Below, piece by piece: positions 1 through 64,000 of a stretch of DNA of 64,000 nt. Positions within the stretch are counted from its first letter, which is position 1, and the number at the start of each line of letters is the position of its first letter. This DNA is from a candidate division WOR-3 bacterium (lineage in GTDB: Bacteria; Hydrothermota; Tepidihabitantia; Tepidihabitantales; Tepidihabitantaceae): assembly GCA_965649295.1 (NCBI GenBank), contig CBFGKH010000006.1:117488-181487 (forward strand), in the 5' to 3' direction. The translations under genes and the position numbers were made by a program. The notes under the pieces were generated by a model, which was not told where the DNA came from, searched no databases, and saw only the letters and a list, made by a program, of their open reading frames with translations.

Positions 1-420
1 CTGAGCACTCGCACGGTCAGACCGGCAATATGTTTATCTTGGCCCAGCCGCCGCGCCGGCGATTCCTTTCCCGGCCGCAGAACCTTGCAGACCATTTATG
101 AAGACCGGTCGGGCAGAGCCCTGGCCGCGGCCGGTCGGCCAACTGCCCAGCCGGCTCGTTCAAGCTACTCTCAGCAATTATGACGCCCTAACCCGGTTCG
201 CAGTTGTCAGAGTAGAAAGCGGCAGTTCCAACTGCTCACTAGCCCAGCAGCCTGGGACAGGAGTCGGTTGCTCCCCGGGCAGACGGCTCGCTGCCCGCGG
301 CTAGGGCAGCAGACTGGTGACGAAATGCGCTATGACAGGATAGTATTCAGCTCCCATTGTCTCGGGCCGGTTGTAGTGCTCCACGCGTCCTCTTCAGTAT
401 CAGGCCAAGCCAGAAGTTGG

Positions 421-1863
421 CTACCGCTGCAAGACCACCTTCTGCGTGGCCCGGTAGTTGCCAGCCGCAAAGCGCACAAGATACACGCCCGGCGGCAGTA
501 GCCGGCCGGTCGCATCACGACCGTCCCACCACGTATTCGGCGCGCATAGCAACCGCACCAGCCGGCCCGTACCATCGTACACCCCAATCGCACCGGCCTG
601 ACTTGGGGTCGAGATGTGGAACGACCCGCGGCCGACGCCGGGACGAACCGAGATACGCTCCGCTGCCACCGACTGCTCCCCACCAAGCGCAACCGGATAC
701 GGCGCGTTCCACCAGCACCCGTTCAACCCTGCTCCAACAAAGACGCAGCCCGCACCGGTAAACGGCCCACCCGGCAAATAGCAAAGCTTTGGCCGCACCT
801 CGGAGCCGGTTCCGACGCTGCCTTGATTGATGAGCAGAGTATCCGACCATTGGGTCGGGCTGGCCGCGTGAACGAAACGACGGTGAACACGCCGGACTAT
901 GTCATCATCAACGATGTAGGAGGCGTTGACGTATTGGTTGCCGGGACTCGTGTAGTTCCGCAAGTCAGGAAAGCATTCATCGTACGCTGCCGTGCCGGCC
1001 AGAAAGGCCGGCGCAGACCAGGCAATACCGCCGTTCGTTGAGAAGCTGTACTTGATGTCCCAGTCGCCCGAGTTCTGGTAGTCTTGTGACCAGAGCATCC
1101 AGACCGTGGCGGCTGATTCGGGCTGCGTGAACGCGGCCGCGACGACCGGGTCTGCCACCTCATCCGAGTCGGTAGTCACGAGGCCGTACTCCCACGCACT
1201 CGCGTTCAGATACTGGCGGTTCGTCCAGATGTGAACCGCACCGCCCTGCCAGCGGCTGTGCGCTGCAAAGTAGATACGCGAACCCGCGCCAGCCGCGAGG
1301 TATGGGTCACGGACTTGAACCGCATAGCTGTCAACGAATGCCCAGCTGCTGCCGTAGTCAACCGATCGCAGGAACCGAAGCGCCCGGTATCCACCCACTG
1401 CCTGCGGGTTAGTAACTGCCGCATAGAGCCAGTAGTCCGAACCGGTATAGTCACGGCAGAATGCGAAGTCGGTAATAGTGTCGGGCCCGACCGCCACCGG
1501 CGACTGCACCGGCATACCGCCTTCGTTGTAGCGAATCTGCCACAGGTCGCCTCCCTGGTAGTTGATGAGGTAGAACAAGTGAATCGCGCCGGAGTCGCCC
1601 TCACCAACCACGAGCTGCAGCTTGTCGAAGAGGTCGCCGGCCCGCCGCAGCGAGAAACGCGCTTCCCACGCTCTTCCGTATCCGAGCGACTTGTACAGGT
1701 AGGTTGTGCTGTCCTCGAGCACGGTGAATGCAACCCACATCGTGCCGTCCATTTCGTAGTCAGCAGCCGTGGCCACGACGGTCCCGCTGTGTATCAGTAC
1801 ATCAGGTTCCGGCCAGGCAGCAGCCGGCGTGAACAACAGAAACGCAAGCAGTAGCTGCTTCAC
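421..1863 (-). CDS. Secreted BNR/Asp-box repeat (sialidase-like beta-propeller) protein with C-terminal FlgD-Ig/T9SS-like sorting domain
   Basis: Signal peptide (KQLLLAFLLFTPAAA); Asp-box motifs YKSLGYGRAW, LRSVDYGSSW, FSTNGGIAW; C-terminal WDGRDATGRLLPPGVYLVR. GTG at 1863 chosen because SD GGAGG lies about 5 nt upstream. Confidence 0.8.
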   Translation of the reverse strand: MKQLLLAFLLFTPAAAWPEPDVLIHSGTVVATAADYEMDGTMWVAFTVLEDSTTYLYKSLGYGRAWEARFSLRRAGDLFDKLQLVVGEGDSGAIHLFYLINYQGGDLWQIRYNEGGMPVQSPVAVGPDTITDFAFCRDYTGSDYWLYAAVTNPQAVGGYRALRFLRSVDYGSSWAFVDSYAVQVRDPYLAAGAGSRIYFAAHSRWQGGAVHIWTNRQYLNASAWEYGLVTTDSDEVADPVVAAAFTQPESAATVWMLWSQDYQNSGDWDIKYSFSTNGGIAWSAPAFLAGTAAYDECFPDLRNYTSPGNQYVNASYIVDDDIVRRVHRRFVHAASPTQWSDTLLINQGSVGTGSEVRPKLCYLPGGPFTGAGCVFVGAGLNGCWWNAPYPVALGGEQSVAAERISVRPGVGRGSFHISTPSQAGAIGVYDGTGRLVRLLCAPNTWWDGRDATGRLLPPGVYLVRFAAGNYRATQKVVLQR

Positions 1864-1875
1864 TTGCACCTCCCC

Positions 1876-2418
1876 TCAGCGCTGCAGAACTATCTTCTGG
1901 GTCGCGCGGTAGTCGCCGGCAGAGAACCGCACGAGATACACGCCGGCCGGCAGTAGCCGGCCGCACCCATCGCTGCCGTCCCAGGCAACACTGTGCGAGC
2001 CACGCCTGACACTCGACGCCAGAAGCTGACGGACGACGCGACCGATCAGGTCGTGTACGGCCAAGAGGACCGGACCATCGCCGGCCAGCGAGTAGCGGAT
2101 GACCGCCTGACTCCGGGTCGGATTCGGCGCGACCGTCTCCAGCCGCGTGACCAGCACCGCTCCGCCCGCTCTAACCTCGCCCGGTTCTTGAATGCCAACA
2201 CCGTAGTCCGGCAACCAGAACCCGGCAAAGACCGCAAGGCCCGATGCAGTCGAGAGACCAACTGCAGTCTGGCCAGCGGTCGAGCCGGACTTATATGCGC
2301 TCGAACTCATCTCGCCGCCGGCAATCCCGTTCACGGCCCAATCACAGCGATAGGACTGGGCGAGACAAACAGCAGCGAAGACTGTGACGAGCACCATCGA
2401 AACCAGCTTTGACTTCAC
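1876..2418 (-). CDS. Small secreted protein: Gly/Ser-rich N-terminal module (DWAVNGIAGG..GSTAGQ..AGFW) plus FlgD-Ig/T9SS-like C-terminal domain
   Basis: Signal peptide; PNP..IRYSL..WDGSDGCGRLLPAGVYLVR C-terminal domain; GTG at 2418 follows SD GGAGGT. Confidence 0.8.
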   Translation of the reverse strand: MKSKLVSMVLVTVFAAVCLAQSYRCDWAVNGIAGGEMSSSAYKSGSTAGQTAVGLSTASGLAVFAGFWLPDYGVGIQEPGEVRAGGAVLVTRLETVAPNPTRSQAVIRYSLAGDGPVLLAVHDLIGRVVRQLLASSVRRGSHSVAWDGSDGCGRLLPAGVYLVRFSAGDYRATQKIVLQR

Positions 2419-2444
2419 TGTTACCTCCATCGGGTCACTTCCCG

Positions 2445-4463
2445 CTATCTCTCTATCGGCTCCGGCAGCGGTAGCTGCTCAGTTGTGCCGGTAACCGACG
2501 CCGGAGTCGCGGCGGTTGCCGTTTCAAGCGGCCCTGGCGCTTCGGGCAAACGGAGACCCTCGTTGCCCTTCCATTTGGCGAGCACCCGCCAGGAGAATCG
2601 GGCATCGCTCTGCCCGCCCTGTAGCTCATAGACGTCGAACCCGGTCGCGTTCTTTTTCACATAGACGCCTCGGCAGTCATCTTCGAGCTGAACAAAGACC
2701 TTGAGCGGATGCTCGTCATTGACAGTAATGCAGTCAACGAAGACCGGTTCGAGATTGATGCGGCAGTGGCCGTTGACCAGTTGTCCCACACCGGCGTCCT
2801 CGAAGTAGGGTTCAGGCATCTCCGGCGCAAACAGGGTCTTGCGGCCATCCCGCGTCGCCATGATTGTACTCACCGTGCCGTTGCCAAGTATCTTGTAGTT
2901 GGTCGTGCCGTTGTAGTAGCTGACATAGGCATACGCACCGTAGCCGTTTGAGAAGTAGCCACCCTGGCCCACCCCAGTGCTGCTGGCACGGCCGTAGATG
3001 CCACAGCTTGTTCCCACACCAGCCACGCCGCTGCCCGCGGTCAGATACGATCCGGGTGAACCCTGGCCTGTTGCCAATAGCCCGGTACCAGAGGAGTTCT
3101 GGTTGCCGGCAAACAGACCAAAACCGGTCGGGCTGTTGGCCAAGCCGTAGATGCCGTAGCAACCGCCCGAAGTGTTCGTGGCGTAGCCGCAGGCGCCATA
3201 GACAGTGCCGGTAAAGGCACCGCCCGCACCACTGGACGGGTTCTCAAAAAAGCTGACGCCATTGCCAACGCCAATGACGCCGGTGCCGTTTGTCGCGTTG
3301 GCTTTTAGATAGCCGCCCTTACTGCTACCGACAAAGGCGCCGCCGCAGCCGCCAGTCGGCACGCTGATGCTCTGCCCCTGACCAGCGCCGACTATGCCAA
3401 CCCCACTGGCATTGCCATTGTAACCTGCCACACCGTAGCAGCCCGAGGTGTTAGTCTGGCCATAGACACCGTCGGCCACTGTTCCGCCACTGCCATACAC
3501 ACCAGGATAGGACGAGGTCCCCGACTGTCCATACACACCCGCAGCATAGGTTCCGCCATTGCCGTAGATGCCCGGTGCCGCACTCGAATTGGCCACGCCG
3601 TAGAACTGACCTGCCCGGCACGTGCCACTCATCCAGAAATTGCCGGTCTGGGCACTGGCATACTGATTGCGAATATAGCGGTCATCACCCCAGACCGAGT
3701 CAAACCGCACCGTGCCAGTGGTCGTAATTGGGTTGGGCGTGCAGACCACGCCAGCACCCTGACTGACACTAGTAACCGTGCCGCCACCCGACACTCCAAC
3801 GCTGTCGTTTGCCGGAACCCACGCCGAACCACTCCACTTCATCACCTGACCGGTCGAGGCGCCCATCCGCCCAAGGTCAGCAGCCGCAATCGTGCCGTCG
3901 CTAATCATCGCCGATGTCACCGCGCCAGCCTGCCCTTCGTTGACATACCGGCTGTCAAGCGCAGTCGTGTCCTTGCCCTGCAGCAGGTCAGCATTCGCCG
4001 CCCGCTCGCTGAGATACGCATACGCGGCACTAGCGATTTGCAGACGCGGAGCCAATTCTGCGCCACCACCAACCGCCATCCCCAGATAGACCGCTCCTCC
4101 GTCCGGTATCGTACCGATTGGTGTCACTGATCCAAGCAGCACCGAAAAGAGCCCAGCTCGGGTGCGCACACTCTGAGTTTCCTCCCAGAACTGGGTCCCG
4201 CCGCTCGGCTGACTGTACAGCCGGAACCGTATTGAGTAGAGCGTGTCTGCCACCGGCAGGCCCAAGGTGTCGGTCAGCTTGCCTTGATACGACAGCAGCC
4301 GCGGTATCGTGATGGCATCAGTGCCGCCGACAACTGCCGATGACAGACGTTGGGTCTCGTTGTTCTGCCATCTGACTTCTGGCTTCTCGCCTCTGGCTTC
4401 ATTCTGTGCCACAGCCAATACTACAGCCGTCGCCAGCACGAGCATCGTGACTCTCTTCATCAT
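2445..4463 (-). CDS. Secreted tail-fibre-like protein 1 (YQGKL N-terminal domain, Gly-rich GVYG repeats, phage-fibre-like C-terminal domain)
   Basis: Signal peptide; LLSYQGKLTD..YSIRFRLY; ANADLLQG and GQVMKWSGSAW fibre motifs; many GVYG/GIYG repeats; C-terminal PEPYFEDAGVGQLVNG..VFVQLEDDCRGVYV..GFDV..FSWRVLA. SD AGGAG overlaps the upstream stop. Confidence 0.75.
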   Translation of the reverse strand: MMKRVTMLVLATAVVLAVAQNEARGEKPEVRWQNNETQRLSSAVVGGTDAITIPRLLSYQGKLTDTLGLPVADTLYSIRFRLYSQPSGGTQFWEETQSVRTRAGLFSVLLGSVTPIGTIPDGGAVYLGMAVGGGAELAPRLQIASAAYAYLSERAANADLLQGKDTTALDSRYVNEGQAGAVTSAMISDGTIAAADLGRMGASTGQVMKWSGSAWVPANDSVGVSGGGTVTSVSQGAGVVCTPNPITTTGTVRFDSVWGDDRYIRNQYASAQTGNFWMSGTCRAGQFYGVANSSAAPGIYGNGGTYAAGVYGQSGTSSYPGVYGSGGTVADGVYGQTNTSGCYGVAGYNGNASGVGIVGAGQGQSISVPTGGCGGAFVGSSKGGYLKANATNGTGVIGVGNGVSFFENPSSGAGGAFTGTVYGACGYATNTSGGCYGIYGLANSPTGFGLFAGNQNSSGTGLLATGQGSPGSYLTAGSGVAGVGTSCGIYGRASSTGVGQGGYFSNGYGAYAYVSYYNGTTNYKILGNGTVSTIMATRDGRKTLFAPEMPEPYFEDAGVGQLVNGHCRINLEPVFVDCITVNDEHPLKVFVQLEDDCRGVYVKKNATGFDVYELQGGQSDARFSWRVLAKWKGNEGLRLPEAPGPLETATAATPASVTGTTEQLPLPEPIER
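3820..4315. repeat. Dispersed direct repeat copy 1 (coding N-terminal domain of fibre 1)
   Basis: Long stretches match 7310-7802 by eye, e.g. gccgcaatcgtgccgtcgctaatcatcgccgatgtcaccgcgcc. Confidence 0.85.
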
Positions 4464-4469
4464 CTCTCC

Positions 4470-5984
4470 TTACTGCCCAATCAGGGCAAAGCTCTTTGAG
4501 CAAGCAGCGGTCCCGCCGAGTCGGCAGAAGTAGCTACCGGCCGGCACTCTTCTCCGTCCATCATCCGTTCCATCCCACCAGGTCCAGCATTCCTGCCCGG
4601 TGCCGCGCACAGCAAGCCGCCTCACGTTCCGGCCCAAGGCATCGCTGATGAGCAGACTGCCGTCTGCACCAGCCGGGAGTTGCCAGCGCAGCCACGCGCC
4701 GCCGGGTGCCGACCGAACCGCCAGCACGACGTCCGCTGCCAGCGGTGCAGACTCGACGACGCCGGTGCTGTCACCCTCAATCGTCGCGCGCCACGCGAAT
4801 CGCCAGCCACCGGTCTCGACCAGCTGCGTGGCCACCGCCACCAGGACAATCGTGTCATACTGCCATCCCGGAATGACAATCGAACCGGTATCAAGCGAGT
4901 TCGGTAGCAATATGCGGTATTCACGCGGTATCGAGCCAAGTCCCAGCACATAGACGTCCCAGGTGCGGCCATCCTCACCGTCAAAGAAAATTCGCACCCG
5001 ATTCTGACCAAAACCGGTGAACCCGACAAACTTGCAGCCACCGGGAGCTTCTGGCAACCGGTCGGTGGCTGAATCAATGACCGGATACTGGGCGTACCAG
5101 TGATAACACCGACTCGTCTGCCAGTCCTCGGCATCCTGGAAGTGACGGCTGTCGTCGCGGCTGCCCGTGAACCAGCGCCAAATCGCATAGTGCCCCAGCG
5201 CCCGCTCCATTGTTGAGCTGTAGTAGTTGTAGAGCGCAACCCAGGTGCCCCACCAGGTGTTCTCGCCACCCTGCGCGCCGAGTTGCTCCCAGACCCGGCG
5301 CGGACAGACCGGGTCTGCATAGTATTCGTGCAGGAACCTAGGCCAAAGCCAGCCCGGATAGGTGAATCGGCTCAGTCGAAAATGGGTGCTGTCCAACGGA
5401 TGGCGAAAACCGTTAAGCCACCACGCACCGAATCCCCAGCCTTCCATTGTCCAATCGCTCATCCACTCGGCAGTGTTCTCGTAGAACGATGTAATCTCCA
5501 CTCCGCTGTAGCGAGCCTGGCAGGCGTGATTGAACTCATGGGCGATGACCAACCGCAAACCACTCCAGTTCAGACCAGTCCTGATTTGAATAAAACAGGT
5601 CCAGCCATCAGGGTAGGGTTCATCATACTGGTCTTCCGGCGATGTCAGTCCGTCCCAAGCGCTCGTATCCACAAGATAGACGTCGAGCCTGCTGTCCGGC
5701 CCTTGCTGGTCTGGTGCTGGCGCGGCCCATCCCAGGGTATCCACCTGGCGCCACCAAGCGCGAGCGACATACGAGCTGGCTGACTCGGCATAGGCATGCG
5801 TCGTTGCGTGCCGACCAGTCGTGTCATAGTGAACCCAGCAGCTGCCGCTGCCAGTCCGGCACTGACCAACTGCTGGCCGGTGGGCCAAAATGCCGGCGCG
5901 AAACTGGTCAAGCCGCTCCGGTGTTCCGCAGACCAGCCCGCCAGACGGCGCTGCCAGTAACAGAACCGCCAGCAGCGCGCTCAC
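4470..5984 (-). CDS. Secreted zinc metalloprotease (HExxH, MXAN_6640-like) with FlgD-Ig/T9SS-like C-terminal domain
   Basis: IAHEFNHACQ zincin motif and downstream FYENTAEW; C-terminal WDGTDDGRRRVPAGSYF. GTG at 5984 overlaps the upstream TGA (GTGA) and precedes a signal peptide. Confidence 0.8.
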   Translation of the reverse strand: MSALLAVLLLAAPSGGLVCGTPERLDQFRAGILAHRPAVGQCRTGSGSCWVHYDTTGRHATTHAYAESASSYVARAWWRQVDTLGWAAPAPDQQGPDSRLDVYLVDTSAWDGLTSPEDQYDEPYPDGWTCFIQIRTGLNWSGLRLVIAHEFNHACQARYSGVEITSFYENTAEWMSDWTMEGWGFGAWWLNGFRHPLDSTHFRLSRFTYPGWLWPRFLHEYYADPVCPRRVWEQLGAQGGENTWWGTWVALYNYYSSTMERALGHYAIWRWFTGSRDDSRHFQDAEDWQTSRCYHWYAQYPVIDSATDRLPEAPGGCKFVGFTGFGQNRVRIFFDGEDGRTWDVYVLGLGSIPREYRILLPNSLDTGSIVIPGWQYDTIVLVAVATQLVETGGWRFAWRATIEGDSTGVVESAPLAADVVLAVRSAPGGAWLRWQLPAGADGSLLISDALGRNVRRLAVRGTGQECWTWWDGTDDGRRRVPAGSYFCRLGGTAACSKSFALIGQ

Positions 5985-7921
5985 TTCAGCCCCGTAACCG
6001 CTCGTTCTGTCGGAGACGGCGCCGACTGGCAACGCCGACCAACCGCAATCCAGTCGAATGTCACTTCCGCCCCCTCGTCCGACTCGACCCGGAATCCGGC
6101 CACACTCTTGGCCGCCACCCAGACTCCTTTGCAGCGCGATGTCGGTGTGACCGTCACCTGCAGCCCTTCACCTTCCAGCGCCTGACTGAACCCAATCGGG
6201 AACTCCACTTCGGCCCTGCCATCAGCCAGTCGGGCCGAACCCGAGGCCACGACCTGTTGCTCTTGTCCAATCAGCCCATAGCCGGTCACGCCATCTGCCA
6301 GCCAGGTCTGCCAACCACCGGTGGCGTAGCCGTGTCCCTGCACATAGAAGCCGCGAATGCCAGCACCAGTACCGGTGTTGTTATAGGCGGTCAGGGCGTA
6401 GTTGTCGTTGTTGTTGTTCCGAAAGTGGCCGCCCGCACCGTTGTTGCTGTTGGCATAGACACCGTAGCTACCGGCATTGGAGACAAGCACGCCCATCGCA
6501 TTGGCGTTCGGCGTGTACAAGGCGTAGTTGGCATTCGTCACCTGCACGCCGTCGTCTCCCGCACTTGCTATCTGGATGCCGTCAATGCTTGCCGTGCCGA
6601 CGACCACCCCGAACTGCGCTGAATTGATGCGGAAACCCTGATTGGCGGTATCAACCTGCACGCCGGTCGAGTCCGCCTTCAGCACACGCACGCCATCCTT
6701 GCGCGCCCGCTGCACATAGGCGCCGTGAGCATTGGCCCGCGCCACGTGCAGCCCGTGCGCGCCAGCCCGGTCAATCGCGAACCCGGACCAGCCGCAGGAA
6801 TCGGCGTGAAACCCGTGATGCCCGCTGAACCCGGCATCGAAGCCGTTCATAGTGACAGCGGTGTCAACCTGCACGCCGGTCGTCTGCGCTCGCACGACCT
6901 CGATGCCATCGGCACCGGCGCGGCCGACATACACACCTTCCCAGCCAGTGTTCCCTATCCAAATGCCCAACGACTGGGCCGAGTCAATCCGCAAGCCGTT
7001 GCCTTGTGACGCCAGAACCTGGACGCCGTTCTGCGTTGCCCGCTCTACAAACAGCCCGGCCTGGGCACTGTCCACGCGCACGCCGAACAGACCGGCTCGA
7101 TCCACGGTCAGGCCGTTGTAGCTTGAGCGCCAGACCCGCATCCCGTAGTCACCGGCACGAATCACCGCGATTCCGCCGCCCGCGCCGCTGTTGTTCGCCA
7201 GCAGCACCGCGCCGGTTCCGGCCACCGCCGCATCAAGCGTGCAGGGCTTGACAATATCACTGCCGCGCACCGGCCCGGCACCGATCCCGATGCTGTCATT
7301 ACGCGGCTGCCACGCCGAGCCGGTCCACTTCATCACCTGCCCGGTCGCAGCGCCCATCTGCCCAAGGTCACTAGCCGCAATCGTGCCGTCGCTAATCATC
7401 GCCGATGTCACCGCGCCGGCCTGCCCTTCGTTGACATACCGGCTGTCAAGCGCAATCGTGTCCTTGCCCTGGAGCAGGTCGGCATTCGCTGCCCGCTCAC
7501 TCAAGTAGGCATAGGCCGCGCTCGCTATCCGCAGCCTCGGAGCCAGCTCGGCGCCGTTCACCGCCATCCCAAGATAGACCGCACCTGCGTCCGGCACCGT
7601 GCCGATTGGTGTCACCGACCCAAGCAGCACCGAGAATAGCCCGGCTCGGGTGCGCACGGACTGGGTCTCCTCCCAGAACTGGGTACCGCCGCTTGGCTGG
7701 CTGTACAGCCGGAAGCGAACCGAGTAGAGCGTATCTGCCACCGGCACCCCCAAGGTGTCGGTCAGCCTGCCTTGATACGATAGCAATCGGGGAATGGTAA
7801 TATTGTCGGTCGCGAAAGTTACCGCGCCTGCCTGGCGAGACAACCCCGGCTGCTCCAAATGAGCACTAGCCAGCGCCAGCACCCAAAGCGACAGCAGTAT
7901 CAGCACGTTCCGTACGACCAT
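5981..7921 (-). CDS. Secreted tail-fibre-like protein 2 (paralog of 2445-4463) with 10-11-aa beta-repeat shaft
   Basis: ATG at 7921 after SD AGGGAGG; N-terminal domain nearly identical to fibre 1; repeats G-hydrophobic-x-V-x-x-A; C-terminal VVASGSARLADGRAEVEFP..VTVTPTSRCKGVWV..GFRVES..FDWIAVG. Confidence 0.75.
   Translation of the reverse strand: MVVRNVLILLSLWVLALASAHLEQPGLSRQAGAVTFATDNITIPRLLSYQGRLTDTLGVPVADTLYSVRFRLYSQPSGGTQFWEETQSVRTRAGLFSVLLGSVTPIGTVPDAGAVYLGMAVNGAELAPRLRIASAAYAYLSERAANADLLQGKDTIALDSRYVNEGQAGAVTSAMISDGTIAASDLGQMGAATGQVMKWTGSAWQPRNDSIGIGAGPVRGSDIVKPCTLDAAVAGTGAVLLANNSGAGGGIAVIRAGDYGMRVWRSSYNGLTVDRAGLFGVRVDSAQAGLFVERATQNGVQVLASQGNGLRIDSAQSLGIWIGNTGWEGVYVGRAGADGIEVVRAQTTGVQVDTAVTMNGFDAGFSGHHGFHADSCGWSGFAIDRAGAHGLHVARANAHGAYVQRARKDGVRVLKADSTGVQVDTANQGFRINSAQFGVVVGTASIDGIQIASAGDDGVQVTNANYALYTPNANAMGVLVSNAGSYGVYANSNNGAGGHFRNNNNDNYALTAYNNTGTGAGIRGFYVQGHGYATGGWQTWLADGVTGYGLIGQEQQVVASGSARLADGRAEVEFPIGFSQALEGEGLQVTVTPTSRCKGVWVAAKSVAGFRVESDEGAEVTFDWIAVGRRCQSAPSPTERAVTGLK
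7310..7802. repeat. Dispersed direct repeat copy 2 (coding N-terminal domain of fibre 2)
   Basis: See copy 1; differences are mostly synonymous. Confidence 0.85.
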
Positions 7922-8014
7922 GGCGGTTCCTCCCTTGGTCGAACTAGCTCCTGCCTTCCGACACGTCCATGCTGCGGACCGGCCACGGCCCAGACCCGGC
8001 CCGAGTGACAAGCC

Positions 8015-8042
8015 AATCTAAACCAATGACGAGAAAGGTCAA
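8015..8042 (-). promoter_or_regulatory. Sigma70-like promoter of the fibre operon
   Basis: TTGACC-N16-TAGATT on the minus strand, about 90 nt upstream of ATG 7921. Confidence 0.55.
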
Positions 8043-8054
8043 GTAGGAACAGGA

Positions 8055-8083
8055 TTGCCCGGAGCCTGCTCTTTCCGTATAAT
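8055..8083 (+). promoter_or_regulatory. Sigma70-like promoter of the small membrane protein gene
   Basis: TTGCCC-N17-TATAAT, divergent from the fibre operon promoter. Confidence 0.55.
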
Positions 8084-8114
8084 AATTAGCTGGCTAGGTT
8101 GGATAGGAGTGGAT

Positions 8115-8369
8115 ATGTCAAACAACCTCTCAGACCGCTTTGCCTTTGATGCCGAACGGCTGCGCCGCATCCGCGCCATCGAGGAACAGACCGAGCCCGG
8201 CTACCGCCCCAATCGCGATTTCTATTCTTACCTGCGCTTGTTCCTCGTGCTCGTCCTGATTGGGATTGCGGTCGGCTACCTCTACGTCCACCGCGAAAGC
8301 GTCATCGAATGGGTCCGCCAACCAGTGGCAAAGCCACCGGTTGACACCCTGCCGGCCGACGATTTCTAA
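8115..8369 (+). CDS. Small single-pass membrane protein (84 aa)
   Basis: SD AGGAG before ATG 8115; transmembrane segment LFLVLVLIGIAVGYLYV. Confidence 0.7.
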   Translation: MSNNLSDRFAFDAERLRRIRAIEEQTEPGYRPNRDFYSYLRLFLVLVLIGIAVGYLYVHRESVIEWVRQPVAKPPVDTLPADDF

Positions 8370-8384
8370 CGGTAACGGCAGCGG

Positions 8385-8945
8385 CTAGTGCAGCCGCTCC
8401 AGATACTTGCCGGTGGCGACGTCAATCCGAATGCGGTCGCCGTTCTTGATGAACTGCGGCACTAGCACTTCAAGTCCGTTCTCGATTGTCGCCGTCTTCG
8501 GTGCGGCATTGGGATCGCCGTGCAGGGCCGGCCCAGTTGCCGTCACCACCACATCAACTGTCCGCGGCAGAACCGCATCCAGCGGCTCACTGCCCAAAAA
8601 CTCAAACTGCAGTCGGCACCCGTCAGTCACAAACCGCTCGTAGTTGCCAAGCATCTGTCTCGGGATGGCGATATCCTCAAAAGTCTCGGGATGGAGAAAA
8701 TGAAACGTATCGGCATCACGATAAGAGTAGTCCAGCCAGACCGTCTCCACCGCAATGTCCTCAACCTTGGCCTCCGGATGAAGGCGTTGTTCGGTCTGGG
8801 TGTGGGTGCGAAGATTGCGCAGCCGGACATGAACCGAACTCGGCAGCTTGGCCGTCCCGACCTTGAGCTCGGCGTGCAGCACCTTATACAGCTCGCCATC
8901 AATTCGGACACACATCCCATCGCGCAGGTCTGCTGCCTTAATCAT
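8385..8945 (-). CDS. efp: Elongation factor P family protein, divergent loop
   Basis: MIKAADLRDG..IDGELYKV, VRLRNLRT, KTATIENGLEVLVPQFIKNGDRIRIDVATGKYLER. Loop is VGTAKLPS rather than PGKG. Promoter TTGACA-N17-TAGGCT and SD AGGAG. Confidence 0.85.
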   Translation of the reverse strand: MIKAADLRDGMCVRIDGELYKVLHAELKVGTAKLPSSVHVRLRNLRTHTQTEQRLHPEAKVEDIAVETVWLDYSYRDADTFHFLHPETFEDIAIPRQMLGNYERFVTDGCRLQFEFLGSEPLDAVLPRTVDVVVTATGPALHGDPNAAPKTATIENGLEVLVPQFIKNGDRIRIDVATGKYLERLH

Positions 8946-9128
8946 ACACGCTCCTAGTTACCTGACCCAGCCTAGCCGACGCCAGACACGCTGTCAAAGA
9001 GAACTGCCGCCAACTCCGTACGATATCGGTCAATTCTCAGCCCCGCCAACGACCGTGGCTAAGCTCCAACCGTCGCCATAGCTGTGTGCTCAGAAGACCA
9101 TGGCCTGTTCTCGATGTTTCTGGCTGGA

Positions 9129-9480
9129 AACTTCTGCAAGACAATCGGTTAGGTAGAGCCACCAGTCCTCGAGACCCCCTCCCCGTGGACTGTCCCGGGA
9201 GTGGTCCCCAAAGCTACCCGCAACCCCGCTGGCCGCAGCACTCTCGTAGCCCTTCTCCACTGTCCTTGCCCGCGAGCCTCCAAACCGGCCTGCGCAGGCC
9301 CTTTCTATTGGGTGAGCCATAGTCCTTCGGGCAGCCCCTGCAACAGTGCCTCTGGACAAGCCTCGCCTTCCCCTCGCATCGGCCTTCTCGCCGCTCTCTG
9401 GCCACCTCCTAGGACTTACCCTTAGTAAGCGCTCCGAGCAGCCCCTCGTTGCCCACTCACCAGACCGCCTCCTTGCGGTC
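9129..9480 (+). repeat. Degenerate 12-nt-periodic intergenic array, copy A (conserved head plus about 25 units)
   Basis: Parsed as 12-mers from 9181, 24 of 25 units start with two pyrimidines; head matches the reverse complement of 34884-34960. Confidence 0.75.
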
Positions 9481-9541
9481 CCAACCTTGGTTTGCCGAGA
9501 GCCGTTGTTCTCGGCTCACCTGGTTACTGGCCCTCTGGTTT

Positions 9542-9570
9542 TTGACTTCGCGGCCCGACCCTCCTATCAT
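9542..9570 (+). promoter_or_regulatory. Sigma70 promoter, leaderless configuration
   Basis: TTGACT-N17-TATCAT, 8 nt before ATG 9579; no SD. Confidence 0.65.
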
Positions 9571-9578
9571 TGCCAGTT

Positions 9579-10718
9579 ATGCGTCTGCTCGTTGTCAACT
9601 GGCGCTGCATCAAAAACCCGCTGGCCGGTGGTGCTGAAATCTACTTTCAGGAGATCTTTTCGCGCTTGGTCCGGCGCGGTTACGAAGTGACACTGTTGGC
9701 TGAGCGCTTTGCCGGTTCGATGCCCGAAGAGACAATTGACGGGATTCGGATCATCCGCCGGGGTGGCAAGAACACTTTCAACTTCACGGTCTATCGCCAC
9801 ATTGACCGGCTGGCCAAATCGCTCGAAGCCGACCTCGTGATTGACGACCTGAACAAGATTCCCTTCTATTCGCCGTGGTTTACCCGGCGGCCGGTGCTGG
9901 CGATTCTGATGCATCTCTTCCGCGGCGCAATCTTCCACGAGACCCTACCGCCGCTTGCCGCCTATGTCTGGCTGGCAGAGAGCATCATTCCTTTGGCATA
10001 TCGGAACTGCCGGTTCGCCGTGCTCTCCGAAAGCTCAAAGGCCGACACCGTCCGGCTCGGCATCCGGCCCGAGCGCATCACCGTAATTCCGCCCGGCACC
10101 GACTTCGACCGCTTCCGGCCGCCCACTAGCGCACCGGACCGCCTGACCACTGCTGTGCCGGTCGTCCTCCACGTCGGCCGCCTGAAGAAATACAAGGCCA
10201 CCGACCACCTGCTTCAGGCCTCACGCCGGCTGCTCGACAAAGGGGTGAAGCATCGCGTGGTCATAGTCGGCACCGGCGATGACCTGCCGCGGCTGCGCAA
10301 GATTGCCGCCGGTCTCGGTCTGGACCCCACGGTCGAGTTCACCGGCTTTGTCTCAGAAGAAGAGAAAATAGCCTGGTACCGCCGTGCTGCGGTGCTATCT
10401 GAGAACTCGGTGAAAGAAGGTTGGGGACTGATTGTGATGGAGGCGAATGGCTGCGGCCTGCCAGTCGTGGTTGCCGACTCGCCCGGCCTGCGCGACTCCT
10501 CCCGCGACGGCATCAACGGCCTGGTCTATCCTTACGGCGATATTCCGGCCCTGGCCGAACGGCTCGAACGGCTGCTCACCGACGAGGCCCTGCGCCAAAA
10601 GCTTGGCGAGCAGGCCATCAAATGGGCGCACCAGTGGACCTGGGATGCTGCCGCCGACCAGATGGCGGCAGTGATCGAGCAGGCAAAGACCGAAGCCGAA
10701 AAGGTAGGGGGAAGATGA
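9579..10718 (+). CDS. Glycosyltransferase family 4 (GT-B)
   Basis: NP.AGGAE.Y, HVGRLKKYK, EGWGLIVMEANGCGLPVV (Ex7E motif). Confidence 0.92.
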   Translation: MRLLVVNWRCIKNPLAGGAEIYFQEIFSRLVRRGYEVTLLAERFAGSMPEETIDGIRIIRRGGKNTFNFTVYRHIDRLAKSLEADLVIDDLNKIPFYSPWFTRRPVLAILMHLFRGAIFHETLPPLAAYVWLAESIIPLAYRNCRFAVLSESSKADTVRLGIRPERITVIPPGTDFDRFRPPTSAPDRLTTAVPVVLHVGRLKKYKATDHLLQASRRLLDKGVKHRVVIVGTGDDLPRLRKIAAGLGLDPTVEFTGFVSEEEKIAWYRRAAVLSENSVKEGWGLIVMEANGCGLPVVVADSPGLRDSSRDGINGLVYPYGDIPALAERLERLLTDEALRQKLGEQAIKWAHQWTWDAAADQMAAVIEQAKTEAEKVGGR

Positions 10719-11056
10719 CCATTGTTCGTGATGGAATCACCTTGGCCGAGCTCAAGCAGCTAGCCGCTGCCCGGTTTGGCGATTATGTGAAAGCGGTTGT
10801 TGATATTGAGCGCCGCGTGATGGCAATCAGCGGTGAGCTACACTCCGATGAAGAAGATTTGCTGCTCAACGACGGCTCGCGCCAGCAGGACCTCTGGGGT
10901 ATCAATCTCTACCCCGACGCCGACCCGGCTGGCTGGATCGAGTTCGATTCGATGATCAACCTGCGGCCCTCACAGGGCAATCGCAGTCGCGGGGTTGACG
11001 ATGCCCAGACCCGGGCACGGATTATCGAAGTTGTCAGCTCGCTAGTGCGACGATGA
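10715..11056 (+). CDS. DUF5674-like protein
   Basis: VKAVVDIERRVMAISGELHSDEE.LL..GS.Q.DLWGINLYP..IEFDSMINLRPSQGNRSR; ATGA overlap with the GT4 stop. Confidence 0.75.
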   Translation: MTIVRDGITLAELKQLAAARFGDYVKAVVDIERRVMAISGELHSDEEDLLLNDGSRQQDLWGINLYPDADPAGWIEFDSMINLRPSQGNRSRGVDDAQTRARIIEVVSSLVRR

Positions 11057-11409
11057 ACTGGCAGCACCAGGACCTTGCCGCTGGCCGGTGGTTTGAACTC
11101 GACCTCATCGAGCAACTGGCGAACGTCGGTTCGGAAGTCGAACGGGCCATCAGTTGGCGCGAGAAAGGTGATGCCGAACGAAGCTGGCGCTCGTTTGAGC
11201 GGGCACTCGAACTACTAGACCTGACCATCGCCGACCCCAAGAACCGCGGTCGGCGCCGCGAGCCCTGCCGCTGCCGTGAACTGCTCGTTGACTACTTTGC
11301 CGGCGACAATCAGTACGGTTCCTCGGACGAACTCTGGCGCCGGTACTTCCTCGGCTTCGCCTGGGCCACCCAACTCCGCCGCACTGCCCGCCGCGCGCCT
11401 CGCCCCTAG
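11053..11409 (+). CDS. Conserved hypothetical helical protein, partner of DUF5674
   Basis: GRWFEL..EQLANVGSEVERA..FERALELLDLTIAD; ATGA overlap with the upstream gene. Confidence 0.75.
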   Translation: MNWQHQDLAAGRWFELDLIEQLANVGSEVERAISWREKGDAERSWRSFERALELLDLTIADPKNRGRRREPCRCRELLVDYFAGDNQYGSSDELWRRYFLGFAWATQLRRTARRAPRP

Positions 11410-11437
11410 CAACGCTGGCTTGAAATAGCCCGATTCC

Positions 11438-11466
11438 TTGACCCGCCCTTGATTCGGCCATAAGAT
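11438..11466 (+). promoter_or_regulatory. Sigma70 promoter, leaderless configuration
   Basis: TTGACC-N17-TAAGAT, 8 nt before ATG 11475. Confidence 0.65.
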
Positions 11467-11474
11467 TCGCCGCT

Positions 11475-12488
11475 ATGAATGAAACTCCCGCGCTGCTGTG
11501 CCGCGATGTCGTCAAGAACTTCCGTCGCGGTCGTGGCCTGAAGAAGAAGATTACCTGCGCGGTTGACCACGCGAACCTGGAGATTCGTCAGGGTGAGCTC
11601 TTCGGCCTCTTGGGCCCCAACGGCGCGGGTAAGACCACGCTCGTCCGCTGCATCGCGACGCTGCTCATTCCCGACGCAGGCACAATCAGCCTGTTCGGCC
11701 ACGACGTGTTCCGCGACTCGCTCTGGTGCCGCCAGCGCATCGGACTTTTGACATCGGGCGAACGCACGCTCTACTGGAAGCTCTCGGCCCGCGCCAACCT
11801 GAACTTCTTTGCCGCGCTCTACGGCCTTTCGGGCAAGGCACGGGACAAGCGCATTGACTACCTGATTGAACTGCTCGGCCTGAAAGATGTCGAGCACGAG
11901 CGGCTCGAACGCTACTCGTCCGGAATGAAGCAGAAGGTGTCGGTCGCCCGCGCCATTCTTCACGACCCGGACCTGATTCTGCTGGACGAACCGTCGCTCG
12001 GACTCGACCCGCAGTTTGCCCGGTTCATCCGCCAGTTCATCAAGGAAGAGCTGAACGGACGCCTGGGCAAGACGATTCTCATCACCACCCATTACATGGA
12101 CGAGGCCGACGAACTCTGCAACCGCATCGCGTTCATCAGCAAAGGCAAGATTGTTGACTGCAAGACCCCGGCCGAGTACAAACGTGACATCCCGCACACC
12201 GAAATGCTGCACATCCGGCTGCAGGGCCGGCCTGACACATCCGGGCTTGAGCGCCTGCCCACGGTCGAGCGCGTCGCTGCCGAGCACAACGACGGCGTGA
12301 CGAGCGTCCGGGTTGTCGCCCCGCGGGTCGAGACCGTGTTGGCCGACGCCATCGAGCTGCTGCGGCCCCAGGCCAAGATTCTCGGCATCGAGGTGAAACA
12401 GCCCACGCTCGAAGACGTCTTTCTCTACGTCACCGGCACGTCACTCGGCGCTGACACGAGCGAGGGCAAGCCCGAAGCGCAGCGCTAG
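11475..12488 (+). CDS. ABC transporter ATP-binding protein (ABC-2/DrrA-like exporter)
   Basis: Walker A GPNGAGKTT, signature YSSGMKQK, Walker B ILLDEP, H-loop TTHYM. Confidence 0.95.
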   Translation: MNETPALLCRDVVKNFRRGRGLKKKITCAVDHANLEIRQGELFGLLGPNGAGKTTLVRCIATLLIPDAGTISLFGHDVFRDSLWCRQRIGLLTSGERTLYWKLSARANLNFFAALYGLSGKARDKRIDYLIELLGLKDVEHERLERYSSGMKQKVSVARAILHDPDLILLDEPSLGLDPQFARFIRQFIKEELNGRLGKTILITTHYMDEADELCNRIAFISKGKIVDCKTPAEYKRDIPHTEMLHIRLQGRPDTSGLERLPTVERVAAEHNDGVTSVRVVAPRVETVLADAIELLRPQAKILGIEVKQPTLEDVFLYVTGTSLGADTSEGKPEAQR

Positions 12489-12497
12489 CCTGCTGCA

Positions 12498-13328
12498 ATG
12501 TCCTTCGCGGCAACCCTCAATGTCATCCGGGCCGAGATTGAGAAGACCTTTCGCATCTACCTGTCCTATCCGATCATCCTCGCCTTCTGGGCCATCTTTC
12601 CGCTGCTCTGGGTTTTCCCGTTCGTGTTTCAGGGCCGGGCGCTCGTCGGCGCAGCTTCGAGCGAATCGTTCCGCCAGCTCACCGGTTCGGGCAACTACAT
12701 GGCGTTCGTGCTCATCGGCGCGATGGTCTCTAACTTCGTCTTCTCCGGACTCTGGGGTGTGGGCAACTCCCTCCGCGAGGAGACCTACTGGGGCACAATG
12801 GAATACATCATCGCCTCGCCCACCCATCCACTCGTGATTCTCATCGGCAAGACCCTGGCCGAAGCCATCTCGACGCTGATTATCGTCACCTTGCAGGCAG
12901 TCGTCATCAGCCTGCTCCCGTTTGGCATCTCGTTCAGCCTTGCCAAGGTCGTGCCGGTCCTGCTGATTGTCGGCCTGCTGATGATTGGGTTCTACGGCTT
13001 CACCATTGCCTTTGCCGGCTTCACTCTGCTCATCAAGGAGGCCCACGGCTGGATTCACACCCTCGAATGGGTCTTCTTTCTCTTCTCACCCATCCGTTAC
13101 CCGGTGCAGGTCAATCCCATCACGCAGGTCGTCTCGACCCTGATACCATTGACCTGGGCGCTCGTTGCCATCCGCGGCATCATCATGCTCAACCGCAACG
13201 AGGTCAGTCTTGGTAAAACAGTCGCCATCCTGCTCGTAATGGACGCAGTCCTGCTCGTATCCGGCTGGCTCATCTTCCGCTGGCTCGAACGCAAGACCCG
13301 TAAGGACGGAACCGTCGGGATGCACTAG
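12498..13328 (+). CDS. ABC-2 type transporter permease
   Basis: Six hydrophobic segments; EETYWGTMEYIIASP; follows the ATPase. Confidence 0.88.
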   Translation: MSFAATLNVIRAEIEKTFRIYLSYPIILAFWAIFPLLWVFPFVFQGRALVGAASSESFRQLTGSGNYMAFVLIGAMVSNFVFSGLWGVGNSLREETYWGTMEYIIASPTHPLVILIGKTLAEAISTLIIVTLQAVVISLLPFGISFSLAKVVPVLLIVGLLMIGFYGFTIAFAGFTLLIKEAHGWIHTLEWVFFLFSPIRYPVQVNPITQVVSTLIPLTWALVAIRGIIMLNRNEVSLGKTVAILLVMDAVLLVSGWLIFRWLERKTRKDGTVGMH

Positions 13329-14243
13329 ATGAATACGGATTCACAGAGTCAAGGGGTCAGGGATTCCGGTCCGGTCGCCGGACTCCTTGCATCCTCGAAT
13401 CCTGGTCTCCTTCTTCGGTTGCGCCATTACGCGAGCGCGGTCTGGGCCGAGAATATCAAAGAGTGGCGGCTCGAACTCACCTACCCAGCCGACTTCGCCC
13501 GCTCGCTCATTGACCCGGTTGTCTATCTCTTGCCGTATCTTCTTTATGGTGTAGCCCTGGTCGGCGGCCGCCAGTCCGAGAACCTGGCAAAGCTCGTCGG
13601 CACATCCGACCTCGTCTCGTTTGTCACGCTCGGCTACATCTTCATCGGCTTCATGAACATGGCCCTCTGGGCGATGGGCTTCTCGCTGCGCAAGGAGCAG
13701 ATGTACGGCACGCTCGAATCGGTCTTTGCCGCGCCGGTGCCGCGTTGGGTCTTCACCATGGGAATGGCGATGCACTCAATCCTGCACCAACTACTGATGA
13801 TTGCAGTGCAGATACTCTTCATCGTCCTCGTCTTCAGCATCCATATCAACCCGCTCGGGCTGCTGCCATCGCTCGCCATTATCGGCCTAATGATGGTCGC
13901 GCTCTATGGCATCGGCATGGTGATGGCTTCAACCACGCTCATCTTCAAGCAGGGCTGGCTCATCTCCGAAGCCCTGGCCAGCATCCTGATGGTAATTACC
14001 CCGATTGCCTACCCGCTGGCAGTACTACCCATCTTTCTCCAGCAGGCAGCCTTGGCCGTGCCCACGACCTACGGCATTCTCACCGCTCGCCATTTCCTCC
14101 TCGGCGAGCAGATGAGTTTCACTATTGCCGATGCGTTCCTTCGCCTCGGCATCCTGTCGGTTATCTGGGTAGCATTCGGCCTTACGGTCTTCACCCTCAT
14201 TGACAGATACACCCGCCGCTCTGGCACCCTCAGTCACTACTAA
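13329..14243 (+). CDS. ABC-2 type transporter permease (second)
   Basis: KEQMYGTLESVFAAP; multiple transmembrane segments; paralog of the upstream permease. Confidence 0.88.
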   Translation: MNTDSQSQGVRDSGPVAGLLASSNPGLLLRLRHYASAVWAENIKEWRLELTYPADFARSLIDPVVYLLPYLLYGVALVGGRQSENLAKLVGTSDLVSFVTLGYIFIGFMNMALWAMGFSLRKEQMYGTLESVFAAPVPRWVFTMGMAMHSILHQLLMIAVQILFIVLVFSIHINPLGLLPSLAIIGLMMVALYGIGMVMASTTLIFKQGWLISEALASILMVITPIAYPLAVLPIFLQQAALAVPTTYGILTARHFLLGEQMSFTIADAFLRLGILSVIWVAFGLTVFTLIDRYTRRSGTLSHY

Positions 14244-14261
14244 TACTATGGCGAGCCGGAC

Positions 14262-15176
14262 ATGAAGAGGATAGCACTAATCGGCGTAACAATGGGCGAC
14301 CCAGCCGGCATCGGGCCTGAGATTCTGCTCAAGGCACTGGCCGCAATGCCCAGGTTCAGGCCGGTCATCTTCGGCTCGCGCGCGGTGCTAGAGAAGGAGC
14401 AGCGCCGACTTGGCACGAGCGTTGACCTGTCACTCGTCCAAGACTGCGCACCCCGACTTGGCCGCTACCAGCTAGGCCGACCACAGAAGAACTGTGGCGA
14501 AGCAGCGTTCGCTTGCCTCGAAGCCGGCGTTACCGCGCTCCGGCAACGCACGATAGCTGCGCTGGTCACTGCCCCAGTATCAAAAGAAGCTCTGCGCCTG
14601 GCCGGGTTTCGCTGGCCAGGCCAGACCGAGTTCCTTGCTGACCGGCTTGGTGCGCGCCACACCGCGATGCTGGCTTGGACCCCGCGGTTCAAGGCGGTCT
14701 TTGTCACAATTCATTTGCCCCTGACCCAGGTCAGCCGTCATCTCACCACCGACGCCGTTGCCGAGAAAGCCCGCCTCCTTCACGAGTTTCTCCAAGCCGA
14801 ACTCGGTCGCAAGCCGCGCATCTGCTGCCTTGCGTTCAATCCCCACGGCTACGAGTTCACCCGGGGCGAAGAGAAGCGAATTGCCGCTGGCGTGAACCTA
14901 GCGCGCCAGGCCGGCATTGATGCTGTTGGCCCGATTCCAGCCGATGCTGCGATCGCCTCCCTTGCCTACGATGGTTTTGTCGCCATGTACCACGAGCAGG
15001 CGATGATTCCGGCCAAGCTGCTGGCCCATGGTCAGGGTGTCAATGTAACACTCGGGCTTGGCCGTATCCGCACTTCGCCCCTGCACGGCACTGCCTTTGA
15101 CATCGCTGGACAAGGCATTGCCAGCCCCAGCTCAATGCTGGCAGCTATTCGCCTGGCCCGGCGCCTCGCTCGCTAG
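14262..15176 (+). CDS. pdxA: 4-hydroxythreonine-4-phosphate dehydrogenase family
   Basis: ITMGDPAGIGPE-like start, TAPVSKE, IHLPL, AMYHEQ, RTSPLHGTAFDIAG. Confidence 0.88.
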   Translation: MKRIALIGVTMGDPAGIGPEILLKALAAMPRFRPVIFGSRAVLEKEQRRLGTSVDLSLVQDCAPRLGRYQLGRPQKNCGEAAFACLEAGVTALRQRTIAALVTAPVSKEALRLAGFRWPGQTEFLADRLGARHTAMLAWTPRFKAVFVTIHLPLTQVSRHLTTDAVAEKARLLHEFLQAELGRKPRICCLAFNPHGYEFTRGEEKRIAAGVNLARQAGIDAVGPIPADAAIASLAYDGFVAMYHEQAMIPAKLLAHGQGVNVTLGLGRIRTSPLHGTAFDIAGQGIASPSSMLAAIRLARRLAR

Positions 15177-15204
15177 TTCAGAAAATACAACCTAGGAAAA
15201 CCGG

Positions 15205-15340
15205 CCGGCAAAGAGGCGGGCGACGGCGTGGGGTCAGGCGGGTGGGATGATGTTGGTCCAGCGAGATGGGCCTCACCAGACCCTGTGGAGGTTGAGATGC
15301 TCTGCCGCCTGAGGCCGCCGCCCTGCCTCACCAATCGCAA
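15205..15340 (-). ncRNA. Candidate 6S-like rod-shaped RNA (long closing stem, open central bubble, apical hairpin)
   Basis: On the minus strand gaggc/gcctc, gggcggcggc/gccgtcgccc and tcaggcgg/ccgcctga close a 22+13-nt A/C-rich bubble, followed by ggtctggtgag/ctcgctggacc. Non-Watson-Crick pairs are G-U only on this strand. TTGACA at 15367-15372 upstream. Confidence 0.45.
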
Positions 15341-15409
15341 CTTATATTTAGTCTGGAACAAGCCGCTGTCAAGTATTATTGCAACTGGCCAGAAATTCGC
15401 TGGTTAGGT

Positions 15410-16579
15410 CTAGTGGTGGAACAGCCTTAGCCCGGTGAAGACCATCACCATGCCATATTCGTCAGCAGCACGGATAATCCCATCGTCACGGGTCGAACCG
15501 CCGGTCTGAATGATGTAGCGCACTCCGGTGCGCGCGGCCCGGTCAATATTGTCGCGGAACGGAATGAAAGCGTCTGAGCCAAGGCAGATGCTGTCAAACC
15601 GACTGAGCCATTCATCCTTTTCCTGCCGCGACAGCCGTTCCGGTACCGCGCTGAAGTTGAGCTTCCAGGCAGCAAGCTCGGCCTCGGTCACATCCTCTTC
15701 GAGATAGAGGTCAATAGCCGTTGCCTTCTCTGACCGACTAACCCCGCGCTTGAACGGCAGGCCCCGCACCTTTGGGTGCAAGCGCAGTAGCCACTTCTCG
15801 GCTTTCTGGCAGGCCAGGCGCGTGCAGTGAATCCGCGACTGCTGGCCGGCACCGACGCCGATCACCTGTCCGTCCCAGACCAAGCAGATTGAGTTCGACT
15901 GCGTGTACTTCAGCACCAGTTCGGCAATCAGTAGGTCGGTGGCCACCGCCGCCGGAATCTGCTTCTTGACCGTAACGACCTTGTCAAGGAGGGCCGCACT
16001 GATGACCGCGCTGTTGCGGGCCTGCTCGAGGGTGATGCCGAACACGGTCCGCTGCTCCAGTTCCGGTGGCACAAAGTTTGGGTCAATCAACAGAATCGGA
16101 AACCGACCCGACTTCTTCTTGCGCAGCAGTTCGAGCGCGGCCGGCTCATAACCGGGCGCGATACAGCCGTCCGAAACCTCCCGGTCGAGAATCGCCGCTG
16201 TCGGTTCATCAACCGGTTCTGAGAATGCGGCCCAGTCACCAAACGACGACATCCGGTCAGCACCGCGGGCCCGCACGTAGGCGGTTGCCAACGGCGAAAG
16301 CTCGGCCTTGCCGACAAAGAGCGACTCGGCCAGCTCTGGTGATAGCGGCCGGGCAATCGCCGCGCCAGCCGGGCTCGTATGCTTGAACGAAGCTGCTGCT
16401 GGCTGGCCGGTTAGCTGGCCCAGCTCCCGCACTAACTGCCACGAGTTCAACGCATCAAGCAGATTGATGTAGCTGGGTGCGCCGTTGAGGACTCGTAGCG
16501 GCAGGGTGCCTTCGGTCACAAATGCCCGCGCCGGCACCTGGTGCGGGTTGATCCCATAACGGAGTTTCAGTTCATCCAT
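15410..16579 (-). CDS. purH: AICAR transformylase, stand-alone (lacks the IMP cyclohydrolase domain)
   Basis: Begins directly at ELKLRYGINPHQ; SFKHTSPAG, KYTQSNS, GAGQQSRIHC, SDAFIPFRDN, GLRLFHH; 389 aa. Confidence 0.88.
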   Translation of the reverse strand: MDELKLRYGINPHQVPARAFVTEGTLPLRVLNGAPSYINLLDALNSWQLVRELGQLTGQPAAASFKHTSPAGAAIARPLSPELAESLFVGKAELSPLATAYVRARGADRMSSFGDWAAFSEPVDEPTAAILDREVSDGCIAPGYEPAALELLRKKKSGRFPILLIDPNFVPPELEQRTVFGITLEQARNSAVISAALLDKVVTVKKQIPAAVATDLLIAELVLKYTQSNSICLVWDGQVIGVGAGQQSRIHCTRLACQKAEKWLLRLHPKVRGLPFKRGVSRSEKATAIDLYLEEDVTEAELAAWKLNFSAVPERLSRQEKDEWLSRFDSICLGSDAFIPFRDNIDRAARTGVRYIIQTGGSTRDDGIIRAADEYGMVMVFTGLRLFHH

Positions 16580-16611
16580 AGGCAGTCTTGATCACGACCT
16601 TCGCTCCAACC

Positions 16612-16648
16612 GTCATTCCGCGGCCGCGGTGCGGCCGCGGAATCGCCG
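16612..16648. repeat. REP/dRS3-like palindrome, copy 1 (GTCATTCCG...GGAATCGCCG)
   Basis: 13-bp perfect stem attccgcggccgc/gcggccgcggaat; same termini as 34567-34603. Confidence 0.65.
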
Positions 16649-16721
16649 CTCGCACCGGCGGAACTAACTTCTTGCTGTCTTTGTGCTCTTTGTGGTGAAA
16701 TCTGGTGCTGGTCCCGCATGC

Positions 16722-18545
16722 TCACTCCACCGTCACGCTCTTGGCTAGGTTGCGCGGCTTGTCCACATCGCAGCCGCGGAGAACCGCAGCGTGATACGCA
16801 AGTAGTTGCAGCGGCAGCGCAACGAGAATTGGCGATAGATACTCTGGTGTCGGCGGCAGGTAGAAGACGTCTTCAGCCAACTCAGCCAAGGCCCGGTCGC
16901 CGACCGTCCCCACGGCGATTATCCGCCCCTTGCGCGCTTTGGCCTCGGCCAGATTGGAGATCATCTTATCGTACACCGAACCCTGCGGCGCGATACCAAT
17001 GACCGGCACGCCATCGGTAATGAGTGATATTGGGCCGTGCTTCATCTCGCCAGCCGGATAACCAGTAGCATGGACGTAGGCGACCTCTTTCAACTTCAGT
17101 GCACCCTCAAGGGCTGAAGGATAGTTGATGCCCCGGCCGAGGAATATGAAGTCGTGCTCTTTGACCAGCTTCGCGGCCGTCTCCCGCACCCGGGCATCAA
17201 GCCCAAGACAGGCCCGAAGCTGCTCGGGCAGCCGGCGCACCGCCCGGCGAATCTCGGCGTATTTCTCATCGGGCAGGCTATGACGCACCCGGGCAAAATA
17301 GAGCGCCACTGCCAATAGCGTCAGGATTTGAGCTGTGTAGGCTTTGGTCGAGGCGACGCCAATCTCAGGCCCGGCATGGATATAGACCGACGAATCTGCC
17401 TCACGGTCAATGGAGGAACGCCGGGTATTGAGAATCGCCAGTGACTTGATGTCGCGGCACTGGGCCTCGCGCAGAGCTGCCAGCGTGTCGGCCGTCTCAC
17501 CCGACTGGCTAATCGGCAGCATCAGGGTCCGACCATCGTAGATGAACTCGGAGGTGCGCAGCTCCGACGAAATCTCCACCGACACCGGTATCCGGCAGAA
17601 TTTCTCGAAGTAGTAGCGGCCGATCAGACCGGCGTGATAGGAGGTACCGCAGGCCTGAATCACAATCCGCTCGACCCGTTCGACCTCGTCCGGATAGAGC
17701 AGAAACTCTGGGTCCAGCGCGATGCGGTCAGCGTGGAATCGGCGCTCGACATTTTCTTCTATTACCCGCGGCTGCTCGAAAATCTCCTTACGCATGAAGT
17801 GCGGATAGCGGCCGCGCGTCACCGCCTTCGCCTTCAGCTCCAGCGCCGAGAAGCTGCGCCGTACCGGTCGCCCCTGCAGGTCGGTAAGCTGTACTCGCTC
17901 CCGGGTAATGATGGCAATCTCGCCGTCCTGCATTGGCAGCATCTTGCGGGCGACCCCGGCCAGCGCCGTGGCGTCAGAAGCCAGAATCGTCTCACCCTTG
18001 CCCAGCCCGATAATCAACGGCGAGCCGGTTTTCACCGCATAAAGCCGGTCCGGCTCGCGGGTTGAGACCACCGCAATCGCATAAGCGCCCCGCAGCCGGG
18101 CCGCTGCCCGGCGCAGGGCCAAGGCCAGGTCGCGCTTGTAGTAGCTCTCAATCAGGTGCACAATAACCTCGGTGTCGGTTGTCGAGACAAACTTGTGGCC
18201 CTGCTTTAGTAGTTGCTCGCGCAGCTCGCGGTAGTTCTCAATAATGCCGTTGTGCACCAGGGCAATCGTCCCGGTGCAGTCGGCAAACGGGTGGGCGTTC
18301 TCATCGGTCACGCGACCGTGCGTTGCCCAGCGAGTGTGGCCGACACCGAGCGAACCAGGCAGACTCTCCTGGGCGAGCAGTTCTTTCAGCTTGGCCAGCC
18401 GGCCCGCGGTCTTGCGAATGTGCAGACCGTCATCAACCGTGGCGATGCCACAGGAGTCGTAGCCGCGGTATTCCAGCCGCTCCAGCCCGACCAAGATGAC
18501 CGTCGCGACGTTTCTTGGCCCGACGTAACCAACGATACCACACAT
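16722..18545 (-). CDS. glmS: Glutamine-fructose-6-phosphate transaminase (isomerizing)
   Basis: MCGIVG N-terminal nucleophile, LEYRGYDS, GHTRWATHG, SQSGETAD, PRNLAKSVTVE. Confidence 0.98.
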   Translation of the reverse strand: MCGIVGYVGPRNVATVILVGLERLEYRGYDSCGIATVDDGLHIRKTAGRLAKLKELLAQESLPGSLGVGHTRWATHGRVTDENAHPFADCTGTIALVHNGIIENYRELREQLLKQGHKFVSTTDTEVIVHLIESYYKRDLALALRRAAARLRGAYAIAVVSTREPDRLYAVKTGSPLIIGLGKGETILASDATALAGVARKMLPMQDGEIAIITRERVQLTDLQGRPVRRSFSALELKAKAVTRGRYPHFMRKEIFEQPRVIEENVERRFHADRIALDPEFLLYPDEVERVERIVIQACGTSYHAGLIGRYYFEKFCRIPVSVEISSELRTSEFIYDGRTLMLPISQSGETADTLAALREAQCRDIKSLAILNTRRSSIDREADSSVYIHAGPEIGVASTKAYTAQILTLLAVALYFARVRHSLPDEKYAEIRRAVRRLPEQLRACLGLDARVRETAAKLVKEHDFIFLGRGINYPSALEGALKLKEVAYVHATGYPAGEMKHGPISLITDGVPVIGIAPQGSVYDKMISNLAEAKARKGRIIAVGTVGDRALAELAEDVFYLPPTPEYLSPILVALPLQLLAYHAAVLRGCDVDKPRNLAKSVTVE

Positions 18546-18553
18546 CGCCGGCG

Positions 18554-19945
18554 CTACTCCTTTGTTCCGGCCAGCAGCGTTCGCGCCTGCTCGACCACTG
18601 CCTCGGCCCGTTCGCGCGTCCTGGCCTCGGCGATTATCCTCAAGAGCGGCTCGGTATTCGACGGCCGCACATGCAGCCAGTAGTCGCTGCCCGCAATGCG
18701 CAGCCCGTCCTGAGTGTCCACGGCGGCGTCAGCGAACCCGGCCAGCAGTTGCGGCGTTCGTTCGGCGAACTCCTCACGCGAGACCGCTAGTGTCGTCTTC
18801 ACCATTTCGTAGTGCGGCAGCCGCTGCCGGATGGCTGACAGCCTCACGTTCGGCTGGCTGAGCAACGCCAGCACTGTCGCGGCTGCGACCAGCCCGTCGC
18901 GAGTCGGGTTGACACTCGGCACAATCACACCACCGTTCCCCTCGCCGCCCAGCACCGCGCCGGTCTCAAGCATTCGCTCCAGCACCGACACTTCGCCGAC
19001 CGGCGTCCGAACCACCTCGGCTCCCAGTGTCCGGCAGACATCTTCGACGGCCCGTGTCGTCGAAAGGTTGACAACCACCTTGGCGCTTTGGCTCTTGGTT
19101 TTTGGCTTTTGGCTTTCGCCTTGGGCTCCGAGTAGGCTCAGGCATGCGAGGCATATCGTCGCTTCTTCTCCCAATGGCGTCCCGGTCTCATCCACGCAAC
19201 TGAAGCGGTCACCGTCCGGGTCGAACGCCAATCCGGCATCCAGCCCCTGCTCCCGCACCACGGTGCAGAGCGTACCCAGGTGCGCTGCCATCGGTTCGGG
19301 TCGGCGCGGAAAACCGTGCTTCATTGTCGCCGGTGACGGATCGCAGTAGATGCACGTCACCTCGTGCCCAAACCTCTCGACCAGTCGCTTCGCCGCCACT
19401 GCCGCTGCCCCATTGGCCGCGTCAATCCCAATGCGCCGCCGCGCGCCGGCTTGCGGACAGATGCCGCTGGCGACAATCGCCGCCACATGCTCGTCAACTG
19501 CCCCACCGTCTGCCTGAACCGGCTGCAGCCCCAGCCAGTCAGTCCGCCGCACCGGCCCACTAGCCCGGGAGCGCAGTTCCTCAATCTCGGCCGGCCGCAG
19601 AAAGGTGCCATCGCTGCGGCAGAACTTCATTCCATTCCAACGGTCGGGGTTGTGGCTGGCAGTGATTACAATACCGCCGGCCAGGTTGTGAGTACGGGTG
19701 TAATACAAAACGGTCGGCGTCGGAACGATACCAAGGTCAACAACCTCACAGCCAACCGAAGCCAGGCCGGCAACTGCCGCGGCCGCAAGCATCTCACCTG
19801 ACAACCGTGAGTCACGTCCCAGCGCCACCCGCTGGCCGACGCGCGTTGACCCGAACGCCGCCGCGAACCGGGTCACTGTTTCGGGAAGCAGGTCATCGCC
19901 GACGACACCACGCAGACCAGAGATGCTGAGAATGGGATGCTGCAC
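18554..19945 (-). CDS. glmM: Phosphoglucosamine mutase / alpha-D-phosphohexomutase
   Basis: ISGLRG, ITASHNP, FDPDGDR, GGEGNGG, VRPSNTEP; adjacent to glmS. Start GTG 19945 lies 7 nt after TTGACC-N17-TATAAT. Confidence 0.85.
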   Translation of the reverse strand: MQHPILSISGLRGVVGDDLLPETVTRFAAAFGSTRVGQRVALGRDSRLSGEMLAAAAVAGLASVGCEVVDLGIVPTPTVLYYTRTHNLAGGIVITASHNPDRWNGMKFCRSDGTFLRPAEIEELRSRASGPVRRTDWLGLQPVQADGGAVDEHVAAIVASGICPQAGARRRIGIDAANGAAAVAAKRLVERFGHEVTCIYCDPSPATMKHGFPRRPEPMAAHLGTLCTVVREQGLDAGLAFDPDGDRFSCVDETGTPLGEEATICLACLSLLGAQGESQKPKTKSQSAKVVVNLSTTRAVEDVCRTLGAEVVRTPVGEVSVLERMLETGAVLGGEGNGGVIVPSVNPTRDGLVAAATVLALLSQPNVRLSAIRQRLPHYEMVKTTLAVSREEFAERTPQLLAGFADAAVDTQDGLRIAGSDYWLHVRPSNTEPLLRIIAEARTRERAEAVVEQARTLLAGTKE

Positions 19946-19952
19946 TGGGGCG

Positions 19953-19981
19953 ATTATAGTCCCAGTGCCGCAAGGGGTCAA
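19953..19981 (-). promoter_or_regulatory. Sigma70 promoter of glmM-glmS, leaderless configuration
   Basis: TTGACC-N17-TATAAT then 7 nt to GTG. Confidence 0.7.
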
Positions 19982-20124
19982 ACTGCCAGAGGCTGTCATT
20001 TTGCGGCGGCAACGCGGCCGAGGAACCGTCGGGCTGGTTGCGACTGTGTGCCAACCCGCATCGCCGCTTTGACTTCTGCCCGCTGCTCTGCTAACTTCTG
20101 ACCAAGACGCAGCGGTGAACCCCG

Positions 20125-21261
20125 ATGAAACGACTTGCGCTGTCCCTCTTTGTCCTGACATTTCTTGTCGCCGGCTGCGGCCAGCAGCCGGTGGTCTGGC
20201 AGTACCGGATTGACAGAAACAACGATGAGATGGCGAAGGCCATAACGACCGACGGCACGAACCTCTATGTCGGCGCGACCGTGGTAAGGCCGGACGGTTC
20301 GGACCGGGCAATACCGCTCGTCACCAAGCTCTCGCCCGATGGCAAGGAGCTATGGTCGAAGCTGTATCAGTACGCGGTGTACAGCACCTGCGAAGACCTG
20401 GTTGCTGACAGCACTGGCACCTGCTACTTGGTTGGCCGCGTCCGGCCCCAGGAGAAGACCGCCTGCCTGGTTGCCAGCTATGCGCCGGACAGCCGGGTGC
20501 TCTGGCAGAAAGGGCTCGAACTCGGGGACAAGACCTGGGGAATGGGCATCACCAAGGTCGGTGAAGACAAGCTCGCCATCTGCGGCCTTGCCGGCACCGA
20601 GGAGAACAGCGACTACCTGATTGCCCTGCTCAACGCTGGAGACGGCCGTACGATTTGGGCCCGCAACTACGACCTGAGCAAGAGCGACATCGCTTGGCGC
20701 ATCGCCAGCGACCACAAAGGCAATCTGGCAGTTGTCGGCCAACACGGTAACGATGACATCATCGTCATCAAGACAGCGCCGAACGGCGATACCCTCTGGA
20801 CCCGCAGCTATGACTCCGGCGGTGAGGACCGGGCTGGCGACATCGCCTTTGACCCGTTCGGCAACGTGCTTGTCACCGGCACGGCTCAAGTCGGCGATTC
20901 CACCCGCTGCGTCATCCTTGAATACGACCCGGACGGCGGCGTCATTCGCAAGGCCGCCTACGGTGAACAGGCTCAGGCCGAAGGCCGGGGCATCTGCGTC
21001 ACCCCCGCCAGCGACATCTTCATTGCCGGCACGCTGCTCGGTGCGAAGACCGCGACCGGACGCAAGGCCGAACTCCTCGCCTTCGAATACCGACCGAGTG
21101 CGGTGTCAGTTTGGGAGCGGCACTACGCACCATCAGGAGACGAAGCAGCGGGTGTGGACTTGGTCGTAGCCGACAATGTCTATGCCGTCGCCAACGTCAA
21201 CAGTCGAACCCGGGATGCCGTGGTCTGCTGCTTCAGCCGGCCAGTCCCAAAGCGACGTTAG
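20125..21261 (+). CDS. Lipoprotein with SBBP/PQQ-like beta-propeller repeats
   Basis: Lipobox LVAGC; repeats such as KTAPNGDTLWTRSYD and DPFGNVLVTG. Confidence 0.75.
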   Translation: MKRLALSLFVLTFLVAGCGQQPVVWQYRIDRNNDEMAKAITTDGTNLYVGATVVRPDGSDRAIPLVTKLSPDGKELWSKLYQYAVYSTCEDLVADSTGTCYLVGRVRPQEKTACLVASYAPDSRVLWQKGLELGDKTWGMGITKVGEDKLAICGLAGTEENSDYLIALLNAGDGRTIWARNYDLSKSDIAWRIASDHKGNLAVVGQHGNDDIIVIKTAPNGDTLWTRSYDSGGEDRAGDIAFDPFGNVLVTGTAQVGDSTRCVILEYDPDGGVIRKAAYGEQAQAEGRGICVTPASDIFIAGTLLGAKTATGRKAELLAFEYRPSAVSVWERHYAPSGDEAAGVDLVVADNVYAVANVNSRTRDAVVCCFSRPVPKRR

Positions 21262-21783
21262 ATGATCGCTGCTCTTAGCGGCATCCGGCCGGTTATCGCT
21301 CCTGACGCCTATATCGCGCCCAATGCCACAATCATCGGCCGCGTGACGGTCGGTTCGGGTTCGAGCATCTGGTTCAACACCGTCCTGCGCGGCGATATGG
21401 ACGCAATCACGGTCGGCACTGATACGAATATCCAGGACCTCGCAATGGTTCACGTTGACGATAAGACGCCCTGCATTATCGGCAGCCGCGTGACCATCGG
21501 CCACCGCGCCATCGTCCACGGCTGCGTCCTCGAAGACGAATGTCTCGTCGGGATGGGCGCAGTGATTCAGAACCGGGCCCACATCGGCCGCCACTCGCTC
21601 GTTGCCTCCGGTTCGGTGGTGCGCGAGGGCTTTACGGTGCCACCGGGCAAGCTCGTCGTCGGTGTGCCCGCGGTAGTAAAGCGCGACCTGACCGCGGCCG
21701 AGATTGAGCTGATTCTGCACATCAGCCGTAACTACGCGGCCCGGGGACGACAATACCAGACCGGGTTTGTAAGGCTGGACTAA
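21262..21783 (+). CDS. Gamma carbonic anhydrase family (left-handed beta-helix) protein
   Basis: SIWFNTVLRGD, TNIQD..VH, TIGHRAIVHGC (His ligands). Confidence 0.92.
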   Translation: MIAALSGIRPVIAPDAYIAPNATIIGRVTVGSGSSIWFNTVLRGDMDAITVGTDTNIQDLAMVHVDDKTPCIIGSRVTIGHRAIVHGCVLEDECLVGMGAVIQNRAHIGRHSLVASGSVVREGFTVPPGKLVVGVPAVVKRDLTAAEIELILHISRNYAARGRQYQTGFVRLD

Positions 21784-21784
21784 G

Positions 21785-23194
21785 ATGCTGGGGCTGCTGC
21801 TCGGGCTGATTGCATCTCCGCTGTCCGGGCCGGGCGACATCGGCCAGGCCTTCTTCAACCAGTCCTGGTGCCAGCAACCTACCAGCGGCCACTACCAACC
21901 ACCGCTGCCGCGTTCACTCGGCCTCGGCCAGGTTCTCCTTGACTCTGGCCCGATTACCGCCTACAGCGTCTGCACCGACACTAGCGGCACCGTCTGGCTC
22001 GCGCTCGCCCGAGCTGATGATACCCTGCGCCTACTCGCCTCCCACGACCAGGGTCAGACCTGGCAACAACAGCAATGGCTCTATGCTGGAGCGCCGCTCC
22101 GTCAGGTCAGGCTGCTTTCGCCGGTGGCTGGCCCGGTTGTCCTGCTGGCATTCGTTCTGGTCGCGAGTGGTGACGGTGACCTCTGGCTCTGGCGCGTCAA
22201 TCAGGACACCGGCTCGGCGCTGCTGCCGGTTGTTGTTGGCCCGGATACGATTGACGACTTTGCGGTGGCGCTCGACCGCACCACAAACTACTACACCTAC
22301 TGTGTCTATGTCAACGAGCGCCGGGCCGGCCGCACCGGTGGCTTCATCCGCAGTAGCGACCAGGGCCAGACCTGGAGTCCAGAAACCGACTTCTGGAACG
22401 CCCACGACCCCCAGCTTCTCGCCACCAACAGTTCAATGGTGCACGCTGCCTGGCGCTTTGCCATCGGCGGCACCCAGCTTCACTATGCCTACAACCGTCA
22501 CTGCGGAACACCCCGGTACTGGTCAACGGTTCGGACTCTCACCGCCAGCCGCTACCGCCACTCCTCACCGCTGTTGGCTCAGGCTGACACCGGTGGCGGC
22601 TACTGGTCAGCGGTCTGGGCATTCTCGACCGTCTATCGCTACGACACCCTCAGCCGCGAGATTGAGTATGCTTGGAGTCCCACTAACGGCGACTGGTGGT
22701 TCACCGGCAAAGCCTTGGGCAACAGCTTTGTCGAGCAGTGGCCGGTCAGCCTTGCCAGCGACCCGACCGGCCCGGGTGGTTTTGTCGGCCTGCTCTACCT
22801 TTCCGGCCGGATTCTGGCGCTCGACTCACTCCAGCTCTACTGGCGCTGCGCCAACATCTACAGCCCTGAGTTCTGGACCCCGCCGGTGCTGGTCAGCTCC
22901 TCGCCGGTCATCCCCGAACCGGCACCGCAGCTCTGCCATGTTCGGTTTGGCGACTGGCGCGGCCCGCTCGTCTTCTACTGCACCGCCGACTCCGCCCTCA
23001 ACATCGGCGCCGGCTGGCTGCCACCACCAAGCGACACCTCCCCGCGGCCAATCGTTGCCGGCCGCACCCCAAAGCCAACCGCCGCCATCTACGATGCGCT
23101 TGGCCGCCGCGTCAACCCGCAAAACCTTCGGCCCGGCATCTACTTCTACCGTCCGACCACCGGCCCCAGTTGCCGAACTCTCCTCCGACCCTGA
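21785..23194 (+). CDS. Secreted BNR-repeat protein, paralog of 421-1863, with short degenerate sorting tail
   Basis: SHDQGQTW, RSSDQGQTW; shares VGPDTI.DFA motif with 421-1863; tail IYDALGRRV..LRPGIYF. Confidence 0.7.
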   Translation: MLGLLLGLIASPLSGPGDIGQAFFNQSWCQQPTSGHYQPPLPRSLGLGQVLLDSGPITAYSVCTDTSGTVWLALARADDTLRLLASHDQGQTWQQQQWLYAGAPLRQVRLLSPVAGPVVLLAFVLVASGDGDLWLWRVNQDTGSALLPVVVGPDTIDDFAVALDRTTNYYTYCVYVNERRAGRTGGFIRSSDQGQTWSPETDFWNAHDPQLLATNSSMVHAAWRFAIGGTQLHYAYNRHCGTPRYWSTVRTLTASRYRHSSPLLAQADTGGGYWSAVWAFSTVYRYDTLSREIEYAWSPTNGDWWFTGKALGNSFVEQWPVSLASDPTGPGGFVGLLYLSGRILALDSLQLYWRCANIYSPEFWTPPVLVSSSPVIPEPAPQLCHVRFGDWRGPLVFYCTADSALNIGAGWLPPPSDTSPRPIVAGRTPKPTAAIYDALGRRVNPQNLRPGIYFYRPTTGPSCRTLLRP

Positions 23195-24990
23195 AACCAC
23201 TCCAGCCGCCCTTCTGTCCGACCACGGCCGCCGAAATGAAATCACTCGGCTGGGACGAGTGTGACATCATCATCGTCACCGGCGACGCCTACGTTGACCA
23301 TCCTGCCTTTGGAACAGCCATCATCAGTCGGGTGCTGCTCGCTGCCGGCTACCGCGTCGGCATCATCCCCCAACCGCGCTGGCAAAATCCGGTTGACATC
23401 AGCCGGCTCGGCCGGCCCCGGCTCTTCTTCGGCGTCACCGCCGGCAACGTTGACTCGCTTTTGGCCAACCACAGCCCCACCCTCAACCGGCGCCAGCGCG
23501 ACGACTACTCACCAGCCGGCCAGCCGGGCCGACGACCGGACCGGGCAACAATCGTCTATTGCAATCTCCTGCGGCAGGCTTTCCCCGATACCCCCCTCGT
23601 CATCGGCGGCATCGAAGCCAGCCTGCGCCGACTCGCCCACTACGACTACTGGACCGACTCGGTGCGCCGCTCCCTCCTCCTTGACACCCGCGCCGACATC
23701 CTTGCCTACGGCATGGCCGAACGAGCAGTCCTCACCATCGCCGAGCGCCTGAGCTGCCCCAGCCCTGACCTCGCTGGCATTCCCGGCACCGCCATCATCA
23801 GCCGCGACCCGCCCCCTGGCCCGCACGTACTGTTGCCGGCGTTCGAACAGGTAAGCAAAGACAAAGCCGCCTTCAATCAGGCGTTCCGCCGCTGGTATTG
23901 CGAAACCGCCAAGCCGGTTGTCCAACCCCACAGTGACCGGCTCGTAATCCAATACCCGCCCGGCCCACCACTCCCCACCGCCGAACTCGACCGCATCTAC
24001 GAACTCCCCTACTCGCGCCAGCCCCATCCGTCCTACCGGCAGCCAATACCGGCACTGGCCACCGTCCGATTCTCAATCACCTCCCATCGCGGCTGTCTTG
24101 GCACCTGCTCATTCTGCTCACTCGCCGCCCACCAGGGCCGCATAGTCCAGTCCCGCAGCCCCGAATCAATCCTGCGCGAAGCCCAAATCATCACCAAACT
24201 GGCCGACTTTCGCGGCCACATCACCGACATCGGCGGCCCCAGCGCCAACATGTACCAAGCCACCTGCCCGCAACTGCGACGAGGCACCGCCTGCGCCAAC
24301 CGCGAATGCACCCATCCCCAGCCCTGCCCCAATCTCCAACTCGCATTCGAACAACAACTCGAAATGCTCGCGGCAGTGCGAAGACTGCCCGAAGTCAAAA
24401 AAGTCTCGGTCGGCACCGGCATCCGCTTCGACCTCCTCGCCAACCCGGCCGGCACCCGCTACCTCGAACAACTCTGCCGCCACTACCTCTCCGGCCAGTT
24501 GCGCATTGCACCCGAACACGTCTCCGATCGAGTCCTCGCCGCCATGCACAAAGGCCGGCACGAGGCCTACCGCCAGTTCCGCCGCCGCTTCTATGCCATA
24601 AACCGGCAACTGGGGCGAAAACAATACCTGATACCCTACTTCATCTCCGGCCATCCCGGCGCGACAATCGAAGACGCCGTCCGCCTCGCCGAACACCTCG
24701 TGCGAACCGAACGTATCCTCATCCGGCAGGTGCAACAGTTCACCCCGCTGCCCATGACCGCGGCCGCTGCTGCCTGGCACACCGGCCATGACCCCTTCAC
24801 CGGCCAACCCCTGCCGGTTGCCCGCGACCCCAAAGAACAACGGCTCCAACGGGCCCTGCTCCAGCTTCAACAACCCAAAAACTTCAACTACGCTGTCCAA
24901 GAACTGCAGCGCCGCGGCCGACCCGACCTGGCCAAACGGCTCCTCGCCCTGCAGCCGCTGCTCAACCGCCGTCTTGACAGCCGCCAATGA
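23170..24990 (+). CDS. ygiQ: YgiQ family (UPF0313) radical SAM protein
   Basis: IVTGDAYVDHPAFG, GVTAGNVDS, HRGCLGTCSFC (CxxxCxxC), DIGGPSANMY, PYFISGHPG. Confidence 0.9.
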   Translation: MPNSPPTLKPLQPPFCPTTAAEMKSLGWDECDIIIVTGDAYVDHPAFGTAIISRVLLAAGYRVGIIPQPRWQNPVDISRLGRPRLFFGVTAGNVDSLLANHSPTLNRRQRDDYSPAGQPGRRPDRATIVYCNLLRQAFPDTPLVIGGIEASLRRLAHYDYWTDSVRRSLLLDTRADILAYGMAERAVLTIAERLSCPSPDLAGIPGTAIISRDPPPGPHVLLPAFEQVSKDKAAFNQAFRRWYCETAKPVVQPHSDRLVIQYPPGPPLPTAELDRIYELPYSRQPHPSYRQPIPALATVRFSITSHRGCLGTCSFCSLAAHQGRIVQSRSPESILREAQIITKLADFRGHITDIGGPSANMYQATCPQLRRGTACANRECTHPQPCPNLQLAFEQQLEMLAAVRRLPEVKKVSVGTGIRFDLLANPAGTRYLEQLCRHYLSGQLRIAPEHVSDRVLAAMHKGRHEAYRQFRRRFYAINRQLGRKQYLIPYFISGHPGATIEDAVRLAEHLVRTERILIRQVQQFTPLPMTAAAAAWHTGHDPFTGQPLPVARDPKEQRLQRALLQLQQPKNFNYAVQELQRRGRPDLAKRLLALQPLLNRRLDSRQ

Positions 24991-25029
24991 CCAAAGCTAC
25001 ACTTCGCTGAAACTGAAAGGAGATAGGCT

Positions 25030-25647
25030 ATGAGGCACTTGCCGTGGCTGACCCTGCTCCTGCTCAGCGCGGGCTGCAACCCGTTCCAGCAGGACAAAGA
25101 GTTCAAACCCAAAGGAACCCCGTTCACCCTCAATCCGGCAATCACCGTCACCGCCCTCTACGGCTCAGACACCGGCTACAGCCGCCACGGGTTCTTCAAC
25201 CTCGAACTACGCGGCCGGGCCACTACCATTGTCATCGAAACCCTGCCCGGCGGACTCTTCTTCATCCCCAAAAACAAAGAGACCCAGAACCTGATAGTCA
25301 TCAAGCCCCAGGTCTTCTTATTCAGCACCGTCGAGACAACCTATGTCATCGGCGCATTCTGCTGCAACGCCGGCCTCCACGCGCCCGACGCATCAGACGA
25401 CTACACAATAGGCCCGGTTACCGACAATCCTGACCTGCGGAAGATTGTCAACATTTGCGCCGACCGCGACCTCACCTTTCACGGATTCCTGGTCCAGGAA
25501 GCAGTCTGGCAGGTAACCGATGGCGACGGCCTCACCCCGGGCATGGAAGACTCGCTGCGCAACCTGCTACCACCCGACACCTCGCGCCTGCCCGAACCAA
25601 CGTCATTGCCCCTGCGACCACTAAAACCGCAACCCCGAAAATACTAG
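25030..25647 (+). CDS. Lipoprotein with thioester-domain-like motifs (FCCN, QEAVW), paralog 1
   Basis: Lipobox LSAGC; GAFCCN..P..YTIGPVTDNPDLR..VQEAVWQVTD. Confidence 0.75.
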   Translation: MRHLPWLTLLLLSAGCNPFQQDKEFKPKGTPFTLNPAITVTALYGSDTGYSRHGFFNLELRGRATTIVIETLPGGLFFIPKNKETQNLIVIKPQVFLFSTVETTYVIGAFCCNAGLHAPDASDDYTIGPVTDNPDLRKIVNICADRDLTFHGFLVQEAVWQVTDGDGLTPGMEDSLRNLLPPDTSRLPEPTSLPLRPLKPQPRKY

Positions 25648-25650
25648 CCA

Positions 25651-26211
25651 ATGCGCCGGCTGCTACCCGTCCTGCTGCTCCTGCTCCTGGCCGGCTGCGA
25701 CTACCTGGGCACCGGCGAATTTGAGCCAACCGGCACGCCATTCAACCTCAATCCGCAGCTCGACGTTGTCGCCATCACCGGCAGCCCGGAAACCGACCCC
25801 CGCGGCCCAATGACAATGCGAATGACCCTCGCCTCAAACACCGGTAGCCCGGCCAGCGACCTACTGCCCGCCGGACTAACCCTCCGCCGGCGCAACACCA
25901 CTGCCCAGCACATGATACTCCTCAAACCGCATGCCGTCACCGCTCCGGCCACCGGCAGCACCGCCAATCGCCTTGGCGCGTTCTGCTGCAACCGCTGGCG
26001 CCGACCGCCCGAAATCGAAGACGCCTACGACATCGGCCCGATAACCGACGACCCCGGGCTGCGCCAGATTATCGCACTCGTTCGCGACAAAGACATCAGT
26101 GACGGCAGCAACATGTGGATGGTGCAACGCGCAGTCTATATGGTCACCGATTCAACTGGGCTGAATCAGGCTTACATTGACTCGCTCAATTCCTTGCCAC
26201 CGGCTCGTTGA
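25651..26211 (+). CDS. Lipoprotein with thioester-domain-like motifs (FCCN, QRAVY), paralog 2
   Basis: Lipobox LLAGC; GAFCCN..PP..YDIGPITDDPGLR..VQRAVYMVTD. Confidence 0.75.
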   Translation: MRRLLPVLLLLLLAGCDYLGTGEFEPTGTPFNLNPQLDVVAITGSPETDPRGPMTMRMTLASNTGSPASDLLPAGLTLRRRNTTAQHMILLKPHAVTAPATGSTANRLGAFCCNRWRRPPEIEDAYDIGPITDDPGLRQIIALVRDKDISDGSNMWMVQRAVYMVTDSTGLNQAYIDSLNSLPPAR

Positions 26212-26221
26212 AGCGGATGCG

Positions 26222-28336
26222 CTAGGAGCCGAGTAGGGTCAGGGTGATGGTGCTGCTCTCGCCTTCGCCAGCCAGTCGGCAGAAATAGACGCCGGTCGCC
26301 AGTCGGTTCCCGAACTCGTCAAGTCCGTCCCATCCAACCGAATGCTCGCCAGCACCAAGGTAACTGTCGAGGAGCGTGCGCACTGCCCTGCCCGACCGGT
26401 CAAATATCGTCATCCGCACCCGCTGCCCTAGCTGCAGGCCAAACCGAATGGTTGCCCCATAACGAACCGGGTTGGGTTGCACCCAAAGACGCTGGCCGAC
26501 TTGGCTGATTGTTGGGCCGGTCCTTGCCAAGGCCAAGGGTGGAGTTTGGTAGTGCTCAATCGGGTAGCCGGGCTCGAGGTCACGACCATTGAACCCGGGA
26601 AAGTCCGGGGCATAGCGTGTTGCCCGGAAGACACTGCTGCTACTAGTCGGGTCGTCGCCCTGCACCAGCGGTGCGGCGGCGACCGGATTCTGGTAGCGCC
26701 AGACAATCCTGCAGTCGGCGGCGACTTCCCGGAAGTTGCCCTTGCCGCCCTCGCAGATCAGGGTATTGCCGTTTGGCAGTCGGTGCGCTCCTGAGATGTA
26801 GGCCGAGAAAAGACTGGAAGGCGGGTCGGCCCGATAGCTCCAGACCAGTTCGCGCGGGCCGTGCGGAACGCCCGGCAACGGCCGTGGATAGCGGCCGGTG
26901 CTGTCTGCCGGCGGCGTGAACTCATCAACTGTCGAGAAACTGCCGCCCGGCCGGTTCAGGCCGTTGTTGTACACCATCAGGTTGCCGGCGCCGGGCAGGC
27001 CGGGCTCAATCCAACGGACGTCGTGCTGGCCAAAGAAGACCTGGTCCATGGCGGTGCCGGCGCGATAGGCCTGGGGATTGCCCCAGCGGTAAAGGATGTC
27101 GCCGCCCATTCCTTGCCGGCCTCCGGTGTGGCCGCGAGCTTCTTCGGTAGTGGTGCTGTGGTCAATTATCCAAATCTCGTTCAGGTTGCGAACGCTGAGC
27201 GCAATCTGGTCCAGCTCAGGGTTGTAGTCAATCGCATTGATGTGCAGCCAGTCTGGGTAGTTTGTGCCGAAGTTGATGTCAACCAGTTCGGGGTGGTCGG
27301 CGACGACGCCGTAGTTGGCTTTGGTTGAGTCGTAGTCTTGAATGAGGTGGTCCCAGACGTGCCATTCCCAGACGATGCGGTTGGTGGCGGGGTCAACCTC
27401 GATGACGTGGTCGGGCCGGAAGCTGTTGAGTACCAGTCCCGGCCGACGACCGGCTGCCAGGGCTTCGGCCCTTGTTTTTGACTCGTAGGCCACCATCAGC
27501 ACGTGGCCGTTGGGCATTGGTTCGACGTCGTGATGCTGACAGTGGAGCGTGTCGGCACAATTGAACGCCCAGATCAGGTTGCCGTTCCAGTCGTAGCGCT
27601 CAACCCGGCCGCCCGGCGCCGAGAACGGGTTGTTGACGCTGGCTGGCCGCAGCAGGCTGCCGTCGGGCAGAAGATAGGCAGAAAGCCCGGGCGTGTACGC
27701 ACTCTGCCACGACCGAATTAGTCGGCCGCAGTTGTCAATGAGATAGGTCTTGGTGGAAAGGATTGGAGCAAAGAGCGTGTAACCCGGCGACGCGCCGCTG
27801 TCGTTCTGCAGTAGCCCAACTGTCGTCCGCTCGGCCGAAAGCTCAACTGCATAGCTTCCGAGTGAGGAATCAGCGCGAAGGTCGTTCCAAGTCCCGACTC
27901 GCCGGCCAACAGCCTCACCGAGATTGACGGCATTGGCGCCACCGGCATTGTCCGGTTCACCGGCTGTCCAGTCCCGGTAGTTCATCGGCTCGCCGGTAAT
28001 CCAGGTCCAACCGCTGTCCGGCTCTGGCGAACCAGCCGGCTGATACCCACCCAGCCATGGTCCAGCCAATCTGCCGTCTGGCCGTTTTCGCCAGAAACGA
28101 TCGGCGTCGGCCTGTGCGAACAGAAATGAATCCTCGGCCGGCGAGGTCAGCGTGGCGAGATAGCCGCCGCGGGCCACTGCTGAGTCATTGGCCTGATACC
28201 AGTTTATCCCCCTATCAACGTTGATGACGTGATAGTAGTGAATCGTGCCGTCAGGATGAACCCACGGCTCCGGCTGGGCGAAAACCGTTCCGGCAAGAGA
28301 AAGAGCAATAGCAACGAACAGTGACTTTGGTCTCAT
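26222..28336 (-). CDS. Secreted C-type lectin + aryl-sulfate sulfotransferase (ASST) + FlgD-Ig/T9SS-like domain fusion
   Basis: Lectin: GGYLATLTS..WLGG..GEPDN..WNDL. ASST: QHHD, WLHINAIDY, LSVRN, GQHDV. C-terminal PNP..WDGLDEFGNRLATGVYF. Confidence 0.85.
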   Translation of the reverse strand: MRPKSLFVAIALSLAGTVFAQPEPWVHPDGTIHYYHVINVDRGINWYQANDSAVARGGYLATLTSPAEDSFLFAQADADRFWRKRPDGRLAGPWLGGYQPAGSPEPDSGWTWITGEPMNYRDWTAGEPDNAGGANAVNLGEAVGRRVGTWNDLRADSSLGSYAVELSAERTTVGLLQNDSGASPGYTLFAPILSTKTYLIDNCGRLIRSWQSAYTPGLSAYLLPDGSLLRPASVNNPFSAPGGRVERYDWNGNLIWAFNCADTLHCQHHDVEPMPNGHVLMVAYESKTRAEALAAGRRPGLVLNSFRPDHVIEVDPATNRIVWEWHVWDHLIQDYDSTKANYGVVADHPELVDINFGTNYPDWLHINAIDYNPELDQIALSVRNLNEIWIIDHSTTTEEARGHTGGRQGMGGDILYRWGNPQAYRAGTAMDQVFFGQHDVRWIEPGLPGAGNLMVYNNGLNRPGGSFSTVDEFTPPADSTGRYPRPLPGVPHGPRELVWSYRADPPSSLFSAYISGAHRLPNGNTLICEGGKGNFREVAADCRIVWRYQNPVAAAPLVQGDDPTSSSSVFRATRYAPDFPGFNGRDLEPGYPIEHYQTPPLALARTGPTISQVGQRLWVQPNPVRYGATIRFGLQLGQRVRMTIFDRSGRAVRTLLDSYLGAGEHSVGWDGLDEFGNRLATGVYFCRLAGEGESSTITLTLLGS

Positions 28337-28491
28337 GGGCTGCCTCCGTTGTCAACCTTGAAGCCGGCTGACGATAAAGCTCATGCTATTAGACATGGTT
28401 GAGACAGGAATACTGCGGTTGTTAGGGAAAGCACGACCGACGGCCGCGATTGGGCCGTGTTCCGCGGTAACCAACGCGGAGCCACAGTTCG

Positions 28492-28520
28492 AGTCTAGGC
28501 TCCGGCCAAAGCCGTGTCAA
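28492..28520 (-). promoter_or_regulatory. Sigma70 promoter of the lectin-ASST gene with long leader
   Basis: TTGACA-N17-TAGACT about 150 nt upstream of ATG 28336; SD GGAGG. Confidence 0.65.
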
Positions 28521-28555
28521 TCAACTCTGTGCTGGTGGGGCCGGGCTGCTGTCGG

Positions 28556-29506
28556 CTAGCTCTCGACGAGTGCGCCCAAGGGCCGCAGAATGCCGAGCCG
28601 CGTCAGTAGCAGGATAAGCAGGGTGTAGCCGGTGGCTACGAGGAAGCTGAGCAGCAGCCGCTGCGGGCGGGTCTCGCGGCCACGGGCAATGGCGGTCGTG
28701 GTCGCCTGGGCCAGCAACAGGATGCCAACGAGATTGGTCAGCCAGTACCCCACCACCATTGCCGGCAGGAAAAGCCGACGGCTGACGAGACTGACAAGGC
28801 TGGCAAAGAACCAGGCCAGTGGCAGGTTGACAACAGCGTCGTTCCACCACGATAGCGGCGAGAGGAGCCATCCGACTGTCGCGAGGATGCCACGGCGGGT
28901 ACGCGGCCCGAGGTAGCGTCCCACCCGCTGACGATAGGCAGCAAATTCCGGGCCGAACTGCTCGGCAAGAAACCGCTCTTCGCGCAAGGTCTGGGCGTGA
29001 AAGGCGCCGGTCCCGATGATGGCAGCGCCAAGCAGCCAGAACGTCGGGTGGATAAGAGACGCGGCCCAGAACCAGAGGATGAAGAAGAGGTATATCGGAT
29101 TGCGGCTGAAGCCATAGATACCGGTCGTGACCAGTCGCGCTGGTCTGGCCAGACCGATTCGCCAGTTCTCGCCCAGGCTGATTGCGGCAATGACGTTGAG
29201 TCCGGCAGCAGCGATGGTCAGCCCAAGTCCGATTGCCGCGAGCGCGTGGGAACGAAATAGCCGCGGCCCTAGCCAGCCCGGCGAGCCGGACGCAAAGGGT
29301 ATCGCGTGCAGGGCAAGGAGCGTACACCAGCCCAGTACAAAGAGAAAAAGCACGAGCGTGGCGAGCCGTTGTCCTGGCTGAGCTGACTCGAAGTGCCCTT
29401 GCCGGCGACGGCGAACCAGTCGGCCAACAGTCAGGCCGAAAAAGAGGGCCAGGGCTGCAAGTTCGATGACGCGACCGGCAAGACCAACGGCATCAGCGTG
29501 AGTCAT
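28556..29506 (-). CDS. Isoprenylcysteine carboxyl methyltransferase (ICMT/PEMT) family protein with extra C-terminal membrane domain
   Basis: LVTTGIYGFSRNPIY, EERFL..FG.EF.AYRQRV; extension LSPLSWWNDAVVNLPLAW. Confidence 0.85.
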   Translation of the reverse strand: MTHADAVGLAGRVIELAALALFFGLTVGRLVRRRRQGHFESAQPGQRLATLVLFLFVLGWCTLLALHAIPFASGSPGWLGPRLFRSHALAAIGLGLTIAAAGLNVIAAISLGENWRIGLARPARLVTTGIYGFSRNPIYLFFILWFWAASLIHPTFWLLGAAIIGTGAFHAQTLREERFLAEQFGPEFAAYRQRVGRYLGPRTRRGILATVGWLLSPLSWWNDAVVNLPLAWFFASLVSLVSRRLFLPAMVVGYWLTNLVGILLLAQATTTAIARGRETRPQRLLLSFLVATGYTLLILLLTRLGILRPLGALVES

Positions 29507-29723
29507 CTACCGGTGCGGCAGGGTCGGCAAGGTATTGGTGCAGTTGGCTAAACCCGGCCCGGTTGCGCAGTATGACCAAAGCAATTAGCCCGAGCAGCAC
29601 CACTGTCACGAGCACGACAAACCAGGTATAGCCGTGACGGTGGCGCGGCCGGCTTGGGAGCTTGTTCAGGGCGGCAAGAATCTGCTGCGCCCGCCGGTCG
29701 TCTTCGGTTGGTGGCTCTTTCAG
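29493..29723 (-). CDS. Small membrane protein missing from the ORF track, probable CTG start (76 aa)
   Basis: Open frame (M)KEPPTEDDRRAQQILAALNKLPSRPRHRHGYTWFVVLVTVVLLGLIALVILRNRAGFSQLHQYLADPAAPVDDSR; CTG overlaps the cupin TGA (CTGA), with SD GAGGTG 5 nt upstream; fills the cupin-ICMT gap. Confidence 0.6.
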   Translation of the reverse strand: MKEPPTEDDRRAQQILAALNKLPSRPRHRHGYTWFVVLVTVVLLGLIALVILRNRAGFSQLHQYLADPAAPVDDSR

Positions 29724-30082
29724 GGCAACACCTCTTCGTCTGCCGGTTGCCAGGCCGGGTCAACGATACAGGCAAACTCAAGGTCGTTGGCGCCGGTGTT
29801 TTCAATCCACTGGACTGCAGCCGGCGGTATGTAGATTGCGACGCCGGCGCTGACTTGGGCCTGTTCGTCACCGATGTGCATGATGCCGATGCCGCGGATG
29901 ATGTAATAGACTTCGCTCGTCTTAAGCCGGTGGGGCCGTGAGCAGGACCCGGGTCGCAGCCGGGCAACTGCCAGTGAGTAGCGAATCGCTGCCTGGTCTC
30001 GCGCCGGGTGGAGAAGCTCGCGGAGGAGTGTCCCGTCGCCGGCGACTATCTCGCGGCAGTCGGCCAGTCGTTTGCAGAGCAT
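29720..30082 (-). CDS. Cupin domain protein
   Basis: HRLKTSEVYYIIRG.G.M.IG..IYIPP..QWIENTG cupin motifs. Confidence 0.88.
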   Translation of the reverse strand: MLCKRLADCREIVAGDGTLLRELLHPARDQAAIRYSLAVARLRPGSCSRPHRLKTSEVYYIIRGIGIMHIGDEQAQVSAGVAIYIPPAAVQWIENTGANDLEFACIVDPAWQPADEEVLP

Positions 30083-30106
30083 CTGGCCGTGGGGCCCCCG
30101 GTCAAC

Positions 30107-31630
30107 CTATTGCAGCGGGCCGACTGCCTGTTCAACAGCGGCGAGCAGTTCGCCTTGCCGCACCGCCGCAGTGAGACGGTTGATGTCCTCTTGCACCGGT
30201 CGGTCCTCAACCATCATCGCCACATGCTTGCGGATGACATCGTAGGCAACCTGCGTGCCACGGCCCAACCGCAGCGGCTTGCGGAACTCGACTGCCTGGG
30301 CGCCGGCCATCAGCTCGATGGCGACGACATACCAGGCGTTGTTCTGAATCTGGGCCGTCTTCAGGGCGCTAGTGAAGGCCATCGAGACAAAGTCTTCCTG
30401 GTCGGCGGCGGCCGGTATCGAACCGGTGGCGGCGGGCGCGGCAAGAATCCGGTTCTCGCAGCAGAGCATACCTTGGGTGTACTGGGTGAGCATCAGGCCG
30501 GAGAACATACCCGCGCCCTTGGTGAGGAACGCAGGCAGGCCGCAGGAGAGGTTGCGGTTGAGCAGCCGGTTGGTCCGGCGCTCGCTGAGCACGCCAATCA
30601 TCGTGATGCATGAGCCGACGAGGTCGAGCGGCAGCGCAAGCGGCGTGCCCTGGAAATTGGCGCCGGTCAGGTAGGCCTTCTCGTCCGGGAAGAAGAGCGG
30701 GTTGTCGCCGACGCCGTTCAGTTCGGTCTCAAACATCTGCCGCGCCCAGCTCAGGGCATCCTTGGCACTGCCGACCACCTGCGGGGTTGAGCGGAGCGAG
30801 TAGGCGTCCTGCACCTTCTTGCCCGGCTGCTTGAGCAGCTCGGAGTCGGCGGTCAGCTTGCGGATGTTGGCAGCGCAGTTTATTGCGCCGGGATAGCCGC
30901 GCACCCGGTGAATCCGCTCGTCATAGGCAGCCATGTTCGCATTGAGAACCTCAAGGGTCAGGGCCGCGGCGATCTCCGAGACTTTGAAGTAGTGGTCGGC
31001 ATCACAAAGCTGCAGCGCGCCCCAGCCGGCCGTCATGTTCGAGCCGTTGATGCAGGCCAGGCCGTCGCGGGCCTCAAACTGTATCGGCTTGATACCGGCC
31101 GCTTTGAGTGCCTCGGCGCCGCCCAGCCGCCGGCCCTGATAGTAGGCCTCGCCTTCGCCGAGCAGAACCAGCGCCATCTGGCTCATCGGTGAGAGGTCGC
31201 CGCACGCGCCGACCGAACCCTTGTCATAGACGACCGGCGTCACGCCCTTGTTGAGCATCTCGACCATTGTCTCGACAACCTTCAGCCGAATGCCGGAGTG
31301 GCCAATTGCCAGTACGTTGATGCGCGAGCACATGCCGGCCCGCACCACCTCTTCGGGCAGCGGCACGCCGCAACCGGCCGAGTGCGAATAGACGATGTAG
31401 CGCTGGAACTTCTCGGTCTGCTCCGGGGTGAGGATTGTCTCCGACAGCTCGCCGATGCCGGTGGTGATACCGTACATCACTGCCCGCGCCTTCACCTTCT
31501 CCTCGATGAAGCCCCGACAGTGGTTGATCCGTTCCTTGGCTTCGGGCGCGAGCTCAACCGGCTCGCGCTGCCGCGCCACCCGCACAACATCCTCAAGCTT
31601 CAGGCTCTTGCCATTGAGAATAACTGCCAC
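30107..31630 (-). CDS. hutH: Histidine ammonia-lyase (MIO-dependent aromatic amino acid lyase)
   Basis: YGITTGIG, YSHSAG (His-type specificity), GSVGACGDL, QDAYSLRSTPQV, DNP, QEDFVSM. GTG 31630 after SD GGAGG. Confidence 0.88.
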   Translation of the reverse strand: MAVILNGKSLKLEDVVRVARQREPVELAPEAKERINHCRGFIEEKVKARAVMYGITTGIGELSETILTPEQTEKFQRYIVYSHSAGCGVPLPEEVVRAGMCSRINVLAIGHSGIRLKVVETMVEMLNKGVTPVVYDKGSVGACGDLSPMSQMALVLLGEGEAYYQGRRLGGAEALKAAGIKPIQFEARDGLACINGSNMTAGWGALQLCDADHYFKVSEIAAALTLEVLNANMAAYDERIHRVRGYPGAINCAANIRKLTADSELLKQPGKKVQDAYSLRSTPQVVGSAKDALSWARQMFETELNGVGDNPLFFPDEKAYLTGANFQGTPLALPLDLVGSCITMIGVLSERRTNRLLNRNLSCGLPAFLTKGAGMFSGLMLTQYTQGMLCCENRILAAPAATGSIPAAADQEDFVSMAFTSALKTAQIQNNAWYVVAIELMAGAQAVEFRKPLRLGRGTQVAYDVIRKHVAMMVEDRPVQEDINRLTAAVRQGELLAAVEQAVGPLQ

Positions 31631-31673
31631 GTTATTGCCTCCGTATGAGTCGGCGCTGCCACGGCGCCGGGTC

Positions 31674-32438
31674 TTATTCGTTCGGACTCGGGCGCCGGTC
31701 TTCGGGCCGACGCCGGGGCGGAACCGAGCGCCGGACCGGCGGCCGGGTTCGCTTCTCCATGTCCGCCACATGGCTGCCCGGCCAGAATACCTTGCGGCAT
31801 TTCGGACAGCGGCGGAACTCGTAGTGAATCTGATAGACAAAGAACGGCACCTGGGGCCGCGCCTGCTCGCGGGTGATCTTCTCCAGCGGCGTGTTGCACT
31901 CCAGACAGCGGCCAAACTCGGCCGTCGGCTGGATTGGCTCCTCGCGCCGGGGTCGGACCTCGCGGCGGTGCTCATATCGCCGCTGGTCGCTACGACGGTG
32001 CCCGGCTGACTCCGGTTGGGCCGGCAGGGGCAGGGCAGCCAGCGGTGCTACTGACGGCAGGGACGGAGCCGGAACGGCGGACGGCTGTTCCTTGACCGGC
32101 ACCGGCGGCTTGAGACCACTAGCCAGCGCTGCCTTGACCTCGGCAACCTGCTCTGCCGCTGCCGTGGAGTTGATGAACACAACCCCTGCCAGCTCGCGCA
32201 GCCGATTGGCCCGGGTCAGAAGAATCCGGCCCTGCTGCCGGGCTACCCGATAGGCAGCCATACCGGCAAGGTTGCGCTCGTAGGCTACATCCATCCCCAA
32301 AAGCCGCAGCTCGCGCGCCAGCTTGCCCAGCATCACATCACACAGAAACCCAACCACGGCCGGGTCTTTGGGTGGCGGTACGCGGCGCGAACGGCGGCGG
32401 CTGGGCGACCGCTCCGCGGCCGGAACGTTCTCTGTCAC
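31674..32438 (-). CDS. Mut7-C RNase domain protein (PIN-like fold plus Zn ribbon) with Pro/Arg-rich insertion
   Basis: FLCDVMLGKLARELRLLGMD, ILLTR, RCLECN..CPKCRKVFWPGSH. GTG 32438 lies 8 nt after TTGATT-N16-TACAGT. Confidence 0.85.
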   Translation of the reverse strand: MTENVPAAERSPSRRRSRRVPPPKDPAVVGFLCDVMLGKLARELRLLGMDVAYERNLAGMAAYRVARQQGRILLTRANRLRELAGVVFINSTAAAEQVAEVKAALASGLKPPVPVKEQPSAVPAPSLPSVAPLAALPLPAQPESAGHRRSDQRRYEHRREVRPRREEPIQPTAEFGRCLECNTPLEKITREQARPQVPFFVYQIHYEFRRCPKCRKVFWPGSHVADMEKRTRPPVRRSVPPRRRPEDRRPSPNE

Positions 32439-32584
32439 TGACCGATACTGTAGCACAAACCAGTCCGAAATCAAGCGGCGTGGCCGCAACCGGAAAAACC
32501 GGCAAGCGACCAGACCGATTCCTGCCGCAACTGGCCGGCGCGCTGGGCCGGTTCGCTCACCGCCTCGATTGCTTGACCTCTGCC

Positions 32585-32701
32585 GGTTGCGACGCTAGAT
32601 TATGGCCAAAGACCGTTCCGAGTGACCATGAAAGAGTTGCTCTCCTGGGCTTCTGCCCAGGAGGGTTGCGACGCTAGATTATGGCCAAAGACCGTTCCGA
32701 G
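32585..32701 (+). repeat. Perfect 38-bp direct repeat flanking a 41-bp hairpin-containing spacer
   Basis: ggttgcgacgctagattatggccaaagaccgttccgag at 32585-32622 and 32664-32701; spacer contains ctcctgggc-ttct-gcccaggag. Confidence 0.9.
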
Positions 32702-32708
32702 AGGCACT

Positions 32709-33194
32709 GTGAATACCAAAGAGCGTCTGGTCCGACTTGCCGCGATTGCGGTGCTGACCGCCATCTTCCTCGGTGCCTGTGCGCCGGGCAATGCCCGCTG
32801 GTCAACCGAAACCGGCCGCCCGGCCAACTTCTGGGCCGGTCTCTGGCACGGCCTGATAGTCGTTGTCACCTTCATCGTCAGCCTCTTCACCAAGGAAGTG
32901 AAGATCTACGAGACGAACAATGTCGGCTGGGCCTACAACCTCGGTTTTCTCCTCGGCGCAATGGTCTCCTTGGGCGGCGGTGCCCGCTCGGCCTGCCACC
33001 GGCGACGGCGCGAACCGGACTGGGAGCGCATTGGCGAAAAGATCGCCGGCGCGGTTCGGGCTCAGGTCCTGCGCGACGAGTTCAAGCCCAAGGCCAGTCC
33101 TGACCAGCGCTCCGGCGCTGACGACTGGGACGAGTTCAGCCGCCGCATTGAGGACTGCATCCGCACCGAGTTCAAAAAGAAGTGGGATGACTAG
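32709..33194 (+). CDS. Conserved hypothetical membrane lipoprotein
   Basis: GTG after GAGG; lipobox FLGAC; FWAGLWHG..IYE.NN.GW.Y.LGFLLG. Confidence 0.7.
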   Translation: MNTKERLVRLAAIAVLTAIFLGACAPGNARWSTETGRPANFWAGLWHGLIVVVTFIVSLFTKEVKIYETNNVGWAYNLGFLLGAMVSLGGGARSACHRRRREPDWERIGEKIAGAVRAQVLRDEFKPKASPDQRSGADDWDEFSRRIEDCIRTEFKKKWDD

Positions 33195-33195
33195 C

Positions 33196-34437
33196 ATGGC
33201 TGGCAGCAAGTTTCGCCGTCGGCGGTCATTCTGCTCCCCGTGGTCAGCCCTCTGGACTATCGCCGCTGCTTTCGGCCTGCTGTTCGCCCCGGCTCGCGCT
33301 GCCCGCTTTCTTGGCGAGCAGTCCTACACCCTGCCCGCCAATGAGACCCGCATCGGCGACTTCTACTTTGGCGGCACGATGCTCCGCATCGAGGGCCGCC
33401 TTGACGGCTCCTGTCTAGCCGCTGCCCAGTCTATCACCATCGCTGGCCCGGTCTCCCGCAACCTCTTCCTCGCTGCCCAGACAGTTGACGTCTCCGGTGC
33501 TGCCGGCGGCGATGTTGCCTGTCTGGCAGCGACAGTCAACTTCACTGGCCGCACTCCCGCTGCCTTGCGCGTCGGCGCCGGTTCGGTCTATGTTGACGGC
33601 GCTGTTGGCCAGGACCTGCTGGCGGGTTGCGGCAATCTGACAATCGCCAAAAACTCCGAAATCAAGGGCGACCTTTTGGCAGGCTGTCGGTCACTGGAGA
33701 TCGCCGGCACAATCCGCGGCGACGTCCGCGCCGTGGCCAGAGAGATCACCATCGCCGGCACAATTGACGGCGACGTCGAGGTGACGGTCGCTGACCGGCT
33801 GACTCTGGGGCCAGACGCCCGGGTTTACGGCAACCTGCGCTACCGTTCGAGCAAGAAGCTCGACCTCGGCAACCCCGACCTCGTGTTCGGCAATATCGAA
33901 CACATCCGGCTCGAATCGCCCCGTGACGTCGATGACATCCGCAGCCTGCGGCCGCGGCCGAGCATGTTTGTCACCTTCCTGCTGCCGCTCACCCTCTTCT
34001 CAATTCTCGGCGCCTTGGTCGTTGGCTTTCTGCTCATCGCCATCTGGCAGCACGTCATCGCCCAAGCGCTCGAACGCTCAATAAACCACTGGGTGCGCAC
34101 GTTCGGCTTTGGCCTCATCGGCTTTCTGATTGGGCCAATGAGCATCATTATCGGCCTTGCCCTGATTATCACCATTCCGGCCGCACTGATTGCCGGTGTC
34201 GCCTATCTTGTCTTTCTCTATGTCGGCAAGGTACTGGCCGGCATGTTCCTCGGCAAGCTCCTCTTTCGCATCTTTGGCGCACCCGATGTCTCGCTCTGGG
34301 CCGCCGCGCCGCTGGGCATCGTGATTGTCTGGGCCCTCTGCGCCATCCCTTACGTCGGCATGGTCATCTGGCTCGCAGCCATCGCCTTGGGCTTCGGTGT
34401 CATCGCCGAACTTATCGGCATGTCCCGCCAGCCCTGA
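33196..34437 (+). CDS. Bactofilin-like (polymer-forming) beta-helix repeats plus multi-pass membrane C-terminal domain
   Basis: Repeats I.G.V.GD(L/V)..AA..V.I.G; hydrophobic C-terminal half; ATG 33196 directly after the upstream stop. Confidence 0.75.
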   Translation: MAGSKFRRRRSFCSPWSALWTIAAAFGLLFAPARAARFLGEQSYTLPANETRIGDFYFGGTMLRIEGRLDGSCLAAAQSITIAGPVSRNLFLAAQTVDVSGAAGGDVACLAATVNFTGRTPAALRVGAGSVYVDGAVGQDLLAGCGNLTIAKNSEIKGDLLAGCRSLEIAGTIRGDVRAVAREITIAGTIDGDVEVTVADRLTLGPDARVYGNLRYRSSKKLDLGNPDLVFGNIEHIRLESPRDVDDIRSLRPRPSMFVTFLLPLTLFSILGALVVGFLLIAIWQHVIAQALERSINHWVRTFGFGLIGFLIGPMSIIIGLALIITIPAALIAGVAYLVFLYVGKVLAGMFLGKLLFRIFGAPDVSLWAAAPLGIVIVWALCAIPYVGMVIWLAAIALGFGVIAELIGMSRQP

Positions 34438-34566
34438 GTCCAAGATTTCTCTTGCGTTAGCAGCTCCACTCTCCTTGCCCGCACCCTCCTGTCGTCCCAA
34501 GATGGTGGTTGCTGCGGTGGTGGTGGCGACGGCGATGGTTCCCACTCTCCTTGACCGTACGTTCCT

Positions 34567-34603
34567 GTCATTCCGAGACCGCGCAGCGGTCGAGGAATCG
34601 CCG
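34567..34603. repeat. REP/dRS3-like palindrome, copy 2
   Basis: gtcattccgagaccgcgcagcggtcgaggaatcgccg; same termini as 16612-16648. Confidence 0.65.
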
Positions 34604-34630
34604 GTCCTAGCCTGAGCAAAGCCAGGCCAC

Positions 34631-34960
34631 GAGACTAGCCGGTATCGGCTGAAGCCTATCCTGCCAGCCTGTTGCGAAGAAATCGGCCAGGACTCTCGAT
34701 GGCAGCCTCTCTAGGACAGCTACCGGGAGCTGCGCTGGCCTCTCTGCTAGGCCTCGCGCAAACTCAGCCCGAAGCTCTGCCGCCGGCATTCCCGGAAACC
34801 GGTCTAGTGGCACCATCGTCAGCAGCAGCGGCAACTGGACCAAGAAGCGAGACACTGACCGCCTCGCTGAGGTGCTCGACAGGAGCTGGGGAGACCATTC
34901 CGGGGACAGTAGAGTGGGAGTGGGTCGTATCGAGTCTAGCCGATTGACTGCTCAGAAGTT
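34631..34960 (-). repeat. Degenerate 12-nt-periodic intergenic array, copy B
   Basis: Parsed as 12-mers from 34631 on the plus strand, 23 of 24 units end in two purines; head matches copy A in reverse complement. Confidence 0.75.
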
Positions 34961-35147
34961 AGGCCTCGCGACCGCCGGCAACAGCCGACACCACCGATTC
35001 TCTCTGCTCCGTTTGGCCATTCAGGCAGCATAACAATAATAGGGCCGCGCTCGGGCCACTACCCGCTCGCCGCCGAAATCCAGGCCAACCTCGCTATATC
35101 GCTCAGGCCCAGGCCGGTTCCGGCTCCCAGCCGATTGCCGGCACCGC

Positions 35148-35768
35148 CTAGCCCTTGGCCTGACCGAGCCGACCGAAGTAGGCTGCTTTCTCAATCGCCC
35201 GAGCGATGTCAACCTGCTCAACATGAACACCGGGCCGAACCCGCAAGAACACCGGCGCAAAGTTGACGATCGCCCGGACCGAAACCGCTGTCAGGGCATC
35301 GGCCACTGCCTGAGCCCGCTCGGGCGGCACCGCAATCACCCCCAGCCCTGGCCCGAGCTCGACCGCCCGACTCGGCAACTGGGCTACATCCCAGCACGGG
35401 CAACCGGCAAAAGTTCGGCCAATCTTGGCTGGGTCAATGTCAAAGGCAGCGACAAAGTGAATCTGCGTTTGCGGCCCGCCGAAATGCTCAAGCAGGGCCC
35501 GGCCGATGTTGCCGACACCGACGAGCACTGCCGGCACGCCCGCCGGCGCATCGAGAATCCTGGCAAAATTGTCAAGCAGGTAGCTCGTCCGGTAGCCACT
35601 GCCCGGACTTCCCTTGATGCCGGCCACCATCAGGTCGCGCCGCACCTGGGCTGGCGACACTCGGGCCAGGGCCGCGAGCTGGTGCGAAAAAACATAGGCC
35701 GGCCGAAAATCACCGAGCACCCGGCGATAGAGGATCAGCCGCTCAACTGTCCGGCTGGGAATAGTCAT
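35148..35768 (-). CDS. rex: Redox-sensing transcriptional repressor Rex
   Basis: IP..TVERL.LY.R.L, QVRRDL, G..G.GY, Rossmann GVGNIG, FDIDPAKIG, IVNFAP. Alternative start GTG 35777. Confidence 0.88.
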   Translation of the reverse strand: MTIPSRTVERLILYRRVLGDFRPAYVFSHQLAALARVSPAQVRRDLMVAGIKGSPGSGYRTSYLLDNFARILDAPAGVPAVLVGVGNIGRALLEHFGGPQTQIHFVAAFDIDPAKIGRTFAGCPCWDVAQLPSRAVELGPGLGVIAVPPERAQAVADALTAVSVRAIVNFAPVFLRVRPGVHVEQVDIARAIEKAAYFGRLGQAKG

Positions 35769-35881
35769 ATTGCTCACGCCGATTATAACCGCCTCCTGCC
35801 GGCGGCTGTCAAGTCGCGCCCGCACTCCTGCCCATTGACGAACTGGCCGCTGGGTGTATCTTAGAACCTTGCCCTACGGCC

Positions 35882-37210
35882 ATGAGCGAATCAGAAACTC
35901 ACATCCAGGAAGACATTGACAGCGGCCTGCCCAGCGCTGCTGTCCAGATGGTGCTCGACGACCTAAAGCAACTCTGGCTGTCCGGCAAATCACTCTTCGA
36001 GGTCCTTGACGTCGTCTATGAGACAATGCGGCACATCATCCCGTTCGACCGCCTCTCGGCCGCATTCTACAACGAGGAGACCGGTCTTGTTGTCTCCCGC
36101 TGGGTACGCAGCAGCCTGCCCGTCCAACACGTCGGCAAAGGCTACTGGGCCGAACTGAAAGGCTCGTCGCTTGAGCCGATTCTGCGCACCGGCCAGCCGC
36201 GCATCATCAATGACCTCGAAAAGTACCTAATCGAGCATCCCGATTCCCGCGCCACTCAAGACATCCTCAAGGACGGCATTCGCTCCAACCTCACCTGTCC
36301 GCTTACTGCCGGCGGCCGGCCCATCGGCTTCCTCTTCTTTGCCTCGACGCGACCGGCAACCTACCGCCGCGAGCATATCGAGACATTCCAGGCCGTTGCC
36401 GAATCGCTCTCGCTGGCCGTGGAGAAGGTCAAATACATTGACGACCTTGAACAGGCCAAACGCAACTACGCCCAGCTCCTCTTCTTTGTCGCCCACGAAC
36501 TTAAGTCCCCGCTCTCCGCCATCGTCACGCTCGGCGACACGCTGCTGGGCGGCTATCTCGGCCAGCTCACCCCGGCCCAAGCCGACAAGGTTCGCCGGAT
36601 GGTCGCCAACTCCAACTACCTCATCAACCTTGTCCGCGACTACCTTGACCTGGCCCAGATTGAAGCCGGCGAGATGAGCTACCATCCACAGCCGGCCGTT
36701 GACCTGGTCGAGGACGTCTTCCGACCCGTGCTCGACATCCAGGCGCCGTCGGCCCAACAGCGCCGGATGCGCATCGAGACCGACCTCGAATACCTCACTG
36801 CGCCCTGCGACCCCCAGCTTATCAAGGTCGTCGCCAACAACCTGCTCAGCAACGCCATCAAGTATGGTCGCGAGGGCGGCACCATCACCGTTCGGCTGGT
36901 GCGCCGGGCCTACTCCGACTTCACCGCTGCCGGCCGCGTCGAACGGGCTTGGTGGGCGGTTTTCTCGGTACGCAACGATGGTGTCGGCTTCACCCCAGAA
37001 CAGAAACAGCAACTCTTTGCCCGGTTCCGCCGCCTCCACAACCCTGAGCACAAAGGCGTTGCCGGCTCCGGTCTCGGCCTCTATATCTCGCGCCAAATAA
37101 TAGTCAAGCACGGCGGCGAGATTACCGCCGACTCCGAACCCGGCGAGTGGGCCGAGTTCCGCTTCCGCATCCCGCTCCGGCAGGAATCGCCGGCCAGCCC
37201 AATTACCTAG
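35882..37210 (+). CDS. Soluble GAF-HisKA-HATPase sensor histidine kinase
   Basis: GAF (CPL..GG..IGFL.F.S), H-box AHELKSPL, N-box NLLSNAIKY, G-boxes DGVG and GSGLGL; no transmembrane segment. Confidence 0.92.
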   Translation: MSESETHIQEDIDSGLPSAAVQMVLDDLKQLWLSGKSLFEVLDVVYETMRHIIPFDRLSAAFYNEETGLVVSRWVRSSLPVQHVGKGYWAELKGSSLEPILRTGQPRIINDLEKYLIEHPDSRATQDILKDGIRSNLTCPLTAGGRPIGFLFFASTRPATYRREHIETFQAVAESLSLAVEKVKYIDDLEQAKRNYAQLLFFVAHELKSPLSAIVTLGDTLLGGYLGQLTPAQADKVRRMVANSNYLINLVRDYLDLAQIEAGEMSYHPQPAVDLVEDVFRPVLDIQAPSAQQRRMRIETDLEYLTAPCDPQLIKVVANNLLSNAIKYGREGGTITVRLVRRAYSDFTAAGRVERAWWAVFSVRNDGVGFTPEQKQQLFARFRRLHNPEHKGVAGSGLGLYISRQIIVKHGGEITADSEPGEWAEFRFRIPLRQESPASPIT

Positions 37211-37225
37211 TCAGTCGCGCCGCAC

Positions 37226-37254
37226 TTGACTGCTGCCCGCTCCAACCGTAACCT
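37226..37254 (+). promoter_or_regulatory. Sigma70 promoter, leaderless configuration
   Basis: TTGACT-N17-TAACCT, 8 nt before ATG 37263. Confidence 0.6.
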
Positions 37255-37262
37255 GAAACACT

Positions 37263-37649
37263 ATGGCCAAGGCGAAGATTCTGGTTGTTGACGACGAGCC
37301 GCCGCTGCGCCTGCTCGTCCAGAAGATTCTTGAGCTCGACGGCTACGCCGTCAAGACGGCGGCCAGCGGCATGGACGCACTAAAGGAAGTCCGCCGTGAG
37401 CAGCCCGACCTGGTCATTCTCGACCTCTCCATGCCCGGCATTGACGGCTTCGCCACCTGCTCGATGCTCAAACGCGACTCCAACTTCCGCGCCCCGGTCA
37501 TTGTTCTTTCGGCCCGCATCGGCGAGCGGGACATCCTCCAGGCCAAAGAGGCTGGCTGCGATGCCTTCATCCATAAGCCAGTCAAACGCGAAGAACTGCT
37601 CGCCAAGGTCGCCGAGCTCTTGGCCGCCAAACCGACCCCGGCCGAATAG
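37263..37649 (+). CDS. Single-domain response regulator (CheY-like receiver)
   Basis: ILVVDDE, DLVILDLSMPGIDG, LSA, KP; no output domain. Confidence 0.93.
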   Translation: MAKAKILVVDDEPPLRLLVQKILELDGYAVKTAASGMDALKEVRREQPDLVILDLSMPGIDGFATCSMLKRDSNFRAPVIVLSARIGERDILQAKEAGCDAFIHKPVKREELLAKVAELLAAKPTPAE

Positions 37650-37653
37650 CCGC

Positions 37654-38223
37654 CTAGGCCTGGTCTCGCAGTCGCTTTGCTAGTTCCCGGCCGTAGGCCA
37701 AGGCCTGTTCGCGAATGAGTCGGTTCTTACGCAGCGCCGGCAGATTCGGACAGTTGGCCACCACGTGCTGGCCTAAGTAATCCACCCCGACAAACCGGGC
37801 CGTGGCCGCGAACATGTGAACTGCCAGGTCAGCACCGTCAAAGTGGTCACCGCCGGCGGTCAGCACCAAGGCCCACTTACTACCGCGCAACAGCCCTTCA
37901 CCGGTCATCAGGGCAAACGTGCGGTCGAGCACGGTCTTGGTCTGAGCAGTGACGTTCCAGCAGAAAATCGGGCTCGCCCAGATGACGAGGTCAGCGTCCA
38001 CGAGCTTGTCGTAAAGCTCGACCATATCATCTTCCTGGGCACAGCCAGCCGCCTGCTTCGACTTGGTGCAAGTGAGACACTCAACACAACCGTTGATATT
38101 AAGCTCACAAATACGGACCCGTTCGGCCCGTATCCCGCGACCCATGCCGGCAATCACCCAGTCCAGCACCGTGGCGGTGTTGCCCTGCCGCGGGCTGCCT
38201 TCGAGTACCAGTACCTTCTTCAT
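37654..38223 (-). CDS. Flavodoxin-like NADPH-dependent FMN reductase / iron-sulfur flavoprotein
   Basis: GSPRQGNT, CVECLTC..C cluster motif, ASPIF. Confidence 0.88.
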   Translation of the reverse strand: MKKVLVLEGSPRQGNTATVLDWVIAGMGRGIRAERVRICELNINGCVECLTCTKSKQAAGCAQEDDMVELYDKLVDADLVIWASPIFCWNVTAQTKTVLDRTFALMTGEGLLRGSKWALVLTAGGDHFDGADLAVHMFAATARFVGVDYLGQHVVANCPNLPALRKNRLIREQALAYGRELAKRLRDQA

Positions 38224-38328
38224 TTGGCTGCTCCTCTCGGTTCTGGTTCAATCATCCTGCCGCCTTGGGCCAAGTCAATCGCTGCCGGCGCGAATTGACT
38301 AGCCAGTCCGAACCGCTATATCTCTTGC

Positions 38329-39081
38329 GTGCCCGCTGCCAAGCGACCACTCATCCTACTGACCAACGACGACGGCATCGAGGCCCCTGGCCTCCGCGAC
38401 CTCTATGCCGGCCTGCGCAACCTGGGTCGGGTCTGGGTCGTGGCTCCGGCTGTCAACCAGTCCGCTTCCAGCCATTCCTTCAGCCTCCGTAAGCCGATTC
38501 GGGTCTGGCGCCTCCGGCCGCGCTGGCTGGCAGTCCACGGCACCCCCACCGACTGTCTCTTGATATCCCATCACGGCATCCTCCGGCGAGAGATTGACCT
38601 AGTCTTCTCCGGCATCAACGACAGCCCCAATCTCGGTGACGACGTCCTCTACTCCGGGACGGTCGCCGCTGCCATCGAAGGCACAATGCTCGGTATGCCG
38701 TCGGTCGCGGTCTCCTATGTCAACGCCGGCAGCAACCGCGACGTTGCCCTGCGACTGCTGCGCGGCCTGGTACCACTGCTCCTGGACGGCATTCTGCCCA
38801 AGAAATCGCTGCTCAATATCAACATCCCGGCTGAGCCGGTCAAGGGCATCCGGGTCACCCGCCTGGGCAAGCGCATCTACCGCGACATGGCCATCAAGCA
38901 CTCGCTGCCTGACGGCGCGGTCTCTTGGACAATTGACGGCGAGATGGGTTTTGATCACGTGCCCGGCTCGGACTTTGAGGCGGTTTACTCCGGCTTTGTC
39001 TCCATCACCCCGCTCCACCTTGACATGACCCATCACGCCGAAATCGCCCGGCTGCAGAAGGTGTTGGGCCGGCTGCTTTGA
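38329..39081 (+). CDS. surE: 5'/3'-nucleotidase SurE
   Basis: ILLTNDDGI, APAVNQSASS, GTPTDC, SGIN..NLG.DVLYSGTVAAA, ITPL.LDMT. Confidence 0.95.
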   Translation: MPAAKRPLILLTNDDGIEAPGLRDLYAGLRNLGRVWVVAPAVNQSASSHSFSLRKPIRVWRLRPRWLAVHGTPTDCLLISHHGILRREIDLVFSGINDSPNLGDDVLYSGTVAAAIEGTMLGMPSVAVSYVNAGSNRDVALRLLRGLVPLLLDGILPKKSLLNINIPAEPVKGIRVTRLGKRIYRDMAIKHSLPDGAVSWTIDGEMGFDHVPGSDFEAVYSGFVSITPLHLDMTHHAEIARLQKVLGRLL

Positions 39082-39105
39082 CACTCGGCCCGCTGCCTCT
39101 ATAAT
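39078..39105 (+). promoter_or_regulatory. Consensus sigma70 promoter, near-leaderless
   Basis: TTGACA-N16-TATAAT, 9 nt before ATG 39115. Confidence 0.7.
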
Positions 39106-39114
39106 TCCGCCACC

Positions 39115-39660
39115 ATGACACGTCAAGAGGCTTGGGCACTGGTCCAGTCGCGGGTGCAGAACCGCAACCTGCAAAAGCACATGCTCGCAACCGAGGCCTG
39201 CCTGCGCGGTCTTGCCCGCCGCCTGGGCGAGGACGAAGAACTGTGGGGCTTGGCCGGACTCCTCCACGACGTTGACTACGAGGAGACCAAAAACGACACC
39301 TCCCAACACGGCATCCTTGGCGCCGAGTTGCTCCAGTCGCTCGGCATCGAGCCGGCCGTCGTCCATGCCGTCCGCGCCCATGTCGGCAACGTGCCGATTA
39401 CCTCAAAGCTCGATCGGGCACTCTTTGCTGCCGACCCGATAACCGGGTTGATTGTCGCGGCGGCGCTGATGCACCCGACCAAGCGGCTGGCCAACGTTGA
39501 CACTGACTTCGTGCTTCGCCGTTACCAAGAGAAGAAATTCGCGGCCGGGGCCAACCGCGAGCAGATTGCCACCTGCTCCGAACTCGGCTTCAGCCTTGCC
39601 GACTTTACCGCCATCTGCCTCGCGGCGATGCAGACCGTCGCCGCCGACCTGGGACTCTGA
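39115..39660 (+). CDS. HDIG/HD-domain metal-dependent phosphohydrolase
   Basis: KHMLATE, GLLHDVDYE, AHV, FAADP. Confidence 0.88.
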   Translation: MTRQEAWALVQSRVQNRNLQKHMLATEACLRGLARRLGEDEELWGLAGLLHDVDYEETKNDTSQHGILGAELLQSLGIEPAVVHAVRAHVGNVPITSKLDRALFAADPITGLIVAAALMHPTKRLANVDTDFVLRRYQEKKFAAGANREQIATCSELGFSLADFTAICLAAMQTVAADLGL

Positions 39661-39729
39661 TGCCCCGCCTCCAGCTTCGCCTTCTCATTCACCATCTGGC
39701 ATTCTGCAGCTTGCCCTTTGGCCGCTGAC

Positions 39730-40593
39730 ATGGCATCGCTTTCGTTCCAGGACATCATTCTCCGGCTCCAGACCTACTGGGCCGAACGCGGTTGCGCCAT
39801 CCTCGCGCCCTACAACTCCGAGGTCGGCGCCGGCACCTTCAACCCCGCCACCTTCATCCGCGTCCTCGATTCGCAGCCGTGGAACGTCGTCTATTGTGAA
39901 CCGTCCAAGCGACCCCGCGATGGCCGCTATGCCCAGAACCCGCTCCGGGTTCAGCAGTTCTGGCAGTTGCAGGTGATACTCAAGCCGGCACCGGCCGATG
40001 TTCAGGACCAATACTTGCACAGCCTTGCCGCCATCGGCATTGACCTCAAGGCCAACGACATCCGCTTCACTGAGGACGACTGGGAATCACCCACTCTCGG
40101 CGCCTGGGGCCTGGGCTGGCAGGTCGAACTGAACGGCATCGAGATTACCCAGTTCACCTACTTCCAACAGTGCGGCAGTATTGACCTGAGAATAATTCCG
40201 GTCGAAATCACCTACGGTCTGGAGCGGATTGCGATGTTTGTCCAGAACGTTGACTCTATCTTCGCTGTCCGTTGGAACGACAAGCTGACCTGGGGCGACG
40301 TCTATCGGTTGAATGAAGAGGAGTTCTCAAAGTTCAACTTCGAGGAGGCCGATGTTGACCTCTACCGGACAATGTTCGACCGCTTCGAGGCCGAGGCCCA
40401 GCGCCTGCTCAAGCTCGGCCTGGTGATGCCCGGCTACGACCACGTCATCAAGTGCTCCCACTTCTTCAACCTGCTCGAGGCCCGCGGCGCCATCTCGGTC
40501 TCCGAGCGCCGCAACTACATCAACCGGGTCCGGCGCCTGGCCCGCCTCACCGCCACCACCTACCTGCAAAAGGTCGAGCCCGAGAACAAGTAG
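39730..40593 (+). CDS. glyQ: Glycine-tRNA ligase alpha subunit
   Basis: [64 protein letters not shown]. Confidence 0.97.
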
Positions 40594-40676
40594 TTCCGCA
40601 CCTGCCAACCGTCCGGTCCGGCCTGTCCTAGCTCTTCGCCATGCTGACTTGGTGCTGAACCGCCGCCACAAAAGCC

Positions 40677-40705
40677 GATGCCCGCCGACCCAAGCGGCGG
40701 GCATC
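40677..40705. terminator. GC-rich hairpin between convergent glyQ and clpB
   Basis: gatgcccgccg-acccaag-cggcgggcatc, 11-bp stem; no clear U-tract. Confidence 0.5.
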
Positions 40706-40835
40706 CTGACGTTCTGTAACAACTGCCGCTGGGAGAGTTACCATCGTCTCTCCCGGTCATCCCGAAAACCCTGTTCTCGGGAATCTCCTGCTGTCCGACC
40801 TCCCTGAGGCCGGAACTAGCCAGCGGTCAAATGGC

Positions 40836-40901
40836 GTCGGGAGCGGGGAAACAAGGGGGTTATTTTTGGTGGGTTGGGAAGGAGGGATACCCGCTCCCGA
40901 C
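40836..40901. repeat. REP-like inverted pair
   Basis: gtcgggagcggg (40836-40847) and cccgctcccgac (40890-40901) separated by 42 nt. Confidence 0.6.
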
Positions 40902-40906
40902 AAATC

Positions 40907-43474
40907 TTACACTCCCGATTGTGCGCCCGAGGGCGAAAGAACGATCCGGCCATCCTCAACCGACACTCTTACCTCGGTCGGTCGGTCGCGAAGTATCAGC
41001 TCTGCGAGCGGATTCTCCAGCAGCCGTTGGATTGTACGCTTGAGAGGTCGTGCACCGAAATCAGGGTCATAGCCTTCCTTCGCAAGAACGGCCTCAGCGT
41101 CATGACCGATTATAAGGCTCACCCCTTCGGCTGTCAAGCTCGCCTTTAGCCGAGCAAGCTGGATATCAACAATCTTGCGAATGTCATCGCGCGTCAGCGG
41201 ATTGAACACAACAATCTCGTCAATCCGGTTGAGAAACTCCGGCCGGAAGTGCTGACGCAATAGCGGCATGATCTCCTCGCGAGCAACCCGGCCGCCCCGG
41301 GCAAGCTCGGTCCCGATGTTTGAGGTCATGATGATAATCGTATTCTTGAAGTCAACGGTGCGACCATGACCATCGGTCAGCCGACCGTCGTCAAGAATCT
41401 GTAGTAGCACGTTGAAGACATCAGGATGCGCCTTCTCAATCTCATCGAGCAGCACAACCCGATAGGGCCGGCGTCGCACTGCCTCGGTCAGCTGGCCGCC
41501 TTCCTCAAACCCGACGTAGCCCGGTGGCGCGCCAATCAACCGCGAGACTGTGTGCCGTTCGCCGTATTCGGACATATCAATCCGAACCATCGCCTCTTCG
41601 GTATCAAACAGCACCTGGGCAAGAGTTCGAGCCAGCTCGGTCTTGCCCACGCCGGTTGGCCCGAGGAAGATGAACGAGCCAATCGGCCGCTTCGCATCGC
41701 CAATCCCGGCTCGGGCCCGGCGAATCGCGTTGGCCACCGCGCTCACCGCCTCATCCTGGCCAACCACCCGCTTGTGAATCTCCTCCTCCAGCCGCAGTAA
41801 CTTCTGCCGCTCCGATTCAAGCAGGCTCTGCAAGGGAATCCCGGTCCACTTGGCAACAACCTCGGCGATGTCCTCCTCGGTCACCTGCTCGCGCAGCAGG
41901 CGGTTGCCCTTCTCCTTCGCCTTAATCTCGGCCAGCCGCTTGCGCAGCTCGGCCAGTCGGCCGTACTCCAGCTCGGCTGCGCGATTGAGGTCATACTTCC
42001 GCTTGGCGGCCTCGACCTCGTTCGTCACGCGCTCAATCTCCTCCTGCAGCCGCGAAAGCTCCTCAACCTCCCGGCGCTCGGTTTCCCATTGGGCGGTGAG
42101 TCGGCGCTGCTCCTCGCGCAGGTTGCCAATCTCCCTTTCGATTTCGGCCAGCCGCTGCTGCGACGCCTCATCCTTATCGCGTGCTAGCGATAGTTTCTCC
42201 ATCTCCAGTTGCAGCAGCTTGCGGTCAACCTCGTCAAGCTCCACCGGCTTCGAGGTAATCTCCATCTTCAGCTTGGCCATCGCCTCATCAACGAGGTCAA
42301 TCGCCTTGTCCGGCAGGAAGCGGTCAGAGATGTAACGGTTGGAGAGCACCGCGGCCGCCACCAGTGCCGCATCGGTAATCTGGACGCCGTGGTGCACCTC
42401 ATACCGCTCCTTCAGGCCCCGCAGAATCGAAATCGTCTCCTCAACTGTCGGTTGGTCAACAAAGACCGGCTGGAATCGGCGCTCCAGCGCCTTGTCCTTC
42501 TCGATGTACTGCCGATACTCATCGAGCGTTGTCGCGCCGATTGTCCGCAGCTCGCCCCGAGCCAGCATCGGCTTGAGGATGTTGCCGGCGTCAACCGCGC
42601 CCTCGGCCTTGCCCGCTCCGACAACCGTGTGCAGCTCGTCAATAAAGAGGATGATGCGGCCATCCGACGCCGCCACTTCCTTCAACACCGCCTTGAGCCG
42701 ATTCTCAAACTCGCCGCGATACTTGGCCCCGGCAATCAAGGCCCCCATGTCCAGCGCCACGAGCTTCCGGTCCTTCAGGCTCTCCGGCACATCGCCGCGC
42801 ACAATCCGCTGCGCCAGACCCTCGACAATCGCGGTCTTGCCCACTCCGGCCTCGCCGATTAGCACCGGGTTGTTCTTGGTGCGGCGCGAGAGCACCTGAA
42901 TCACTCGCCGGATTTCATCGTCGCGGCCAATCACCGGGTCAAGCTTGCCCTCGCGGGCCAGTTGGGTTACATCGCGACCAAATTTGTCGAGCGGCTGATA
43001 CCGCTCCTCTGCTGCCTGGTCAGTCACCCGCTGACTACCGCGCAGCTCCCGCAGCGCCCCGAGCACCTTATACTCGTCAATGCCAAAGTGCCGCAGAATC
43101 GCTGGCAGGTCACCGTCGTTGATTCCCAGCAACCCGAGCAGCAGATGCTCGGTCGAGACATACTCGTCCTTGAGCTTCTTCGCCGCTTCCTCGGCCGCGG
43201 CGAGCGCCCGCTGGGCTCGGGTTGACAGATAGAGCTGGCCGCTGCCACCAGTTACCCTTGGTCGGCGGCCCAGTGCGGTTTCAAGATGCTCCGCCACCTG
43301 CCGGGGCTGCACCCCAACTCTGGTCAAGAGCTGGGGAATCAAGCCGTCAGTCTGCTCGACGAGCGCGAGCAGGATGTGCTCGGCATCAATCTCGTTGTGC
43401 TGTCGGCGCTGGGCAAGCGCCTGAGCAGAGACCAACGCCTCCTGCGCCTTCTCGGTAAATCGTTCAATGTTCAT
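40907..43474 (-). CDS. clpB: ATP-dependent chaperone ClpB
   Basis: [15 protein letters not shown]-domain coiled coil, [24 protein letters not shown]; no ClpP-binding IGF/LGF loop. Confidence 0.96.
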
Positions 43475-43484
43475 AGTTCATCTA

Positions 43485-43516
43485 TTAGACTGCACTTATC
43501 TATCGGCGTTGCAGTC
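43485..43516 (-). promoter_or_regulatory. Candidate heat-shock promoter/operator upstream of clpB
   Basis: Inverted repeat gactgca-N15-tgcagtc; AAC-N17-GTCTAA; 11 of 13 nt shared with the hsp20 upstream motif. Confidence 0.45.
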
Positions 43517-43719
43517 CCGTCACCCTGACCCCGTCGCGCCGGCAGACATGAACCAGTAATTGCTATTGACAAGCGTCTGGCTGCAACTTACCATCGAGAG
43601 CAGCCTACCGCTATCAGCGGTAAGGGGTGTAAATGTCTTTTCTTTGCCCGGGCCGACCGGTCGCAGCAACCCAAGCTCGGCCGTGGGGGATGACGACGCT
43701 CCGCCCGAAGGGAGGAACT

Positions 43720-45270
43720 ATGCATCGCAACCTGGCAGTCTGCCTGCTGACTGGCCTGATTGCGGTCAGCGCCCAGGCCATTGACACGGTCTGGGTCAGA
43801 ACCTACCACCACTATTCCGAAGACCGACCCTATGCCATGACCGTTGACGGTTCCGGTAATGTCTATCTGGCTGGCTTCCGGGTCGGTCCGGGTACTGGTT
43901 GGGACTTCCTCTGTATCAAATACCGGCCCAATGGCGACACCGCCTGGGTGCGCAGCTACGAGGGCCAGGATGCCAAGTTGTTCGCAGTCGACATTGACCC
44001 AGCTGGCAACGTCTATGCCGGCGGGTTTTCCAATTTTGTCGGCGAGTTTGACTACACCACTGTCAAGTATGACCCCAACGGCAACCAGCTCTGGTTGCGT
44101 CGCTACGAGCGTCAACCCCAAAGTAACGACCATCTTTGGGCACTTTGCGTTGACGACTCCGGTTATTGCTACGTCACCGGCGACTGCTATAACGGCCCCG
44201 ATCCGGTTGACGGCGCAGTCATCAAGTACAAGCCCAATGGTGACACCGCTTGGGTGCGGCACGGGCCGGGCCCGCGCAATCAGAATGTTGCCATTGCCGT
44301 TGATGATTCCGGCAATGTCTATGTGACCGGGACCTGCATTGTTGACCGCGATCGCCCCTGGACCAGCGGATTCTGGACCGCAAAGTACCGGCCGAACGGC
44401 GACACCGCTTGGGTGCGGCGCTGGTTTGGCCCGCGCAACCGGGCTGGTGCCAATGCGCTGGCCCTGGACAGTTCTGGTGTTGTCGTCGTCGGCTGGTGCT
44501 ACGACGCTAACTACAACTACGACTGGGGAGTCATCAAATACAGCTTGGCCGGCGATTCGCTCTGGGCCGATGTAGTGAACGAGCCCTGGGACAACTATGA
44601 AGAAGGTCGCCGGGTGGCCCTTGACTCGCTGGGCAACGCCTTTGTCACCGGCACCGCTAGCAACGGCCCCAGCTCATTTATCATGACCGCCAAGTATGAC
44701 ACGGTCGGCAATCGGGGATGGCTTGTCATCCACGGTGACACGACCAGCTCTCCCTCTGACATCCCCGCCGACATCGTCACCGACGCAGCGGGCAATTGCT
44801 ACATCTGCGGCCCGAGCGTGAGCAGTGCTCACGGTAGTTCAATCGTCACCTTGAAGTACGGGCCTGACGGCCGCGAGGTCTGGCACGCCTACTACCAACC
44901 GCCCCATGACGGTGCCGATGCCTGTGGCATTAGGCTGGCCGGCCCAAACTACGTCTATGTTGCCGGCGCCGGCCTGTATCCCGGCCGCTACTGGGACTGC
45001 GTGACCATCAAGTATGACCAGACGCTCGGCATCGCCGTGCCCGGCACCGCATTGCCAGCGTCGCATCCTGGGCCAACCGTCTTTCGCCGCAGCCTCAATT
45101 TGCCTCCTGCTGGCTGCCAGCGAGCATCTCGTGTTCCTCTGCTCGACCTATCTGGCCGGCGCGTCCTGACGCTGCGGCCCGGTTCCAACGATGTCAGCCA
45201 GCTTGCTCCCGGCATCTACTTCGTCCGCACCGACCAGTCGCAGTTCTATCGGGTTGTCATAACGAAATAG
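43720..45270 (+). CDS. Secreted SBBP-repeat beta-propeller protein with T9SS-like C-terminal tail
   Basis: ATG after GGAGG; repeats AVD.SGNVYVTG..KY.PNGDTAWVR; tail LLDLSGRRVL..PGIYFVR. Promoter TTGACA-N17-TACCAT upstream. Confidence 0.85.
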   Translation: MHRNLAVCLLTGLIAVSAQAIDTVWVRTYHHYSEDRPYAMTVDGSGNVYLAGFRVGPGTGWDFLCIKYRPNGDTAWVRSYEGQDAKLFAVDIDPAGNVYAGGFSNFVGEFDYTTVKYDPNGNQLWLRRYERQPQSNDHLWALCVDDSGYCYVTGDCYNGPDPVDGAVIKYKPNGDTAWVRHGPGPRNQNVAIAVDDSGNVYVTGTCIVDRDRPWTSGFWTAKYRPNGDTAWVRRWFGPRNRAGANALALDSSGVVVVGWCYDANYNYDWGVIKYSLAGDSLWADVVNEPWDNYEEGRRVALDSLGNAFVTGTASNGPSSFIMTAKYDTVGNRGWLVIHGDTTSSPSDIPADIVTDAAGNCYICGPSVSSAHGSSIVTLKYGPDGREVWHAYYQPPHDGADACGIRLAGPNYVYVAGAGLYPGRYWDCVTIKYDQTLGIAVPGTALPASHPGPTVFRRSLNLPPAGCQRASRVPLLDLSGRRVLTLRPGSNDVSQLAPGIYFVRTDQSQFYRVVITK

Positions 45271-45429
45271 CAGCAGCTTGATTTTGCCGCCGGCCCGCCT
45301 TGACCGGCGTATTACCAGTAATATACTAATTTGTCAGATTTTGGGCTACATCCCGATATCAAGGAACTAGGCCAGTTTGTCGGCGGGTGTGAGCGCACCT
45401 GCCCTAAGGACCTATAGTCTGAGGAGGCT

Positions 45430-48400
45430 GTGATGATGCGACAGATGTCCTTGCTGACTGCCATTATCCTTGTGGGCCTGGCAGCAGCCCAGACAGGTGT
45501 TGACCTTAGCCAGGCCGGCTATCTCCCCGCTGGCACCGAAATAGTCGAACTCCGTACTGCTGACGCCCGCCACTACAGTAATGGCGACGGCACAATAACC
45601 GCCGTCATCGAGGCGCTCAATCCCGGCGGCCCGAACCCGCAGCCTTTCGATGTCACCACGCTCAGCTCCGGCTATACCTGTTTCATCGAGAAGATGACGG
45701 TTCTTTGGATAACCTATTACTCCCGCACGACCGGTGATTTCCACGTCGGCTACTATACTGAAAGCGGCGGCACCATTCAGGAACGGGGCATGGCTGAATG
45801 GCAGCTTGGCTCGATCCCGGACAATGCCACTGTCAGCTCGGTTTCGTGCTCAACACGCTGCTTCAACTCCGGTTACAACTGGCCGACATCAGTGCCGCTG
45901 TATGAGATGACGAACCGCCCATCAACGACCCCAAATGACAACCCTGGCAACACGACGTTGTTCAATGATGCCGGTGACGGCGTGCAATATGCGACCTACA
46001 CTGGGTTTGCTAACGACATCTGGCTACACGCAACCCTGAACGGCGCTGCCCCGCTTGTCCAGTCCCGCCTCACCGGAGGTGACTGGTTCGCCCTCGGCTA
46101 CTCCTACACCGGCTCTGGTTCGGCCTACGAGGCCGGTTTCTACGGTGCTTGGGGAAACTATGCGCCCAAGCTCCGAGTCACCTACACCGTTCCGGCCACT
46201 CATGATGTCGGCGTGACCCAGATTCTTGCCCCAACCGGCACAGTTGATTCTGGTGCTCAGGTCACGCCCTCCTGTATCGTCCAGAACTACACAAGCAGCT
46301 CCGCGAGCTACATTGTGCGGCTCAAGGTCGGTCCCAATGGCAGCTACTACAACGGTACCGCCTCGGTTACTAACCATCCGGGCAACTCAAGCCTCACAGT
46401 AACCGGCTTCTCGCCACCAATGTATGCCAACTGGCCGCGCAACACTGCCATCGCTGTCACCTGCTCAACCGAGCTTACCGGCGACGCCAACAACAATAAC
46501 GACAAAGCTACTACCAGCGTCCAGACTCGTGTCCGTGATGTCCAGCCGACAATCTGGTACCAACCTCCCACAAACGTTGACTCCGGTGTAACCGTCACGC
46601 CGTCGGTGCGTGTCCAAAACAACGGCACAGTGCTGGCAACTTTCAATGTCCGGTTCTGGACAAGCGACGGCTTCTCCAGTACCAAGACCGTGACCAATCT
46701 CTCGGCCAATGGCGGCCAGGACATTGTTGACTTTGACCCCTGGACAATCACCACCCGCGGCACAGTCGCCTGCACCTGCGCCACCCTGCTCAGCGACGAT
46801 ATGATTCGGGCCAACGACAGCATCAGCCGCAACGTGAGCGTTGCCGTGCGTGACGTCCGGGCAGTGGCAATCACCGCACCGGTCGCAGTTGACTCGGGTG
46901 TGCCGGTAACGCCCGAGGCAACGGTCCAGAACCTGGGCACGGCAGCAGCAACCTTCCCAGTGCGCCTGTTCGTGGATGGCGTGCCGCACGGCAGCGACAA
47001 GTGGGTGAACAATCTCGCGCCCGGCCTGCCGCCAGTGGCCGTGACTTTTGACGAATGGACTCCGAACCGTCACGGCAGCTTTGTCCTGCGCTGCTCGACT
47101 ATGCTCGCCAACGATATGGTCCCAATCAATGACACAGTCTCGCGCACCGTGTCGGCAATGGTGCGGGACGTGCGGCCAATGCGCATCAACGTGCCGGCAG
47201 CCGAAATTGACTCTGGCCCGCCGCTGCTACCGAATGTGACGGTTGAGAACGTCGGCCCCAACCCATCCGGCCCGTTTGATGTCAGACTGACCATCGGCGC
47301 GTGGTCCGACCTCTATCACCTCGACAACCTTGCGCCCGGCGAGACTGCCCGTATCGGATTCCACTCCTGGCAGCCGCAGCGCGGGACTTGGCCGATTGAG
47401 CTTGTCACTCTCCTTGCTGGCGACGCCAACCCCGGCAATGACACGATTCGTTCCTCGGTCACGGTAGCTGTCCGCGACATCGGCGTCGGCTCAATACTGG
47501 CACCGGCTGGCAACGTCCGTCGCGGCACAGTCATAACTCCCCGCATTGCCATTACAAACTACGGCAACCAGCCAGCCCTGGCCAACGCCGAACTGGTGAT
47601 CAAGGACGAGTTTGGGACGGTCCTGCATACCGCCCAGGCGCGAGATGTCGCGGTCCCGGTTGCCGGTCTGGATAACCTGCCGCTTGAACCCGACTGGCCA
47701 GCGACCAATCTTGGCCGATTCCAGGCTGTCGCCAGAACCGTCTATGGCGATGACATGCATCCCGAGAACGATACCGACAGCACCTACTTCGACGTTGTTG
47801 CCGGCAGCACTGACATTGGTGTCCAGCGAATTTGGTCGCCAGCCGGAACGATTGACACTGGTACCACCGTTGTGCCAACCGTCTGGATTTACAATCCTGG
47901 CGAGCTGACTGCTGATGGCGACGCATTCTTCACCATAACCCACGCCAGCGAAACTGTATATTCAGCCACCGCCGCGATTGTCGGGCTCGCGCCGGGTGAA
48001 TCAACCGAAATCAGCTTTGACGGCTGGCCCGGCCCCCACCCTGTCGGCAGCTACGTTGGTCGCTGCTCAGTGGCGCTCGCCGGTGACGAGAATCCTGCCA
48101 ACGACACCCTGAGCCGGCCGTTTACCGTTGTTGCTCGCACCAACTGGCCGAGTGGCTGGCAGGAGGTGAGTAACCTGCCGGCTCCACCCTCCAACCGGCA
48201 GGTCAAGGACGGTGGCTGGATTGCAGGCCCGGCTGCCAATGGCCTGCTCTACGCAATCAAGGGCAATAAGGTGCGTGACTTCTATGCCTACGACCCGATT
48301 GCCGATAGCTGGACCCGCAAGGCCGATTTCGGTTCTTCCAGCAGCCGGCTGCCCGGCAAGGGCGGTGCGGCGATTGCTGACGGTGGCCGCTACATCTATG

Positions 48401-49371
48401 CGGTCAAGGGCAACAACAGCCTTGAGTTCTACCGCTACGACGTGACCACTGATAGCTGGCAGGCATTGCGCGAGGTCCCGCCCGGCAACCACAAGATCAA
48501 GGCTGGCGCCGACCTCGCCTATGTGAACTACGGTGACACCGGCTATGTCTATCTCCTCAAAGGCTACCGCAACGAGTTCTACCGCTACAACACCGTAAGC
48601 GGCGAGTGGCAGACCGAAACCCGGGCTCCGGACCGGGCCAGCCCTAAGTACGACAAAGGTTCATTCCTTGTCGGCGACGGCACCGGTGTGCTCTATGTCC
48701 ATCAGGCCAAGTTCCACCGGCTCTACCGTTACGACGTCGCCACCCGCGCCTGGAGTGCCGATACCTTGCGGGGCATGCCGTTCGTCTCCCGTGTCTTCAA
48801 CCGCACCCGCCAGTCCAAAGACGGCGGCTGCGCCGCCTGGTCCAACGGCATCATCTATGCGCTCAAGGGCAACAACACCCAGGAGTACTACCGCTACTTC
48901 CCAGCCCATGACTCCTGGCAGGAACTTGACACAATGCCGCAATGGGGCCGGCTCACCCAACGCAAGCGGAAGGTCAAGTCCGGTGCCGATATCACCAGCT
49001 ACGAGCCAGGCGTTATCTTTGCCCTCAAGGGCAACAAGACCAACGAATGCTGGCGCTGGAAAGACTGGCCAACCGCCTACTCGCTATCGCCCCAGCGCGA
49101 CGGCATTGCCACCAGCTATTTGGCTGGCGACTATCAGTTGACGATTACCCCCAATCCGCTGCGCACTGGCTTCCTCTGCCTGACCACCGGCCCGCTCTAT
49201 GACCGTGCTACGCTCTCTGTCTTCGATCCGCTTGGTCGCCGCGTCCTCACTCGGCCGCTTACACGCTCGTCCGCTCAACTCGACCTGCGTTCCCTGCCGA
49301 GCGGTGTCTATCTCCTCCGCATCGATCTCGGCAGCAGCCGGTTCACCCGCAAACTGGTAATCGAGCACTAA
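45430..49371 (+). CDS. Large secreted multidomain protein: DNRLRE-like domain, six CARDB-like Ig repeats, Kelch-like propeller, T9SS-like C-terminal domain
   Basis: Signal peptide; repeats beginning HDVG/RDV/RDIG/TDIG..P; YAIKGN..FY.YD...W repeats; PNP..FDPLGRRV..LPSGVYLLR. Confidence 0.85.
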   Translation: MMMRQMSLLTAIILVGLAAAQTGVDLSQAGYLPAGTEIVELRTADARHYSNGDGTITAVIEALNPGGPNPQPFDVTTLSSGYTCFIEKMTVLWITYYSRTTGDFHVGYYTESGGTIQERGMAEWQLGSIPDNATVSSVSCSTRCFNSGYNWPTSVPLYEMTNRPSTTPNDNPGNTTLFNDAGDGVQYATYTGFANDIWLHATLNGAAPLVQSRLTGGDWFALGYSYTGSGSAYEAGFYGAWGNYAPKLRVTYTVPATHDVGVTQILAPTGTVDSGAQVTPSCIVQNYTSSSASYIVRLKVGPNGSYYNGTASVTNHPGNSSLTVTGFSPPMYANWPRNTAIAVTCSTELTGDANNNNDKATTSVQTRVRDVQPTIWYQPPTNVDSGVTVTPSVRVQNNGTVLATFNVRFWTSDGFSSTKTVTNLSANGGQDIVDFDPWTITTRGTVACTCATLLSDDMIRANDSISRNVSVAVRDVRAVAITAPVAVDSGVPVTPEATVQNLGTAAATFPVRLFVDGVPHGSDKWVNNLAPGLPPVAVTFDEWTPNRHGSFVLRCSTMLANDMVPINDTVSRTVSAMVRDVRPMRINVPAAEIDSGPPLLPNVTVENVGPNPSGPFDVRLTIGAWSDLYHLDNLAPGETARIGFHSWQPQRGTWPIELVTLLAGDANPGNDTIRSSVTVAVRDIGVGSILAPAGNVRRGTVITPRIAITNYGNQPALANAELVIKDEFGTVLHTAQARDVAVPVAGLDNLPLEPDWPATNLGRFQAVARTVYGDDMHPENDTDSTYFDVVAGSTDIGVQRIWSPAGTIDTGTTVVPTVWIYNPGELTADGDAFFTITHASETVYSATAAIVGLAPGESTEISFDGWPGPHPVGSYVGRCSVALAGDENPANDTLSRPFTVVARTNWPSGWQEVSNLPAPPSNRQVKDGGWIAGPAANGLLYAIKGNKVRDFYAYDPIADSWTRKADFGSSSSRLPGKGGAAIADGGRYIYAVKGNNSLEFYRYDVTTDSWQALREVPPGNHKIKAGADLAYVNYGDTGYVYLLKGYRNEFYRYNTVSGEWQTETRAPDRASPKYDKGSFLVGDGTGVLYVHQAKFHRLYRYDVATRAWSADTLRGMPFVSRVFNRTRQSKDGGCAAWSNGIIYALKGNNTQEYYRYFPAHDSWQELDTMPQWGRLTQRKRKVKSGADITSYEPGVIFALKGNKTNECWRWKDWPTAYSLSPQRDGIATSYLAGDYQLTITPNPLRTGFLCLTTGPLYDRATLSVFDPLGRRVLTRPLTRSSAQLDLRSLPSGVYLLRIDLGSSRFTRKLVIEH

Positions 49372-49389
49372 TCGGCACCCGCCCGAAAA

Positions 49390-49421
49390 TGTCGCGACCC
49401 GCCAGCCGGCGGGTCGCGACA
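49390..49421. terminator. Probable bidirectional terminator hairpin
   Basis: 14-bp perfect stem tgtcgcgacccgcc/ggcgggtcgcgaca between convergent genes. Confidence 0.7.
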
Positions 49422-49436
49422 ACTGTTCGGTCAGGA

Positions 49437-49886
49437 TTAGTCCTTGCTTTCGATGGTGATTTCCCGAGCCTTGACTTTCTCAGCCTTGGGCAGGACCAGT
49501 TCGAGCACGCCGGCCTTATAGCTGGCCGTAGCTTTGTCCCCTTGGATGCTCACTGGCATCACAATCGTCCGCTGGAACGAACCATAGGCGCGCTCGATCC
49601 GGTGGAAGGTCTTGTTCTTCTGTTCGGCCTCATGTCGCCGCTCACCGGAGATTGTCACCGTGTCGTCGGCGACTGTGACCTTGATATCTTCCTTCTTCAT
49701 GCCCGGGATCTCGGCCCGGAGAATCATCGCATCGTTCGTCTCCTCGACGTCTACGGCCGGTGCCCAGAAGCCTTCGGCCCGCTCCCGGGGATAACGGCCG
49801 AGCATCGAGTCGAAGAATCTTTCCATATCTTCCCGCATTGAGGCCATCTCGCGGAAAGGATCCCAAGTCATTAGATTTCGAGCCAT
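49437..49886 (-). CDS. Hsp20/alpha-crystallin small heat shock protein
   Basis: PAVDVEET, AEIPGMKKEDI, ERAYGSFQR, YKAGVLELVLPK; SD AGGAGGTG. Confidence 0.95.
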   Translation of the reverse strand: MARNLMTWDPFREMASMREDMERFFDSMLGRYPRERAEGFWAPAVDVEETNDAMILRAEIPGMKKEDIKVTVADDTVTISGERRHEAEQKNKTFHRIERAYGSFQRTIVMPVSIQGDKATASYKAGVLELVLPKAEKVKAREITIESKD

Positions 49887-49925
49887 AACACCACCTCCTT
49901 TTGGTTTATCTTTGCCTTCACCCGC

Positions 49926-49958
49926 TTAGACTACAGTTGGCGGCAGGACGGTTCAGCC
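49926..49958 (-). promoter_or_regulatory. Candidate heat-shock promoter/operator upstream of hsp20
   Basis: ggctgaac..aactgtagtctaa, similar to clpB gactgcaac..aagtgcagtctaa. Confidence 0.45.
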
Positions 49959-50020
49959 CGACCACCACCGACTATCCCTGTTCGCGCTTGATTATCTACT
50001 GGTCAGACCGATACTCTGCT

Positions 50021-50893
50021 GTGCTCTACCTACTGCTCAAGGTCGCATCAGCGGTCGGCATGGGCCTGATTCTCAAACGGACCGACAAACAGGGCCTGGC
50101 CCGGCTACCGGTCATCCGCATCAACTACGCGGCTGCGGCTGGCTTAGCCTTTCTCGGCTGCCTTGCCGCTGGCCAGCAGCACATCTCGCTACCCACCGCC
50201 CTCCTTGCCATCTTCACCGGCGCTATCTTCGTTGCCGGCATGCTCTGCTGGGCCCAGACCATTCGCACGGCCGGTCTGGCCCTGTCAGTGGTTGCCATGC
50301 GCACCGCCATCGTCATTCCGGTCATTGCCTCAATCCTCATCTGGCACGAAAAGCCAACTGCCATCCAGCTCATTGGTGTCACCACTGCCCTAGTCGCCCT
50401 CAGCCTGGTCCTCAGTGACACGCTCCACCAGACCCAGCCGCGTGACCCGAACCCCGGGCATGGACCCAAAGCACCATTCTGGCTAGCCAGTCTCTTTCTC
50501 ATTGACGGCCTGGTAATGGTTCCGGCCCAAATCTTCCGCAAGGGACTACCCGAAAGCGAGACCCTGCCGTTCCAGACCGTCATCTTCATCGCCGCCTTCT
50601 TCATCACCACCATCATCTACTACCTGCGCCGACCGCGGACTAATGAGCAATCACTCAACTGGGGAGCCCTGCTCGGCGCTGCCAACCTTGGCAACTACCT
50701 GTTTCTCGTCATGGCCCTAACCGTCTTGCCCGGCGTTGTGGTCTATCCGGTCATTGCTGCCGGCGAGGTCGGCCTTCTGGCCCTGGCCGGGGTCTTGGTC
50801 TGGAAAGAGAAAGTTGGCGTGCGAAGCTGGCTTGGCATTGGCCTCGCTGTCTGCGCTCTCATCCTCATCCAGCTCGGCAGGACTGCTAACTAG
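50021..50893 (+). CDS. DMT/EamA family transporter
   Basis: About 10 hydrophobic segments in two EamA-like halves; GTG 50021 just after TTGATT-N16-GATACT. Confidence 0.8.
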   Translation: MLYLLLKVASAVGMGLILKRTDKQGLARLPVIRINYAAAAGLAFLGCLAAGQQHISLPTALLAIFTGAIFVAGMLCWAQTIRTAGLALSVVAMRTAIVIPVIASILIWHEKPTAIQLIGVTTALVALSLVLSDTLHQTQPRDPNPGHGPKAPFWLASLFLIDGLVMVPAQIFRKGLPESETLPFQTVIFIAAFFITTIIYYLRRPRTNEQSLNWGALLGAANLGNYLFLVMALTVLPGVVVYPVIAAGEVGLLALAGVLVWKEKVGVRSWLGIGLAVCALILIQLGRTAN

Positions 50894-50904
50894 GAGGAAG
50901 AAAA

Positions 50905-51411
50905 ATGGACAGTCGTTTGACCGCTATCTTTCGCCGACGGAGTGTGCGGGCGTTCACTGGCGCGACGATTGCCGCGGCCGACCTGCAGGCGTTGCTTGAG
51001 GCCGGAATGGCTGCGCCCAGCGCCCGCAATCTGCAGCCGTGGCACTTTGTGGTTGTGACCGACCGCCGGCAACTAGAGCAACTGGCCGAAATCCATCCCT
51101 ACGGTAAGATGCTCGCCGCTGCCGGCGCCGCAATCGCGGTCTGTGGCGACACAACCGCTAGCCCTGACTTCTGGATTCAGGACTGCTCTGCCGCGACTGA
51201 GAATATCCTGATTGCTGCGGCAATGCTCGGGCTTGGCACCTGCTGGCTGGGGATGCATCCGCGAGCCGAGCGCGTCGCGGCGGTGCGGAAGTTCCTCTCG
51301 ATACCCGAGCAGTTCGGGATTCTCTCACTCATTGCGGTTGGCGTGCCGGCCGAACTGCCTGCACCGCGCACCCAGTACGACGCGTCGCGCGTCCACCACG
51401 GCCGCTGGTAG
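50905..51411 (+). CDS. Nitroreductase family protein
   Basis: RRSVRAF, APSARNLQPW.F, ENILIAA..LGLGTCW. Confidence 0.93.
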   Translation: MDSRLTAIFRRRSVRAFTGATIAAADLQALLEAGMAAPSARNLQPWHFVVVTDRRQLEQLAEIHPYGKMLAAAGAAIAVCGDTTASPDFWIQDCSAATENILIAAAMLGLGTCWLGMHPRAERVAAVRKFLSIPEQFGILSLIAVGVPAELPAPRTQYDASRVHHGRW

Positions 51412-51442
51412 CGGCGCTACCCAACTGGCGATTGCCGGCGGG

Positions 51443-53500
51443 CTAGCTGCTAACTGCTGACTTCGCCTGTTCGGCCTTGGTGTCCTTGGTGGTTGGCCCC
51501 GAGCCGCCAAGCGCGTTGAGCACGGCCTGGCCGATTTGGGAACAGTGGAAGTTGATGCGCTCAATATCGGCAATCATGTCAAGATGCACCGACGATGTGT
51601 CCATCGTCTCCTTCAGCCCTTGACTGAGCCGCCCCAGATGCCGGTCGTGCAGCTCGCGGCGACGCTCGACACCCCAGGCCCGGCGCTCGACCAGTCCGAT
51701 AGCCAGCTTGCGGTCCCAGGTGGCAAGCGCGGCAATTGCCTGCGTCAGGCTCTGTTCTACCTCGGCGTGGAACTGGCCTATCTCGGCTAGCCCCTCGGCC
51801 GAGAATGCCAGGCCTTCCTCCATCTTCTTCCGACAATGGGCCATGATATTCTTGGAAACAACATCGGCGATGTGCTCCAGCTCGTCGGTCACATAAAAGA
51901 GAGCAACGGTGCGCCGCGACAGCGCTGGTGACAGCTCCTCTTGTGAAACCCGGGCAAGAAATCCGGTTATCGCCCCCTCAAGCCGGTCAACCTCGTCGTC
52001 ACCAGCAACAATCCGGCGCCGTCCCTCTTTGTCATTATTGAGGAATACCGGCAGCGCTGCCCGATACAGCTCCAGCACCCTGTCGCCCATCCGCAACACC
52101 TCCCGGCAGGCTTGGGCCACTGCGACTTCGGGTGCTTCGAGTGCAGTCAGGTCAAGATAGCGTGGCCCCAGGGCCTGGCTGGCCCGATCCGGCACCAGCC
52201 GGCGCAGCAGTCGCTCATAGCCGCCGAGGAGCGGCAGAAAGACGACTGCCGCCATCACATTGATGAGAGTATGGGCATTGGCAATCTGCCGGGGGACGGC
52301 ACTCGCAGTCAGGCTGAACAGCCTGACCAGAAACGGTAGAAACGGCATCACCAGCCCGACCGTGACAAGCTTGAAGAGAAGATGGCCGGCAGCAATCCGC
52401 TTTGCCTCGATACCGCCGCGCCAGCTCGCAAGAATCGCATTGAAACAGGTGCCGACATTGGCGCCGAGAATGAACGGCACTGCCGTCTTCAGGTCAACTA
52501 GCCCGGCAAACGAAAGTCCGACGATAATGCCAATCGTTGCTGCCGACGACCTAATCAACCCGGTAAAGAGGACCGCGAAAAGCAGGGCCAGCCACGGCAC
52601 CCTGCCGACCGCGGCCACAACGCTGGCCACCTGGGGCACATAGCGCAGCGGGTCAGCAGCCGTCAGCACTACCTTGAGCGACCAGAAGACCAGTCCGAAC
52701 CCGAAAACCGCCTGGCCGATGTTGCGCAGCCGCCGCCACGAGTTCATCAGCACAAATCCCAGCACCGCCACGATGATGGCATAGTCGAAGAGCCGGAACG
52801 CGAGAATCTGCACTGTCACGGTTGTACCGATATCGGCGCCAAGAATCACTCCCAATGACTGGCCAAGCGAGAGCAGCCCGGCTCGGGCCATTCCCACGAG
52901 CAGAGTGATGGTTGCCGATGACGATTGAAAGATGACTGTCACCCCGATGCCAGACAGCGCGCCAAGGATACGATTGGCGGTGAGCGAGAAAAGTAGCTCG
53001 CGCACCCGGTTGCCAGCGAGCCGGCGCAGCCCTTTCGACCCATAGTAGAGACCGAACAGGAATAGTGTCAGCCCCCCGAGCATCTCGACAATCGTCAGCA
53101 GATACCAGCGCCGCCGCAGGGCCACGATGTCAAAGACGACCTCGTCCTCAGCCGTGGCCGCCCGAATCCGGTAGTCGCCAGCCGTGGCCCCGAGCGAAAG
53201 CCGGGTGCGCGCAAATCCGAGCCGATCGGTCAGCACCAAGGTATCAGCAAGCCGGGCTGGCGTTTTACCGTAGTAGTTATCAAGCGGCTGGGACAGCACG
53301 CTGAAGCGGACCGGCACACCAACCAGCGGCACGCCGTTGCGGGTAACCTGCACCGTCAGCGGCCGCGCCAGCCCCAACCCCGCCTCTCCCACTTGGCGGT
53401 TGCCGGAAACATCCTCACCGTCAAGCTGGCCAAAGCTAATCGTCGCCGCCTGACCGATAGTGGCAATTAGCAACAGTAGGGGAACCAGTCTGCTTAACAC
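51443..53500 (-). CDS. Na/Pi cotransporter (NptA/YjbB-like) with C-terminal PhoU-like domain and extra N-terminal exported Ig-like domain
   Basis: QSSSATI, GADIGTT, GANVGT, ELEHIAD, DIERI..H; N-terminal signal plus TVQVTRNGVPLVGVPVRF..TD..G.A Big_1-like segment. GTG 53500 lies 6 nt after TTGACA-N17-TATGTT. Confidence 0.88.
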   Translation of the reverse strand: MLSRLVPLLLLIATIGQAATISFGQLDGEDVSGNRQVGEAGLGLARPLTVQVTRNGVPLVGVPVRFSVLSQPLDNYYGKTPARLADTLVLTDRLGFARTRLSLGATAGDYRIRAATAEDEVVFDIVALRRRWYLLTIVEMLGGLTLFLFGLYYGSKGLRRLAGNRVRELLFSLTANRILGALSGIGVTVIFQSSSATITLLVGMARAGLLSLGQSLGVILGADIGTTVTVQILAFRLFDYAIIVAVLGFVLMNSWRRLRNIGQAVFGFGLVFWSLKVVLTAADPLRYVPQVASVVAAVGRVPWLALLFAVLFTGLIRSSAATIGIIVGLSFAGLVDLKTAVPFILGANVGTCFNAILASWRGGIEAKRIAAGHLLFKLVTVGLVMPFLPFLVRLFSLTASAVPRQIANAHTLINVMAAVVFLPLLGGYERLLRRLVPDRASQALGPRYLDLTALEAPEVAVAQACREVLRMGDRVLELYRAALPVFLNNDKEGRRRIVAGDDEVDRLEGAITGFLARVSQEELSPALSRRTVALFYVTDELEHIADVVSKNIMAHCRKKMEEGLAFSAEGLAEIGQFHAEVEQSLTQAIAALATWDRKLAIGLVERRAWGVERRRELHDRHLGRLSQGLKETMDTSSVHLDMIADIERINFHCSQIGQAVLNALGGSGPTTKDTKAEQAKSAVSS

Positions 53501-53593
53501 CGCCCTAACATATGCCCAGATTCCCAAGCTGTCAACGGTTAGGACAGAGTTGCAGCACCTTGCTTGGGCCAAACCGCTGGACTAAAATCGCTT

Positions 53594-54091
53594 GTGCCAA
53601 GACCGCGCTCGTTCCTAGTTCGAACTACTACTGCCATTCTTCTCTTCGGTTTGGGCCTAGCACTGATTCTTCGCTCGTTGCCGCGGCGCGGTCACAACCA
53701 AGCACCACCGGCTGACAACTGCCGCTATACCGATTCCGCGGTTCCGGCTCCGGGAGCCACCCCACCCGATTCTGCAACTGTGCTCGCCGCCCTAGCCCGC
53801 GTCTCCGACCCCGAGCTAGGGATAAGCATTGTTGACCTTGGTCTGCCCGAGAGCATTAGCGTTGACGGGAACGGCAATGTCAACGTCGTGCTGGTGCTGA
53901 CCGTGCCCCATTGTCCGCGACGAGGACAGCTCGGCCAGCAGGCGCTCGCCGCCATCACTGCTCTTGCTGGTGTCCGTCGGACAACCGTCCGGCTGGACAC
54001 GACTATTCGCTGGAGCAGGTCGCGACTGACACCGGCTGGCCACAAGTACTGGCGCGAGCGGTTCGGAACTGGGGCCGATTCGGCGCCCTAG
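53594..54091 (+). CDS. DUF59/MIP18 (metal-sulfur cluster assembly factor-like) protein with N-terminal membrane anchor
   Basis: V.DPELGISIVDLGL, LT.PHCP, W...L; transmembrane segment AILLFGLGLALIL. GTG 53594 lies 5 nt after TTGCTT-N17-TAAAAT. Confidence 0.78.
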   Translation: MPRPRSFLVRTTTAILLFGLGLALILRSLPRRGHNQAPPADNCRYTDSAVPAPGATPPDSATVLAALARVSDPELGISIVDLGLPESISVDGNGNVNVVLVLTVPHCPRRGQLGQQALAAITALAGVRRTTVRLDTTIRWSRSRLTPAGHKYWRERFGTGADSAP

Positions 54092-54201
54092 CCCGGGGCA
54101 GCGAATCCGGTCGTGACTTGACTTCCTTCCCGGCCAGGAGAAACTATACTGTTGGCTATTGTTGAGCTGCGGTGCCGGCCGGGCGCCGTGAAGGGAGTGC
54201 G

Positions 54202-56808
54202 ATGTCCAAAGGGTTCTTAGTTGCCATCTGCGGTCTGCTCGCTGCCAGTGCCTTTGCTGGCACTGATATTGACCTATGGGGAAAACCAAGCCCCAGCCAT
54301 CCGCCGCGTTTCTCTGCCGCTGACGGAAACTGGTTTGGCGAGTTCTTGGTTGACACCGCCGTTGTCTGGGCACCAGGCCAGGGCACAATGCCAGCAGTTG
54401 CCTGGGGTGGCGGCAACTGGCTAGCGGTCTGGCACGACAATGTTCGGTCAGCAACCGGCACGGTCTATGCTGCCCGCGTCACGCCGGGGGGCGGGCTCCT
54501 TGACTCGGCGCCCATCTTCCTCGCCAATGGTGCCACCAACCCGGCAGTCGCCTTTGACGGCACCAACTTCCTCGTCGTCTGGGAAAAGGCAACCGGCACC
54601 AATCAGTACGACATCTATGGGGCCCGAATCAGCCCAACCGGCGCGGTGGTTGACACTGGCGGCGGCTTCCCGATTGTCGAGAATCCGACCAGCTCACAGT
54701 CATTTCCGGCCGTCAGTTTTGGCGGTGGTAGCTTCCTCGTTGTCTGGGAAGACGACCGCAACACGGCAACAACCGGCAGCGACATCTATGGCCGGCTGGT
54801 AACACCTGCCGGCACTGTCGGACCGGAGTTTGTCGTCGCCAACTGGCTCCGCGACCAAACCCGACCCCGCGTGGCCTACGGCGACACTATCTTCTGCGTG
54901 GCCTGGCAGGACCAGCGCACTGGCCGGCCAGCACCGTTTGCCGGCCGCGTCACCCGCTCCGGCGTCCTCCTTGACATCTACGGTATCCGGCTCACCGACA
55001 ACAACTCGCAGCAGATTGGCCCGGCAGTCGCGTTCGGCGGCGGCAACTTTCTGGTTGCCTGGGCGCGGTATGACTCGGCTGCCCAGGTGAACCGTCTTCG
55101 CGGCACCAGGGTCACACCCGCCGGCGCTGTGCTCGACTCCGCCGGCTTGGTGCTGGCGATGAGCACCACCGGTGAATGGGGCCCGGCAATTGACTTTGAC
55201 GGCACTAACTTCCTCATCGCCTGGATGAGCCGACCGATGAGCGGCTCCGATGTCTGTGCCTCACGGGTCACAGCTCAGGGCGAACTGATTGACACCGTGG
55301 CGATTGAGGTTGGCCGTGCCCCGAACGTCCAGGAGTTTCCGGCCCTGGCCTTTTCCGGCAGCAGCTATCTTGTCCTCTGGTCCGACATGCGCAGCCCGTC
55401 CTATGCGGTGGCAATCTACGGCTCGCGCGTCACAACCGGTGGCTTGCCTCTTGACTCGGCCGGCATCCGCATCTCCTGGGGCGCCAATGCCCAGGGCATT
55501 CCGGCCGCGGCATCGGACGGCACGAATTACCTGGTTGTCTGGCAGGACTATCGTTCCGACGGTGAGGACTCCGACATCTACGGCATCAGGCTTGACTCGC
55601 TCGGCCGGCAACTGGAGCCGACCGCCTTTCCGATTGTCACCCGCCGCGGCTACCAAGGCGAGGCCCAGGTCGCCTTTGACGGCACCAACTGGCTTGTCGT
55701 CTGGCAGGACAGCCGAACCGCTGGCTCAGCCATCTACGCTGCCCGGGTCTCGCGGGCCGGCACGGTGCTTGACCCTGACGGCCAAGAGCTGTTCCGAACT
55801 GCCGGCGACTATCTGCGACCAGCAGTCGCCTACAACGGCACTAACTATCTTATCGCCTGGGGTGACTACGCCACTGGCGGCCCGCCCAATATCCGCTACG
55901 GCCGGGTGCGGCCCGACCTGACCGTTCTCGACTCCGGCGGCATCCTCGTTCCCTACGACACCATCACCGTCGCCCGCTCTTATTGCAGTATCGGCTCGGA
56001 CGGCACCAACTGGCTACTATGCTGGACCGACGGTCACGACCGCAACTTCTCTGACGTCTATGCCACCCGCATCGGCCCGAACGGCACCGCGCTCGACTCG
56101 GCCGGCTTCCCGGTCAGTCAAGCCCTTTTCTACCAGTATTGCCCGGCTGTTTGCTTCGACGGCACCAACTATCTGGTCGCCTGGACCGACCGCCGCTCCC
56201 AGCAGGATACAGCTATCTATGCGGCCCGCGTCTCGCCCACTGGCACTGTTCTGGAACCCAACGGCATCCCCGTCAGCTCTGGCGCCGACTTCCTGACCCG
56301 GGCAACGAGCCTTGTCTGGAACGGCACCGAATGGGTGCTCGGCTGGGGTCGCCGGGGCCTGATTCGCGGTGCCCGATTGCAGCCCAGCGGCGCGGTTATT
56401 GACACCTTCACGATTATCCGCTGGGGTCAGGCCTACTACCCGGGCTTTGCTGCCCGCAGCCGTGGCCAGGTCTTGCTCTGCTACACTGGCTGGGCTGAGG
56501 AATACCGCGGCCGCCACATCGGCGTCGCCCGCATCTGGGGCAAGTTCGGGCCATTCCCTGGTGTTGCCGAGGAACCCTTAGCAGCCGAGCTAGCCAGCAG
56601 CATCAGGGTCCTGCCCAATCCCACCGCCGGCCCGGCCCTCATCCGCACTGCCCAAGCCCGGCGCGTCGCGGTCTACGATGCTCTTGGCCGACTGGTGCGA
56701 AGGCTCGAACTGCAACAAGGCCAGGCTCAGCTCACCGGCCTTCAACCGGGTGTCTATCTGCTGTTAGCAGAACCAGGCGCGGCCCGAGCCAAGCTGATCG
56801 TCCGCTAG
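54202..56808 (+). CDS. Secreted 14-repeat (probable double beta-propeller) protein with T9SS-like C-terminal domain
   Basis: About 14 copies of PAVAFDGTN(F/Y)LVVW.D.R..DIYG.RV...G.VLD; PNP..YDALGRLVR..PGVYLL; SD GGGAG. Confidence 0.85.
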   Translation: MSKGFLVAICGLLAASAFAGTDIDLWGKPSPSHPPRFSAADGNWFGEFLVDTAVVWAPGQGTMPAVAWGGGNWLAVWHDNVRSATGTVYAARVTPGGGLLDSAPIFLANGATNPAVAFDGTNFLVVWEKATGTNQYDIYGARISPTGAVVDTGGGFPIVENPTSSQSFPAVSFGGGSFLVVWEDDRNTATTGSDIYGRLVTPAGTVGPEFVVANWLRDQTRPRVAYGDTIFCVAWQDQRTGRPAPFAGRVTRSGVLLDIYGIRLTDNNSQQIGPAVAFGGGNFLVAWARYDSAAQVNRLRGTRVTPAGAVLDSAGLVLAMSTTGEWGPAIDFDGTNFLIAWMSRPMSGSDVCASRVTAQGELIDTVAIEVGRAPNVQEFPALAFSGSSYLVLWSDMRSPSYAVAIYGSRVTTGGLPLDSAGIRISWGANAQGIPAAASDGTNYLVVWQDYRSDGEDSDIYGIRLDSLGRQLEPTAFPIVTRRGYQGEAQVAFDGTNWLVVWQDSRTAGSAIYAARVSRAGTVLDPDGQELFRTAGDYLRPAVAYNGTNYLIAWGDYATGGPPNIRYGRVRPDLTVLDSGGILVPYDTITVARSYCSIGSDGTNWLLCWTDGHDRNFSDVYATRIGPNGTALDSAGFPVSQALFYQYCPAVCFDGTNYLVAWTDRRSQQDTAIYAARVSPTGTVLEPNGIPVSSGADFLTRATSLVWNGTEWVLGWGRRGLIRGARLQPSGAVIDTFTIIRWGQAYYPGFAARSRGQVLLCYTGWAEEYRGRHIGVARIWGKFGPFPGVAEEPLAAELASSIRVLPNPTAGPALIRTAQARRVAVYDALGRLVRRLELQQGQAQLTGLQPGVYLLLAEPGAARAKLIVR

Positions 56809-57914
56809 ACGGTAATCTCGCCGGCCCAGTCCTGCTGGAACAGCTGGCCGACACTCGCCCGCTCCCGACTTGGGTCACCCAAAAGCACCATCAGCTTCAC
56901 CAGCGCTGCCTCCGGCGTCATATCCGCGCCCGAAATAACCCCGGCTTCGAGCAACCGGCAACTTGTCTCATAACGCTCCAGCTCAACCCGGCCGCCACCA
57001 CACTGAGTCACCGCCACCGCCACCACTCCCCGCCTGACTGCCGCCGCAATCGCCCCGAGCATCCGCTCATCGCTTGGCACCGTACCTGCCCCATAGGCCA
57101 AAAGCACGATTCCCGCCAGACTCTCATCACCAAGAATGTGCGGCAGCAGCGACCCTTGCTGGATACCAGGAAAGAAACTGACCGCAACGACATTCGTCTC
57201 CAGCCCGGTGCGCAGCCGCAACCGTTTGCCGGAAATTGGCCGCAGCACCCGCCGATCAATAACAATACTCTCACCTGCCCGGCCCAGCGGTGGGTAGTTC
57301 GGCGAAGCAAAGGCCCGAAAACCAGAAGCACTAACCTTGCGACTGCGATTGCCCCGCAGCAGCACATCACCAAAAAAGATACTCACCTCGGGCACGACCG
57401 GCAGCCCCGAATGGGCCGGATTAGCAATCAGCAGCGCTGTCAACAGATTCTGCAACGCGTCGTTACGGACATTGTGCAGATGCGAAAGCTGGGCGCCGGT
57501 CAAAACGACCGGCTTACTCAGGTTTTGGAGCATAAAACTCAGCGCCGAGGCGGTATAAACCATCGTGTCAGTGCCGTGCAACACCACAAACCCCTCGTAG
57601 CGGTCATGATTCTCGGCAATCACCGCCGCCAACTCGCGCCAATACTCTGGCCCGATATTCGCCGAATCGAGCGGCGTCAGGCTGCAGCCATCCACATTGA
57701 ACCCGATATAGCGGGCATTCGGCGAGCCGTCAGCCAGCCGTTCATTCAGCGAACTAGTACGGCGACGATACTCGGCCCAGCTCACCACCGCCAGCGGACT
57801 CTTCGGGTCCTGGGGGTCACGCGGCATCGAACCGATCGTGCCCCCGGTATAGACGACCAACACCCCCTCACCCCGGTTGCCCGGCTCATAGCAATGAGAA
57901 ATCGCAGTCGTCAC
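56805..57914 (-). CDS. ansA: Type I (cytoplasmic) L-asparaginase
   Basis: YTGGTIG, HGTDTM, KPVVLTGAQ, RGNR.RK, DMTPEAALVKL; no signal peptide. Confidence 0.9.
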   Translation of the reverse strand: MTTAISHCYEPGNRGEGVLVVYTGGTIGSMPRDPQDPKSPLAVVSWAEYRRRTSSLNERLADGSPNARYIGFNVDGCSLTPLDSANIGPEYWRELAAVIAENHDRYEGFVVLHGTDTMVYTASALSFMLQNLSKPVVLTGAQLSHLHNVRNDALQNLLTALLIANPAHSGLPVVPEVSIFFGDVLLRGNRSRKVSASGFRAFASPNYPPLGRAGESIVIDRRVLRPISGKRLRLRTGLETNVVAVSFFPGIQQGSLLPHILGDESLAGIVLLAYGAGTVPSDERMLGAIAAAVRRGVVAVAVTQCGGGRVELERYETSCRLLEAGVISGADMTPEAALVKLMVLLGDPSRERASVGQLFQQDWAGEITV

Positions 57915-57916
57915 GG

Positions 57917-58108
57917 CTAGCGAACGTTCAACATCGGCACAAGCTTCTGATCAAACGGCGTGATAACAAACGTGTTATTCTGACTCTCCGCCACCTTCTT
58001 CAACATCTCGACATAATACCAGGTCAGATAACTATTCGTCAGCGAGCCGGCAATCACCCAATCGGCCACCACCGCGGCAATCGCGACGACTACCAGTAGT
58101 CCAAACAT
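57917..58108 (-). CDS. 63-aa membrane protein resembling the N- and C-termini of an SPFH/prohibitin protein (possible internal-deletion remnant)
   Basis: SD AAGGAGG; N-terminal transmembrane segment; SLTNSYLTWYYVEML..SQNNTFVITPFDQKLVPML resembles SPFH C-tails (from recall). Confidence 0.5.
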   Translation of the reverse strand: MFGLLVVVAIAAVVADWVIAGSLTNSYLTWYYVEMLKKVAESQNNTFVITPFDQKLVPMLNVR

Positions 58109-58228
58109 AAAGCCTCCTTGGCCTAGCCATACTCTACCCGGGCCAGACCACAACGCAAGCACCAGCCACTGCCGTTTGACAAAACCAGACCGCAGCGCTA
58201 TCTTTGCCCCACACCAAGGAGGACCTAG

Positions 58229-58846
58229 ATGAAAAAACTGCTGCTCGTCCTGCCGCTGCTGGCCGGCCTCGTGCTCGTCGGCTGCGACACAACACCAGAC
58301 TACTACCCGCTGACTGTCGGTAGTGTCTGGAACTACACCGGCTACACGACGATGACCACGTCGCTGGCTTCAACCGACACGATGGTCAAGCTCGACCAGC
58401 GGGTCCAGATTACAAAGTCCGACACCCTCAACTCTGGACTCCAGGTAGTCGAAGTCATAACGACAATCACTCAGGATATGGCGATGCCGGACACCACCAT
58501 AACCGTCGTTGATACAAGCTACTACCACGAGACCGACTCAAGCATCGTGGTCTATCCCGACAAAGCCGCAACCGCCGGCGAGACGGTAATCCGTCTGCCG
58601 CTCGAAGCCGGCAAGACCTGGACCCAGGCCGGCGCAACAACCACCGTAGTTGAGCAGGAAGACGTGACTGTTCCCGCCGGCACCTACAAAAAAGCCTGGC
58701 GCCTGGAGACATCAGTAACCGGTGTCACAACCGGCAAGGCCTGGTATGCCAACAAGACCGGGCTTGTCAAGTACGCCATGACCTACACCGGCGGTGGCGT
58801 AACCTACAACACCGTCGTTGAACTGAAGTCAGCCACGGTCAAATAG
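58229..58846 (+). CDS. Lipoprotein, beta-rich (TVPAGTY motif, DUF3108/TapB-like)
   Basis: Lipobox LVGC; YYPL.VG..W.Y; VTVPAGTY; WYA..GLVK. Promoter TTGACA-N17-TATCTT; SD AAGGAGG. Confidence 0.8.
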   Translation: MKKLLLVLPLLAGLVLVGCDTTPDYYPLTVGSVWNYTGYTTMTTSLASTDTMVKLDQRVQITKSDTLNSGLQVVEVITTITQDMAMPDTTITVVDTSYYHETDSSIVVYPDKAATAGETVIRLPLEAGKTWTQAGATTTVVEQEDVTVPAGTYKKAWRLETSVTGVTTGKAWYANKTGLVKYAMTYTGGGVTYNTVVELKSATVK

Positions 58847-58872
58847 TCACTAGCTGCTCAGTCCTGATTCGC

Positions 58873-58899
58873 TGGGCCGCGAGCGAAACTCGCGGCCCA
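58873..58899. terminator. Terminator-like hairpin
   Basis: tgggccgcgag-cgaaa-ctcgcggccca, 11-bp stem after the lipoprotein stop. Confidence 0.65.
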
Positions 58900-58999
58900 A
58901 GCATTTCCGAACACTACCTATCCAATTGGCTCGGTCACGGCCCAGCCAAAAACAACGCGCGGCGCGGCGGCCGCCGCTAGAAAGCAGTCCGGGTCAGCC

Positions 59000-61378
59000 C
59001 TAACGCTGTACCACCAGCTTGCGGTTTAGGGTATAACTGCCTGCGGTCAGCCGGCAAAAGTAAACACCCGGCGCCAATCCGGCCAGGTCCAGATTCCACG
59101 TGCCGGTAGTGGCAGCGATTGCTGGCCCCCGCTGGACGAGTCGGCCGGCCTGGTCGTAGAGGCTGAGCTTGACTGTGCTTTGGGTGGGCACCGAGAAGGT
59201 GACCGTCGCTGTCCGCCGGGCTGGGTTCGGCCCAACCCCAAGCGCGACGCGCGGCGCTGGTTCTGGCATTGGGTCGGCGACAACGCCGGTGCCGCCACCA
59301 CTAGTCCAGACCGCGGCATTGTGAATCACCCTCGCCCAGCCACCACTACGCCGACTGTTGCCGTTGACGCCCGGGTAGGAGTTGATGCCCACGACGCGAC
59401 GGTTGGCGCTCGCGGCAACGTAGTATTCGCCGTCGTCCCATTTGGCAACTGAGTCGGCGCCGCTGGCCAGCCCAACATCGCAGATGTAGTAGTCGCCAAC
59501 GGTGCTGACACCGGTCATTACCGGATGGCTGGAGTTATACCAACCGAGCAACCGGTTGTTGAAGCTAAGGCCGCCGGGAACCAAGGTTCCGTAGGCGCCG
59601 GTCATTATCCTGCCTGCCAACTGCCAGCCGCTCGCAAATGAGAAGTTCGTGAGCACCACCCCTTTGCCGGCATCAACATAGTCGGCGAGGACGTTGCCCA
59701 GCGCAACCGGGTCGGCAAAGGCGTAGTTGGAGAAGGCGATGACCCCGTCGTAGGGCAGTAGCTCGGCCAGGGTCGGGGTTGCCGACTGGACCGAACGGTA
59801 TTCGACCGAATCGCCCAGCGCAGTGAGCGCCGCGCCCAGGCTGTCGGGCAGCCCGTCGTCGGAGTAAAGCACCAGTAGCCGCAGCCGCGACGACGGAACA
59901 ACGCACATGAGGCCGCGCGGGTCTAGGGCGATGGTGCCGGAGGCGATGAGGGTGCGGGCTGGACTGAATACTTTGAAGGTGTTGGTGGAGTAGCCGCTGT
60001 GGGCAACGTAGTACTGGCTGCCGTCCCAGGCGACAAATGCTGGGTCACCAGTGCCGCCGCCAATGTCCCAGGTGGCGTCGTGGGTGATTGTGCCGCCATT
60101 GAAGCGGGAGCAGGCATAGCCGTAGAGGAGCGAGCTGGTCCCGCACCAGATGGTGTCACGGGCCAAGGAGAAATTGTAGGGGTGAGGTGAGATGTTTATC
60201 GTCGTCAGATTGATGAAGTTACCAGTCAGGTCATACTTATAGACTCTGTTGCCAAAGGGCACATAGAGGAACTGGCCGTCGGTGCGCACGGCGGTGTTGG
60301 CCGGATTGGCTAGGGTGAAGTCGGTGTATGTGCCGTCGGCAGTCCGGTGGCGGCGCAGGGTGGTGCCGGTGCTGACTTCGTAGATGTATTGGCCGGCCGG
60401 GTCGGCGCCGACGCGCGATTGGCCGCTCTGGAAGTTGAAGGGTGGCCGGCAGTTGCCGGGTGCCGGGTTGGGCACTTGACTTTTGGGGCAGCCGTAGAGG
60501 ATGTTGGTGACGTCGTAGTTTTTGAAGTAGAGCGAGTCGGGGTTGAGGAAGCCGGTGAGCGGCTCGTGCACCCGGAACCGCCAGATCCAGTTGCCGTAGA
60601 AGCAACTGGCATAGACGCAGCCGCCGATTACCGGGTCTGCTTGGAAGCCGATGCCCGAGAGGTAGCTCGGCAGGCCAGTGGGGAAGGTGTCGGTTGGGGT
60701 CCAGGTGTTGGCGACTGTGTCGAAGCGGCAGTACATTACGAGATAGGTCCCGCTTGATGAGTGCGGCATTGACCAGAGCCGGTTTGGGTACGTCCGGTCG
60801 AGCACGAGGTCGCGGGCGGTTGTCGGCAGCACCACTCCGCCCGACTGGGTGAGTGAGCGGAGGACGTTGCCGTTTTGGTCCATCGTGTAGATGGTCAGGT
60901 TGTTGGGGGCCGAGAATGTCGTGGCCCAGAACTTGCTACCGTCCCAGTCGAGGCCGCGCACCTGCCGACCACCGGTCGGAGCGAACTGGCGGACAAAAGT
61001 CCCGCCGAGGGTATAGACCTCACAGTACTCGGGTGAACCGAGCCGCGACACGCAGATTGAGTCTGCAAAGGCGCAGATGGCGATGACGGGATCGCTGCCC
61101 CGGGTCGGAAATGAACCGATGAGTGCGCCGGTCAGCCGGTTCCGGTAGTGGACCGCACTGTCCTGGAGCGCGCAGAAGACGGTGTCGTTGCGAACGTAGA
61201 TGCATTGATAGAGTGTCTGGCTCGGTAGCGAGTCGAGCTTGACCCACATTGAGTCATCGGTCGGTCGTGGTGTTGTCGGCTTGGCCGGGATGGCGGTGCT
61301 AAATGGCTCGGTCGCATCCGGCCCGAGCGCCGCCGCTATGGCAACGACGAGCGCGAGTGATAACAGTGTCTTGGACAA
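59000..61378 (-). CDS. Secreted multidomain protein (beta-propeller-like regions, GATase-like alpha/beta module) with T9SS-like C-terminal domain
   Basis: TTG 61378 after SD AAGGAGG; signal peptide; GLDWDGSKFW; C-terminal PNP..YDQAGRLV..LAPGVYFCRL..KLVVQR. Confidence 0.8.
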   Translation of the reverse strand: MSKTLLSLALVVAIAAALGPDATEPFSTAIPAKPTTPRPTDDSMWVKLDSLPSQTLYQCIYVRNDTVFCALQDSAVHYRNRLTGALIGSFPTRGSDPVIAICAFADSICVSRLGSPEYCEVYTLGGTFVRQFAPTGGRQVRGLDWDGSKFWATTFSAPNNLTIYTMDQNGNVLRSLTQSGGVVLPTTARDLVLDRTYPNRLWSMPHSSSGTYLVMYCRFDTVANTWTPTDTFPTGLPSYLSGIGFQADPVIGGCVYASCFYGNWIWRFRVHEPLTGFLNPDSLYFKNYDVTNILYGCPKSQVPNPAPGNCRPPFNFQSGQSRVGADPAGQYIYEVSTGTTLRRHRTADGTYTDFTLANPANTAVRTDGQFLYVPFGNRVYKYDLTGNFINLTTINISPHPYNFSLARDTIWCGTSSLLYGYACSRFNGGTITHDATWDIGGGTGDPAFVAWDGSQYYVAHSGYSTNTFKVFSPARTLIASGTIALDPRGLMCVVPSSRLRLLVLYSDDGLPDSLGAALTALGDSVEYRSVQSATPTLAELLPYDGVIAFSNYAFADPVALGNVLADYVDAGKGVVLTNFSFASGWQLAGRIMTGAYGTLVPGGLSFNNRLLGWYNSSHPVMTGVSTVGDYYICDVGLASGADSVAKWDDGEYYVAASANRRVVGINSYPGVNGNSRRSGGWARVIHNAAVWTSGGGTGVVADPMPEPAPRVALGVGPNPARRTATVTFSVPTQSTVKLSLYDQAGRLVQRGPAIAATTGTWNLDLAGLAPGVYFCRLTAGSYTLNRKLVVQR

Positions 61379-61444
61379 GGCTACCTCCTTGGTTTGAGTC
61401 CCCAACTACTCTTTGCCACAATCGGCACTGGCAGCAGCCGCACG

Positions 61445-64000
61445 CTAACGAGCCCACCGGCGAACCCGTCGTTCTGGCGGCCGCGGCTTTGTCGGGCGGC
61501 GCCGATTGTTCGCTTTTCGTTTCTCTTCAGCTTGGTGGTAAAGCCGAGCCAGCTCGGCCAGTCGCCGCTGCACCAGACCATTGACCGAGTCGGGCGGGTA
61601 GTTGCCCCGGGCATCAGGCTTGCCGGCTGGCTTACCGGTCAAAAGCTCAATTCCGTCGTCAATCGTCCTTACGGTCCAGATATGGAACTTGCCTTGCCGC
61701 ACCGCCTCGACCACTTCTTCGCGCAGCACCAGGTCGCGCCGATTCGCCTCGGGAATCATCACGCCCTGAGTGCCGGTCAGTCCACGCGCCTGGCAGGTGG
61801 CAAAGAAGCCTTCAATCTTCTGGTTGACCCCGCCAATTGGCTGAATCTCGCCCTGCTGATTGACCGAGCCGGTGACCGCAATGTCCTGCCGCAAGGGCAG
61901 GCCAGCAAGGTCCGAAAGTAGGGCATAGACTTCGGTGGAGCTGGCTGAGTCGCCGTCAATCTGGCCGTAGGACTGCTCAAAGCAGATTGAGGCCGAAAGC
62001 ACGAGTGGCTGCCGCCGCGCATACTTCTGGCGCAGATAGCCGGTGAGAATGAAGACGCCCTTGTCATGGGTCGGGCCGGAGAGCTGGGCCTCGCGTTCAA
62101 TGTTGATGATGCCGGCCGAACCGACGCCGGTCTTGGCGGTAATCCGGGCCGGCTTGCCAAAGGCATACTCGCCGGTCGCATAGACCGCCAGCCCATTGAC
62201 CTGGCCAACCCGGGCGCCAGTCGTGTCAATGAAAATCTGGCCTTGGTCAATCGCTTCCTGCAGTTTCTCCTCAATCAGCCGGGCCCGCTCGCGCCGGGCC
62301 GCAATCGCCTGCCGGACGTGCTCGGCGGTTGTCGTCTTGGCTTTGGCCTTGCCGGCCCAGTAGTCAGCCTCCATCAGCACCTCGTTGATGATGTTGAAGC
62401 GGGTGGAGAGCTTGTCCTGGCGGCCAGCCAGCCGCGCCCCGTATTCGACCACTGCCTGCACTCCGCTCCGGTCCAGCGGCCGCAGCCCCTCCTTGACGCC
62501 GAGGCTCTTGATTACCTGGGTGTACTCGGCGACTGCGGCTGCGTTCTGCGCCATCTCCCAGTCAAAGTCGGCCCGCACCTTGAAAATCTTGCGAAAGTCC
62601 TCGTCGTAGGCCGAAAGCAGGGCATAGACCTCGGGGTCGCCAATCATTATCACCTTGACATTGATTGGCACGGGCTCGGGTTTGAGTGTGGCCGAGCCAA
62701 AGAGCAGCGAGTAGGAATCCTGGGCCGCAATGTCGAGCTGCCGATTGCGCAGGGTGCGTTTGAGCGTCGGCCAGACCCCGGGTTCGAGCAGGGCGTCAAT
62801 CGCATTGATGACAAGAAAGCCGCCGTCGGCCCGCAGTAGCGAGCCGGCCTTGATGCGGGTGAAGTCAACCCGCCACTGCCCAGCCCGGTCCCAGACCCGA
62901 TCAATCCAGCCAAAGATATTCTTATAGCTCGGATTGGTCTCAAAGATTACCGGTACCCGGTCAGCGCCGGCATTGTCAACCAGCACATTGACCCGAAACT
63001 CAAGATAGGGGTCAACATTGGCCGGCTGGTCTGCCGGCTTCTGGCGAAAGAGTTCGAGCCGCTCCAGCACCGCGTTGCGGACATCCCCAAGCCAGGCCCG
63101 GACACAGCCCGGCTTGCTCGGCGCACACTCGGGGTCAAACTTCTCGGTAATGTCGCCAATCCGCTCATCCAGCAGCGGCTGAATCGCCTCACGGTCAAGT
63201 CCAACGAGCGTCTCCCGGGCCAGCTTCTCATACTCCCGAATCTCCTTGAAGATTACCCCCAGCTCGCTCGACAGTTCGGCATAGGCGGCCCGAATCTCGG
63301 CGGCCCGCTCGGCTGTGAGCTTGCCTTCCTCGACCAGCCGGGGCAGGTCGTCAATTCGGACCGGCTGCTTGTCAACAATCGGCGCCAGGTCCGGCCGCAG
63401 AAACGGCGCGGTCTGCACCAGGGCAAACCCGGCTGCCGCAATCTTTTTCTCAAACTCGCGCACCCGGGCCCCGCCCCGCTCCTTGAACCCGTCAATCACC
63501 TCCTGCCGCTGCCGCTGATAGGCCTCGCTCTCATACGCCAAGGGCACCGACTTGACTAAATACTCAATAAACTCATCCATCGTCTGCTTGAACCGGCGGC
63601 CAGCGCCGGGCCGCAGCCGCAATAGACACGGCGAGTCCGGGTCGCGGAAGTTGGCAACATAGAGCTTGTCGTCAAGCTCGACTGGCCGGGTGCGGGTGCT
63701 CTCCAATAGTTGCCGCACCGTCGTTGTCCGACCAGTCCCAACCGGCCCAGAAACAAAGACGTTGTAACCAACCGAGTTTATCTCCAGCCCCAGCATCAGG
63801 GCATTGACTGCCCGCTGCTGACCGACAATCGTTTGGGCCAGCTTGATGTCGTCGGTCGTCGCAAACTTCCAGTCGCTAGTATCGCAGCGCCAGTAAAGCT
63901 CGTCCGGGCCGAGCTCCCGTAGCCCGGCACCGCCGGTCTCGCTCGCTAGCTTGTTCTCTCCTCGTCCCCTCGTGCCCCTTCGGCTTTGCTCTGGCCGAGC
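61445..64000 (-). CDS. Lon-like (S16, LonB/LonC-type) protease, 5' end at or beyond the window edge
   Basis: DGDSAS (catalytic Ser), PIGGVNQKIEGF (Lys), GSLLRADGG, Walker A-like GPVGTGRTT. The frame stays open with homology (CDTSDWKFATT..IVGQQRA) above 63796 and has no ATG/GTG/TTG up to 64000. Confidence 0.88.
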   Translation of the reverse strand, partial: ARPEQSRRGTRGRGENKLASETGGAGLRELGPDELYWRCDTSDWKFATTDDIKLAQTIVGQQRAVNALMLGLEINSVGYNVFVSGPVGTGRTTTVRQLLESTRTRPVELDDKLYVANFRDPDSPCLLRLRPGAGRRFKQTMDEFIEYLVKSVPLAYESEAYQRQRQEVIDGFKERGGARVREFEKKIAAAGFALVQTAPFLRPDLAPIVDKQPVRIDDLPRLVEEGKLTAERAAEIRAAYAELSSELGVIFKEIREYEKLARETLVGLDREAIQPLLDERIGDITEKFDPECAPSKPGCVRAWLGDVRNAVLERLELFRQKPADQPANVDPYLEFRVNVLVDNAGADRVPVIFETNPSYKNIFGWIDRVWDRAGQWRVDFTRIKAGSLLRADGGFLVINAIDALLEPGVWPTLKRTLRNRQLDIAAQDSYSLLFGSATLKPEPVPINVKVIMIGDPEVYALLSAYDEDFRKIFKVRADFDWEMAQNAAAVAEYTQVIKSLGVKEGLRPLDRSGVQAVVEYGARLAGRQDKLSTRFNIINEVLMEADYWAGKAKAKTTTAEHVRQAIAARRERARLIEEKLQEAIDQGQIFIDTTGARVGQVNGLAVYATGEYAFGKPARITAKTGVGSAGIINIEREAQLSGPTHDKGVFILTGYLRQKYARRQPLVLSASICFEQSYGQIDGDSASSTEVYALLSDLAGLPLRQDIAVTGSVNQQGEIQPIGGVNQKIEGFFATCQARGLTGTQGVMIPEANRRDLVLREEVVEAVRQGKFHIWTVRTIDDGIELLTGKPAGKPDARGNYPPDSVNGLVQRRLAELARLYHQAEEKRKANNRRRPTKPRPPERRVRRWAR

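Follow-up and report, generated by a model that had tools for sequence, protein, structure and literature searches.

The tail fibers of bacteriophages are mounted by a conserved N-terminus, which docks on the baseplate or on an adaptor protein. Ordinary cargo proteins of the type IX secretion system (T9SS) act by themselves as enzymes or adhesins, and we know of no precedent for the co-export through the T9SS of a protein that has no sorting domain itself. The mosaic adhesive trimer (MAT) fibers of Bdellovibrio bacteriovorus, which make up a prey-recognition arsenal, are trimeric along their full length and are displayed on the cell surface (Caulton et al. 2024, PMC10769870). The N-domain of the MAT fibers is without a homologue in the PDB, and its partner on the cell surface was stated by the authors to be unknown (PMC10769870). 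PamT (NCBIfam NF058579) is the predicted tip pilin of the Pam pili of CPR bacteria; it has a truncated Ig-like pilin fold, and a tail-fiber-like gene is found at the center of the pam neighborhoods (preprint PMC13278184).

The locus described here belongs to a hot-spring WOR-3 bacterium and lies in a window of 64,000 nucleotides, which is the whole stretch of DNA that was analyzed. The sequence runs containing this stretch are DNA runs only, from a hot-spring metagenome. The locus encodes two fibers that resemble those of the MAT kind and a small protein, the adaptor, which may fix them to the cell surface.

Organization of the locus

Positions 421 to 7921 of the window are occupied by five genes, all on the minus strand. 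In the 5' to 3' direction these are fibA (fiber A, 5981-7921, 646 aa), the gene for an HExxH metalloprotease (4470-5984, 504 aa, with a GTG start), fibC (fiber C, 2445-4463, 672 aa), the adaptor gene (1876-2418, 180 aa, with a GTG start preceded by GGAGG) and geneE (421-1869, 482 aa), whose product is a BNR-like β-propeller with a sorting-domain tail. The tight coupling of the genes, claimed in the original prediction, can be read from the junctions: the GTG start of the protease gene lies on the stop of fibA in a GTGA overlap (5984-5981), the TAA stop of the protease gene runs into a GGAG with the ATG of fibC 6 nt further on, and the two remaining gaps measure 26 nt (fibC to adaptor) and 6 nt (adaptor to geneE). 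A sigma-70-like candidate promoter site on the minus strand (8042-8015; TTGACC, a 16 nt spacer and TAGATT), which is a match to the consensus alone found by a consensus scan, is positioned about 94 nt 5' of fibA.

All five proteins carry Sec signal peptides. The 5' neighbors of the locus encode EF-P, a glycosyltransferase and an ABC ATPase, and there are no virion or tail genes among them. The original prediction that no phage genes flank the locus thus holds for the 5' side; the 3' side consists of the 420 nt left to the end of the window.

Fibers, adaptor and accessory proteins

Fiber A opens with a signal peptide and a MAT-like N-terminal module that contains a β-rich YQGRL domain (aa 1-216, 7274-7921); its shaft is made of short repeats (GVQVDTA or GLRIDSAQ type), and at its C-terminal end lies a tip domain (aa 556-631, 6029-6256). 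In fiber C, the signal peptide and the MAT-like N-terminal module, which has a YQGKL domain (aa 1-227, 3783-4463), are followed by a Gly/Tyr-rich shaft with G-x-Y-G repeats, a tip domain located by profile search (aa 546-647, 2523-2828) and a 45-aa tail. The N-terminal 216 residues of the two fibers are 77% identical, and BLASTP finds nothing related after that. Two fibers with a 77%-identical base and unrelated shafts are thus found with one adaptor gene behind them. The tip domain of fiber A was located with a profile from the homologues of the fiber C tip, and the profile from the last ~100 residues of fiber C matches residues 556-631 of fiber A with an E-value of 5.4e-18. The fiber C tip is also present in Chloroflexota and Ignavibacteriota fibers, and it matches the extreme C-terminus of a tail protein of Lactobacillus phage 3-521 (Herelleviridae, E 5e-7). 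Profile scans detect no sorting domain in either fiber. The two proteins had originally been described as exported, fiber-like and devoid of a sorting domain, with a C-terminal domain of phage type, and this description is borne out in full.

The NCBIfam model Bdello_MAT_N matches the N-domain of fiber A with an E-value of 1.9e-6 and that of fiber C with 5e-6, both lying below the curated cut-off of 60 bits (fiber A scores 27.8). A profile of the WOR-3 N-domain matches a Bdellovibrionales fiber with an E-value of 7e-19. The N-terminal module of fiber C has 585 homologues, many of which carry a Peptidase_S74 domain at their end, and PF13884 is found in many among the 120 N-module relatives listed. 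By analogy with the relatives that end in S74, the WOR-3 fibers are probably trimers. AlphaFold gives the N-domain a confident β-rich fold (pLDDT 91-97) and the shaft, as a monomer, values below 65. A Pfam scan and a PDB sequence search with both fibers returned no match, and a Foldseek search of a read-through fiber-adaptor model against the PDB and BFVD returned no meaningful match and no PDB homologue for the N-domain. The WOR-3 fibers have the N-domain after the signal peptide and the mosaic build by which MAT fibers are recognized. The sequence comparisons support the interpretation that they are cell-surface fibers of the MAT kind, in which a conserved base is combined with a shaft that varies and a tip that can be exchanged.

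In the adaptor, the signal peptide is followed by a GFW module of 53 residues (aa 20-72, AQSYRCDW...GFWLPDY, 2203-2361) with three S-x-x-Y-x-L repeats and, beyond a linker, by a C-terminal sorting domain of T9SS type A (1879-2133), the whole being little more than module and sorting domain, as had been noted from the sequence at the outset. The sorting domain scores 34.2 bits against TIGR04183, above the cut-off of 23, and is modeled by AlphaFold as a β-sandwich with a pLDDT of ~95. The GFW module is conserved among 71 WOR-3 homologues and 1382 cluster representatives. Folded alone, it reaches a pLDDT of ~40. As a stand-in for a co-fold, the read-through translation of one in-frame WOR-3 fiber-adaptor pair was modeled as a single chain, in which the confidence of the module rises only locally, the middle repeat reaching a pLDDT of 83 (18 paired rows, with a different adaptor as control; these are confidence values only). 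No literature linking WOR-3 to type IX secretion was found.

FlgD/T9SS-like C-termini had been claimed for three of the five proteins, and all three are seen, those of the propeller and the protease below the cut-offs of the models. The tail of geneE (427-609) scores 19.0 bits against TIGR04183 (cut-off 23), is 58% identical to the tail of the adaptor and has a weak match to FlgD in a PDB sequence search (E 0.04). The protease has an HEFNH motif and a C-terminal FlgD_ig/T9SS-like tail, which is matched by FlgD_ig alone (18.6 bits) and resembles the tail of the adaptor. It aligns to positions 1-260 of the 290 positions of the NCBIfam model MXAN_6640_HExxH (NF045524) with an E-value of 1.6e-21 and 77.3 bits, the cut-off being 140. 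Homologues of geneE carry PF02012 and PF13088, and at three WOR-3 loci such a homologue follows the adaptor gene. The protease is present at 2 of the 35 other WOR-3 loci. The protease and the propeller are occasional accessories, and the original proposal that the protease is part of the system is weakened: it does not belong to the core.

Fiber-adaptor pairing and the proposed mounting of the fibers

In WOR-3, 32 of 39 adaptor genes are situated immediately 3' of a fiber gene, and four of the other seven have too little 5' DNA to judge. Arrays of one to three fiber genes can have a single adaptor gene behind them. When Chloroflexota-type module proteins are taken as the starting point, a protein with the N-domain is encoded directly 5' at 9 of 10 loci. 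When the search starts from YQG[RV]LT fibers, a module gene is found right behind the fiber gene at 24 of 43 informative loci, the other 19 being without an adjacent one. These pairs span KSB1, Bacteroidota, Ignavibacteriota, Calditrichota, Eisenbacteria, Methylomirabilota, Chloroflexota and WOR-3. The association of the module with YQG[RK]L fibers in unrelated phyla, which had been put forward at the outset, is confirmed by the neighborhood survey. In the N-domain subfamily of the Bdellovibrionales/CPR type, an adjacent partner gene is present at 2 of 28 loci and absent at 26. No natural fusion of the N-domain with the module occurs among 120 fibers and ~220 module proteins.

The part of the partner that lies behind the module changes with the lineage. 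T9SS domains, dockerins with a Cys tail and short [FY]LPL..R (YLP) tails are found in this position, and in CPR bacteria it is taken by the body of PamT, the predicted pilus-tip protein. The sequence data support the view that the small gene encodes a conserved partner dedicated to such fibers across phyla. The exchange of its C-terminal end for other anchoring devices is what the adaptor model predicts and thus supports it. The recurrence of the pair across eight or more phyla, with the anchoring end swapped, makes the partner a strong candidate for the element on which the fibers are mounted. The homologous fibers of Chloroflexota have a lipobox (lipoprotein signal) of their own, and their partner is therefore not simply the sole anchor. 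The proposal that surface fibers are anchored through the adaptor is thus supported in part: the MAT-type fibers, the dedicated partner and the swapped anchors speak in its favor, and it is weakened by the lipobox of the Chloroflexota fibers and by the rarity of an adjacent partner gene in the Bdellovibrionales/CPR-type subfamily.

By combining these observations, it is possible to propose how the fibers might reach the cell surface. All five proteins would be exported by Sec. The 53-residue GFW module of the adaptor, which appears to have no stable fold when alone, would then dock on the N-domain common to both fibers, probably by adding strands to the sheet of that domain. The T9SS sorting domain of the adaptor would carry the complex through the T9SS and leave it fixed on the outer surface. 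Export of this kind would explain both the exit and the attachment of fibers that have no sorting domain. The propeller and the protease would take the same secretion route, and might serve optional functions in glycan handling or in the maturation or release of the fibers. We consider this reading, in which the module docks the N-domain and the C-terminal part of the adaptor fixes the fiber to the surface, to be somewhat better than an even bet (a probability of roughly 0.55). A wider form of it, in which YQG-type MAT-like fibers in general use the GFW module as their docking handle, the part fused to the module decides the mounting site, and trimeric fibers without a sorting domain cross the outer membrane of T9SS phyla riding on the adaptor, is put forward tentatively and with less than even confidence.

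The small protein could instead be an assembly chaperone or a secretion pilot, bound transiently to the fiber base in the periplasm and lying outside the finished structure, where it would keep the N-domains in register or hand the fiber over to the T9SS. Several properties of the pair would suit such a function, among them the lack of a fold in the isolated module, the lipid anchor on the Chloroflexota fibers themselves and the service of up to three fibers by one adaptor gene. The junctions would suit it as well: 25 of 29 fiber/adaptor junctions are in frame and have the order stop, GGAG, ATG, and such tight and conserved start-stop junctions suggest translational coupling. Programmed read-through at the in-frame junctions was considered and set aside, as the pairs of the window and of Chloroflexota are out of frame and the spacing fits a stop followed by a Shine-Dalgarno sequence and an ATG. 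A transient chaperone would, however, require none of the C-terminal additions seen in the various lineages (dockerin, T9SS domain, sorting tail and pilin body), all of which place the partner outside the cell, and a purely periplasmic function seems unlikely to us. It is still harder to regard the adjacency as co-regulation only, with the fibers and the small protein being independent secreted surface proteins. The locus does carry unrelated cargo with sorting domains, namely the protease and the propeller, but the pair persists in at least eight phyla while all other neighbors and the anchor of the partner change, and in fibers that are mosaics elsewhere it is the N-domain end that is conserved.

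The module protein could also belong to another structure, a thin filament or a matrix layer distinct from the fibers, of which it would be the foot or the tip; the fibers would then merely be co-regulated with this structure or attached to it, as in the Pam pili of CPR bacteria. This possibility stems from the match between the module and the N-terminal region of the PamT model, from a Saccharibacteria locus that combines a PamT-like gene with a fiber of 2535 aa containing the N-domain and a Pam pilin, and from the central tail-fiber-like gene of the pam neighborhoods (preprint PMC13278184). Yet genes for pilins, chaperones or usher-like proteins are absent from the window as well as from the WOR-3 loci, the WOR-3 adaptor comprises nothing beyond signal peptide, module, linker and sorting domain, and its 18.9 bits compare with a PamT cut-off of 240; a separate filament would come as a considerable surprise. 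Least probable by far is that the locus is the remnant of a prophage, a tailocin or a contractile injection system, with fibers that serve a particle and not the cell. The tip domain, with which a Herelleviridae tail protein also ends, and the relatives with a terminal Peptidase_S74 could be read in this way, but the genes 5' of the locus are not of phage origin, Sec signal peptides are present on every protein of the locus, and searches of 50,697 phage records and of IMG/VR turned up no copy of the N-domain or of the module. The PHROGs collection yields a single weak match (E 0.006), in the shaft of fiber A, to a family of unknown function and nothing else.

Comparison with known systems

The attachment of phage tail fibers resembles the arrangement proposed here in that a conserved N-terminal mounting end is combined with a variable distal recognition end, and in that a small gene is found directly 3' of the fiber gene. 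The phage arrangements differ in that the mounting end and the partner found here do not occur in the phage collections searched, and the partner bears cellular anchoring signals. The mounting of the fibers on the adaptor would make the two genes a simple unit for the display of swappable binding tips on bacterial surfaces.

With T9SS type A cargo of Bacteroidota, the adaptor shares the N-terminal Sec signal and the C-terminal β-sandwich sorting domain that scores above the TIGR04183 cut-off. It differs in that its functional part has only ~75 residues and is apparently a handle for another protein that has no sorting domain. This raises the possibility of piggy-back export, and the fibers would, if this is true, be the first hitch-hiking cargo of the T9SS.

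In the PamT model, which has 241 positions, the GFW module of the adaptor corresponds to about positions 26-80. The match (E 7.6e-4) covers about residues 8-69 of the adaptor alone (residues 12-73 of the 184-aa version used in the scan), and E-values down to 1e-9 are seen with other module proteins. The rest of the PamT body is lacking in the WOR-3 adaptor, which has the T9SS sorting domain in its place and no pam pilins or chaperones in its neighborhood. Membership of the adaptor in the PamT family was rejected on the score and on the absence of pam genes from the window. The fibers are nevertheless linked through the module to the newly described tip of the CPR Pam pilus, and the anchoring end of the partner appears to follow the envelope type of the host.

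The likeness to MAT fibers extends to the whole build: the signal peptide is followed at once by a conserved β-rich N-domain of ~130 residues, paralogues have a common base and differ in shaft and tip, the members divide into those ending in Peptidase_S74 and those with other ends, and the tip domains are common to phage. The differences concern the host, a hot-spring WOR-3 bacterium that is no known predator, the N-domain, which represents a YQG[RK]L subfamily of its own, and the small module partner, which has no counterpart within 10 kb at the single Bdellovibrionales locus inspected. The locus and its relatives reveal a large sister group to the MAT fibers, spread over many uncultured phyla, in which the fibers usually come together with one small partner. 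The mounting of the MAT N-domain was left open in the 2024 paper, and the pairing described here gives a concrete candidate for it; if the GFW module is indeed a docking handle, a candidate for the partner of the MAT N-domain can now be named.

Organization of the fibre locus

The five genes at 421-7921 all lie on the minus strand and are read in one direction. The first fibre gene, fibA (5981-7921, 646 aa), is followed by the gene of an HExxH protease (4470-5984), the GTG start of which overlaps the fibA stop as GTGA. The second fibre gene, fibC (2445-4463), starts with an ATG 6 nt past the protease stop, whose TAA merges into the GGAG ahead of this ATG. The adaptor gene (1876-2418, 180 aa) has a GTG start behind GGAGG, 26 nt past the fibC stop, and geneE (421-1869), which encodes a BNR-like propeller, begins 6 nt past the adaptor stop. 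A promoter-like site is found about 94 nt upstream of fibA. The overlap and the short gaps at the junctions bear out the close coupling of the five genes in the original prediction. The flank, predicted to be free of phage genes, is so upstream of fibA, where a small divergent gene, EF-P, a glycosyltransferase and an ABC ATPase are found and no phage gene is among the neighbours. The G+C content is uniform throughout the locus, the organism names given for close homologues point to candidate division WOR-3, and the DNA of the stretch is present in hot-spring metagenomes.

The C-terminal ends of fibA and fibC belong to one domain family: a profile of the final 100 residues of fibC matches fibA 556-631 (E 5e-18). 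This tip domain also terminates fibres of Chloroflexota and Ignavibacteriota, and in Lactobacillus phage 3-521 the very C-terminal end of the 1857-aa tail protein matches it (E 5e-7), in agreement with the phage-fibre-like end that had been predicted. With the exception of the tip domain, the locus is not phage-derived.

The fibre-adaptor pair is the core of the locus, and the protease and geneE are best regarded as optional cargo expressed together with it. The protease scores 77 bits against the MXAN_6640 HExxH family (cut-off 140) and has an HEFNH motif. A homologue lies between fibre and adaptor in one related locus (L006) and a fragment lies ahead of the adaptor in another (L014), while all other WOR-3-type loci in a 35-locus scan have none. 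GeneE belongs to a WOR-3 family with BNR repeats (PF02012, PF13088) and a sorting tail, and its homologues stand behind the adaptor in L007 (80% identical), L009 and L027. A paralogue of its propeller part, 26% identical across 362 aa, occurs elsewhere in the window (21932-22987, plus strand). Three further tails resembling sorting domains of type IX secretion (T9SS), at 26228-26482 (minus), 59003-59236 (minus) and 49141-49365 (plus), indicate that the organism encodes many T9SS-like cargo proteins.

Pairing of fibre and adaptor genes

Species-representative genomes scanned from the adaptor side contain 35 loci of the WOR-3 type, which have 39 adaptor modules between them. A frame carrying the fibre base domain (the YQG[RK]L-containing N-domain) and/or the tip domain ends 48-114 nt before the module in 32 of the 39; two modules are preceded by the protease, one by a fibre frame ending 372 nt upstream, and for four the upstream DNA is shorter than 915 nt. 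These loci have one adaptor per array of one to three fibres. Small module proteins of the Chloroflexota type, taken as the starting point, led to 10 loci. In nine of them, from Anaerolineae, Thermoflexia, Bellilinea and KSB1, the next gene upstream, on the same strand, encodes an N-domain protein of 370-450 aa; the single exception is a Zixibacteria locus. Starting from YQG[RV]LT N-domains, the module gene directly follows the fibre in 24 of 43 informative loci, from KSB1, Bacteroidota, Ignavibacteriota, Calditrichota, Eisenbacteria, Methylomirabilota, Chloroflexota and WOR-3. The partner in the FCB group, 178-190 aa long, consists of the module and a T9SS domain and is thus laid out as the window adaptor. 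These surveys from both sides confirm, for the YQG[RK]L subfamily, the association of module and fibre in the original prediction. A second N-domain subfamily (YNFTFRLYDA and GGNLLWTE motifs), found in CPR bacteria, Bdellovibrionales and others, has an adjacent partner gene in only 2 of 28 loci. No published description of the fibre-adaptor pair was found in the literature.

Tandem arrays of three fibres occur in L055, L058, L013, L012, L094 and L096. Those of Ignavibacteriota, a 'Deltaproteobacteria' MAG and WOR-3 have a single module gene behind the last fibre, and those of Saprospiraceae and Lewinellaceae have no detectable module gene.

In 25 of 29 WOR-3 pairs (L005-L039), the adaptor frame is in frame with the fibre and starts 1-3 codons past its stop, in the order stop, GGAG, spacer, ATG. 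Such junctions probably reflect conserved translational coupling. In the fibC-adaptor pair of the window (2419-2447), the two frames differ and 26 nt separate the genes. Read-through of the stop at these junctions seems unlikely.

The module and the proposed mounting of the fibre

Behind its signal peptide, the adaptor has a 53-aa module (AQSYRCDW...GG...SSSAY...TAGQT..G...GFW), which a short linker joins to a T9SS type A sorting domain. The latter scores 34.2 bits against TIGR04183 (cut-off 23), which marks the adaptor as a T9SS type A cargo protein by sequence and agrees with the predicted make-up of a short module plus sorting domain. Among 71 full-length homologues, mainly from WOR-3 and 41-73% identical, the module is better conserved than the linker. 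When the adaptor is modeled alone (AlphaFold2, 65-row alignment), the sorting domain has a pLDDT of about 95 and the module about 40; the module is predicted not to fold by itself.

With a profile of the module, 1382 cluster representatives are detected at E <= 0.001. Reading them side by side resolves the module into three repeats, each about 18 residues long with the pattern S-x-x-Y-x-L...G. The module directly follows the signal peptide, and the C-terminal ends differ. Some proteins have T9SS sorting domains, others have dockerin repeats and a Cys-rich tail, and those of just 95-125 aa end in a short [FY]LP[LV]..[RK] tail. In the form [FY]LP[LV][ILV]x[RK], this tail terminates the small Chloroflexota module proteins (P0235-P0346; L042 7842-8198) and the unrelated larger proteins P0241 and P0341, and resembles a Chloroflexota C-terminal sorting tag not described before. 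Two Cys, in YRCDW and YRCG, are conserved in most adaptors and probably link repeats 1 and 2 by a disulfide. The window adaptor (2270-2290, residue 45), like a few relatives, has Ser at the second position (YKSGS).

The fibre-adaptor pair is kept while every other neighbour varies. The constant part of the fibres is the N-domain; that of the partner is the module, and its anchoring end is exchanged by lineage. Together with the predicted inability of the module to fold by itself, these observations suggest that the module docks onto the fibre N-domain and that the C-terminal part of the partner mounts the fibre on the envelope, a mechanism to which a probability of roughly 0.55 is assigned. 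In WOR-3 the mounting part would be the T9SS sorting domain, and passage of the fibre through the outer membrane may thus also rely on the adaptor. As the adaptor is in frame 1-3 codons past the fibre stop, a read-through chain of a WOR-3 fibre (434-aa frame) and its adaptor could be folded in place of a co-fold, with 18 paired rows plus unpaired rows. In this single chain, for which pLDDT is the only measure, the N-domain is confident and the module stays mostly below 50, with a rise to 83 in the middle repeat.

The simplest form of the proposal, in which the partner is the sole anchor, is countered by the many fibre loci that have no partner gene and by the fibre homologues of Chloroflexota. 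The latter are short, about 370-400 aa (L040-L047; e.g. L042 6721-7842, L046 6733-7863), and have a lipobox Cys (LAGC or LGGC) directly ahead of the YQGRL motif, so that they possess a membrane anchor of their own besides the partner gene.

Comparison with MAT fibres and Pam pili

Across their first 216-227 residues, which contain the IPRLLSYQG[RK]LTD motif, fibA and fibC are 77% identical; apart from the tip domain family, the remainder is unrelated. Both N-terminal parts match the NCBIfam model Bdello_MAT_N of the mosaic adhesive trimer (MAT) fibres of Bdellovibrio weakly, under the curated cut-off (E 1.9e-6 and 5e-6). A profile made from 111 WOR-3 N-domains matches the N-terminus of a 1923-aa Bdellovibrionales MAG fibre with E 7e-19. 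A search with the fibre N-terminal region found 585 proteins, the majority from WOR-3, many of which end in Peptidase_S74; the split into S74 and non-S74 members by which the MAT family was defined (PMC10769870) thus recurs among the WOR-3 relatives. The N-domain is predicted to be a beta-rich unit (AlphaFold2, pLDDT 91-97). Foldseek found no relative of it in the PDB, as the MAT authors likewise reported for theirs (PMC10769870), and neither 50,697 phage records nor IMG/VR contain a match to it. By base domain and mosaic build, fibA and fibC are new members of the MAT kind, and as such may be trimeric and displayed on the cell surface. The surface partner of the MAT N-domain was left unidentified in the MAT paper (PMC10769870), and none is named in a review of predation by Bdellovibrio from September 2026. 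A MAT-like N-domain (E 7e-22) is also carried by a 992-aa ORF of a contig that binning assigned to a DPANN archaeon (L115 900-3875, Aenigmatarchaeota MAG), which could be due to a binning error or transfer.

Module proteins with all end types match about positions 26-80 of the NCBIfam model of PamT, the predicted tip pilin of the CPR Pam pilus, with E down to 1e-9. As the match is limited to this region and the rest of the model is unmatched by the adaptor, the adaptor is, by sequence, not a PamT and has only the N-terminal module in common with it. In a Saccharibacteria MAG (L107 7211-19331), a same-strand cluster directly after rpoB and rpoC contains, within 12 kb, a PamT-like module protein (E 1.8e-11), a 443-aa ORF, a 2535-aa fibre with a MAT-like N-domain and a Pam pilin, whose match to CPR_Pam_pilin_C exceeds the cut-off. 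This cluster fits the remark in the Pam preprint that a tail-fibre-like gene is central in pam neighbourhoods (PMC13278184).

Follow-up and report, generated by a model that had tools for sequence, protein, structure and literature searches.

The window analysed here is a stretch of 64,000 nucleotides from an uncultured hot-spring WOR-3 bacterium, the host of two copies of an intergenic element in which a leader is followed by a long phased array of 12-nt units. The genes neighbouring these copies encode EF-P, GT4, Rex and a bactofilin-domain protein. Copy A is on the forward strand, in the divergent gap between efp and GT4, and has no co-oriented gene upstream; copy B is inverted and occupies a convergent gap, directly downstream of rex and on the same strand. 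Copy A had been described in the earlier note as lying between divergent promoters. The two genes are indeed divergent and GT4 has a promoter-like site (TTGACT-17-TATCAT, 9542-9570; ATG at 9579), but no efp promoter could be identified in this gap, and neither copy is bracketed by a convincing promoter or terminator. The neighbouring genes suggest no partner protein, and no capsid-like gene, TubR/TubZ, ParB or other partition gene was found in the window, nor any tRNA or tmRNA. The parts of both elements are collected in Table 1.

Table 1 Parts of copies A and B, in positions of the window
Feature	Position	Strand	Description
Leader core box, copy A	9129..9156	+	AACTTCTG-N5-CAATCGGTTAG(GTAG); most widely conserved part of the element
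Variable leader linker, copy A	9157..9172	+	about 10 nt longer than that of copy B (pairwise alignment)
Leader block 2, copy A	9173..9216	+	GACCCCCTCCCCGTGGACTGTCCCGGGAGTGGTCCCCAAAGCT; overlaps the first three phased units
Phased array, copy A	9181..9516	+	28 units of 12 nt; the first 25 (to 9480) form the strict set
Distal hairpin, copy A	9463..9480	+	GACCGC-CTCCTT-GCGGTC, outer pairing ACCA/TGGT; read from the sequence
Second hairpin, copy A end	9494..9515	+	GCCGAGA-N8-TCTCGGC; inverted-repeat search and fold
Distal hairpin, copy B	34571..34597	-	TTCC-TC-GACCGC-TGC-GCGGTC-TC-GGAA; read from the sequence
Phased array, copy B	34631..34918	-	24 units of 12 nt; period scan and unit counts
Leader block 2, copy B	34884..34926	-	BLAST match to 9173-9215
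Leader core box, copy B	34936..34960	-	AACTTCTGAGCAGTCAATCGGCTAG

The unit rule of copy A was recovered as first noticed: when the strict set is cut from 9181, 24 of its 25 units start with two pyrimidines (YY) and 23 end in C or G. The YY count drops to 3-4 when the cut is moved to phases 5-6. The phase, previously followed for 300 bp without an indel, holds over that distance and runs on to 9516, with a YY start in 26 of the 28 units; per position, a pyrimidine is found at position 1 in 28/28 units and at position 2 in 26/28, and G or C at position 12 in 24/28, the unit interiors being essentially free. Given the array's own YY frequency, the binomial probability of 26/28 is 2e-8 (3e-7 after correction for the 12 phases). 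The comparison of periods 12 and 3 against shuffled controls, suggested in the earlier note, came out clearly for the former: the purine/pyrimidine Fourier power of copy A at period 12 is 4.3-4.4; 3000-5000 dinucleotide-preserving shuffles average 0.3 and peak at 1.9-2.3, and at period 3 the power of copy A is only 0.5-0.7. The highest shuffle value at any period between 4 and 40 is 2.5. In a sliding period-12 scan of the whole window, the top 40 positions of the scan all fall within 9073-9530 or 34573-34930, that is, within copies A and B.

Copy B follows the same rule. Its units have a pyrimidine at position 1 in 24/24 cases and at position 2 in 23/24 (hence a YY start in 23 of the 24 units) and G or C at position 12 in 23/24, and their register relative to the common leader is identical to that of copy A. 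The position-specific profiles of the two arrays have a similarity of 0.67 at shift 0, the next best shift reaching 0.29; thus, the copies have the array profile in common but not the array sequence. When both are pooled, position 1 is a pyrimidine in 52 of 52 units and the interiors are near random, save for a weak preference for C at position 5 beyond the constrained positions 12, 1 and 2. The dinucleotides at positions 1-2 are CT (17), CC (15), TC (9), TT (8) and TG (3), so that the second base is C in 24/52 units. The C/G ratio is 1.76 in copy A and 1.01 in copy B, and the arrays are of similar length (25-28 and 24 units, respectively).

The leader measures about 90 nt and is made up of a core box of about 27 nt and a small hairpin that abuts the array. 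The box AACTTCTG-N5/6-CAATCGGYTAG is common to both copies, and the two leaders align with a score of 56 (shuffles, 17 +/- 3). The match between the heads of A and B that had been pointed out previously was reproduced by BLAST, which aligns block 2 (9173-9215 with 34926-34884) at 76.7% identity over 43 nt (33/43), in addition to the common box. Since the linkers differ by about 10 nt, the 12-nt register does not extend from the array to the core box in the two copies alike. In copy A the hairpin of block 2 pairs GGGA (9197-9200) with TCCC (9205-9208), and its stem varies in a compensatory manner: GGGA/TCCC in A, GGA/TCC in B and GGGG/CCCC in a homologous locus of another WOR-3 genome (L206, see below). 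The distal hairpins have an identical inner stem in A and B and an outer stem that is different yet still pairs. The second hairpin of copy A has no T run directly after it. A 31-mer over 9176-9205, within the leader, is found at about 3x depth in metagenome run X1. An nhmmer search with a model of both leaders found neither a third copy in the window nor any in 1.5 Mb of other loci.

A strain about 93% identical, present in hot-spring metagenomes, has both copies at orthologous loci. The arrays differ from those of this strain at 7-13% of positions, a higher divergence than the approximately 5% of the neighbouring efp and GT4. The alignment of copy A (9137-9557) has no gaps, with an array 7-8% different, and that of copy B (34678-34966) contains 39-40 substitutions and 0 gaps. 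For the approximately 71 array substitutions, the probability of observing no indel is 0.0008-0.03 at indel to substitution ratios of 1:10 to 1:20. The DNA outside both ends of each copy is unalignable between the strains. The six listed changes at unit positions 1-2 are all Y>Y or R>Y, and one of them, 9314 G>C, restores the sole non-YY unit among the first 25 of copy A; the avoidance of Y>R at these positions reaches only P = 0.09, computed on an incomplete list of the substitutions. Relative to the array, evolution of the leader is slower by a factor of 2-5, with one listed difference in 9137-9216 (at 9171) and none in the core box of copy B, where the alignment stops at 34966. Judging from these sequence comparisons, the array phase and the YY code are under selection. 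The change 9480 C>T in the distal hairpin keeps a G-U pair only when the + strand is read as RNA (a single data point). Among public relatives, those nearest by EF-P (82% and 70-74% identical) have no array, their synteny being different or their contigs too short.

The earlier note had also observed that a TAG at 9247 interrupts the frame aligned to the units of copy A, which is correct; this frame holds in addition a TGA at 9313, and there are two stops in each of the three forward frames. The TAG is retained in the related strain and the TGA becomes TCA there. In copy B, the unit frame runs for about 104 codons without a stop, with a period-3 purine/pyrimidine power of 3.1. Since YYN is never a stop, such a stop-free frame is expected by chance in roughly 8% of cases, according to our estimate. 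The substitutions of copy B relative to the related strain fall 7/10/10 on codon positions 1/2/3, whereas the changes in efp are mostly at third positions, and the open reading frame has no Pfam or PHROG match.

A homologue of the leader is present, in reverse complement, in WOR-3 metagenome-assembled genomes from lakes, where it forms the conserved module at the end of 12-nt arrays of the GAGCTTTG type. The end modules that the leader matches come from four loci (L146, L171, L198 and L206), with the invariant columns AAC..C.G...AG.CA..CGG.TA. The copy B leader aligns with the reverse-complemented end module of L206 with a score of 35 (z = 7.2) and with that of L198 at z = 3.5; the copy A leader alone matches the sister modules weakly (z up to 2.1), and there is a weak homology to the head of a TCTTGGTC-type array (p about 0.004-0.04). 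When brought to a shared orientation, the units of the three families read CTTTGAAnnGAG, TCTTGGTCnnGC and YYnnC......S. As all three start with YY and end in G or C, the YY phase is their common denominator. The profile of the A/B arrays has a similarity of 0.35-0.41 to those of the sister families; a same-orientation resemblance to CAAAGCTC (0.41) is misleading, the leader homology fixing the opposite orientation as the true one. The sister arrays count 21-26 units (18 in the T family; 24-28 here) and are commoner in convergent gaps (6/13), and 15 of them examined for coding potential had no consistently open frame. Dyad symmetry is present in the T family and in the TCTTGGTC family, and in the sister family of L146 the dyad axes recur every 12 bp. 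Conserved hairpins occur in the end modules of the sister family, from which RNAalifold recovered only 7 weak pairs and no consensus fold. The arrays and leaders of L146 are covered at 85-95% identity by RNA-derived contigs from four lake metatranscriptomes, with zero coverage of the flanking genes; these are Logan contigs that carry no strand information and stem from other species and families, and DNA carry-over could account for them. The locus of copies A and B was absent from the RNA runs searched.

The GAGCTTTG/RAGCTTT family (loci L146-L214) is the closest to the elements that interest us in its exact 12-nt period, its 18-28 units, its non-coding intergenic location, its conserved one-sided module homologous to the A/B leader and its units that start with YY and end in G or C. 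By comparison, the leader of A and B is shorter and diverged and their unit core has dissolved: the 8-10 nt conserved in the sister units (GAGCTTTG or similar) are missing, leaving the S-YY constraint at positions 12, 1 and 2 and a weak C5. For this reason, A and B are best treated as a degenerate family of their own within a common superfamily. As the leader links distant WOR-3 arrays, the essentials of this superfamily can be narrowed down to a G/C followed by YY every 12 nt beside the leader. The two copies in the window, their orthologues in the related strain and the leader homology across WOR-3 bear out the initial suggestion of a dispersed element family. That the copies are what they are described to be here, that they are non-coding and that they belong to a dispersed WOR-3 family of leaders with phased arrays is, as a joint statement, very probable.

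Pattern scans were run on contig collections that did not contain this organism's own genome. The scan of genome contigs with ACTGTCCCNGGANTGGTC returned chance matches only, the WOR-3 match (L108) lying inside a gene, and the scan with AACTTCTGN{5,6}CAATCGGYTAG gave two matches in unrelated taxa (Desulforhopalus and Moraxellaceae), which we take to be chance. A 21-base leader pattern had 0 matches in metagenome contigs and 0 in viral contigs. A resemblance in locus L135 (TCGGTTA...CTGTCCCG) corresponds to a sigma-70-like promoter (TTGACT-16-TATCCT) and not to a leader, and the viral matches to (CAAAGCTCNNNN)x3 are short perfect repeats without relation to the arrays. The literature searched holds no description of such elements. 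TIGR arrays, in which two repeats of 8-12 nt alternate, with spacers of 9 nt and a period of 36 nt, and which adjoin a gene for the Nop-domain protein Tas, resemble them in the alternation of very short conserved and variable segments, and are transcribed and protein-bound (PMC12045711). Nevertheless, A and B have a period of 12 only, their neighbours are those given above, and no TIGR hallmark is present.

What could read such a code? The explanation that we tentatively favour, at slightly less than an even chance, is a docking lattice nucleated at the leader, with one protomer per 12 nt, probably on RNA. A factor would recognise the conserved leader and protomers would then add cooperatively, one every 12 nt, each of them touching only the pyrimidine pair through a size-selective pocket; because the proposed pocket would select for size, C and T/U would be interchangeable and purines excluded. 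The lattice would be read on a transcript running from the leader into the array. RNA is its most likely substrate since C/T equivalence and strict strand asymmetry typify single-strand recognition, and OB-fold, RRM or Rho-like pyrimidine binders may be considered as candidate partners. A protein-binding array at near-helical spacing was among the options first listed: the binding array remains the best of them, but near-helical spacing is not the reason, as an exact period of 12.0 over 28 units written in purines and pyrimidines only points to a protomer-sized ruler, probably read on a single strand, and not to the 10.5-bp helix. The metatranscriptome coverage of L146 and the G-U pair kept at 9480 on the + strand may be taken as indirect hints of RNA. 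The dyad symmetry of the TCTTGGTC sisters would also fit dsDNA-binding dimers and, like the lack of a partner candidate among the neighbouring genes and of convincing promoters or terminators around the copies, speaks against a docking lattice of this kind.

Sponge RNAs, such as CsrB/RsmZ for CsrA and CrcZ for Hfq/Crc, are non-coding RNAs whose transcription is experimentally known. They are similar to the proposed lattice in that many very short motifs titrate or scaffold one protein, which for A and B is a proposal. Yet, their motifs are purine-rich (GGA or A-rich), sit in hairpin loops and are irregularly spaced, with no strict phase.

Alternatively, the lattice could form on double-stranded DNA: a coating or centromere-like protein would nucleate at the leader and spread over the array with one dimer per 12 bp, serving chromosome organisation, segregation or local silencing. 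A footprint of 12 bp per dimer has precedents in TubR on the tubC repeats of pBtoxis and in the capsid dimers of Adnaviria on A-form DNA, and the integer period of the arrays equals both. The dyad axes every 12 bp in the L146 sister, the prevalence of sister arrays in convergent gaps and the occurrence of the element in a divergent gap (A) and a convergent one (B) with no recognisable promoter or terminator also agree with a DNA-bound protein. However, a strand-asymmetric rule that has no dyad, uses purine and pyrimidine only and treats C and T alike would be difficult to recognise through either groove, a 12-bp step departs widely from the 10.5-bp helical repeat, and the window lacks any TubR/TubZ, ParB or capsid-like gene, so that we consider this explanation unlikely. 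More generally, polymers whose protomers each cover a set number of nucleotides are known from the paramyxovirus rule of six, the TMV origin of assembly, TubR/tubC (12 bp) and Adnaviria (12 bp per dimer). As in A and B, a short signal recurs there in register with a polymer of integer footprint, and 12 per pair is precedented on DNA; unlike here, these systems are viral or plasmid-borne and have a known polymerising protein encoded nearby. An assignment to centromeres of the tubC/parC type failed, since the units are not conserved in sequence and there is no partition gene nearby.

A further possibility is that the elements are selfish or neutral repeats of the BOX/REP/MIRU type, the 12-nt phase being a relic of their construction (for example, by templated repeat addition) kept by descent. 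BOX of Streptococcus pneumoniae has the structure boxA-boxB(n)-boxC, and BOX/MIRU units are homologous sequences of 40-100 nt, variable in number and with hairpin potential. BOX, REP/BIME and MIRU are, like A and B, dispersed and intergenic, with a head, internal repeats and a tail, often near gene 3' ends. The family described here is likewise multi-copy and modular (head and repeats), it favours convergent gaps, in which an insertion does the least harm, and the unit interiors of A and B are nearly random. Yet, descent would erode positions 1-2 like the interiors, and position 1 has kept its pyrimidine in every unit; the phase is free of indels at 7-13% divergence despite the scrambled flanks. 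The 12-nt units are unrelated in sequence, with only their number, their phase and a purine/pyrimidine code conserved, and a test for homologous units of variable number failed on these unrelated interiors and on the lack of any length difference between strains. As for the option of a non-autonomous mobile element, raised at the outset, neither copy is flanked by convincing terminal inverted repeats or target duplications (a 26-nt pair, 73% complementary, and a 12-nt direct repeat around copy B are no better than chance, and nothing comparable surrounds copy A), and there is no sign of recent mobility because both copies are orthologously placed in the related strain. These observations lend no support to that option, and an origin as selfish or neutral repeats is improbable.

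Rho offers another reading: the transcript of each array would be an oversized loading platform for the Rho hexamer, its pyrimidine dimers matching the approximately 12-nt spacing of neighbouring primary clefts, and would act between genes as an insulator or as a strong site of Rho-dependent termination. Rut sites are unstructured stretches of about 78 nt with C>G and cytosines every 11-13 nt (PMC6407284), and Rho recognises [(YC)N9-13]n motifs, with 12-13 nt of RNA per subunit (PMC6144790). This spacing and these motifs resemble the array: an unstructured RNA with pyrimidine dimers about 11-13 nt apart, one for each pocket of an oligomer subunit (PMC6407284, PMC6144790). Copy A is C-rich and unstructured, and copy B follows rex on its own strand in a convergent gap. 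Rut sites may be regarded as the best precedent for the reading of a pyrimidine-only code spaced by 12 nt. Nevertheless, a rut site covers about 60-80 nt and 6 sites, prefers YC, has C>G and lacks a conserved leader, whereas the elements described here have 24-28 sites over about 300 nt, four to five times what one hexamer uses, and a conserved leader foreign to rut sites. Moreover, the second base of their YY shows no preference for C, the C/G ratio of copy B leaves no C>G bubble, YC is missing from the phased site of the sister unit GAGCUUUGAA, and upstream of copy A there is no co-oriented gene whose transcription could be terminated. A termination function of this sort is thus very unlikely.

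The elements could also be genes for a structured non-coding RNA whose function would reside in a defined fold of the array, an option listed in the earlier note. The small hairpins where the leader meets the array and those at the distal end differ in a compensatory way between the copies and the sister end modules contain conserved hairpins, but the array gives no sign of such a fold: the minimum free energies of the whole elements are no better than those of shuffles (z = -1.47 and -1.29), neither hairpins nor dyads recur periodically in the A/B family, its units show no periodic pairing with one another or within themselves, and the pyrimidine-rich array of copy A is unable to pair with itself. 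Rfam gave no match at the gathering score in the whole window or in 14 sister loci, and at E <= 5 only chance-level matches in both intergenic regions. For the array, a structured RNA is therefore unsupported and highly improbable. Finally, a gene, either decayed or evolving fast, for a protein of tetrapeptide periodicity, (L/P/S/F)-x-x-x with YY codons standing for Leu, Pro, Ser or Phe, would account for the open frame and the period-3 power of copy B and for the loss of TGA 9313 in the related strain, but it has a next to negligible probability and was rejected given the stops in all forward frames of copy A (TAG 9247 being kept), the absence of a codon-position bias or of a common frame among the arrays and the lack of Pfam and PHROG matches.

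Returning to the leader-nucleated lattice, its extension to the whole superfamily would make these arrays a WOR-3 class of nucleoprotein rulers, in which a polymer nucleated at the leader measures nucleic acid, probably RNA, in steps of 12 nt marked by pyrimidine pairs. This generalization is speculative and less likely than not. Under it, the A/B family would reveal the minimal code, since the remainder of the unit is free to drift. Most bacterial repeats are recognised by units that look alike, but here dissimilar units keep a pyrimidine every 12 nt in 52 cases out of 52, and a difference between strains of up to 13% with no indel is the signature expected if spacing and base size are read rather than sequence. 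To our knowledge, phase-coded assembly signals have so far been known only from viruses. If the ruler reading is true, the arrays would be a cellular counterpart of these viral signals (the rule of six, TMV), represented by several leader-related families within one phylum, of which we know no cultured representatives. A partner protein, should one be found, would establish a novel type of nucleic-acid-organising system; if none exists, the arrays would still be an unusual case of a purely periodic constraint on non-coding DNA.

The 12-nt periodicity that the earlier note had read from the sequence was recovered in copy A, a conserved leader followed by a phased array, as a sharp and single purine/pyrimidine peak (power 4.3-4.4). 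At that period, dinucleotide shuffles average a power of 0.3 and peak at 1.9-2.3 (2.5 across all periods from 4 to 40), and the period-3 power of the array is just 0.5-0.7. Cut into 12-mers from 9181, 24 of 25 units start with a pyrimidine pair (YY), as the note had described, and G/C closes 23 of the 25; the YY count drops to 3-4 at phases 5-6. The 40 strongest period-12 windows of a sliding scan of the 64 kb all lie in 9073-9530 or 34573-34930, and the latter is the inverted copy B that the note had recognized. Copy B starts with YY in 23 of 24 units, in the register that copy A has relative to the common leader (binomial P corrected for 12 phases: 3e-7 for copy A, 3e-10 for copy B). When the units of both copies are pooled (n = 52), a pyrimidine occupies position 1 in all 52 and position 2 in 49; G/C is found at position 12 in 47 and C at position 5 in 31, the remaining positions being near composition. 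The position profiles of the two copies correlate at 0.67 at shift 0 (next best 0.29), and their sequences are hardly alignable beyond the leader. Copy B also has a period-3 purine/pyrimidine power of 3.1 and an open unit frame; this is tentatively put down to harmonics of a unit pattern that has Y at positions 1, 2 and 5. The 12-nt string CGGCTAG(A/T)CTCG occurs twice on the minus strand of copy B, in the leader (34931-34942) and in the last array unit (34630-34641). The two occurrences are 301 nt apart; such a recurrence is near chance expectation, and copy A has no clear counterpart.

Both copies were compared with a related strain that shares ~95% identity in efp and GT4 and is represented by Logan contigs from three hot-spring runs. 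For copy A, the alignment covers 9137-9557 without a gap, with 7-8% differences in the array and a single listed difference in the leader (9171). It begins just past the AACTTCTG box, which is fully conserved in copy B, and the 138 nt separating 8998 from 9137 have given way to 106 dissimilar letters. The alignment of copy B covers 34678-34966, likewise gap-free, and shows 39-40 differences; the sequence is dissimilar beyond both ends, and the 30 letters that replace its last units begin TC, TG and CT in phase (loose-end consensus). Six of the 48 listed substitutions fall on unit positions 1-2, every one of them Y>Y or R>Y; 9314 G>C turns TG into TC in the sole non-YY unit among the first 25 of copy A. 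Elsewhere, 17 of 42 are transversions. A Fisher test for avoided Y>R changes at positions 1-2 gives P = 0.09 from this small and partial list. No indel accompanies ~71 substitutions (P = 0.0008-0.03 under ordinary indel:substitution ratios). The arrays thus evolve more rapidly than the genes beside them but preserve length, phase and pyrimidine code, and the slowest-changing part of the element is the leader.

Copy A occupies a 633-bp gap between efp and a GT4 glycosyltransferase gene. The host, an uncultured WOR-3 bacterium, shares 70% EF-P identity with a WOR-3 MAG, and the public runs containing the locus are hot-spring metagenomes only, with no RNA runs among them. The sigma-70-type site upstream of GT4 would imply a leaderless or nearly leaderless mRNA; use of this site would thus leave the copy A array outside the GT4 5' UTR. 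Neither promoter nor terminator was detected in the sequence for copy A or copy B, and the neighbouring genes suggest no candidate partner protein. Among the other repeats of the window are coding ones: paralogous segments of adjacent exported-protein genes, and families with FDGTNxLVxW-like and Kelch-like YALKGNN motifs, typical of the giant secreted proteins of this lineage. The layout of a pair of 38-nt repeats suggests a CRISPR-like unit in minimal form or a duplicated regulatory unit.

Coordinates of the arrays, of the genes bordering copy A and of other repeats in the window
Feature	Position	Strand	Remarks
Copy A array	9181-9516	plus	
Copy B array	34918 down to 34631	minus	
efp	8385-8945	minus	one border of copy A gap
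GT4 glycosyltransferase	ATG at 9579	plus	other border of copy A gap
GT4 sigma-70-type near-consensus site	9542-9570	plus	TTGACT-17-TATCAT; ends 9 nt before ATG
Paralogous segments (D2/D3)	3796-4313; 7287-7801	minus	~510 nt, 85-86% identical, 3.49 kb apart, within large genes
Coding repeats (D1/D4)	54390-56184		period ~156-162 nt
Coding repeats (D1/D4)	48241-49057		period ~147-162 nt
Perfect direct repeats GGTTGCGACGCTAGATTATGGCCAAAGACCGTTCCGAG (D16), n = 2	32585-32622; 32664-32701		38 nt; starts 79 nt apart, spacer 41 nt; just upstream of bactofilin-domain gene

The pattern (CAAAGCTCNNNN)x3 hit 78 loci. Among these, only the WOR-3 MAG JAPLUO01 and two "uncultured bacterium" MAGs carry arrays of 21-26 units, besides one further 25-unit array with a strong period-3 signal in an Akkermansiaceae MAG (L163); the short repeats of 3-15 units in other phyla and viruses are a different thing. 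The 21-26-unit arrays retain unit-by-unit identity between copies and genomes and have no consistently open frame. A conserved ~85-140-nt module always follows them, on one and the same side. The reverse complement of this end module aligns to the leader of the window copies (copy B against the modules of two other-genome loci: score 35 and z = 7.2 for L206, z = 3.5 for L198). The string common to both, AGGCCTAAC.TC.G..CAGTCA..CGG.T.AG ... ACTCT ... GGTC.CCCC ... AGC..CT.TCGAG, continues directly into the first array units. The dispersed family suspected in the earlier note thus includes copies A and B and, by leader homology, reaches the WOR-3 arrays. The end modules of the GAGCTTTG-type arrays (L150, L161, L167, L168, L188, L197, L211) are conserved over ~85 nt and end in CACTACATATAGA. 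Their hairpin stems vary between copies (e.g. GTGGTT...GACCAC vs GTGGTA...TACCAC), which looks like a structured domain; they have no Rfam match.

A second array type, the T family, lies head-to-head with a GAGCTTTG-type element in L146 (WOR-3 MAG JAPLUO010000339, 5075-5290). Its units are TCTTGGTCnnGC and its head is weakly similar to the window leader (p about 0.004-0.04). Adjacent units make covarying inverted repeats (TTGGTC/GACCAA, GGTCAG/CTGACC, TTGACCAA/TTGGTCAA) and therefore place dyad axes every 12 bp; the fraction paired is 0.66 (z = 3). Upstream of this array, a ~42-nt box of (N)ACTTCTG-like heptamers/octamers (4965-5011) recurs with differing flanks and high summed depth in many RNA-derived contigs, at their loose ends (runs X4-X7, lake metatranscriptomes), and the single AACTTCTG of the window leader may be a remnant of such a box. 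The three families, CTTTGAAnnGAG, TCTTGGTCnnGC and YYnnC......S (S, G or C), have their orientation and register fixed by the leader and all place YY after G/C. The window family is therefore a degenerate member of one superfamily.

Several scenarios may explain these arrays. The one that we tentatively prefer is that the leader would nucleate a cooperative lattice in which every protomer covers 12 nt and reads pyrimidine size only, most likely on a transcript running from leader to array. A single-stranded reader is favoured by the interchangeability of C and T with purines barred from one position in all 52 units, by the strict strand asymmetry of the unit rule, and by the substitution 9480 C>T of the related strain, which keeps a G-U pair of the distal hairpin only on the plus strand. 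Contigs of four lake metatranscriptomes extend over the two arrays and leaders of L146 at 85-95% identity, with zero coverage of the flanking genes. This is only a hint of transcription, as these contigs are strandless, belong to related copies of other organisms and may include DNA. Conversely, the undetected promoter and terminator, the presence of the element in divergent and convergent gaps alike and the dyad symmetry of the T family favour the DNA level, where an array coating double-stranded DNA is the strongest, if still unlikely, alternative. A selfish repeat devoid of function is slightly less credible; neither target duplications nor terminal inverted repeats were found around the copies.

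Pyrimidine dimers spaced by ~12 nt on unstructured RNA have a single well-understood reader, the primary binding site of the Rho hexamer (PMC6407284, PMC6144790), which, by analogy, can show how such a code is readable. That the element is itself a Rho loading site is nevertheless improbable: its units have no YC preference, copy B lacks a C>G excess, the sites are four to five times too numerous and there is a conserved leader. This poor fit favours the more general lattice model. A structured RNA, another option of the earlier note, is very improbable given fold z-scores of -1.47 and -1.29, no pattern of pairing inside units or from one unit to the next, and no Rfam match even at E <= 5. The decayed repeat gene also proposed there can practically be discarded, as copy A has two stops in every forward frame, the substitutions of copy B against the related strain fall 7/10/10 on codon positions 1/2/3 in spite of its open unit frame, and no Pfam or PHROG family matches.

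Full-text searches for 12-nt, 12-bp or dodecamer periodic repeats in prokaryotes and for WOR-3 repeats retrieved nothing comparable, and we found no published description of a class made up of a leader and a 12-nt array; TIGR arrays have another period, another architecture and other associated genes. To this class, copy A adds a minimal code, the degenerate window family seemingly revealing the indispensable part of the unit, as well as the leader homology that links a degenerate family to sequence-conserved ones. The strain comparison adds that phase and code are maintained as the sequence drifts.

Follow-up and report, generated by a model that had tools for sequence, protein, structure and literature searches.

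What is encoded in the 233-nt spacer (15177-15409) that separates a PurH-like gene from a convergent pdxA in the DNA of a candidate division WOR-3 bacterium, and does its product belong with 6S RNA? The window, i.e., the whole stretch of 64,000 nt that was analysed, had received a first-pass annotation which proposed here an unannotated structured minus-strand RNA, under selection as RNA and representing either a minimal 6S RNA or a new sRNA. The RNA and its selection are borne out by sequence conservation, pair-preserving substitutions, promoter geometry and metatranscriptome contigs; between the two identities offered, the new sRNA is the better reading, no Rfam family being matched. Very probably the spacer holds a minus-strand, stand-alone gene for a small non-coding RNA of ~130-140 nt, which has its own sigma-70-type promoter, belongs to a narrow WOR-3 subclade and is under extreme purifying selection. 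The RNA is absent from databases, specific to this subclade as judged from flanking loci and motif scans, and 6S-like in outline only. Taken jointly with the trans-acting base-pairing mechanism proposed below, this identity has somewhat less than an even chance of being right.

Locus and Predicted Fold

The elements of the locus are, from the upstream to the downstream gene as read along the RNA:

15410-16579, minus strand: upstream gene, PurH-like, AICAR-formyltransferase-type, 389 aa (Pfam PF01808, E 2e-56)
15367-15372, minus strand: -35 hexamer TTGACA of the RNA's own promoter (read directly)
15344-15349, minus strand: -10-like hexamer AAATAT, 17 nt after the -35 (comparison of flanks)
15197-15338, minus strand: predicted small RNA (conserved block, fold and contigs from RNA runs; ends predicted)
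15305-15329, minus strand: closing stem, 5' strand, GAGGC-A-GGGCGGCGGC-C-UCAGGCGG (fold; variation keeps pairing)
15283-15304, minus strand: 5' bubble strand, CAGAGCAUCUCAACCUCCACAG, invariant save one G deletion in the related locus L082
15255-15282, minus strand: apical hairpin of 11 bp with three G.U pairs and the loop GCCCAU (fold)
15242-15254, minus strand: 3' bubble strand, AACAUCAUCCCAC, variation confined to its first A (A, G or deleted)
15213-15241, minus strand: closing stem, 3' strand, including an invariant 6-nt bulge CCCCAC at 15233-15228 (fold, RNAalifold)
14262-15176, plus strand: convergent downstream gene, pdxA (Pfam PF04166, E 4e-76)

Homologues of the PurH-like protein in GTDB representatives reach no more than 75% identity, and the best of them come from WOR-3 MAGs. 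The protein matches the AICARFT/IMPCHase model (PF01808) from profile position 77 onward and appears to be without the usual PurH N-terminal part; homologues of equal length number in the hundreds and are spread over WOR-3, Fibrobacterota, Latescibacterota, Chloroflexota, and Clostridia. On the other side, the pdxA stop lies ~20-34 nt past the RNA 3' end, a spacing kept in L082. The arrangement with convergent pdxA is the same as in the window in L082, L085, L087, and the P0002 contig.

All elements of the fold that had been described earlier are present on the minus strand where they had been placed, both by sequence and by folding. The closing stem pairs 15329-15305 with 15241-15213 in 23 bp (5 + 10 + 8) and is interrupted by two 1-nt bulges and the 6-nt CCCCAC bulge. 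It opens into a C/A-rich bubble of 22 nt (15304-15283) opposite 13 nt (15254-15242), beyond which 15282-15272 pairs with 15265-15255 in the apical hairpin. Exactly four pairs are non-Watson-Crick, one in the closing stem and three in the hairpin, and all are G.U on the minus strand. The unpaired nucleotides (n = 47) are 49% C and 9% G, and the C-rich motifs CUCCAC, UCCCAC, CCCCAC, and GCCCAU place four YCCAY-type sequences in single-stranded positions.

The minimum free energy of the 132-nt RNA is -63.0 kcal/mol, compared with -49.5 ± 4.4 kcal/mol in dinucleotide shuffles (z -3.08; 0 of 200 as low), so the fold is more than chance. Folding was among the checks suggested with the original proposal; for the whole spacer against shuffles it gave z -3.58 for the minus strand versus z -0.26 for the plus strand, where A.C mismatches occur in the stems and shuffled sequences fold just as well. 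RNAalifold recovered the identical structure from the homologues.

Conservation and Selection at the RNA Level

The conserved block comprises 130 nt (15210-15339) and recurs with 91-95% identity in five or more related lineages, which are represented in hot-spring, soil, peat, freshwater, and sediment metagenomes. When public contigs were aligned to the window, the block limits 15210 and 15339 were the same in every lineage, and the flanks were unrelated and unalignable. Identity of the RNA is 94-95% between the window and either L081 or L082, and 91% between L081 and L082. For the window and these same two loci, purH nucleotides are 75-77% identical and purH four-fold sites 46-52% identical, the latter value indicating saturation. 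The 75-nt core, made up of bubble and hairpin, shows 0-2 differences among assembled loci. This is a well-supported new RNA gene, its sequence being held as tightly as that of tRNA or rRNA from hot springs to soils, and the constraint on its 47 unpaired nucleotides implies a specific, important partner.

Changes in the helices follow the minus-strand fold. Those of the closing stem are C-G>U.G, G.U>G-C, G-C>G.U, and U-A>U.G. L082 has acquired a U in the 5' strand and a G in the 3' strand of this stem, which pair with each other, and two changes in L081 shift a 1-nt bulge of the stem by three positions. The apical helix of the X15/X23 lineage differs, in RNA sense, at 15279 (C>U), 15278 (U>C), 15277 (G>A), and 15263 (C>U), with the effects C-G>U.G, U.G>C-G, G.U>A-U, and G-C>G.U, respectively, all four of which keep minus-strand pairing. 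Stem substitutions thus preserve the minus-strand pairs throughout, except for the single bulge-moving change of L081. Five of them affect Watson-Crick pairs, and each of these would give an A.C mismatch on the plus strand, for which the estimated chance is ~1 in 32. When orthologous regions were compared for covariation, pair-preserving substitutions were present, and double-sided compensatory changes were seen at 0 of the 34 pairs. Formal covariation is therefore weak, there being no double-sided change and only five sequence types.

The element might instead be a small protein gene, or a repeat or mobile element at the DNA level. Two overlapping reading frames exist, a plus-strand ORF at 15228-15407 and a minus-strand ORF of 62 aa at 15173-15361, and the former contains an internal ATG at 15297 after a perfect GGAGG. 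Coding is effectively refuted by one-base indels that shift both frames, namely a G deletion (15281-15283) together with the paired insertions in L082 and an A deletion (15253/4) in L086, and the element is for this reason considered non-coding. Peptides read from the ATG would have 36 aa in the window, 20 in L081, and 16 in L082, with the middle part frame-shifted, and identity of the element is equal at all three codon positions. As for a repeat, the possibility which the first-pass annotation had itself raised against its proposal, the element is single-copy in the window, and no match to it was found in phages, plasmids, or viral contigs. Either origin, protein gene or mobile DNA, is hardly credible.

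Distribution Among Relatives

The RNA and the purH-pdxA arrangement are present in metagenome assemblies whose PurH homologues are 81-84% identical in amino acids. L081 and L082 both carry the RNA. Three further loci, L085, L087, and L088, do not differ from L082, L086 represents a variant from a hot spring, and DNA nearly identical to the window was found in hot-spring metagenomes.

The order purH-RNA-pdxA is confined to this close clade. Among GTDB species genomes, 80 purH loci were without an RNA homologue when searched with the spacer by BLASTN and nhmmer, and also without the purH-pdxA arrangement; L001-L026 have other genes after purH. No RNA homologue was found in the purH-flanking loci of 43 relatives, and lineages whose PurH is 59-76% identical are without the RNA. 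A covariance model (R1) had matches in close lineages only; a match in L033 (16 bits, E 0.6) and all matches in L089-L091 were noise. Three motif scans, exact and gapped, found no true copy in 185,579 species genomes, two motif matches (L083 and L084) being chance occurrences inside coding sequence. Motif scans of viral contigs and of the JGI metagenome collection likewise gave 0 true copies, the collection as available here being incomplete, as it missed L081, which comes from a JGI sample that holds the RNA. By the flanking loci and motif scans, the RNA thus appears confined to a narrow uncultured subclade of WOR-3, no copy having been found outside it.

Rfam searches at gathering-score and E-value thresholds with the window, the spacer, and the RNA alone returned only noise (miRNA and snoRNA matches at E 0.3-9), and Rfam had no match in the purH loci of 36 relatives.

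Promoter and Transcription

The TTGACA reported upstream of the RNA is present at 15372-15367. Its distance from the invariant GCGAUUGG that follows it is exactly 28 nt in all three of the window, L081, and L082, despite an intervening spacer that is unalignable. At the position of the -10-like AAATAT, L081 has AATGAT and L082 AATCAT, so that the geometry TTGACA-17-AAnnAT-5-G is kept in three lineages. This has the signature of a sigma-70-type promoter that would start near G15338, the -10 element being deduced from the conserved geometry. A consensus scan missed the promoter because of its weak -10, in which 3 of 6 bases match TATAAT.

The RNA is predicted to begin at ~G15338 (GCGAUUGGUGAGG...) and to end somewhere from 15210, where the conserved block stops (...GCCUCUUU), to the U run at 15200-15197, which corresponds to the U-rich tail noticed earlier. 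The predicted transcript would accordingly measure 129-142 nt. In most lineages, UCGG..UUUU(U)CC follows the block within 5-15 nt.

Two metatranscriptomes, one from wetland and one from soil, yielded contigs of 86-120 nt at a depth of 12-28 that comprise the RNA only (15218-15326); these contigs are unstranded, and DNA carry-over in RNA libraries is possible. The neighbouring genes of the organisms behind them are too diverged to align to the window. In the soil contig the sequence runs into an Illumina adapter at 15218, which hints at a fragment end near the RNA 3' end.

Wetland contigs (15241-15326) are fold-back chimeras in which plus and minus copies are joined at 15241 and at 15326/15296, i.e., at helix borders. 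Together with the adapter fusion, these chimeras look like artefacts of reverse transcription or assembly on a very stable hairpin.

A role in cis would make the element a bidirectional terminator or a 3'-UTR stabiliser for purH and pdxA, or an antisense RNA controlling pdxA read-through. Its position suits such a role, the genes on either side being convergent and the pdxA stop 20-34 nt away, a spacing kept in L082, and its GC-rich stem is followed by a U-rich stretch. A terminator or antisense, however, needs no 95% identity in loops, no canonical terminator was called by scan, the plus strand has A.C mismatches and folds no better than shuffles, and the contigs from RNA runs end at the RNA borders. 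Conservation of the promoter geometry points to a separate unit of transcription, and a cis element is very improbable.

A small GC hairpin (GGCCGCTTGCGGC) is found in L081 and L082 between the purH stop and the RNA promoter, a region (15373-15409) that is without it in the window. The hairpin may be a purH terminator, in which case it would support separate transcription of the RNA.

Comparison with 6S RNA

The first identity proposed for the RNA, a minimal 6S-type RNA, supposes that the bubble would mimic an open promoter, the closing stem standing for downstream DNA and the hairpin for upstream DNA, and that the RNA would sequester housekeeping holoenzyme and perhaps template short product RNAs. 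The canonical 6S rod consists of a closing stem, a large bulge in the centre, and a stem at the apex (PMC8414754). Like 6S RNA (SsrS; RF00013, and 6S-Flavo RF01685), the present RNA is rod-like in outline, a closing stem and an apical stem-loop flanking a large asymmetric central bubble of about the size of an open promoter complex, the 13 nt of the 3' bubble strand equalling the open-complex bubble; its apical stem, a plain hairpin of 11 bp, has neither the internal loops nor the length of the canonical one. By the authors' own reading, the 3' bubble strand begins (C)AACAU, with A and U at the places of -11A and -7T. Each is transcribed separately and in abundance, abundance here being suggested by the strong -35 of its own and by assembly from total-RNA libraries, and binding to a conserved machine would suit the extreme conservation.

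The 6S label is nevertheless supported by none of the tests applied. Searches with the Rfam 6S models gave no hit at gathering score; stretches of 401 and 151 nt, searched with permissive filters, contained no 6S-type match at E ≤ 10, the window none at E ≤ 1, and the 151-nt stretch alone had no match at E ≤ 10 to 6S, 6S-Flavo, or other families that bind RNA polymerase. The absence of a covariance-model match has to be read with the fact, which counts for 6S, that 6S genes in divergent phyla are frequently missed by homology models (PMC2864571). A literature search found no report of 6S RNA in WOR-3, a phylum without cultured members.

The RNA is also short for a 6S RNA, as had been remarked from the start. 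Canonical 6S RNAs measure ~160-210 nt, compared with the 129-142 nt predicted here; an example of 210 nt has been described (PMC8414754). The 6S-Flavo motif, although short, sets no precedent for a short 6S RNA, since its authors regard the alignment as partial and extendable to the usual 6S length (PMC2864571, additional file 1). The apical arm, of 11 bp and devoid of internal loops, is unable to reach the position equivalent to the -35. In 6S sequences drift is usual and the shape is kept, whereas the loops here are invariant, and 6S RNA is near-universal, whereas this RNA was found in a narrow clade only and has no homologue at the locus in relatives with PurH at 59-76% identity.

Two functional marks of 6S RNA are missing as well. 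The 3' bubble strand and the stem strand that would be released are nearly G-free, which makes impossible a release hairpin of the kind that canonical 6S forms opposite the 5' bulge (PMC8414754), and neither the MFE nor the centroid structures contained an alternative hairpin in the 3' strand AACAUCAUCCCACCCGCCUGACCCCAC. The hallmark of pRNA is a GG at pRNA position 4/5 or 5/6 with an A upstream of the start (PMC8414754). At the edge of bubble and closing stem, the template 5'-UCAGGCGGCAGAG-3' (GGCGG) would give a C-rich product, ..GCCGCC.., without this hallmark, as judged from sequence only. On balance, a 6S-type function is unlikely; if the partner were RNA polymerase after all, this would be the smallest 6S-type RNA known, and the -35 arm would be dispensable.

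Proposed Pairing with Translation-Initiation Regions

The mechanism that is preferred, tentatively, is that of a trans-acting RNA occluding one or more translation-initiation regions. The RNA would act through its cytosine-rich single-stranded segments, CAGAGCAUCUCAACCUCCACAG, AACAUCAUCCCAC, the loop GCCCAU, and the bulge CCCCAC, and its most likely mode would be base-pairing with G-rich translation-initiation regions of at least one mRNA. Pairing over the Shine-Dalgarno (SD) sequence and AUG would keep ribosomes from loading. The helices would provide a rigid scaffold that resists nucleases and in which only changes that preserve pairing are tolerated.

This preference rests on the C-rich invariant loops, on a complement to SD and AUG in the bubble, on the SD usage of genes in the window, and on the precedent of 6C. 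The 22-nt 5' bubble strand is the exact complement of CUGUGGAGGUUGAGAUGCUCUG, which consists of the SD GGAGG, a 5-nt spacer, and AUG (GGAGG-UUGAG-AUG). When the 22-nt strand is shuffled, a complement of the form GGAGG-N4-9-ATG is obtained in 0.25% of cases; the pattern was noticed post hoc. Genes in the window use GGAGG/AGGAG as Shine-Dalgarno sequences. Base-pairing sRNAs are typically restricted to a lineage. In the 6C sRNA, C-rich loops are the parts that bind several mRNAs, by pairing with G-rich ribosome-binding regions (PMC6486639).

With 6C/B11 (RF01066) and RoxS/RsaE, the present RNA has in common that it is small and stands alone, that conserved, unpaired C-rich segments suited to G-rich SD regions are found, and that sequence conservation within the lineage is high; it has a promoter of its own and a discrete small transcript with predicted ends. 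It differs in that the C-rich segments are situated mainly in an internal bubble and a bulge rather than in two hairpin loops, and there is no similarity in sequence or model (no Rfam match), so that it is a functional analogue at most.

A target search through the 64-kb window and the fetched loci found the complementary motif solely as the RNA's own antisense. Moderate duplexes at the gene starts 43720 and 57860 (z about -4.8) are GC-driven and unconvincing as targets. Two further features count against base-pairing. The seed lies in an internal loop closed by strong helices, which limits duplex length and is atypical for such sRNAs, and the invariance of four elements over saturated divergence exceeds what one mRNA target usually demands. 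Recognition by a protein, or by a large conserved machine, would account for this invariance no less well. Should the RNA prove an ordinary base-pairing sRNA, it would still be a new family, with a covariance model ready for annotating such genomes.

Possible Protein Binding or Ribosome Mimicry

Recognition by protein would make the RNA a sponge or an RNP scaffold, other than 6S, in which the C-rich motifs or the likeness to the 16S rRNA 3' tail are read by an RNA-binding protein such as a KH-domain or 16S-3'-end-binding factor. Such a partner would agree with the lack of variation in the four unpaired elements, in contrast to the wobble changes seen in the helices, with the single-stranded display of four YCCAY-type motifs, and with conservation of the RNA at the level of tRNA or rRNA. 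No partner gene is linked, however, the neighbours being purH, glmS, pdxA, and ABC-2 transporter genes; the motif recurs at weak significance in loops that are 49% C; and no known sponge family is matched. CsrB/RsmZ likewise repeat a short motif at unpaired positions of a structured, abundant RNA, but the motif here is CCAC-like and not GGA, is present in only about four copies, lacks a CsrA-type context, and gave no model match. A protein sponge or scaffold is regarded as rather doubtful.

The bubble strand contains an anti-Shine-Dalgarno CCUCC, in a context (AUC..ACCUCC) like that of the 16S 3' tail, and a CAU 'anticodon' 5 nt away, so that both elements by which a 30S subunit selects its start site are shown on one strand with their natural spacing. 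The RNA might on these grounds be a general mimic of the ribosomal initiation site, a decoy trapping initiation regions or titrating factors that bind the 16S 3' tail, and as such the translational counterpart of the 6S mimicry of an open promoter. General mimicry of this kind is quite unlikely. If the partner is a translation-initiation region or the machinery of the 16S tail, a new kind of global decoy would be at hand.

On the plus strand, positions 15285-15299 read GTGGAGGTTGAGATG, an SD and start codon that open the 36-aa frame in ORF 15228-15407. This SD and ATG are probably the mirror image of the anti-SD-like loop of the RNA.

Other Repeats in the Window

An exact direct repeat of 38 nt (GGTTGCGACGCTAGATTATGGCCAAAGACCGTTCCGAG) occurs at 32585-32622 and 32664-32701, 79 nt apart, upstream of a gene starting near 33031. 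Its first copy is preceded by TTGACC, a -35-like hexamer, and the repeat seems to be a duplicated segment of promoter and leader. At 34466-34578, a 37-nt segment is present twice, with 81% identity and 76 nt apart, at the start of a gene-poor stretch of 786 nt (34437-35223). Eleven tandem copies of a ~159-nt unit (53 aa) occupy 54390-56184 within an 868-aa ORF (54202-56808), and related repeats are found at 48137-49057 within an ORF of 1312 aa; both ORFs are predicted repeat-domain surface proteins.

Follow-up and report, generated by a model that had tools for sequence, protein, structure and literature searches.

Two adjacent genes on the forward strand of the window (the whole stretch of DNA that was analysed, 64,000 nucleotides) encode small lipoproteins of a single family, which has a lipobox, conserved motifs, profile homology to thioester domains (TEDs) and co-variation of two residues, Gln86 and Cys111. 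On balance, comparison of the sequences suggests that each gene probably encodes an N-terminally lipid-anchored, circularly permuted relative of the TEDs with a predicted Cys111–Gln86 thioester. The genes belong to an uncultured diderm bacterium of WOR-3; in the literature searched, thioester domains are described as a Gram-positive feature. If the reading is true, covalent-adhesion chemistry would be extended to outer-membrane lipoproteins of environmental diderms, in a family of at least 189 clusters that is unseen by Pfam and NCBIfam, and covalent 'chemical harpoon' chemistry would be no Gram-positive speciality. The proteins would then represent a natural circularly permuted TED of only ~160 residues, which would show the minimal needs of a thioester and could be used as a small covalent-capture module.

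The two genes and their family

The features of the two genes, with the basis of each assignment in parentheses where one applies, are as follows.

25019..25022, + strand: Shine–Dalgarno-like GGAG, 8 nt upstream of the paralog 1 ATG (read from the sequence)
25030..25647, + strand: paralog 1, a 205-amino-acid lipoprotein of the putatively permuted TED-like family (open reading frame; close homologues in WOR-3)
25030..25077, + strand: predicted signal peptide and lipobox of paralog 1, MRHLPWLTLLLLSAGC, with lipidated Cys16 (read from the sequence)
25111..25305, + strand: N-terminal beta-sandwich of paralog 1, amino acids 28–92 (AF2 secondary structure)
25243..25290, + strand: hairpin LPGGLFFIPKNKETQN of paralog 1, with the candidate thioester Gln86 at codon 25285–25287 (conservation, co-loss, direct coupling and permuted TED alignment)
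25357..25368, + strand: FCCN of paralog 1, the putative equivalent of TED [YFL]C-Phi-zeta, with the candidate thioester Cys111 at codon 25360–25362
25429..25566, + strand: three-helix region of paralog 1, amino acids 134–179 (AF2 helices 134–143, 152–164 and 170–179)
25492..25521, + strand: VQEAVWQVTD on helix 2 of paralog 1, the putative equivalent of TED TQxx-Phi-W on alpha-2
25651..26211, + strand: paralog 2, a 186-amino-acid lipoprotein of the same family (open reading frame starting 4 nt after paralog 1; identity to paralog 1; exhaustive search)
25687..25698, + strand: lipobox LAGC of paralog 2, with Cys16 (read from the sequence)
25864..25911, + strand: hairpin LPAGLTLRRRNTTAQH of paralog 2, with Gln86 at codon 25906–25908
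25981..25992, + strand: FCCN of paralog 2, with the candidate thioester Cys112 at codon 25984–25986 (read from the sequence)
26122..26151, + strand: VQRAVYMVTD helix motif of paralog 2 (read from the sequence)

The two proteins align end to end with 39% identity (E 1e-34). A lipobox, judged by motif only, is present at residues 11–16 of both (LLSAGC in paralog 1 and LLLAGC in paralog 2, with the Cys at position 16), and both carry GAFCCN, Y(T/D)IGP(V/I)TD(N/D)P(D/G)LR(K/Q)I and VQ(E/R)AV(W/Y)(Q/M)VTD as described in an earlier note made from the sequence. Its further observations were likewise confirmed: LNQAY occurs in paralog 2 only and the distal PQP in paralog 1 only, and the proteins end soon after the QxAVW helix, with ~25 residues beyond helix 3 and no conserved Gln among these. 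Neither paralog contains repeats or an LPXTG motif, and the TIE-type architecture, in which isopeptide or ester domains form a stalk with a C-terminal anchor, is absent.

In an exhaustive search for homologues (E ≤ 1e-3) the family amounted to no fewer than 189 clusters at 50% identity, from WOR-3, Bacteroidota and Sphingomonas; a homologue search with the family alignment added little. Paralogs 1 and 2 have no Pfam, NCBIfam or PDB sequence match, and neither reaches any Pfam or NCBIfam threshold. Given the identity of the paralogs and a family of 189 clusters, the sharing of motifs is far beyond chance.

Conservation was counted in a family alignment of 124 sequences. The motif [YF]C[LIVCA]N is family-wide (Cys in 111/124 and Asn in 118/124), the residue after the conserved Cys varying among C, L, V, I, A, T and G, and the helix motif has Gln in 120 and Trp, Tyr or Phe in 117 of the 124 sequences. 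Gln86 is near-invariant (116/124). A lipobox, again judged by motif, was found in at least 97 of the 124 members. The surface-export signal C-x-K-(D/E)2 occurs in many members of Bacteroidota type; for the WOR-3 proteins we infer exposure on the cell surface. Lys alternates with Arg at position 146 (Arg in 20 sequences, one of them paralog 1), and Asp with Glu at position 164. Neither a conserved His nor an invariant general base is present in the 124 sequences, nor do they offer metal or disulfide chemistry a second conserved Cys, His or acidic cluster.

The tandem pair is kept in one relative (locus L014), most relatives having single-copy genes. A conserved partner gene was sought across the window and the loci of the relatives and was not found. 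T9SS-tailed propeller proteins, which are very common in such genomes, are neighbours of the genes in the window and at loci L005, L014, L001 and L007 and are absent at loci L008, L010, L012 and L015.

Profile and structural comparison with thioester domains

In TEDs the Cys lies in [YFL]C-Phi-zeta, TQxx-Phi-W is located on a helix and the Gln that forms the bond lies elsewhere (Walden 2015), in agreement with the account of these motifs given previously for the present genes. A bundle of three helices is part of the TED head (Miller 2018). The TED fold also includes a six-stranded barrel.

The family of 124 sequences was compared with five genuine TEDs using hhalign, which gave a probability of 94.6% and an E value of 7e-8 over 73 columns spanning the Cys motif through the Q-x-A-V-W helix. 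'yC~N~~R' was paired with 'aYC~N~sK~~P' and 'Q~AVW~iTDg..gLt' with 'Q~AiW~ysDS..Ls'. The reversed TED scored 12.4, compared with 50.2 for the real alignment, and 59 of 60 column shuffles scored 16.5 or less, the one exception being a 4-column artefact. PF08341 (TED) was the only recurrent Pfam match, in 16 of the 124 members, all of them sub-threshold (best E 0.012); in the one case inspected (member P0110, 13.4 bits) the match covers the 20-residue helix only. The window proteins gave nothing against PF08341 at E ≤ 10 and do not reach the Pfam gathering threshold of 22 bits. When the family HMM was searched against solved structures, the CpTIE-TED chains 5a0g/5a0d were matched at E 0.004, on the VQxAVW helix, and 4c0z at E 0.55. 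Profile comparison with Class II TEDs (pLS20-type) was weak (P 0.03 and 0.26). A protein search with a genuine TED as the query returned Ligilactobacillus relatives only, and tblastn of a TED against plasmids added no diversity. These comparisons indicate that the resemblance is one of remote homology rather than of two chance motifs, and the hhalign score far above its shuffled and reversed controls, the recurrence of PF08341 and the match to 5a0g/5a0d uphold the TED likeness first proposed for the paralogs.

Confident AF2 models were obtained, with pLDDT values of 90.2 (paralog 1) and 96.9. They consist of a sandwich and three helices, the second of which bears the Q-x-A-V-W motif, and in paralog 1 FCCN lies at the end of strand 103–111; the predicted sandwich and helices match the TED head (Miller 2018). 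The models were searched against known structures with Foldseek, which gave no significant TED similarity. The N-terminal sandwich of paralog 1 matched Ig-like sandwiches only and the whole model had no TED among its top 50 matches, whereas the top match of fragment 66–183 among 350,542 chains was SfbI-TED (5a0l), at a weak score (E 0.72, TM 0.25). Foldseek keeps to the order of the sequence when aligning, so that in a permuted protein most of the match would go unseen.

Gln86, Cys111 and the competing readings

A Phi-Q-zeta-Phi-Phi strand bearing the bond-forming Gln behind the helices, as in TEDs, is absent here, the C-terminal ~25 residues being those without a conserved Gln. The candidate equivalent is T-Q-N-L-I at residues 85–89, upstream of the Cys motif, in a hairpin with the pattern LPxGLxFxS.....QN that resembles the TED Gln hairpin. 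With residues 68–92 placed after helix 3, hhalign gave an alignment of 93 columns (probability 96.1%, E 2.9e-9) in which Gln86 falls on the TED thioester Gln; in the unpermuted order it does not. The Gln hairpin alone aligned weakly with TEDs (P 0.006–0.08).

All eight sequences without Gln86 also lack Cys111, and Cys111 is missing in only five of the 116 Gln86-bearing sequences, each of which has Ser. On the tree Gln86 changes at least seven times, and Cys111 changes in the same way in ~5/5 supported independent pairs and never in the opposite way; with five pairs, the p value of the sign test cannot fall below 0.0625. Direct coupling was calculated on the gap-poor part of the alignment, the whole-length run being dominated by gap artefacts, and ranked Gln86–Cys111 seventh of 6328 pairs; pairs with residues 179–183 are probably alignment-end artefacts. 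Strict co-loss in several lineages together with strong coupling is as predicted for a Cys/Gln pair that is bonded or acts jointly. Of the thioester partners suggested earlier, an upstream Gln is thus favoured, Gln86 being near-invariant and lost with Cys111.

Two other candidates were discarded. The Gln of TQxAVW is not the thioester Gln in TEDs (Walden 2015; Miller 2018), and the helix Gln of the family (Gln156) never follows Cys111 on the tree. An apparent compensatory contact between Gly88 and Cys112 (Fisher p 9e-17) corresponds to a single clade split on the tree and was not used.

In the permuted TED with a thioester, the product would be a small outer-membrane lipoprotein in which the lipidated Cys16 would be followed by an Ig-like beta-sandwich with Gln86 in its last hairpin, by a strand ending in [YF]-C-x-N (Cys111) and by a three-helix bundle with VQxAVW on its second helix. 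Cys111 and Gln86 would lie on neighbouring strands and may join autocatalytically in an intramolecular thioester, NH3 being released; the Gln and Trp of the helix presumably hydrogen-bond the Cys backbone as in TEDs. Attack of the thioester by a primary amine of a target would give an isopeptide bond between the target and Gln86, and the putative target would thereby be tethered to the lipid-anchored protein. Location of the sandwich and Gln hairpin at the N-terminus would place a stalk beside the N-terminal lipid anchor and not beside a C-terminal sortase anchor. We put forward more tentatively, as a proposal that may be correct but falls short of being probable, that diderms (WOR-3, Bacteroidota, Sphingomonas and others) display a minimal permuted TED on an N-terminal lipid anchor, that the permutation arose to suit the reversed polarity of this anchor, and that the putative reactive Gln86–Cys111 thioester bonds the envelope covalently to amine-bearing targets (perhaps particles, other cells or the cell's own secreted T9SS cargo, the genes for which are often close by).

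The TED homology is supported whereas the thioester itself is predicted, and the proteins could have a TED-derived fold without a thioester, the Cys/Gln pair and helix motif being kept for packing or for non-covalent ligand binding and Cys111 being a free thiol or having another role, e.g. redox-sensitive or metal-contacting. The five members with Gln86 and Ser at 111 are in keeping with such a fold, and so is the weak fold similarity; in a genuine TED adhesin, activity is abolished by the corresponding change, C68S (PMC8092201). The strict co-loss of Gln86 and Cys111 in several lineages, their strong direct coupling and the lack of a second conserved Cys, His or acidic cluster on which metal or disulfide chemistry could draw argue in the other direction, and we consider this explanation unlikely, at perhaps one chance in several. 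Rather less likely still is an unrelated family of Ig-like and helical lipoproteins that acquired TED motifs by convergence, with Cys111 and Gln86 in an enzyme active site (e.g. an acyl-enzyme Cys with an oxyanion-hole Gln). Its linear element order is unlike that of every described TED, HMMER-level matches are limited to short motifs and no significant TED match was obtained with Foldseek; however, three motif blocks, collinear or permuted, correspond to those of TEDs within the appropriate secondary structure, at an hhalign score far above the controls. The absence of a conserved His and of an invariant general base, with Lys/Arg at 146 and Asp/Glu at 164, makes a classical Cys hydrolase unlikely. 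Cys-protease, nitrilase-like and isopeptide readings were rejected, there being no conserved His and Lys146 being Arg in the 20 sequences that include paralog 1.

The earlier note had also raised a thioester formed in trans between the paralogs and a redox, metal or disulfide site at vicinal Cys residues, both of which now appear highly improbable. The doubled Cys is indeed present in both window copies and the tandem pair is kept at L014, but across most of the family the second Cys gives way to L, V, I, A, T or G, and the L014 orthologue of paralog 2 has Leu there (FCLN), so that the first Cys alone is conserved. As the second Cys is not conserved, the CC doublet was regarded as a clade quirk and rejected as a functional feature, including as a vicinal disulfide. 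There is no need to invoke a trans thioester, since both paralogs come with a Gln86 and a Cys of their own and the gene is single-copy in most relatives.

Comparison with known systems

Thioester lipoproteins are already known in diderms, namely the bacterial alpha-2-macroglobulins (e.g. E. coli ECAM/YfhM). Like the present family these are lipid-anchored and Gram-negative, with an internal Cys–Gln thioester there and a candidate one here. The bacterial alpha-2-macroglobulin is a very large multidomain protease trap whose CxEQ motif sets Cys and Gln three residues apart. Its fold is unrelated to that of the family, and no similarity between the two was detected.

Class II TEDs combine the head with an Ig-like beta-sandwich, a hairpin of which contributes the thioester Gln, and have no alpha-0 helix (Miller 2018). 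The family resembles these domains (BaTIE, 6FWV; SaTIE; EfmTIE86; the TIE adhesin of plasmid pLS20) in all of these respects, with a candidate thioester Gln, but Class II domains carry the sandwich and hairpin as an insertion behind helix 3 (slipknot), whereas in the family they are placed first. Since the sequence similarity to Class II (pLS20-type) is weak, the parallel is architectural only.

The best profile match is to the Class I TEDs of Gram-positive TIE adhesins and pilus tips, i.e. CpTIE-TED (5A0G/5A0D), SfbI-TED (5A0L) and the Cpa-type TED (4C0Z), covered by PF08341. Common to these and the family are [YF]C-Phi-N with a basic residue and Pro behind it, a bundle of three helices that bears Q-x-A-V-W-x-x-T-D on helix 2, and a hairpin 'Phi-P-x-G/N-L-x-Phi-x-Phi ..... 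Q-N-Phi-Phi' with a conserved Gln. The family proteins differ in lying below the Pfam threshold, in that their thioester is predicted, and in having an extra N-terminal beta-sandwich, no alpha-0 helix and no stalk domains. In Gram-positive TEDs the order of elements is Cys strand, helices and Gln hairpin, whereas in the present proteins the Gln hairpin precedes the Cys strand and the chain stops beyond helix 3, as if circularly permuted; the anchor is a C-terminal LPXTG in Class I TED proteins and an N-terminal lipid in the diderm family.

The lipoprotein pair and its family

The two paralogs lie in tandem on the forward strand, with GGAG 8 nt ahead of the ATG of paralog 1.

25030-25647, + strand, paralog 1, open reading frame of 205 amino acids
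25651-26211, + strand, paralog 2, open reading frame of 186 amino acids, 4 nt from paralog 1

Both proteins open with a hydrophobic signal peptide and a lipobox (LLSAGC in paralog 1, LLLAGC in paralog 2) and align over their full length with 39% identity (E = 1e-34). The lipoboxes and motifs quoted for both in the earlier note were all confirmed in the sequences. Neither paralog gave a meaningful match in Pfam, NCBIfam or the PDB sequences, and 12 further family members scanned singly against Pfam gave no relevant match. These two are the only copies of the family within the window. A 205-residue, Thr-rich lipoprotein (LVLVGC; all-beta by eye) encoded at 58229-58846 (+) was rejected as unrelated, its match to the family HMM (E = 0.012) being via the signal peptide only.

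An exhaustive phmmer search of 1.84 billion representatives with paralog 2 as the query retrieved 189 clusters (50% identity level) at E<=1e-3, 46 of them reaching E<=1e-10. The close relatives (50-68% identity) are metagenomic, one being named as candidate division WOR-3. Members with a named host belong to Telluribacter and Chitinophaga (Bacteroidota) and to Sphingomonas naasensis; all of these are diderm bacteria. A lipobox is present in at least 97 of the 124 aligned members. In many Bacteroidota-type members the residues after the lipobox Cys are S/K-K/D-D/E-rich and fit C-x-K-(D/E)2, a surface-export signal (Lauber 2016). This signal predicts a cell-surface location for the Bacteroidota relatives.

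Probable remote homology to thioester domains

In the thioester domains (TEDs) of Gram-positive adhesins the Cys lies on a strand within [YFL]C-Phi-zeta, and a three-helix bundle carries TQxx-Phi-W on alpha-2, the Gln and Trp of which hydrogen-bond the Cys backbone and are non-essential; Class II TEDs have an extra Ig-like sandwich with a hairpin that supplies the thioester Gln (Walden 2015; Miller 2018). The TED family PF08341 was the only Pfam family recurring among members (16 of 124, best E = 0.012), the match being limited to the helix in the one member inspected. In the PDB the family HMM matched the CpTIE-TED chains 5a0g/5a0d (E = 0.004) and 4c0z (E = 0.55). Genuine TED sequences were taken from PDB alignments and from a protein of a Ligilactobacillus plasmid, annotated as a 'Cys-Gln thioester bond-forming surface protein'; against these the HMM gave two collinear blocks, lyClNesrsas/AYCINESKKLP and vQdavWeiTdg/TQLAIWHYSDS.

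Alignment of the family with a five-sequence TED alignment using hhalign gave a probability of 94.6% (E = 7e-8) over 73 columns, which start at the Cys motif and take in helices 2 and 3. The real score was 50.2, compared with 12.4 for the reversed TED and no more than 16.5 for 59 of 60 column shuffles, the lone outlier being a four-column artefact. Class II TEDs of the pLS20 plasmid type aligned weakly at the right residues (P = 0.03 for the Cys motif; P = 0.26 for the hairpin, with Gln86 on Gln256). The assignment of the Cys-to-helix part as a remote TED homologue is well supported.

The earlier proposal of a TED-like lipid-anchored pair is supported in part. The doubled Cys on which it also drew is not a family feature: the second Cys of FCCN is replaced variably (C/L/V/I/A/T/G), the orthologue of paralog 2 in a WOR-3 relative (L014) having FCLN. 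No conserved His was found in the 124-sequence alignment.

Conserved residues in the 124-sequence alignment (paralog 1 numbering)
Pro73, 112/124
Gly75, 116/124
Gln86, 116/124
Cys111, 111/124 (otherwise Ser 8, Gly 4, Ala 1)
Asn113, 118/124
Gly128, 115/124
Gln156, 120/124
Trp/Tyr/Phe160, 117/124
Thr163, 107/124
Asp/Glu164, 107/124

Candidate thioester Gln and predicted fold

The protein ends about 25 residues past helix 3, and this tail lacks a conserved Gln. Gln86, upstream of the Cys, is the candidate thioester Gln on account of its hairpin context, co-loss with the Cys, a tree test, direct coupling and a permuted alignment. The residues around it, L-P-x-G-L-x-F-x-S-(5)-Q-N-Phi-Phi, are similar to those of the C-terminal hairpin in TEDs, I-P-x-N-L-x-L-N-Phi-Y-(5)-Y-Q-N-L-L. 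All eight sequences without Gln86 are also without Cys111; among the 116 with Gln86 the Cys is absent from five (P0018, P0024, P0025, P0035 and P0036), each with Ser instead. These five could form an oxo-ester like that of Thr-Gln ester domains, or be inactive.

On a tree built without the Gln86 and Cys111 columns, Gln86 changed at least seven times and Cys111 at least ten. Cys111 shifted the same way in about five of the five well-supported independent pairs differing at Gln86 and the opposite way in none (sign test, p = 0.0625, the lowest value possible with five pairs); Gln156, in the helix motif, never followed Cys111. Mean-field direct coupling (161 sequences, effective number 138) placed Gln86-Cys111 seventh of 6328 pairs and 87-113 at rank 41.

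With columns 68-92 placed after helix 3, hhalign aligned 93 columns with TEDs (probability 96.1%, E = 2.9e-9) and Gln86 fell on the TED thioester Gln. In native order the best alternative alignment again paired these two hairpins (P = 0.077; P = 0.006 for the hairpin by itself). The native Gln strand, TQNLIVIKP, leads directly into the hairpin ending at the Cys, as fusion of the TED C-terminus to its N-terminus would give.

The AlphaFold2 model of paralog 1, with the family alignment as input (pLDDT 90.2, pTM 0.81), predicts a beta-sandwich (28-131), with FCCN ending strand 103-111, followed by helices 134-143, 152-164 and 170-179, VQEAVW being on the second. Residues 66-183 modelled as a fragment gave a pLDDT of 96.9, above that of the full-length model; its sole two-residue bridges, 88-89 and 110-111, hint that these strands may pair. 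Foldseek searches of the PDB with the whole model gave Ig-like sandwiches as the best, non-significant matches (ASF1, E = 0.03, TM 0.2), with no TED among the top 50. With the fragment, SfbI-TED (5a0l) ranked first of 350,542 chains at non-significant scores (E = 0.72, TM 0.25) in a sequence-order alignment. The weak scores do not decide the fold, since a permutation would defeat alignment in sequence order.

Genomic neighbourhood and comparison with known TEDs

Two genes flank the pair, the downstream one convergent with it.

23170-24990, + strand, YgiQ-type radical SAM protein (Radical_SAM_N, E = 5.6e-116; DUF3362), ending 40 nt before paralog 1
26222-28336, - strand, 704-residue exported protein that combines an arylsulfotransferase-type beta-propeller (PF05935, E = 1.7e-25) with a FlgD-Ig/T9SS-like C-terminal domain

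The first ~160 residues of the latter are C-type-lectin-like by eye (WLGG...GWxWxxGEP...EPDN). L014 keeps the radical SAM gene, a 4-nt gap and then tandem orthologues of paralogs 1 and 2; the gene after these encodes a Kelch propeller with Por_Secre_tail. Co-transcription of the radical SAM gene with the pair is possible; the link is missing in more distant relatives. The family member at L005 adjoins an arylsulfotransferase-like orthologue (55% identity to the 26222-28336 product). At two Bacteroidota loci (L001:6001-8325 and L007:5001-7253), which are syntenic and count as one observation, the family gene is preceded by a 367-residue protein without a Pfam match, and a 520-residue DUF5122 beta-propeller with Por_Secre_tail lies 4 nt downstream. 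Neighbours differ at other family loci, and no obligatory partner gene was seen among the loci compared. T9SS-cargo neighbours are recurrent but a lead only, weakened because such cargo is common in this genome. Further exported repeat/propeller proteins are encoded upstream at 21785-23194 (+) and 20125-21261 (+), with weak BNR and SBBP/PQQ matches; the former has a T9SS-like tail by eye (...PGIYFYRP).

Long family versions (402-532 residues, domain C-terminal) were seen in defence/mobile-element islands (L012:5001-6599 and the P0048 locus), one adjoining BREX genes (PglZ, BrxL) and a transposase, the other flanked by type I/III restriction-like helicase-methylase and UvrD/PD-(D/E)xK genes. 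The cluster with the most members (P0130/P0166; 102 sequences; L010:5001-5804) lies in an apparent integrated element that also encodes an Arm-type integrase, an SNase and a Fic/VbhA toxin-antitoxin pair.

The best explanation, we judge with modest confidence, is a permuted TED-like lipoprotein with a thioester between Cys111 and Gln86. After export, each paralog would carry a lipid at Cys16 that anchors it in the outer membrane. Gln86 and Cys111 would form an intramolecular thioester, and attack by a target amine would link the target to Gln86. The covalent process of SfbI-TED has been shown to be reversible (Tokunaga 2026), and by analogy this linkage may be too. The paralogs diverge most in the sandwich and the post-Cys loop, which could give them different targets.

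No TED outside Gram-positive bacteria was found in the searchable literature. The family probably descended from TEDs and is proposed, by analogy, to work like them. It differs in its lipid anchor and diderm hosts, and because of differences including these we regard it as a TED variant and not as a TED member.
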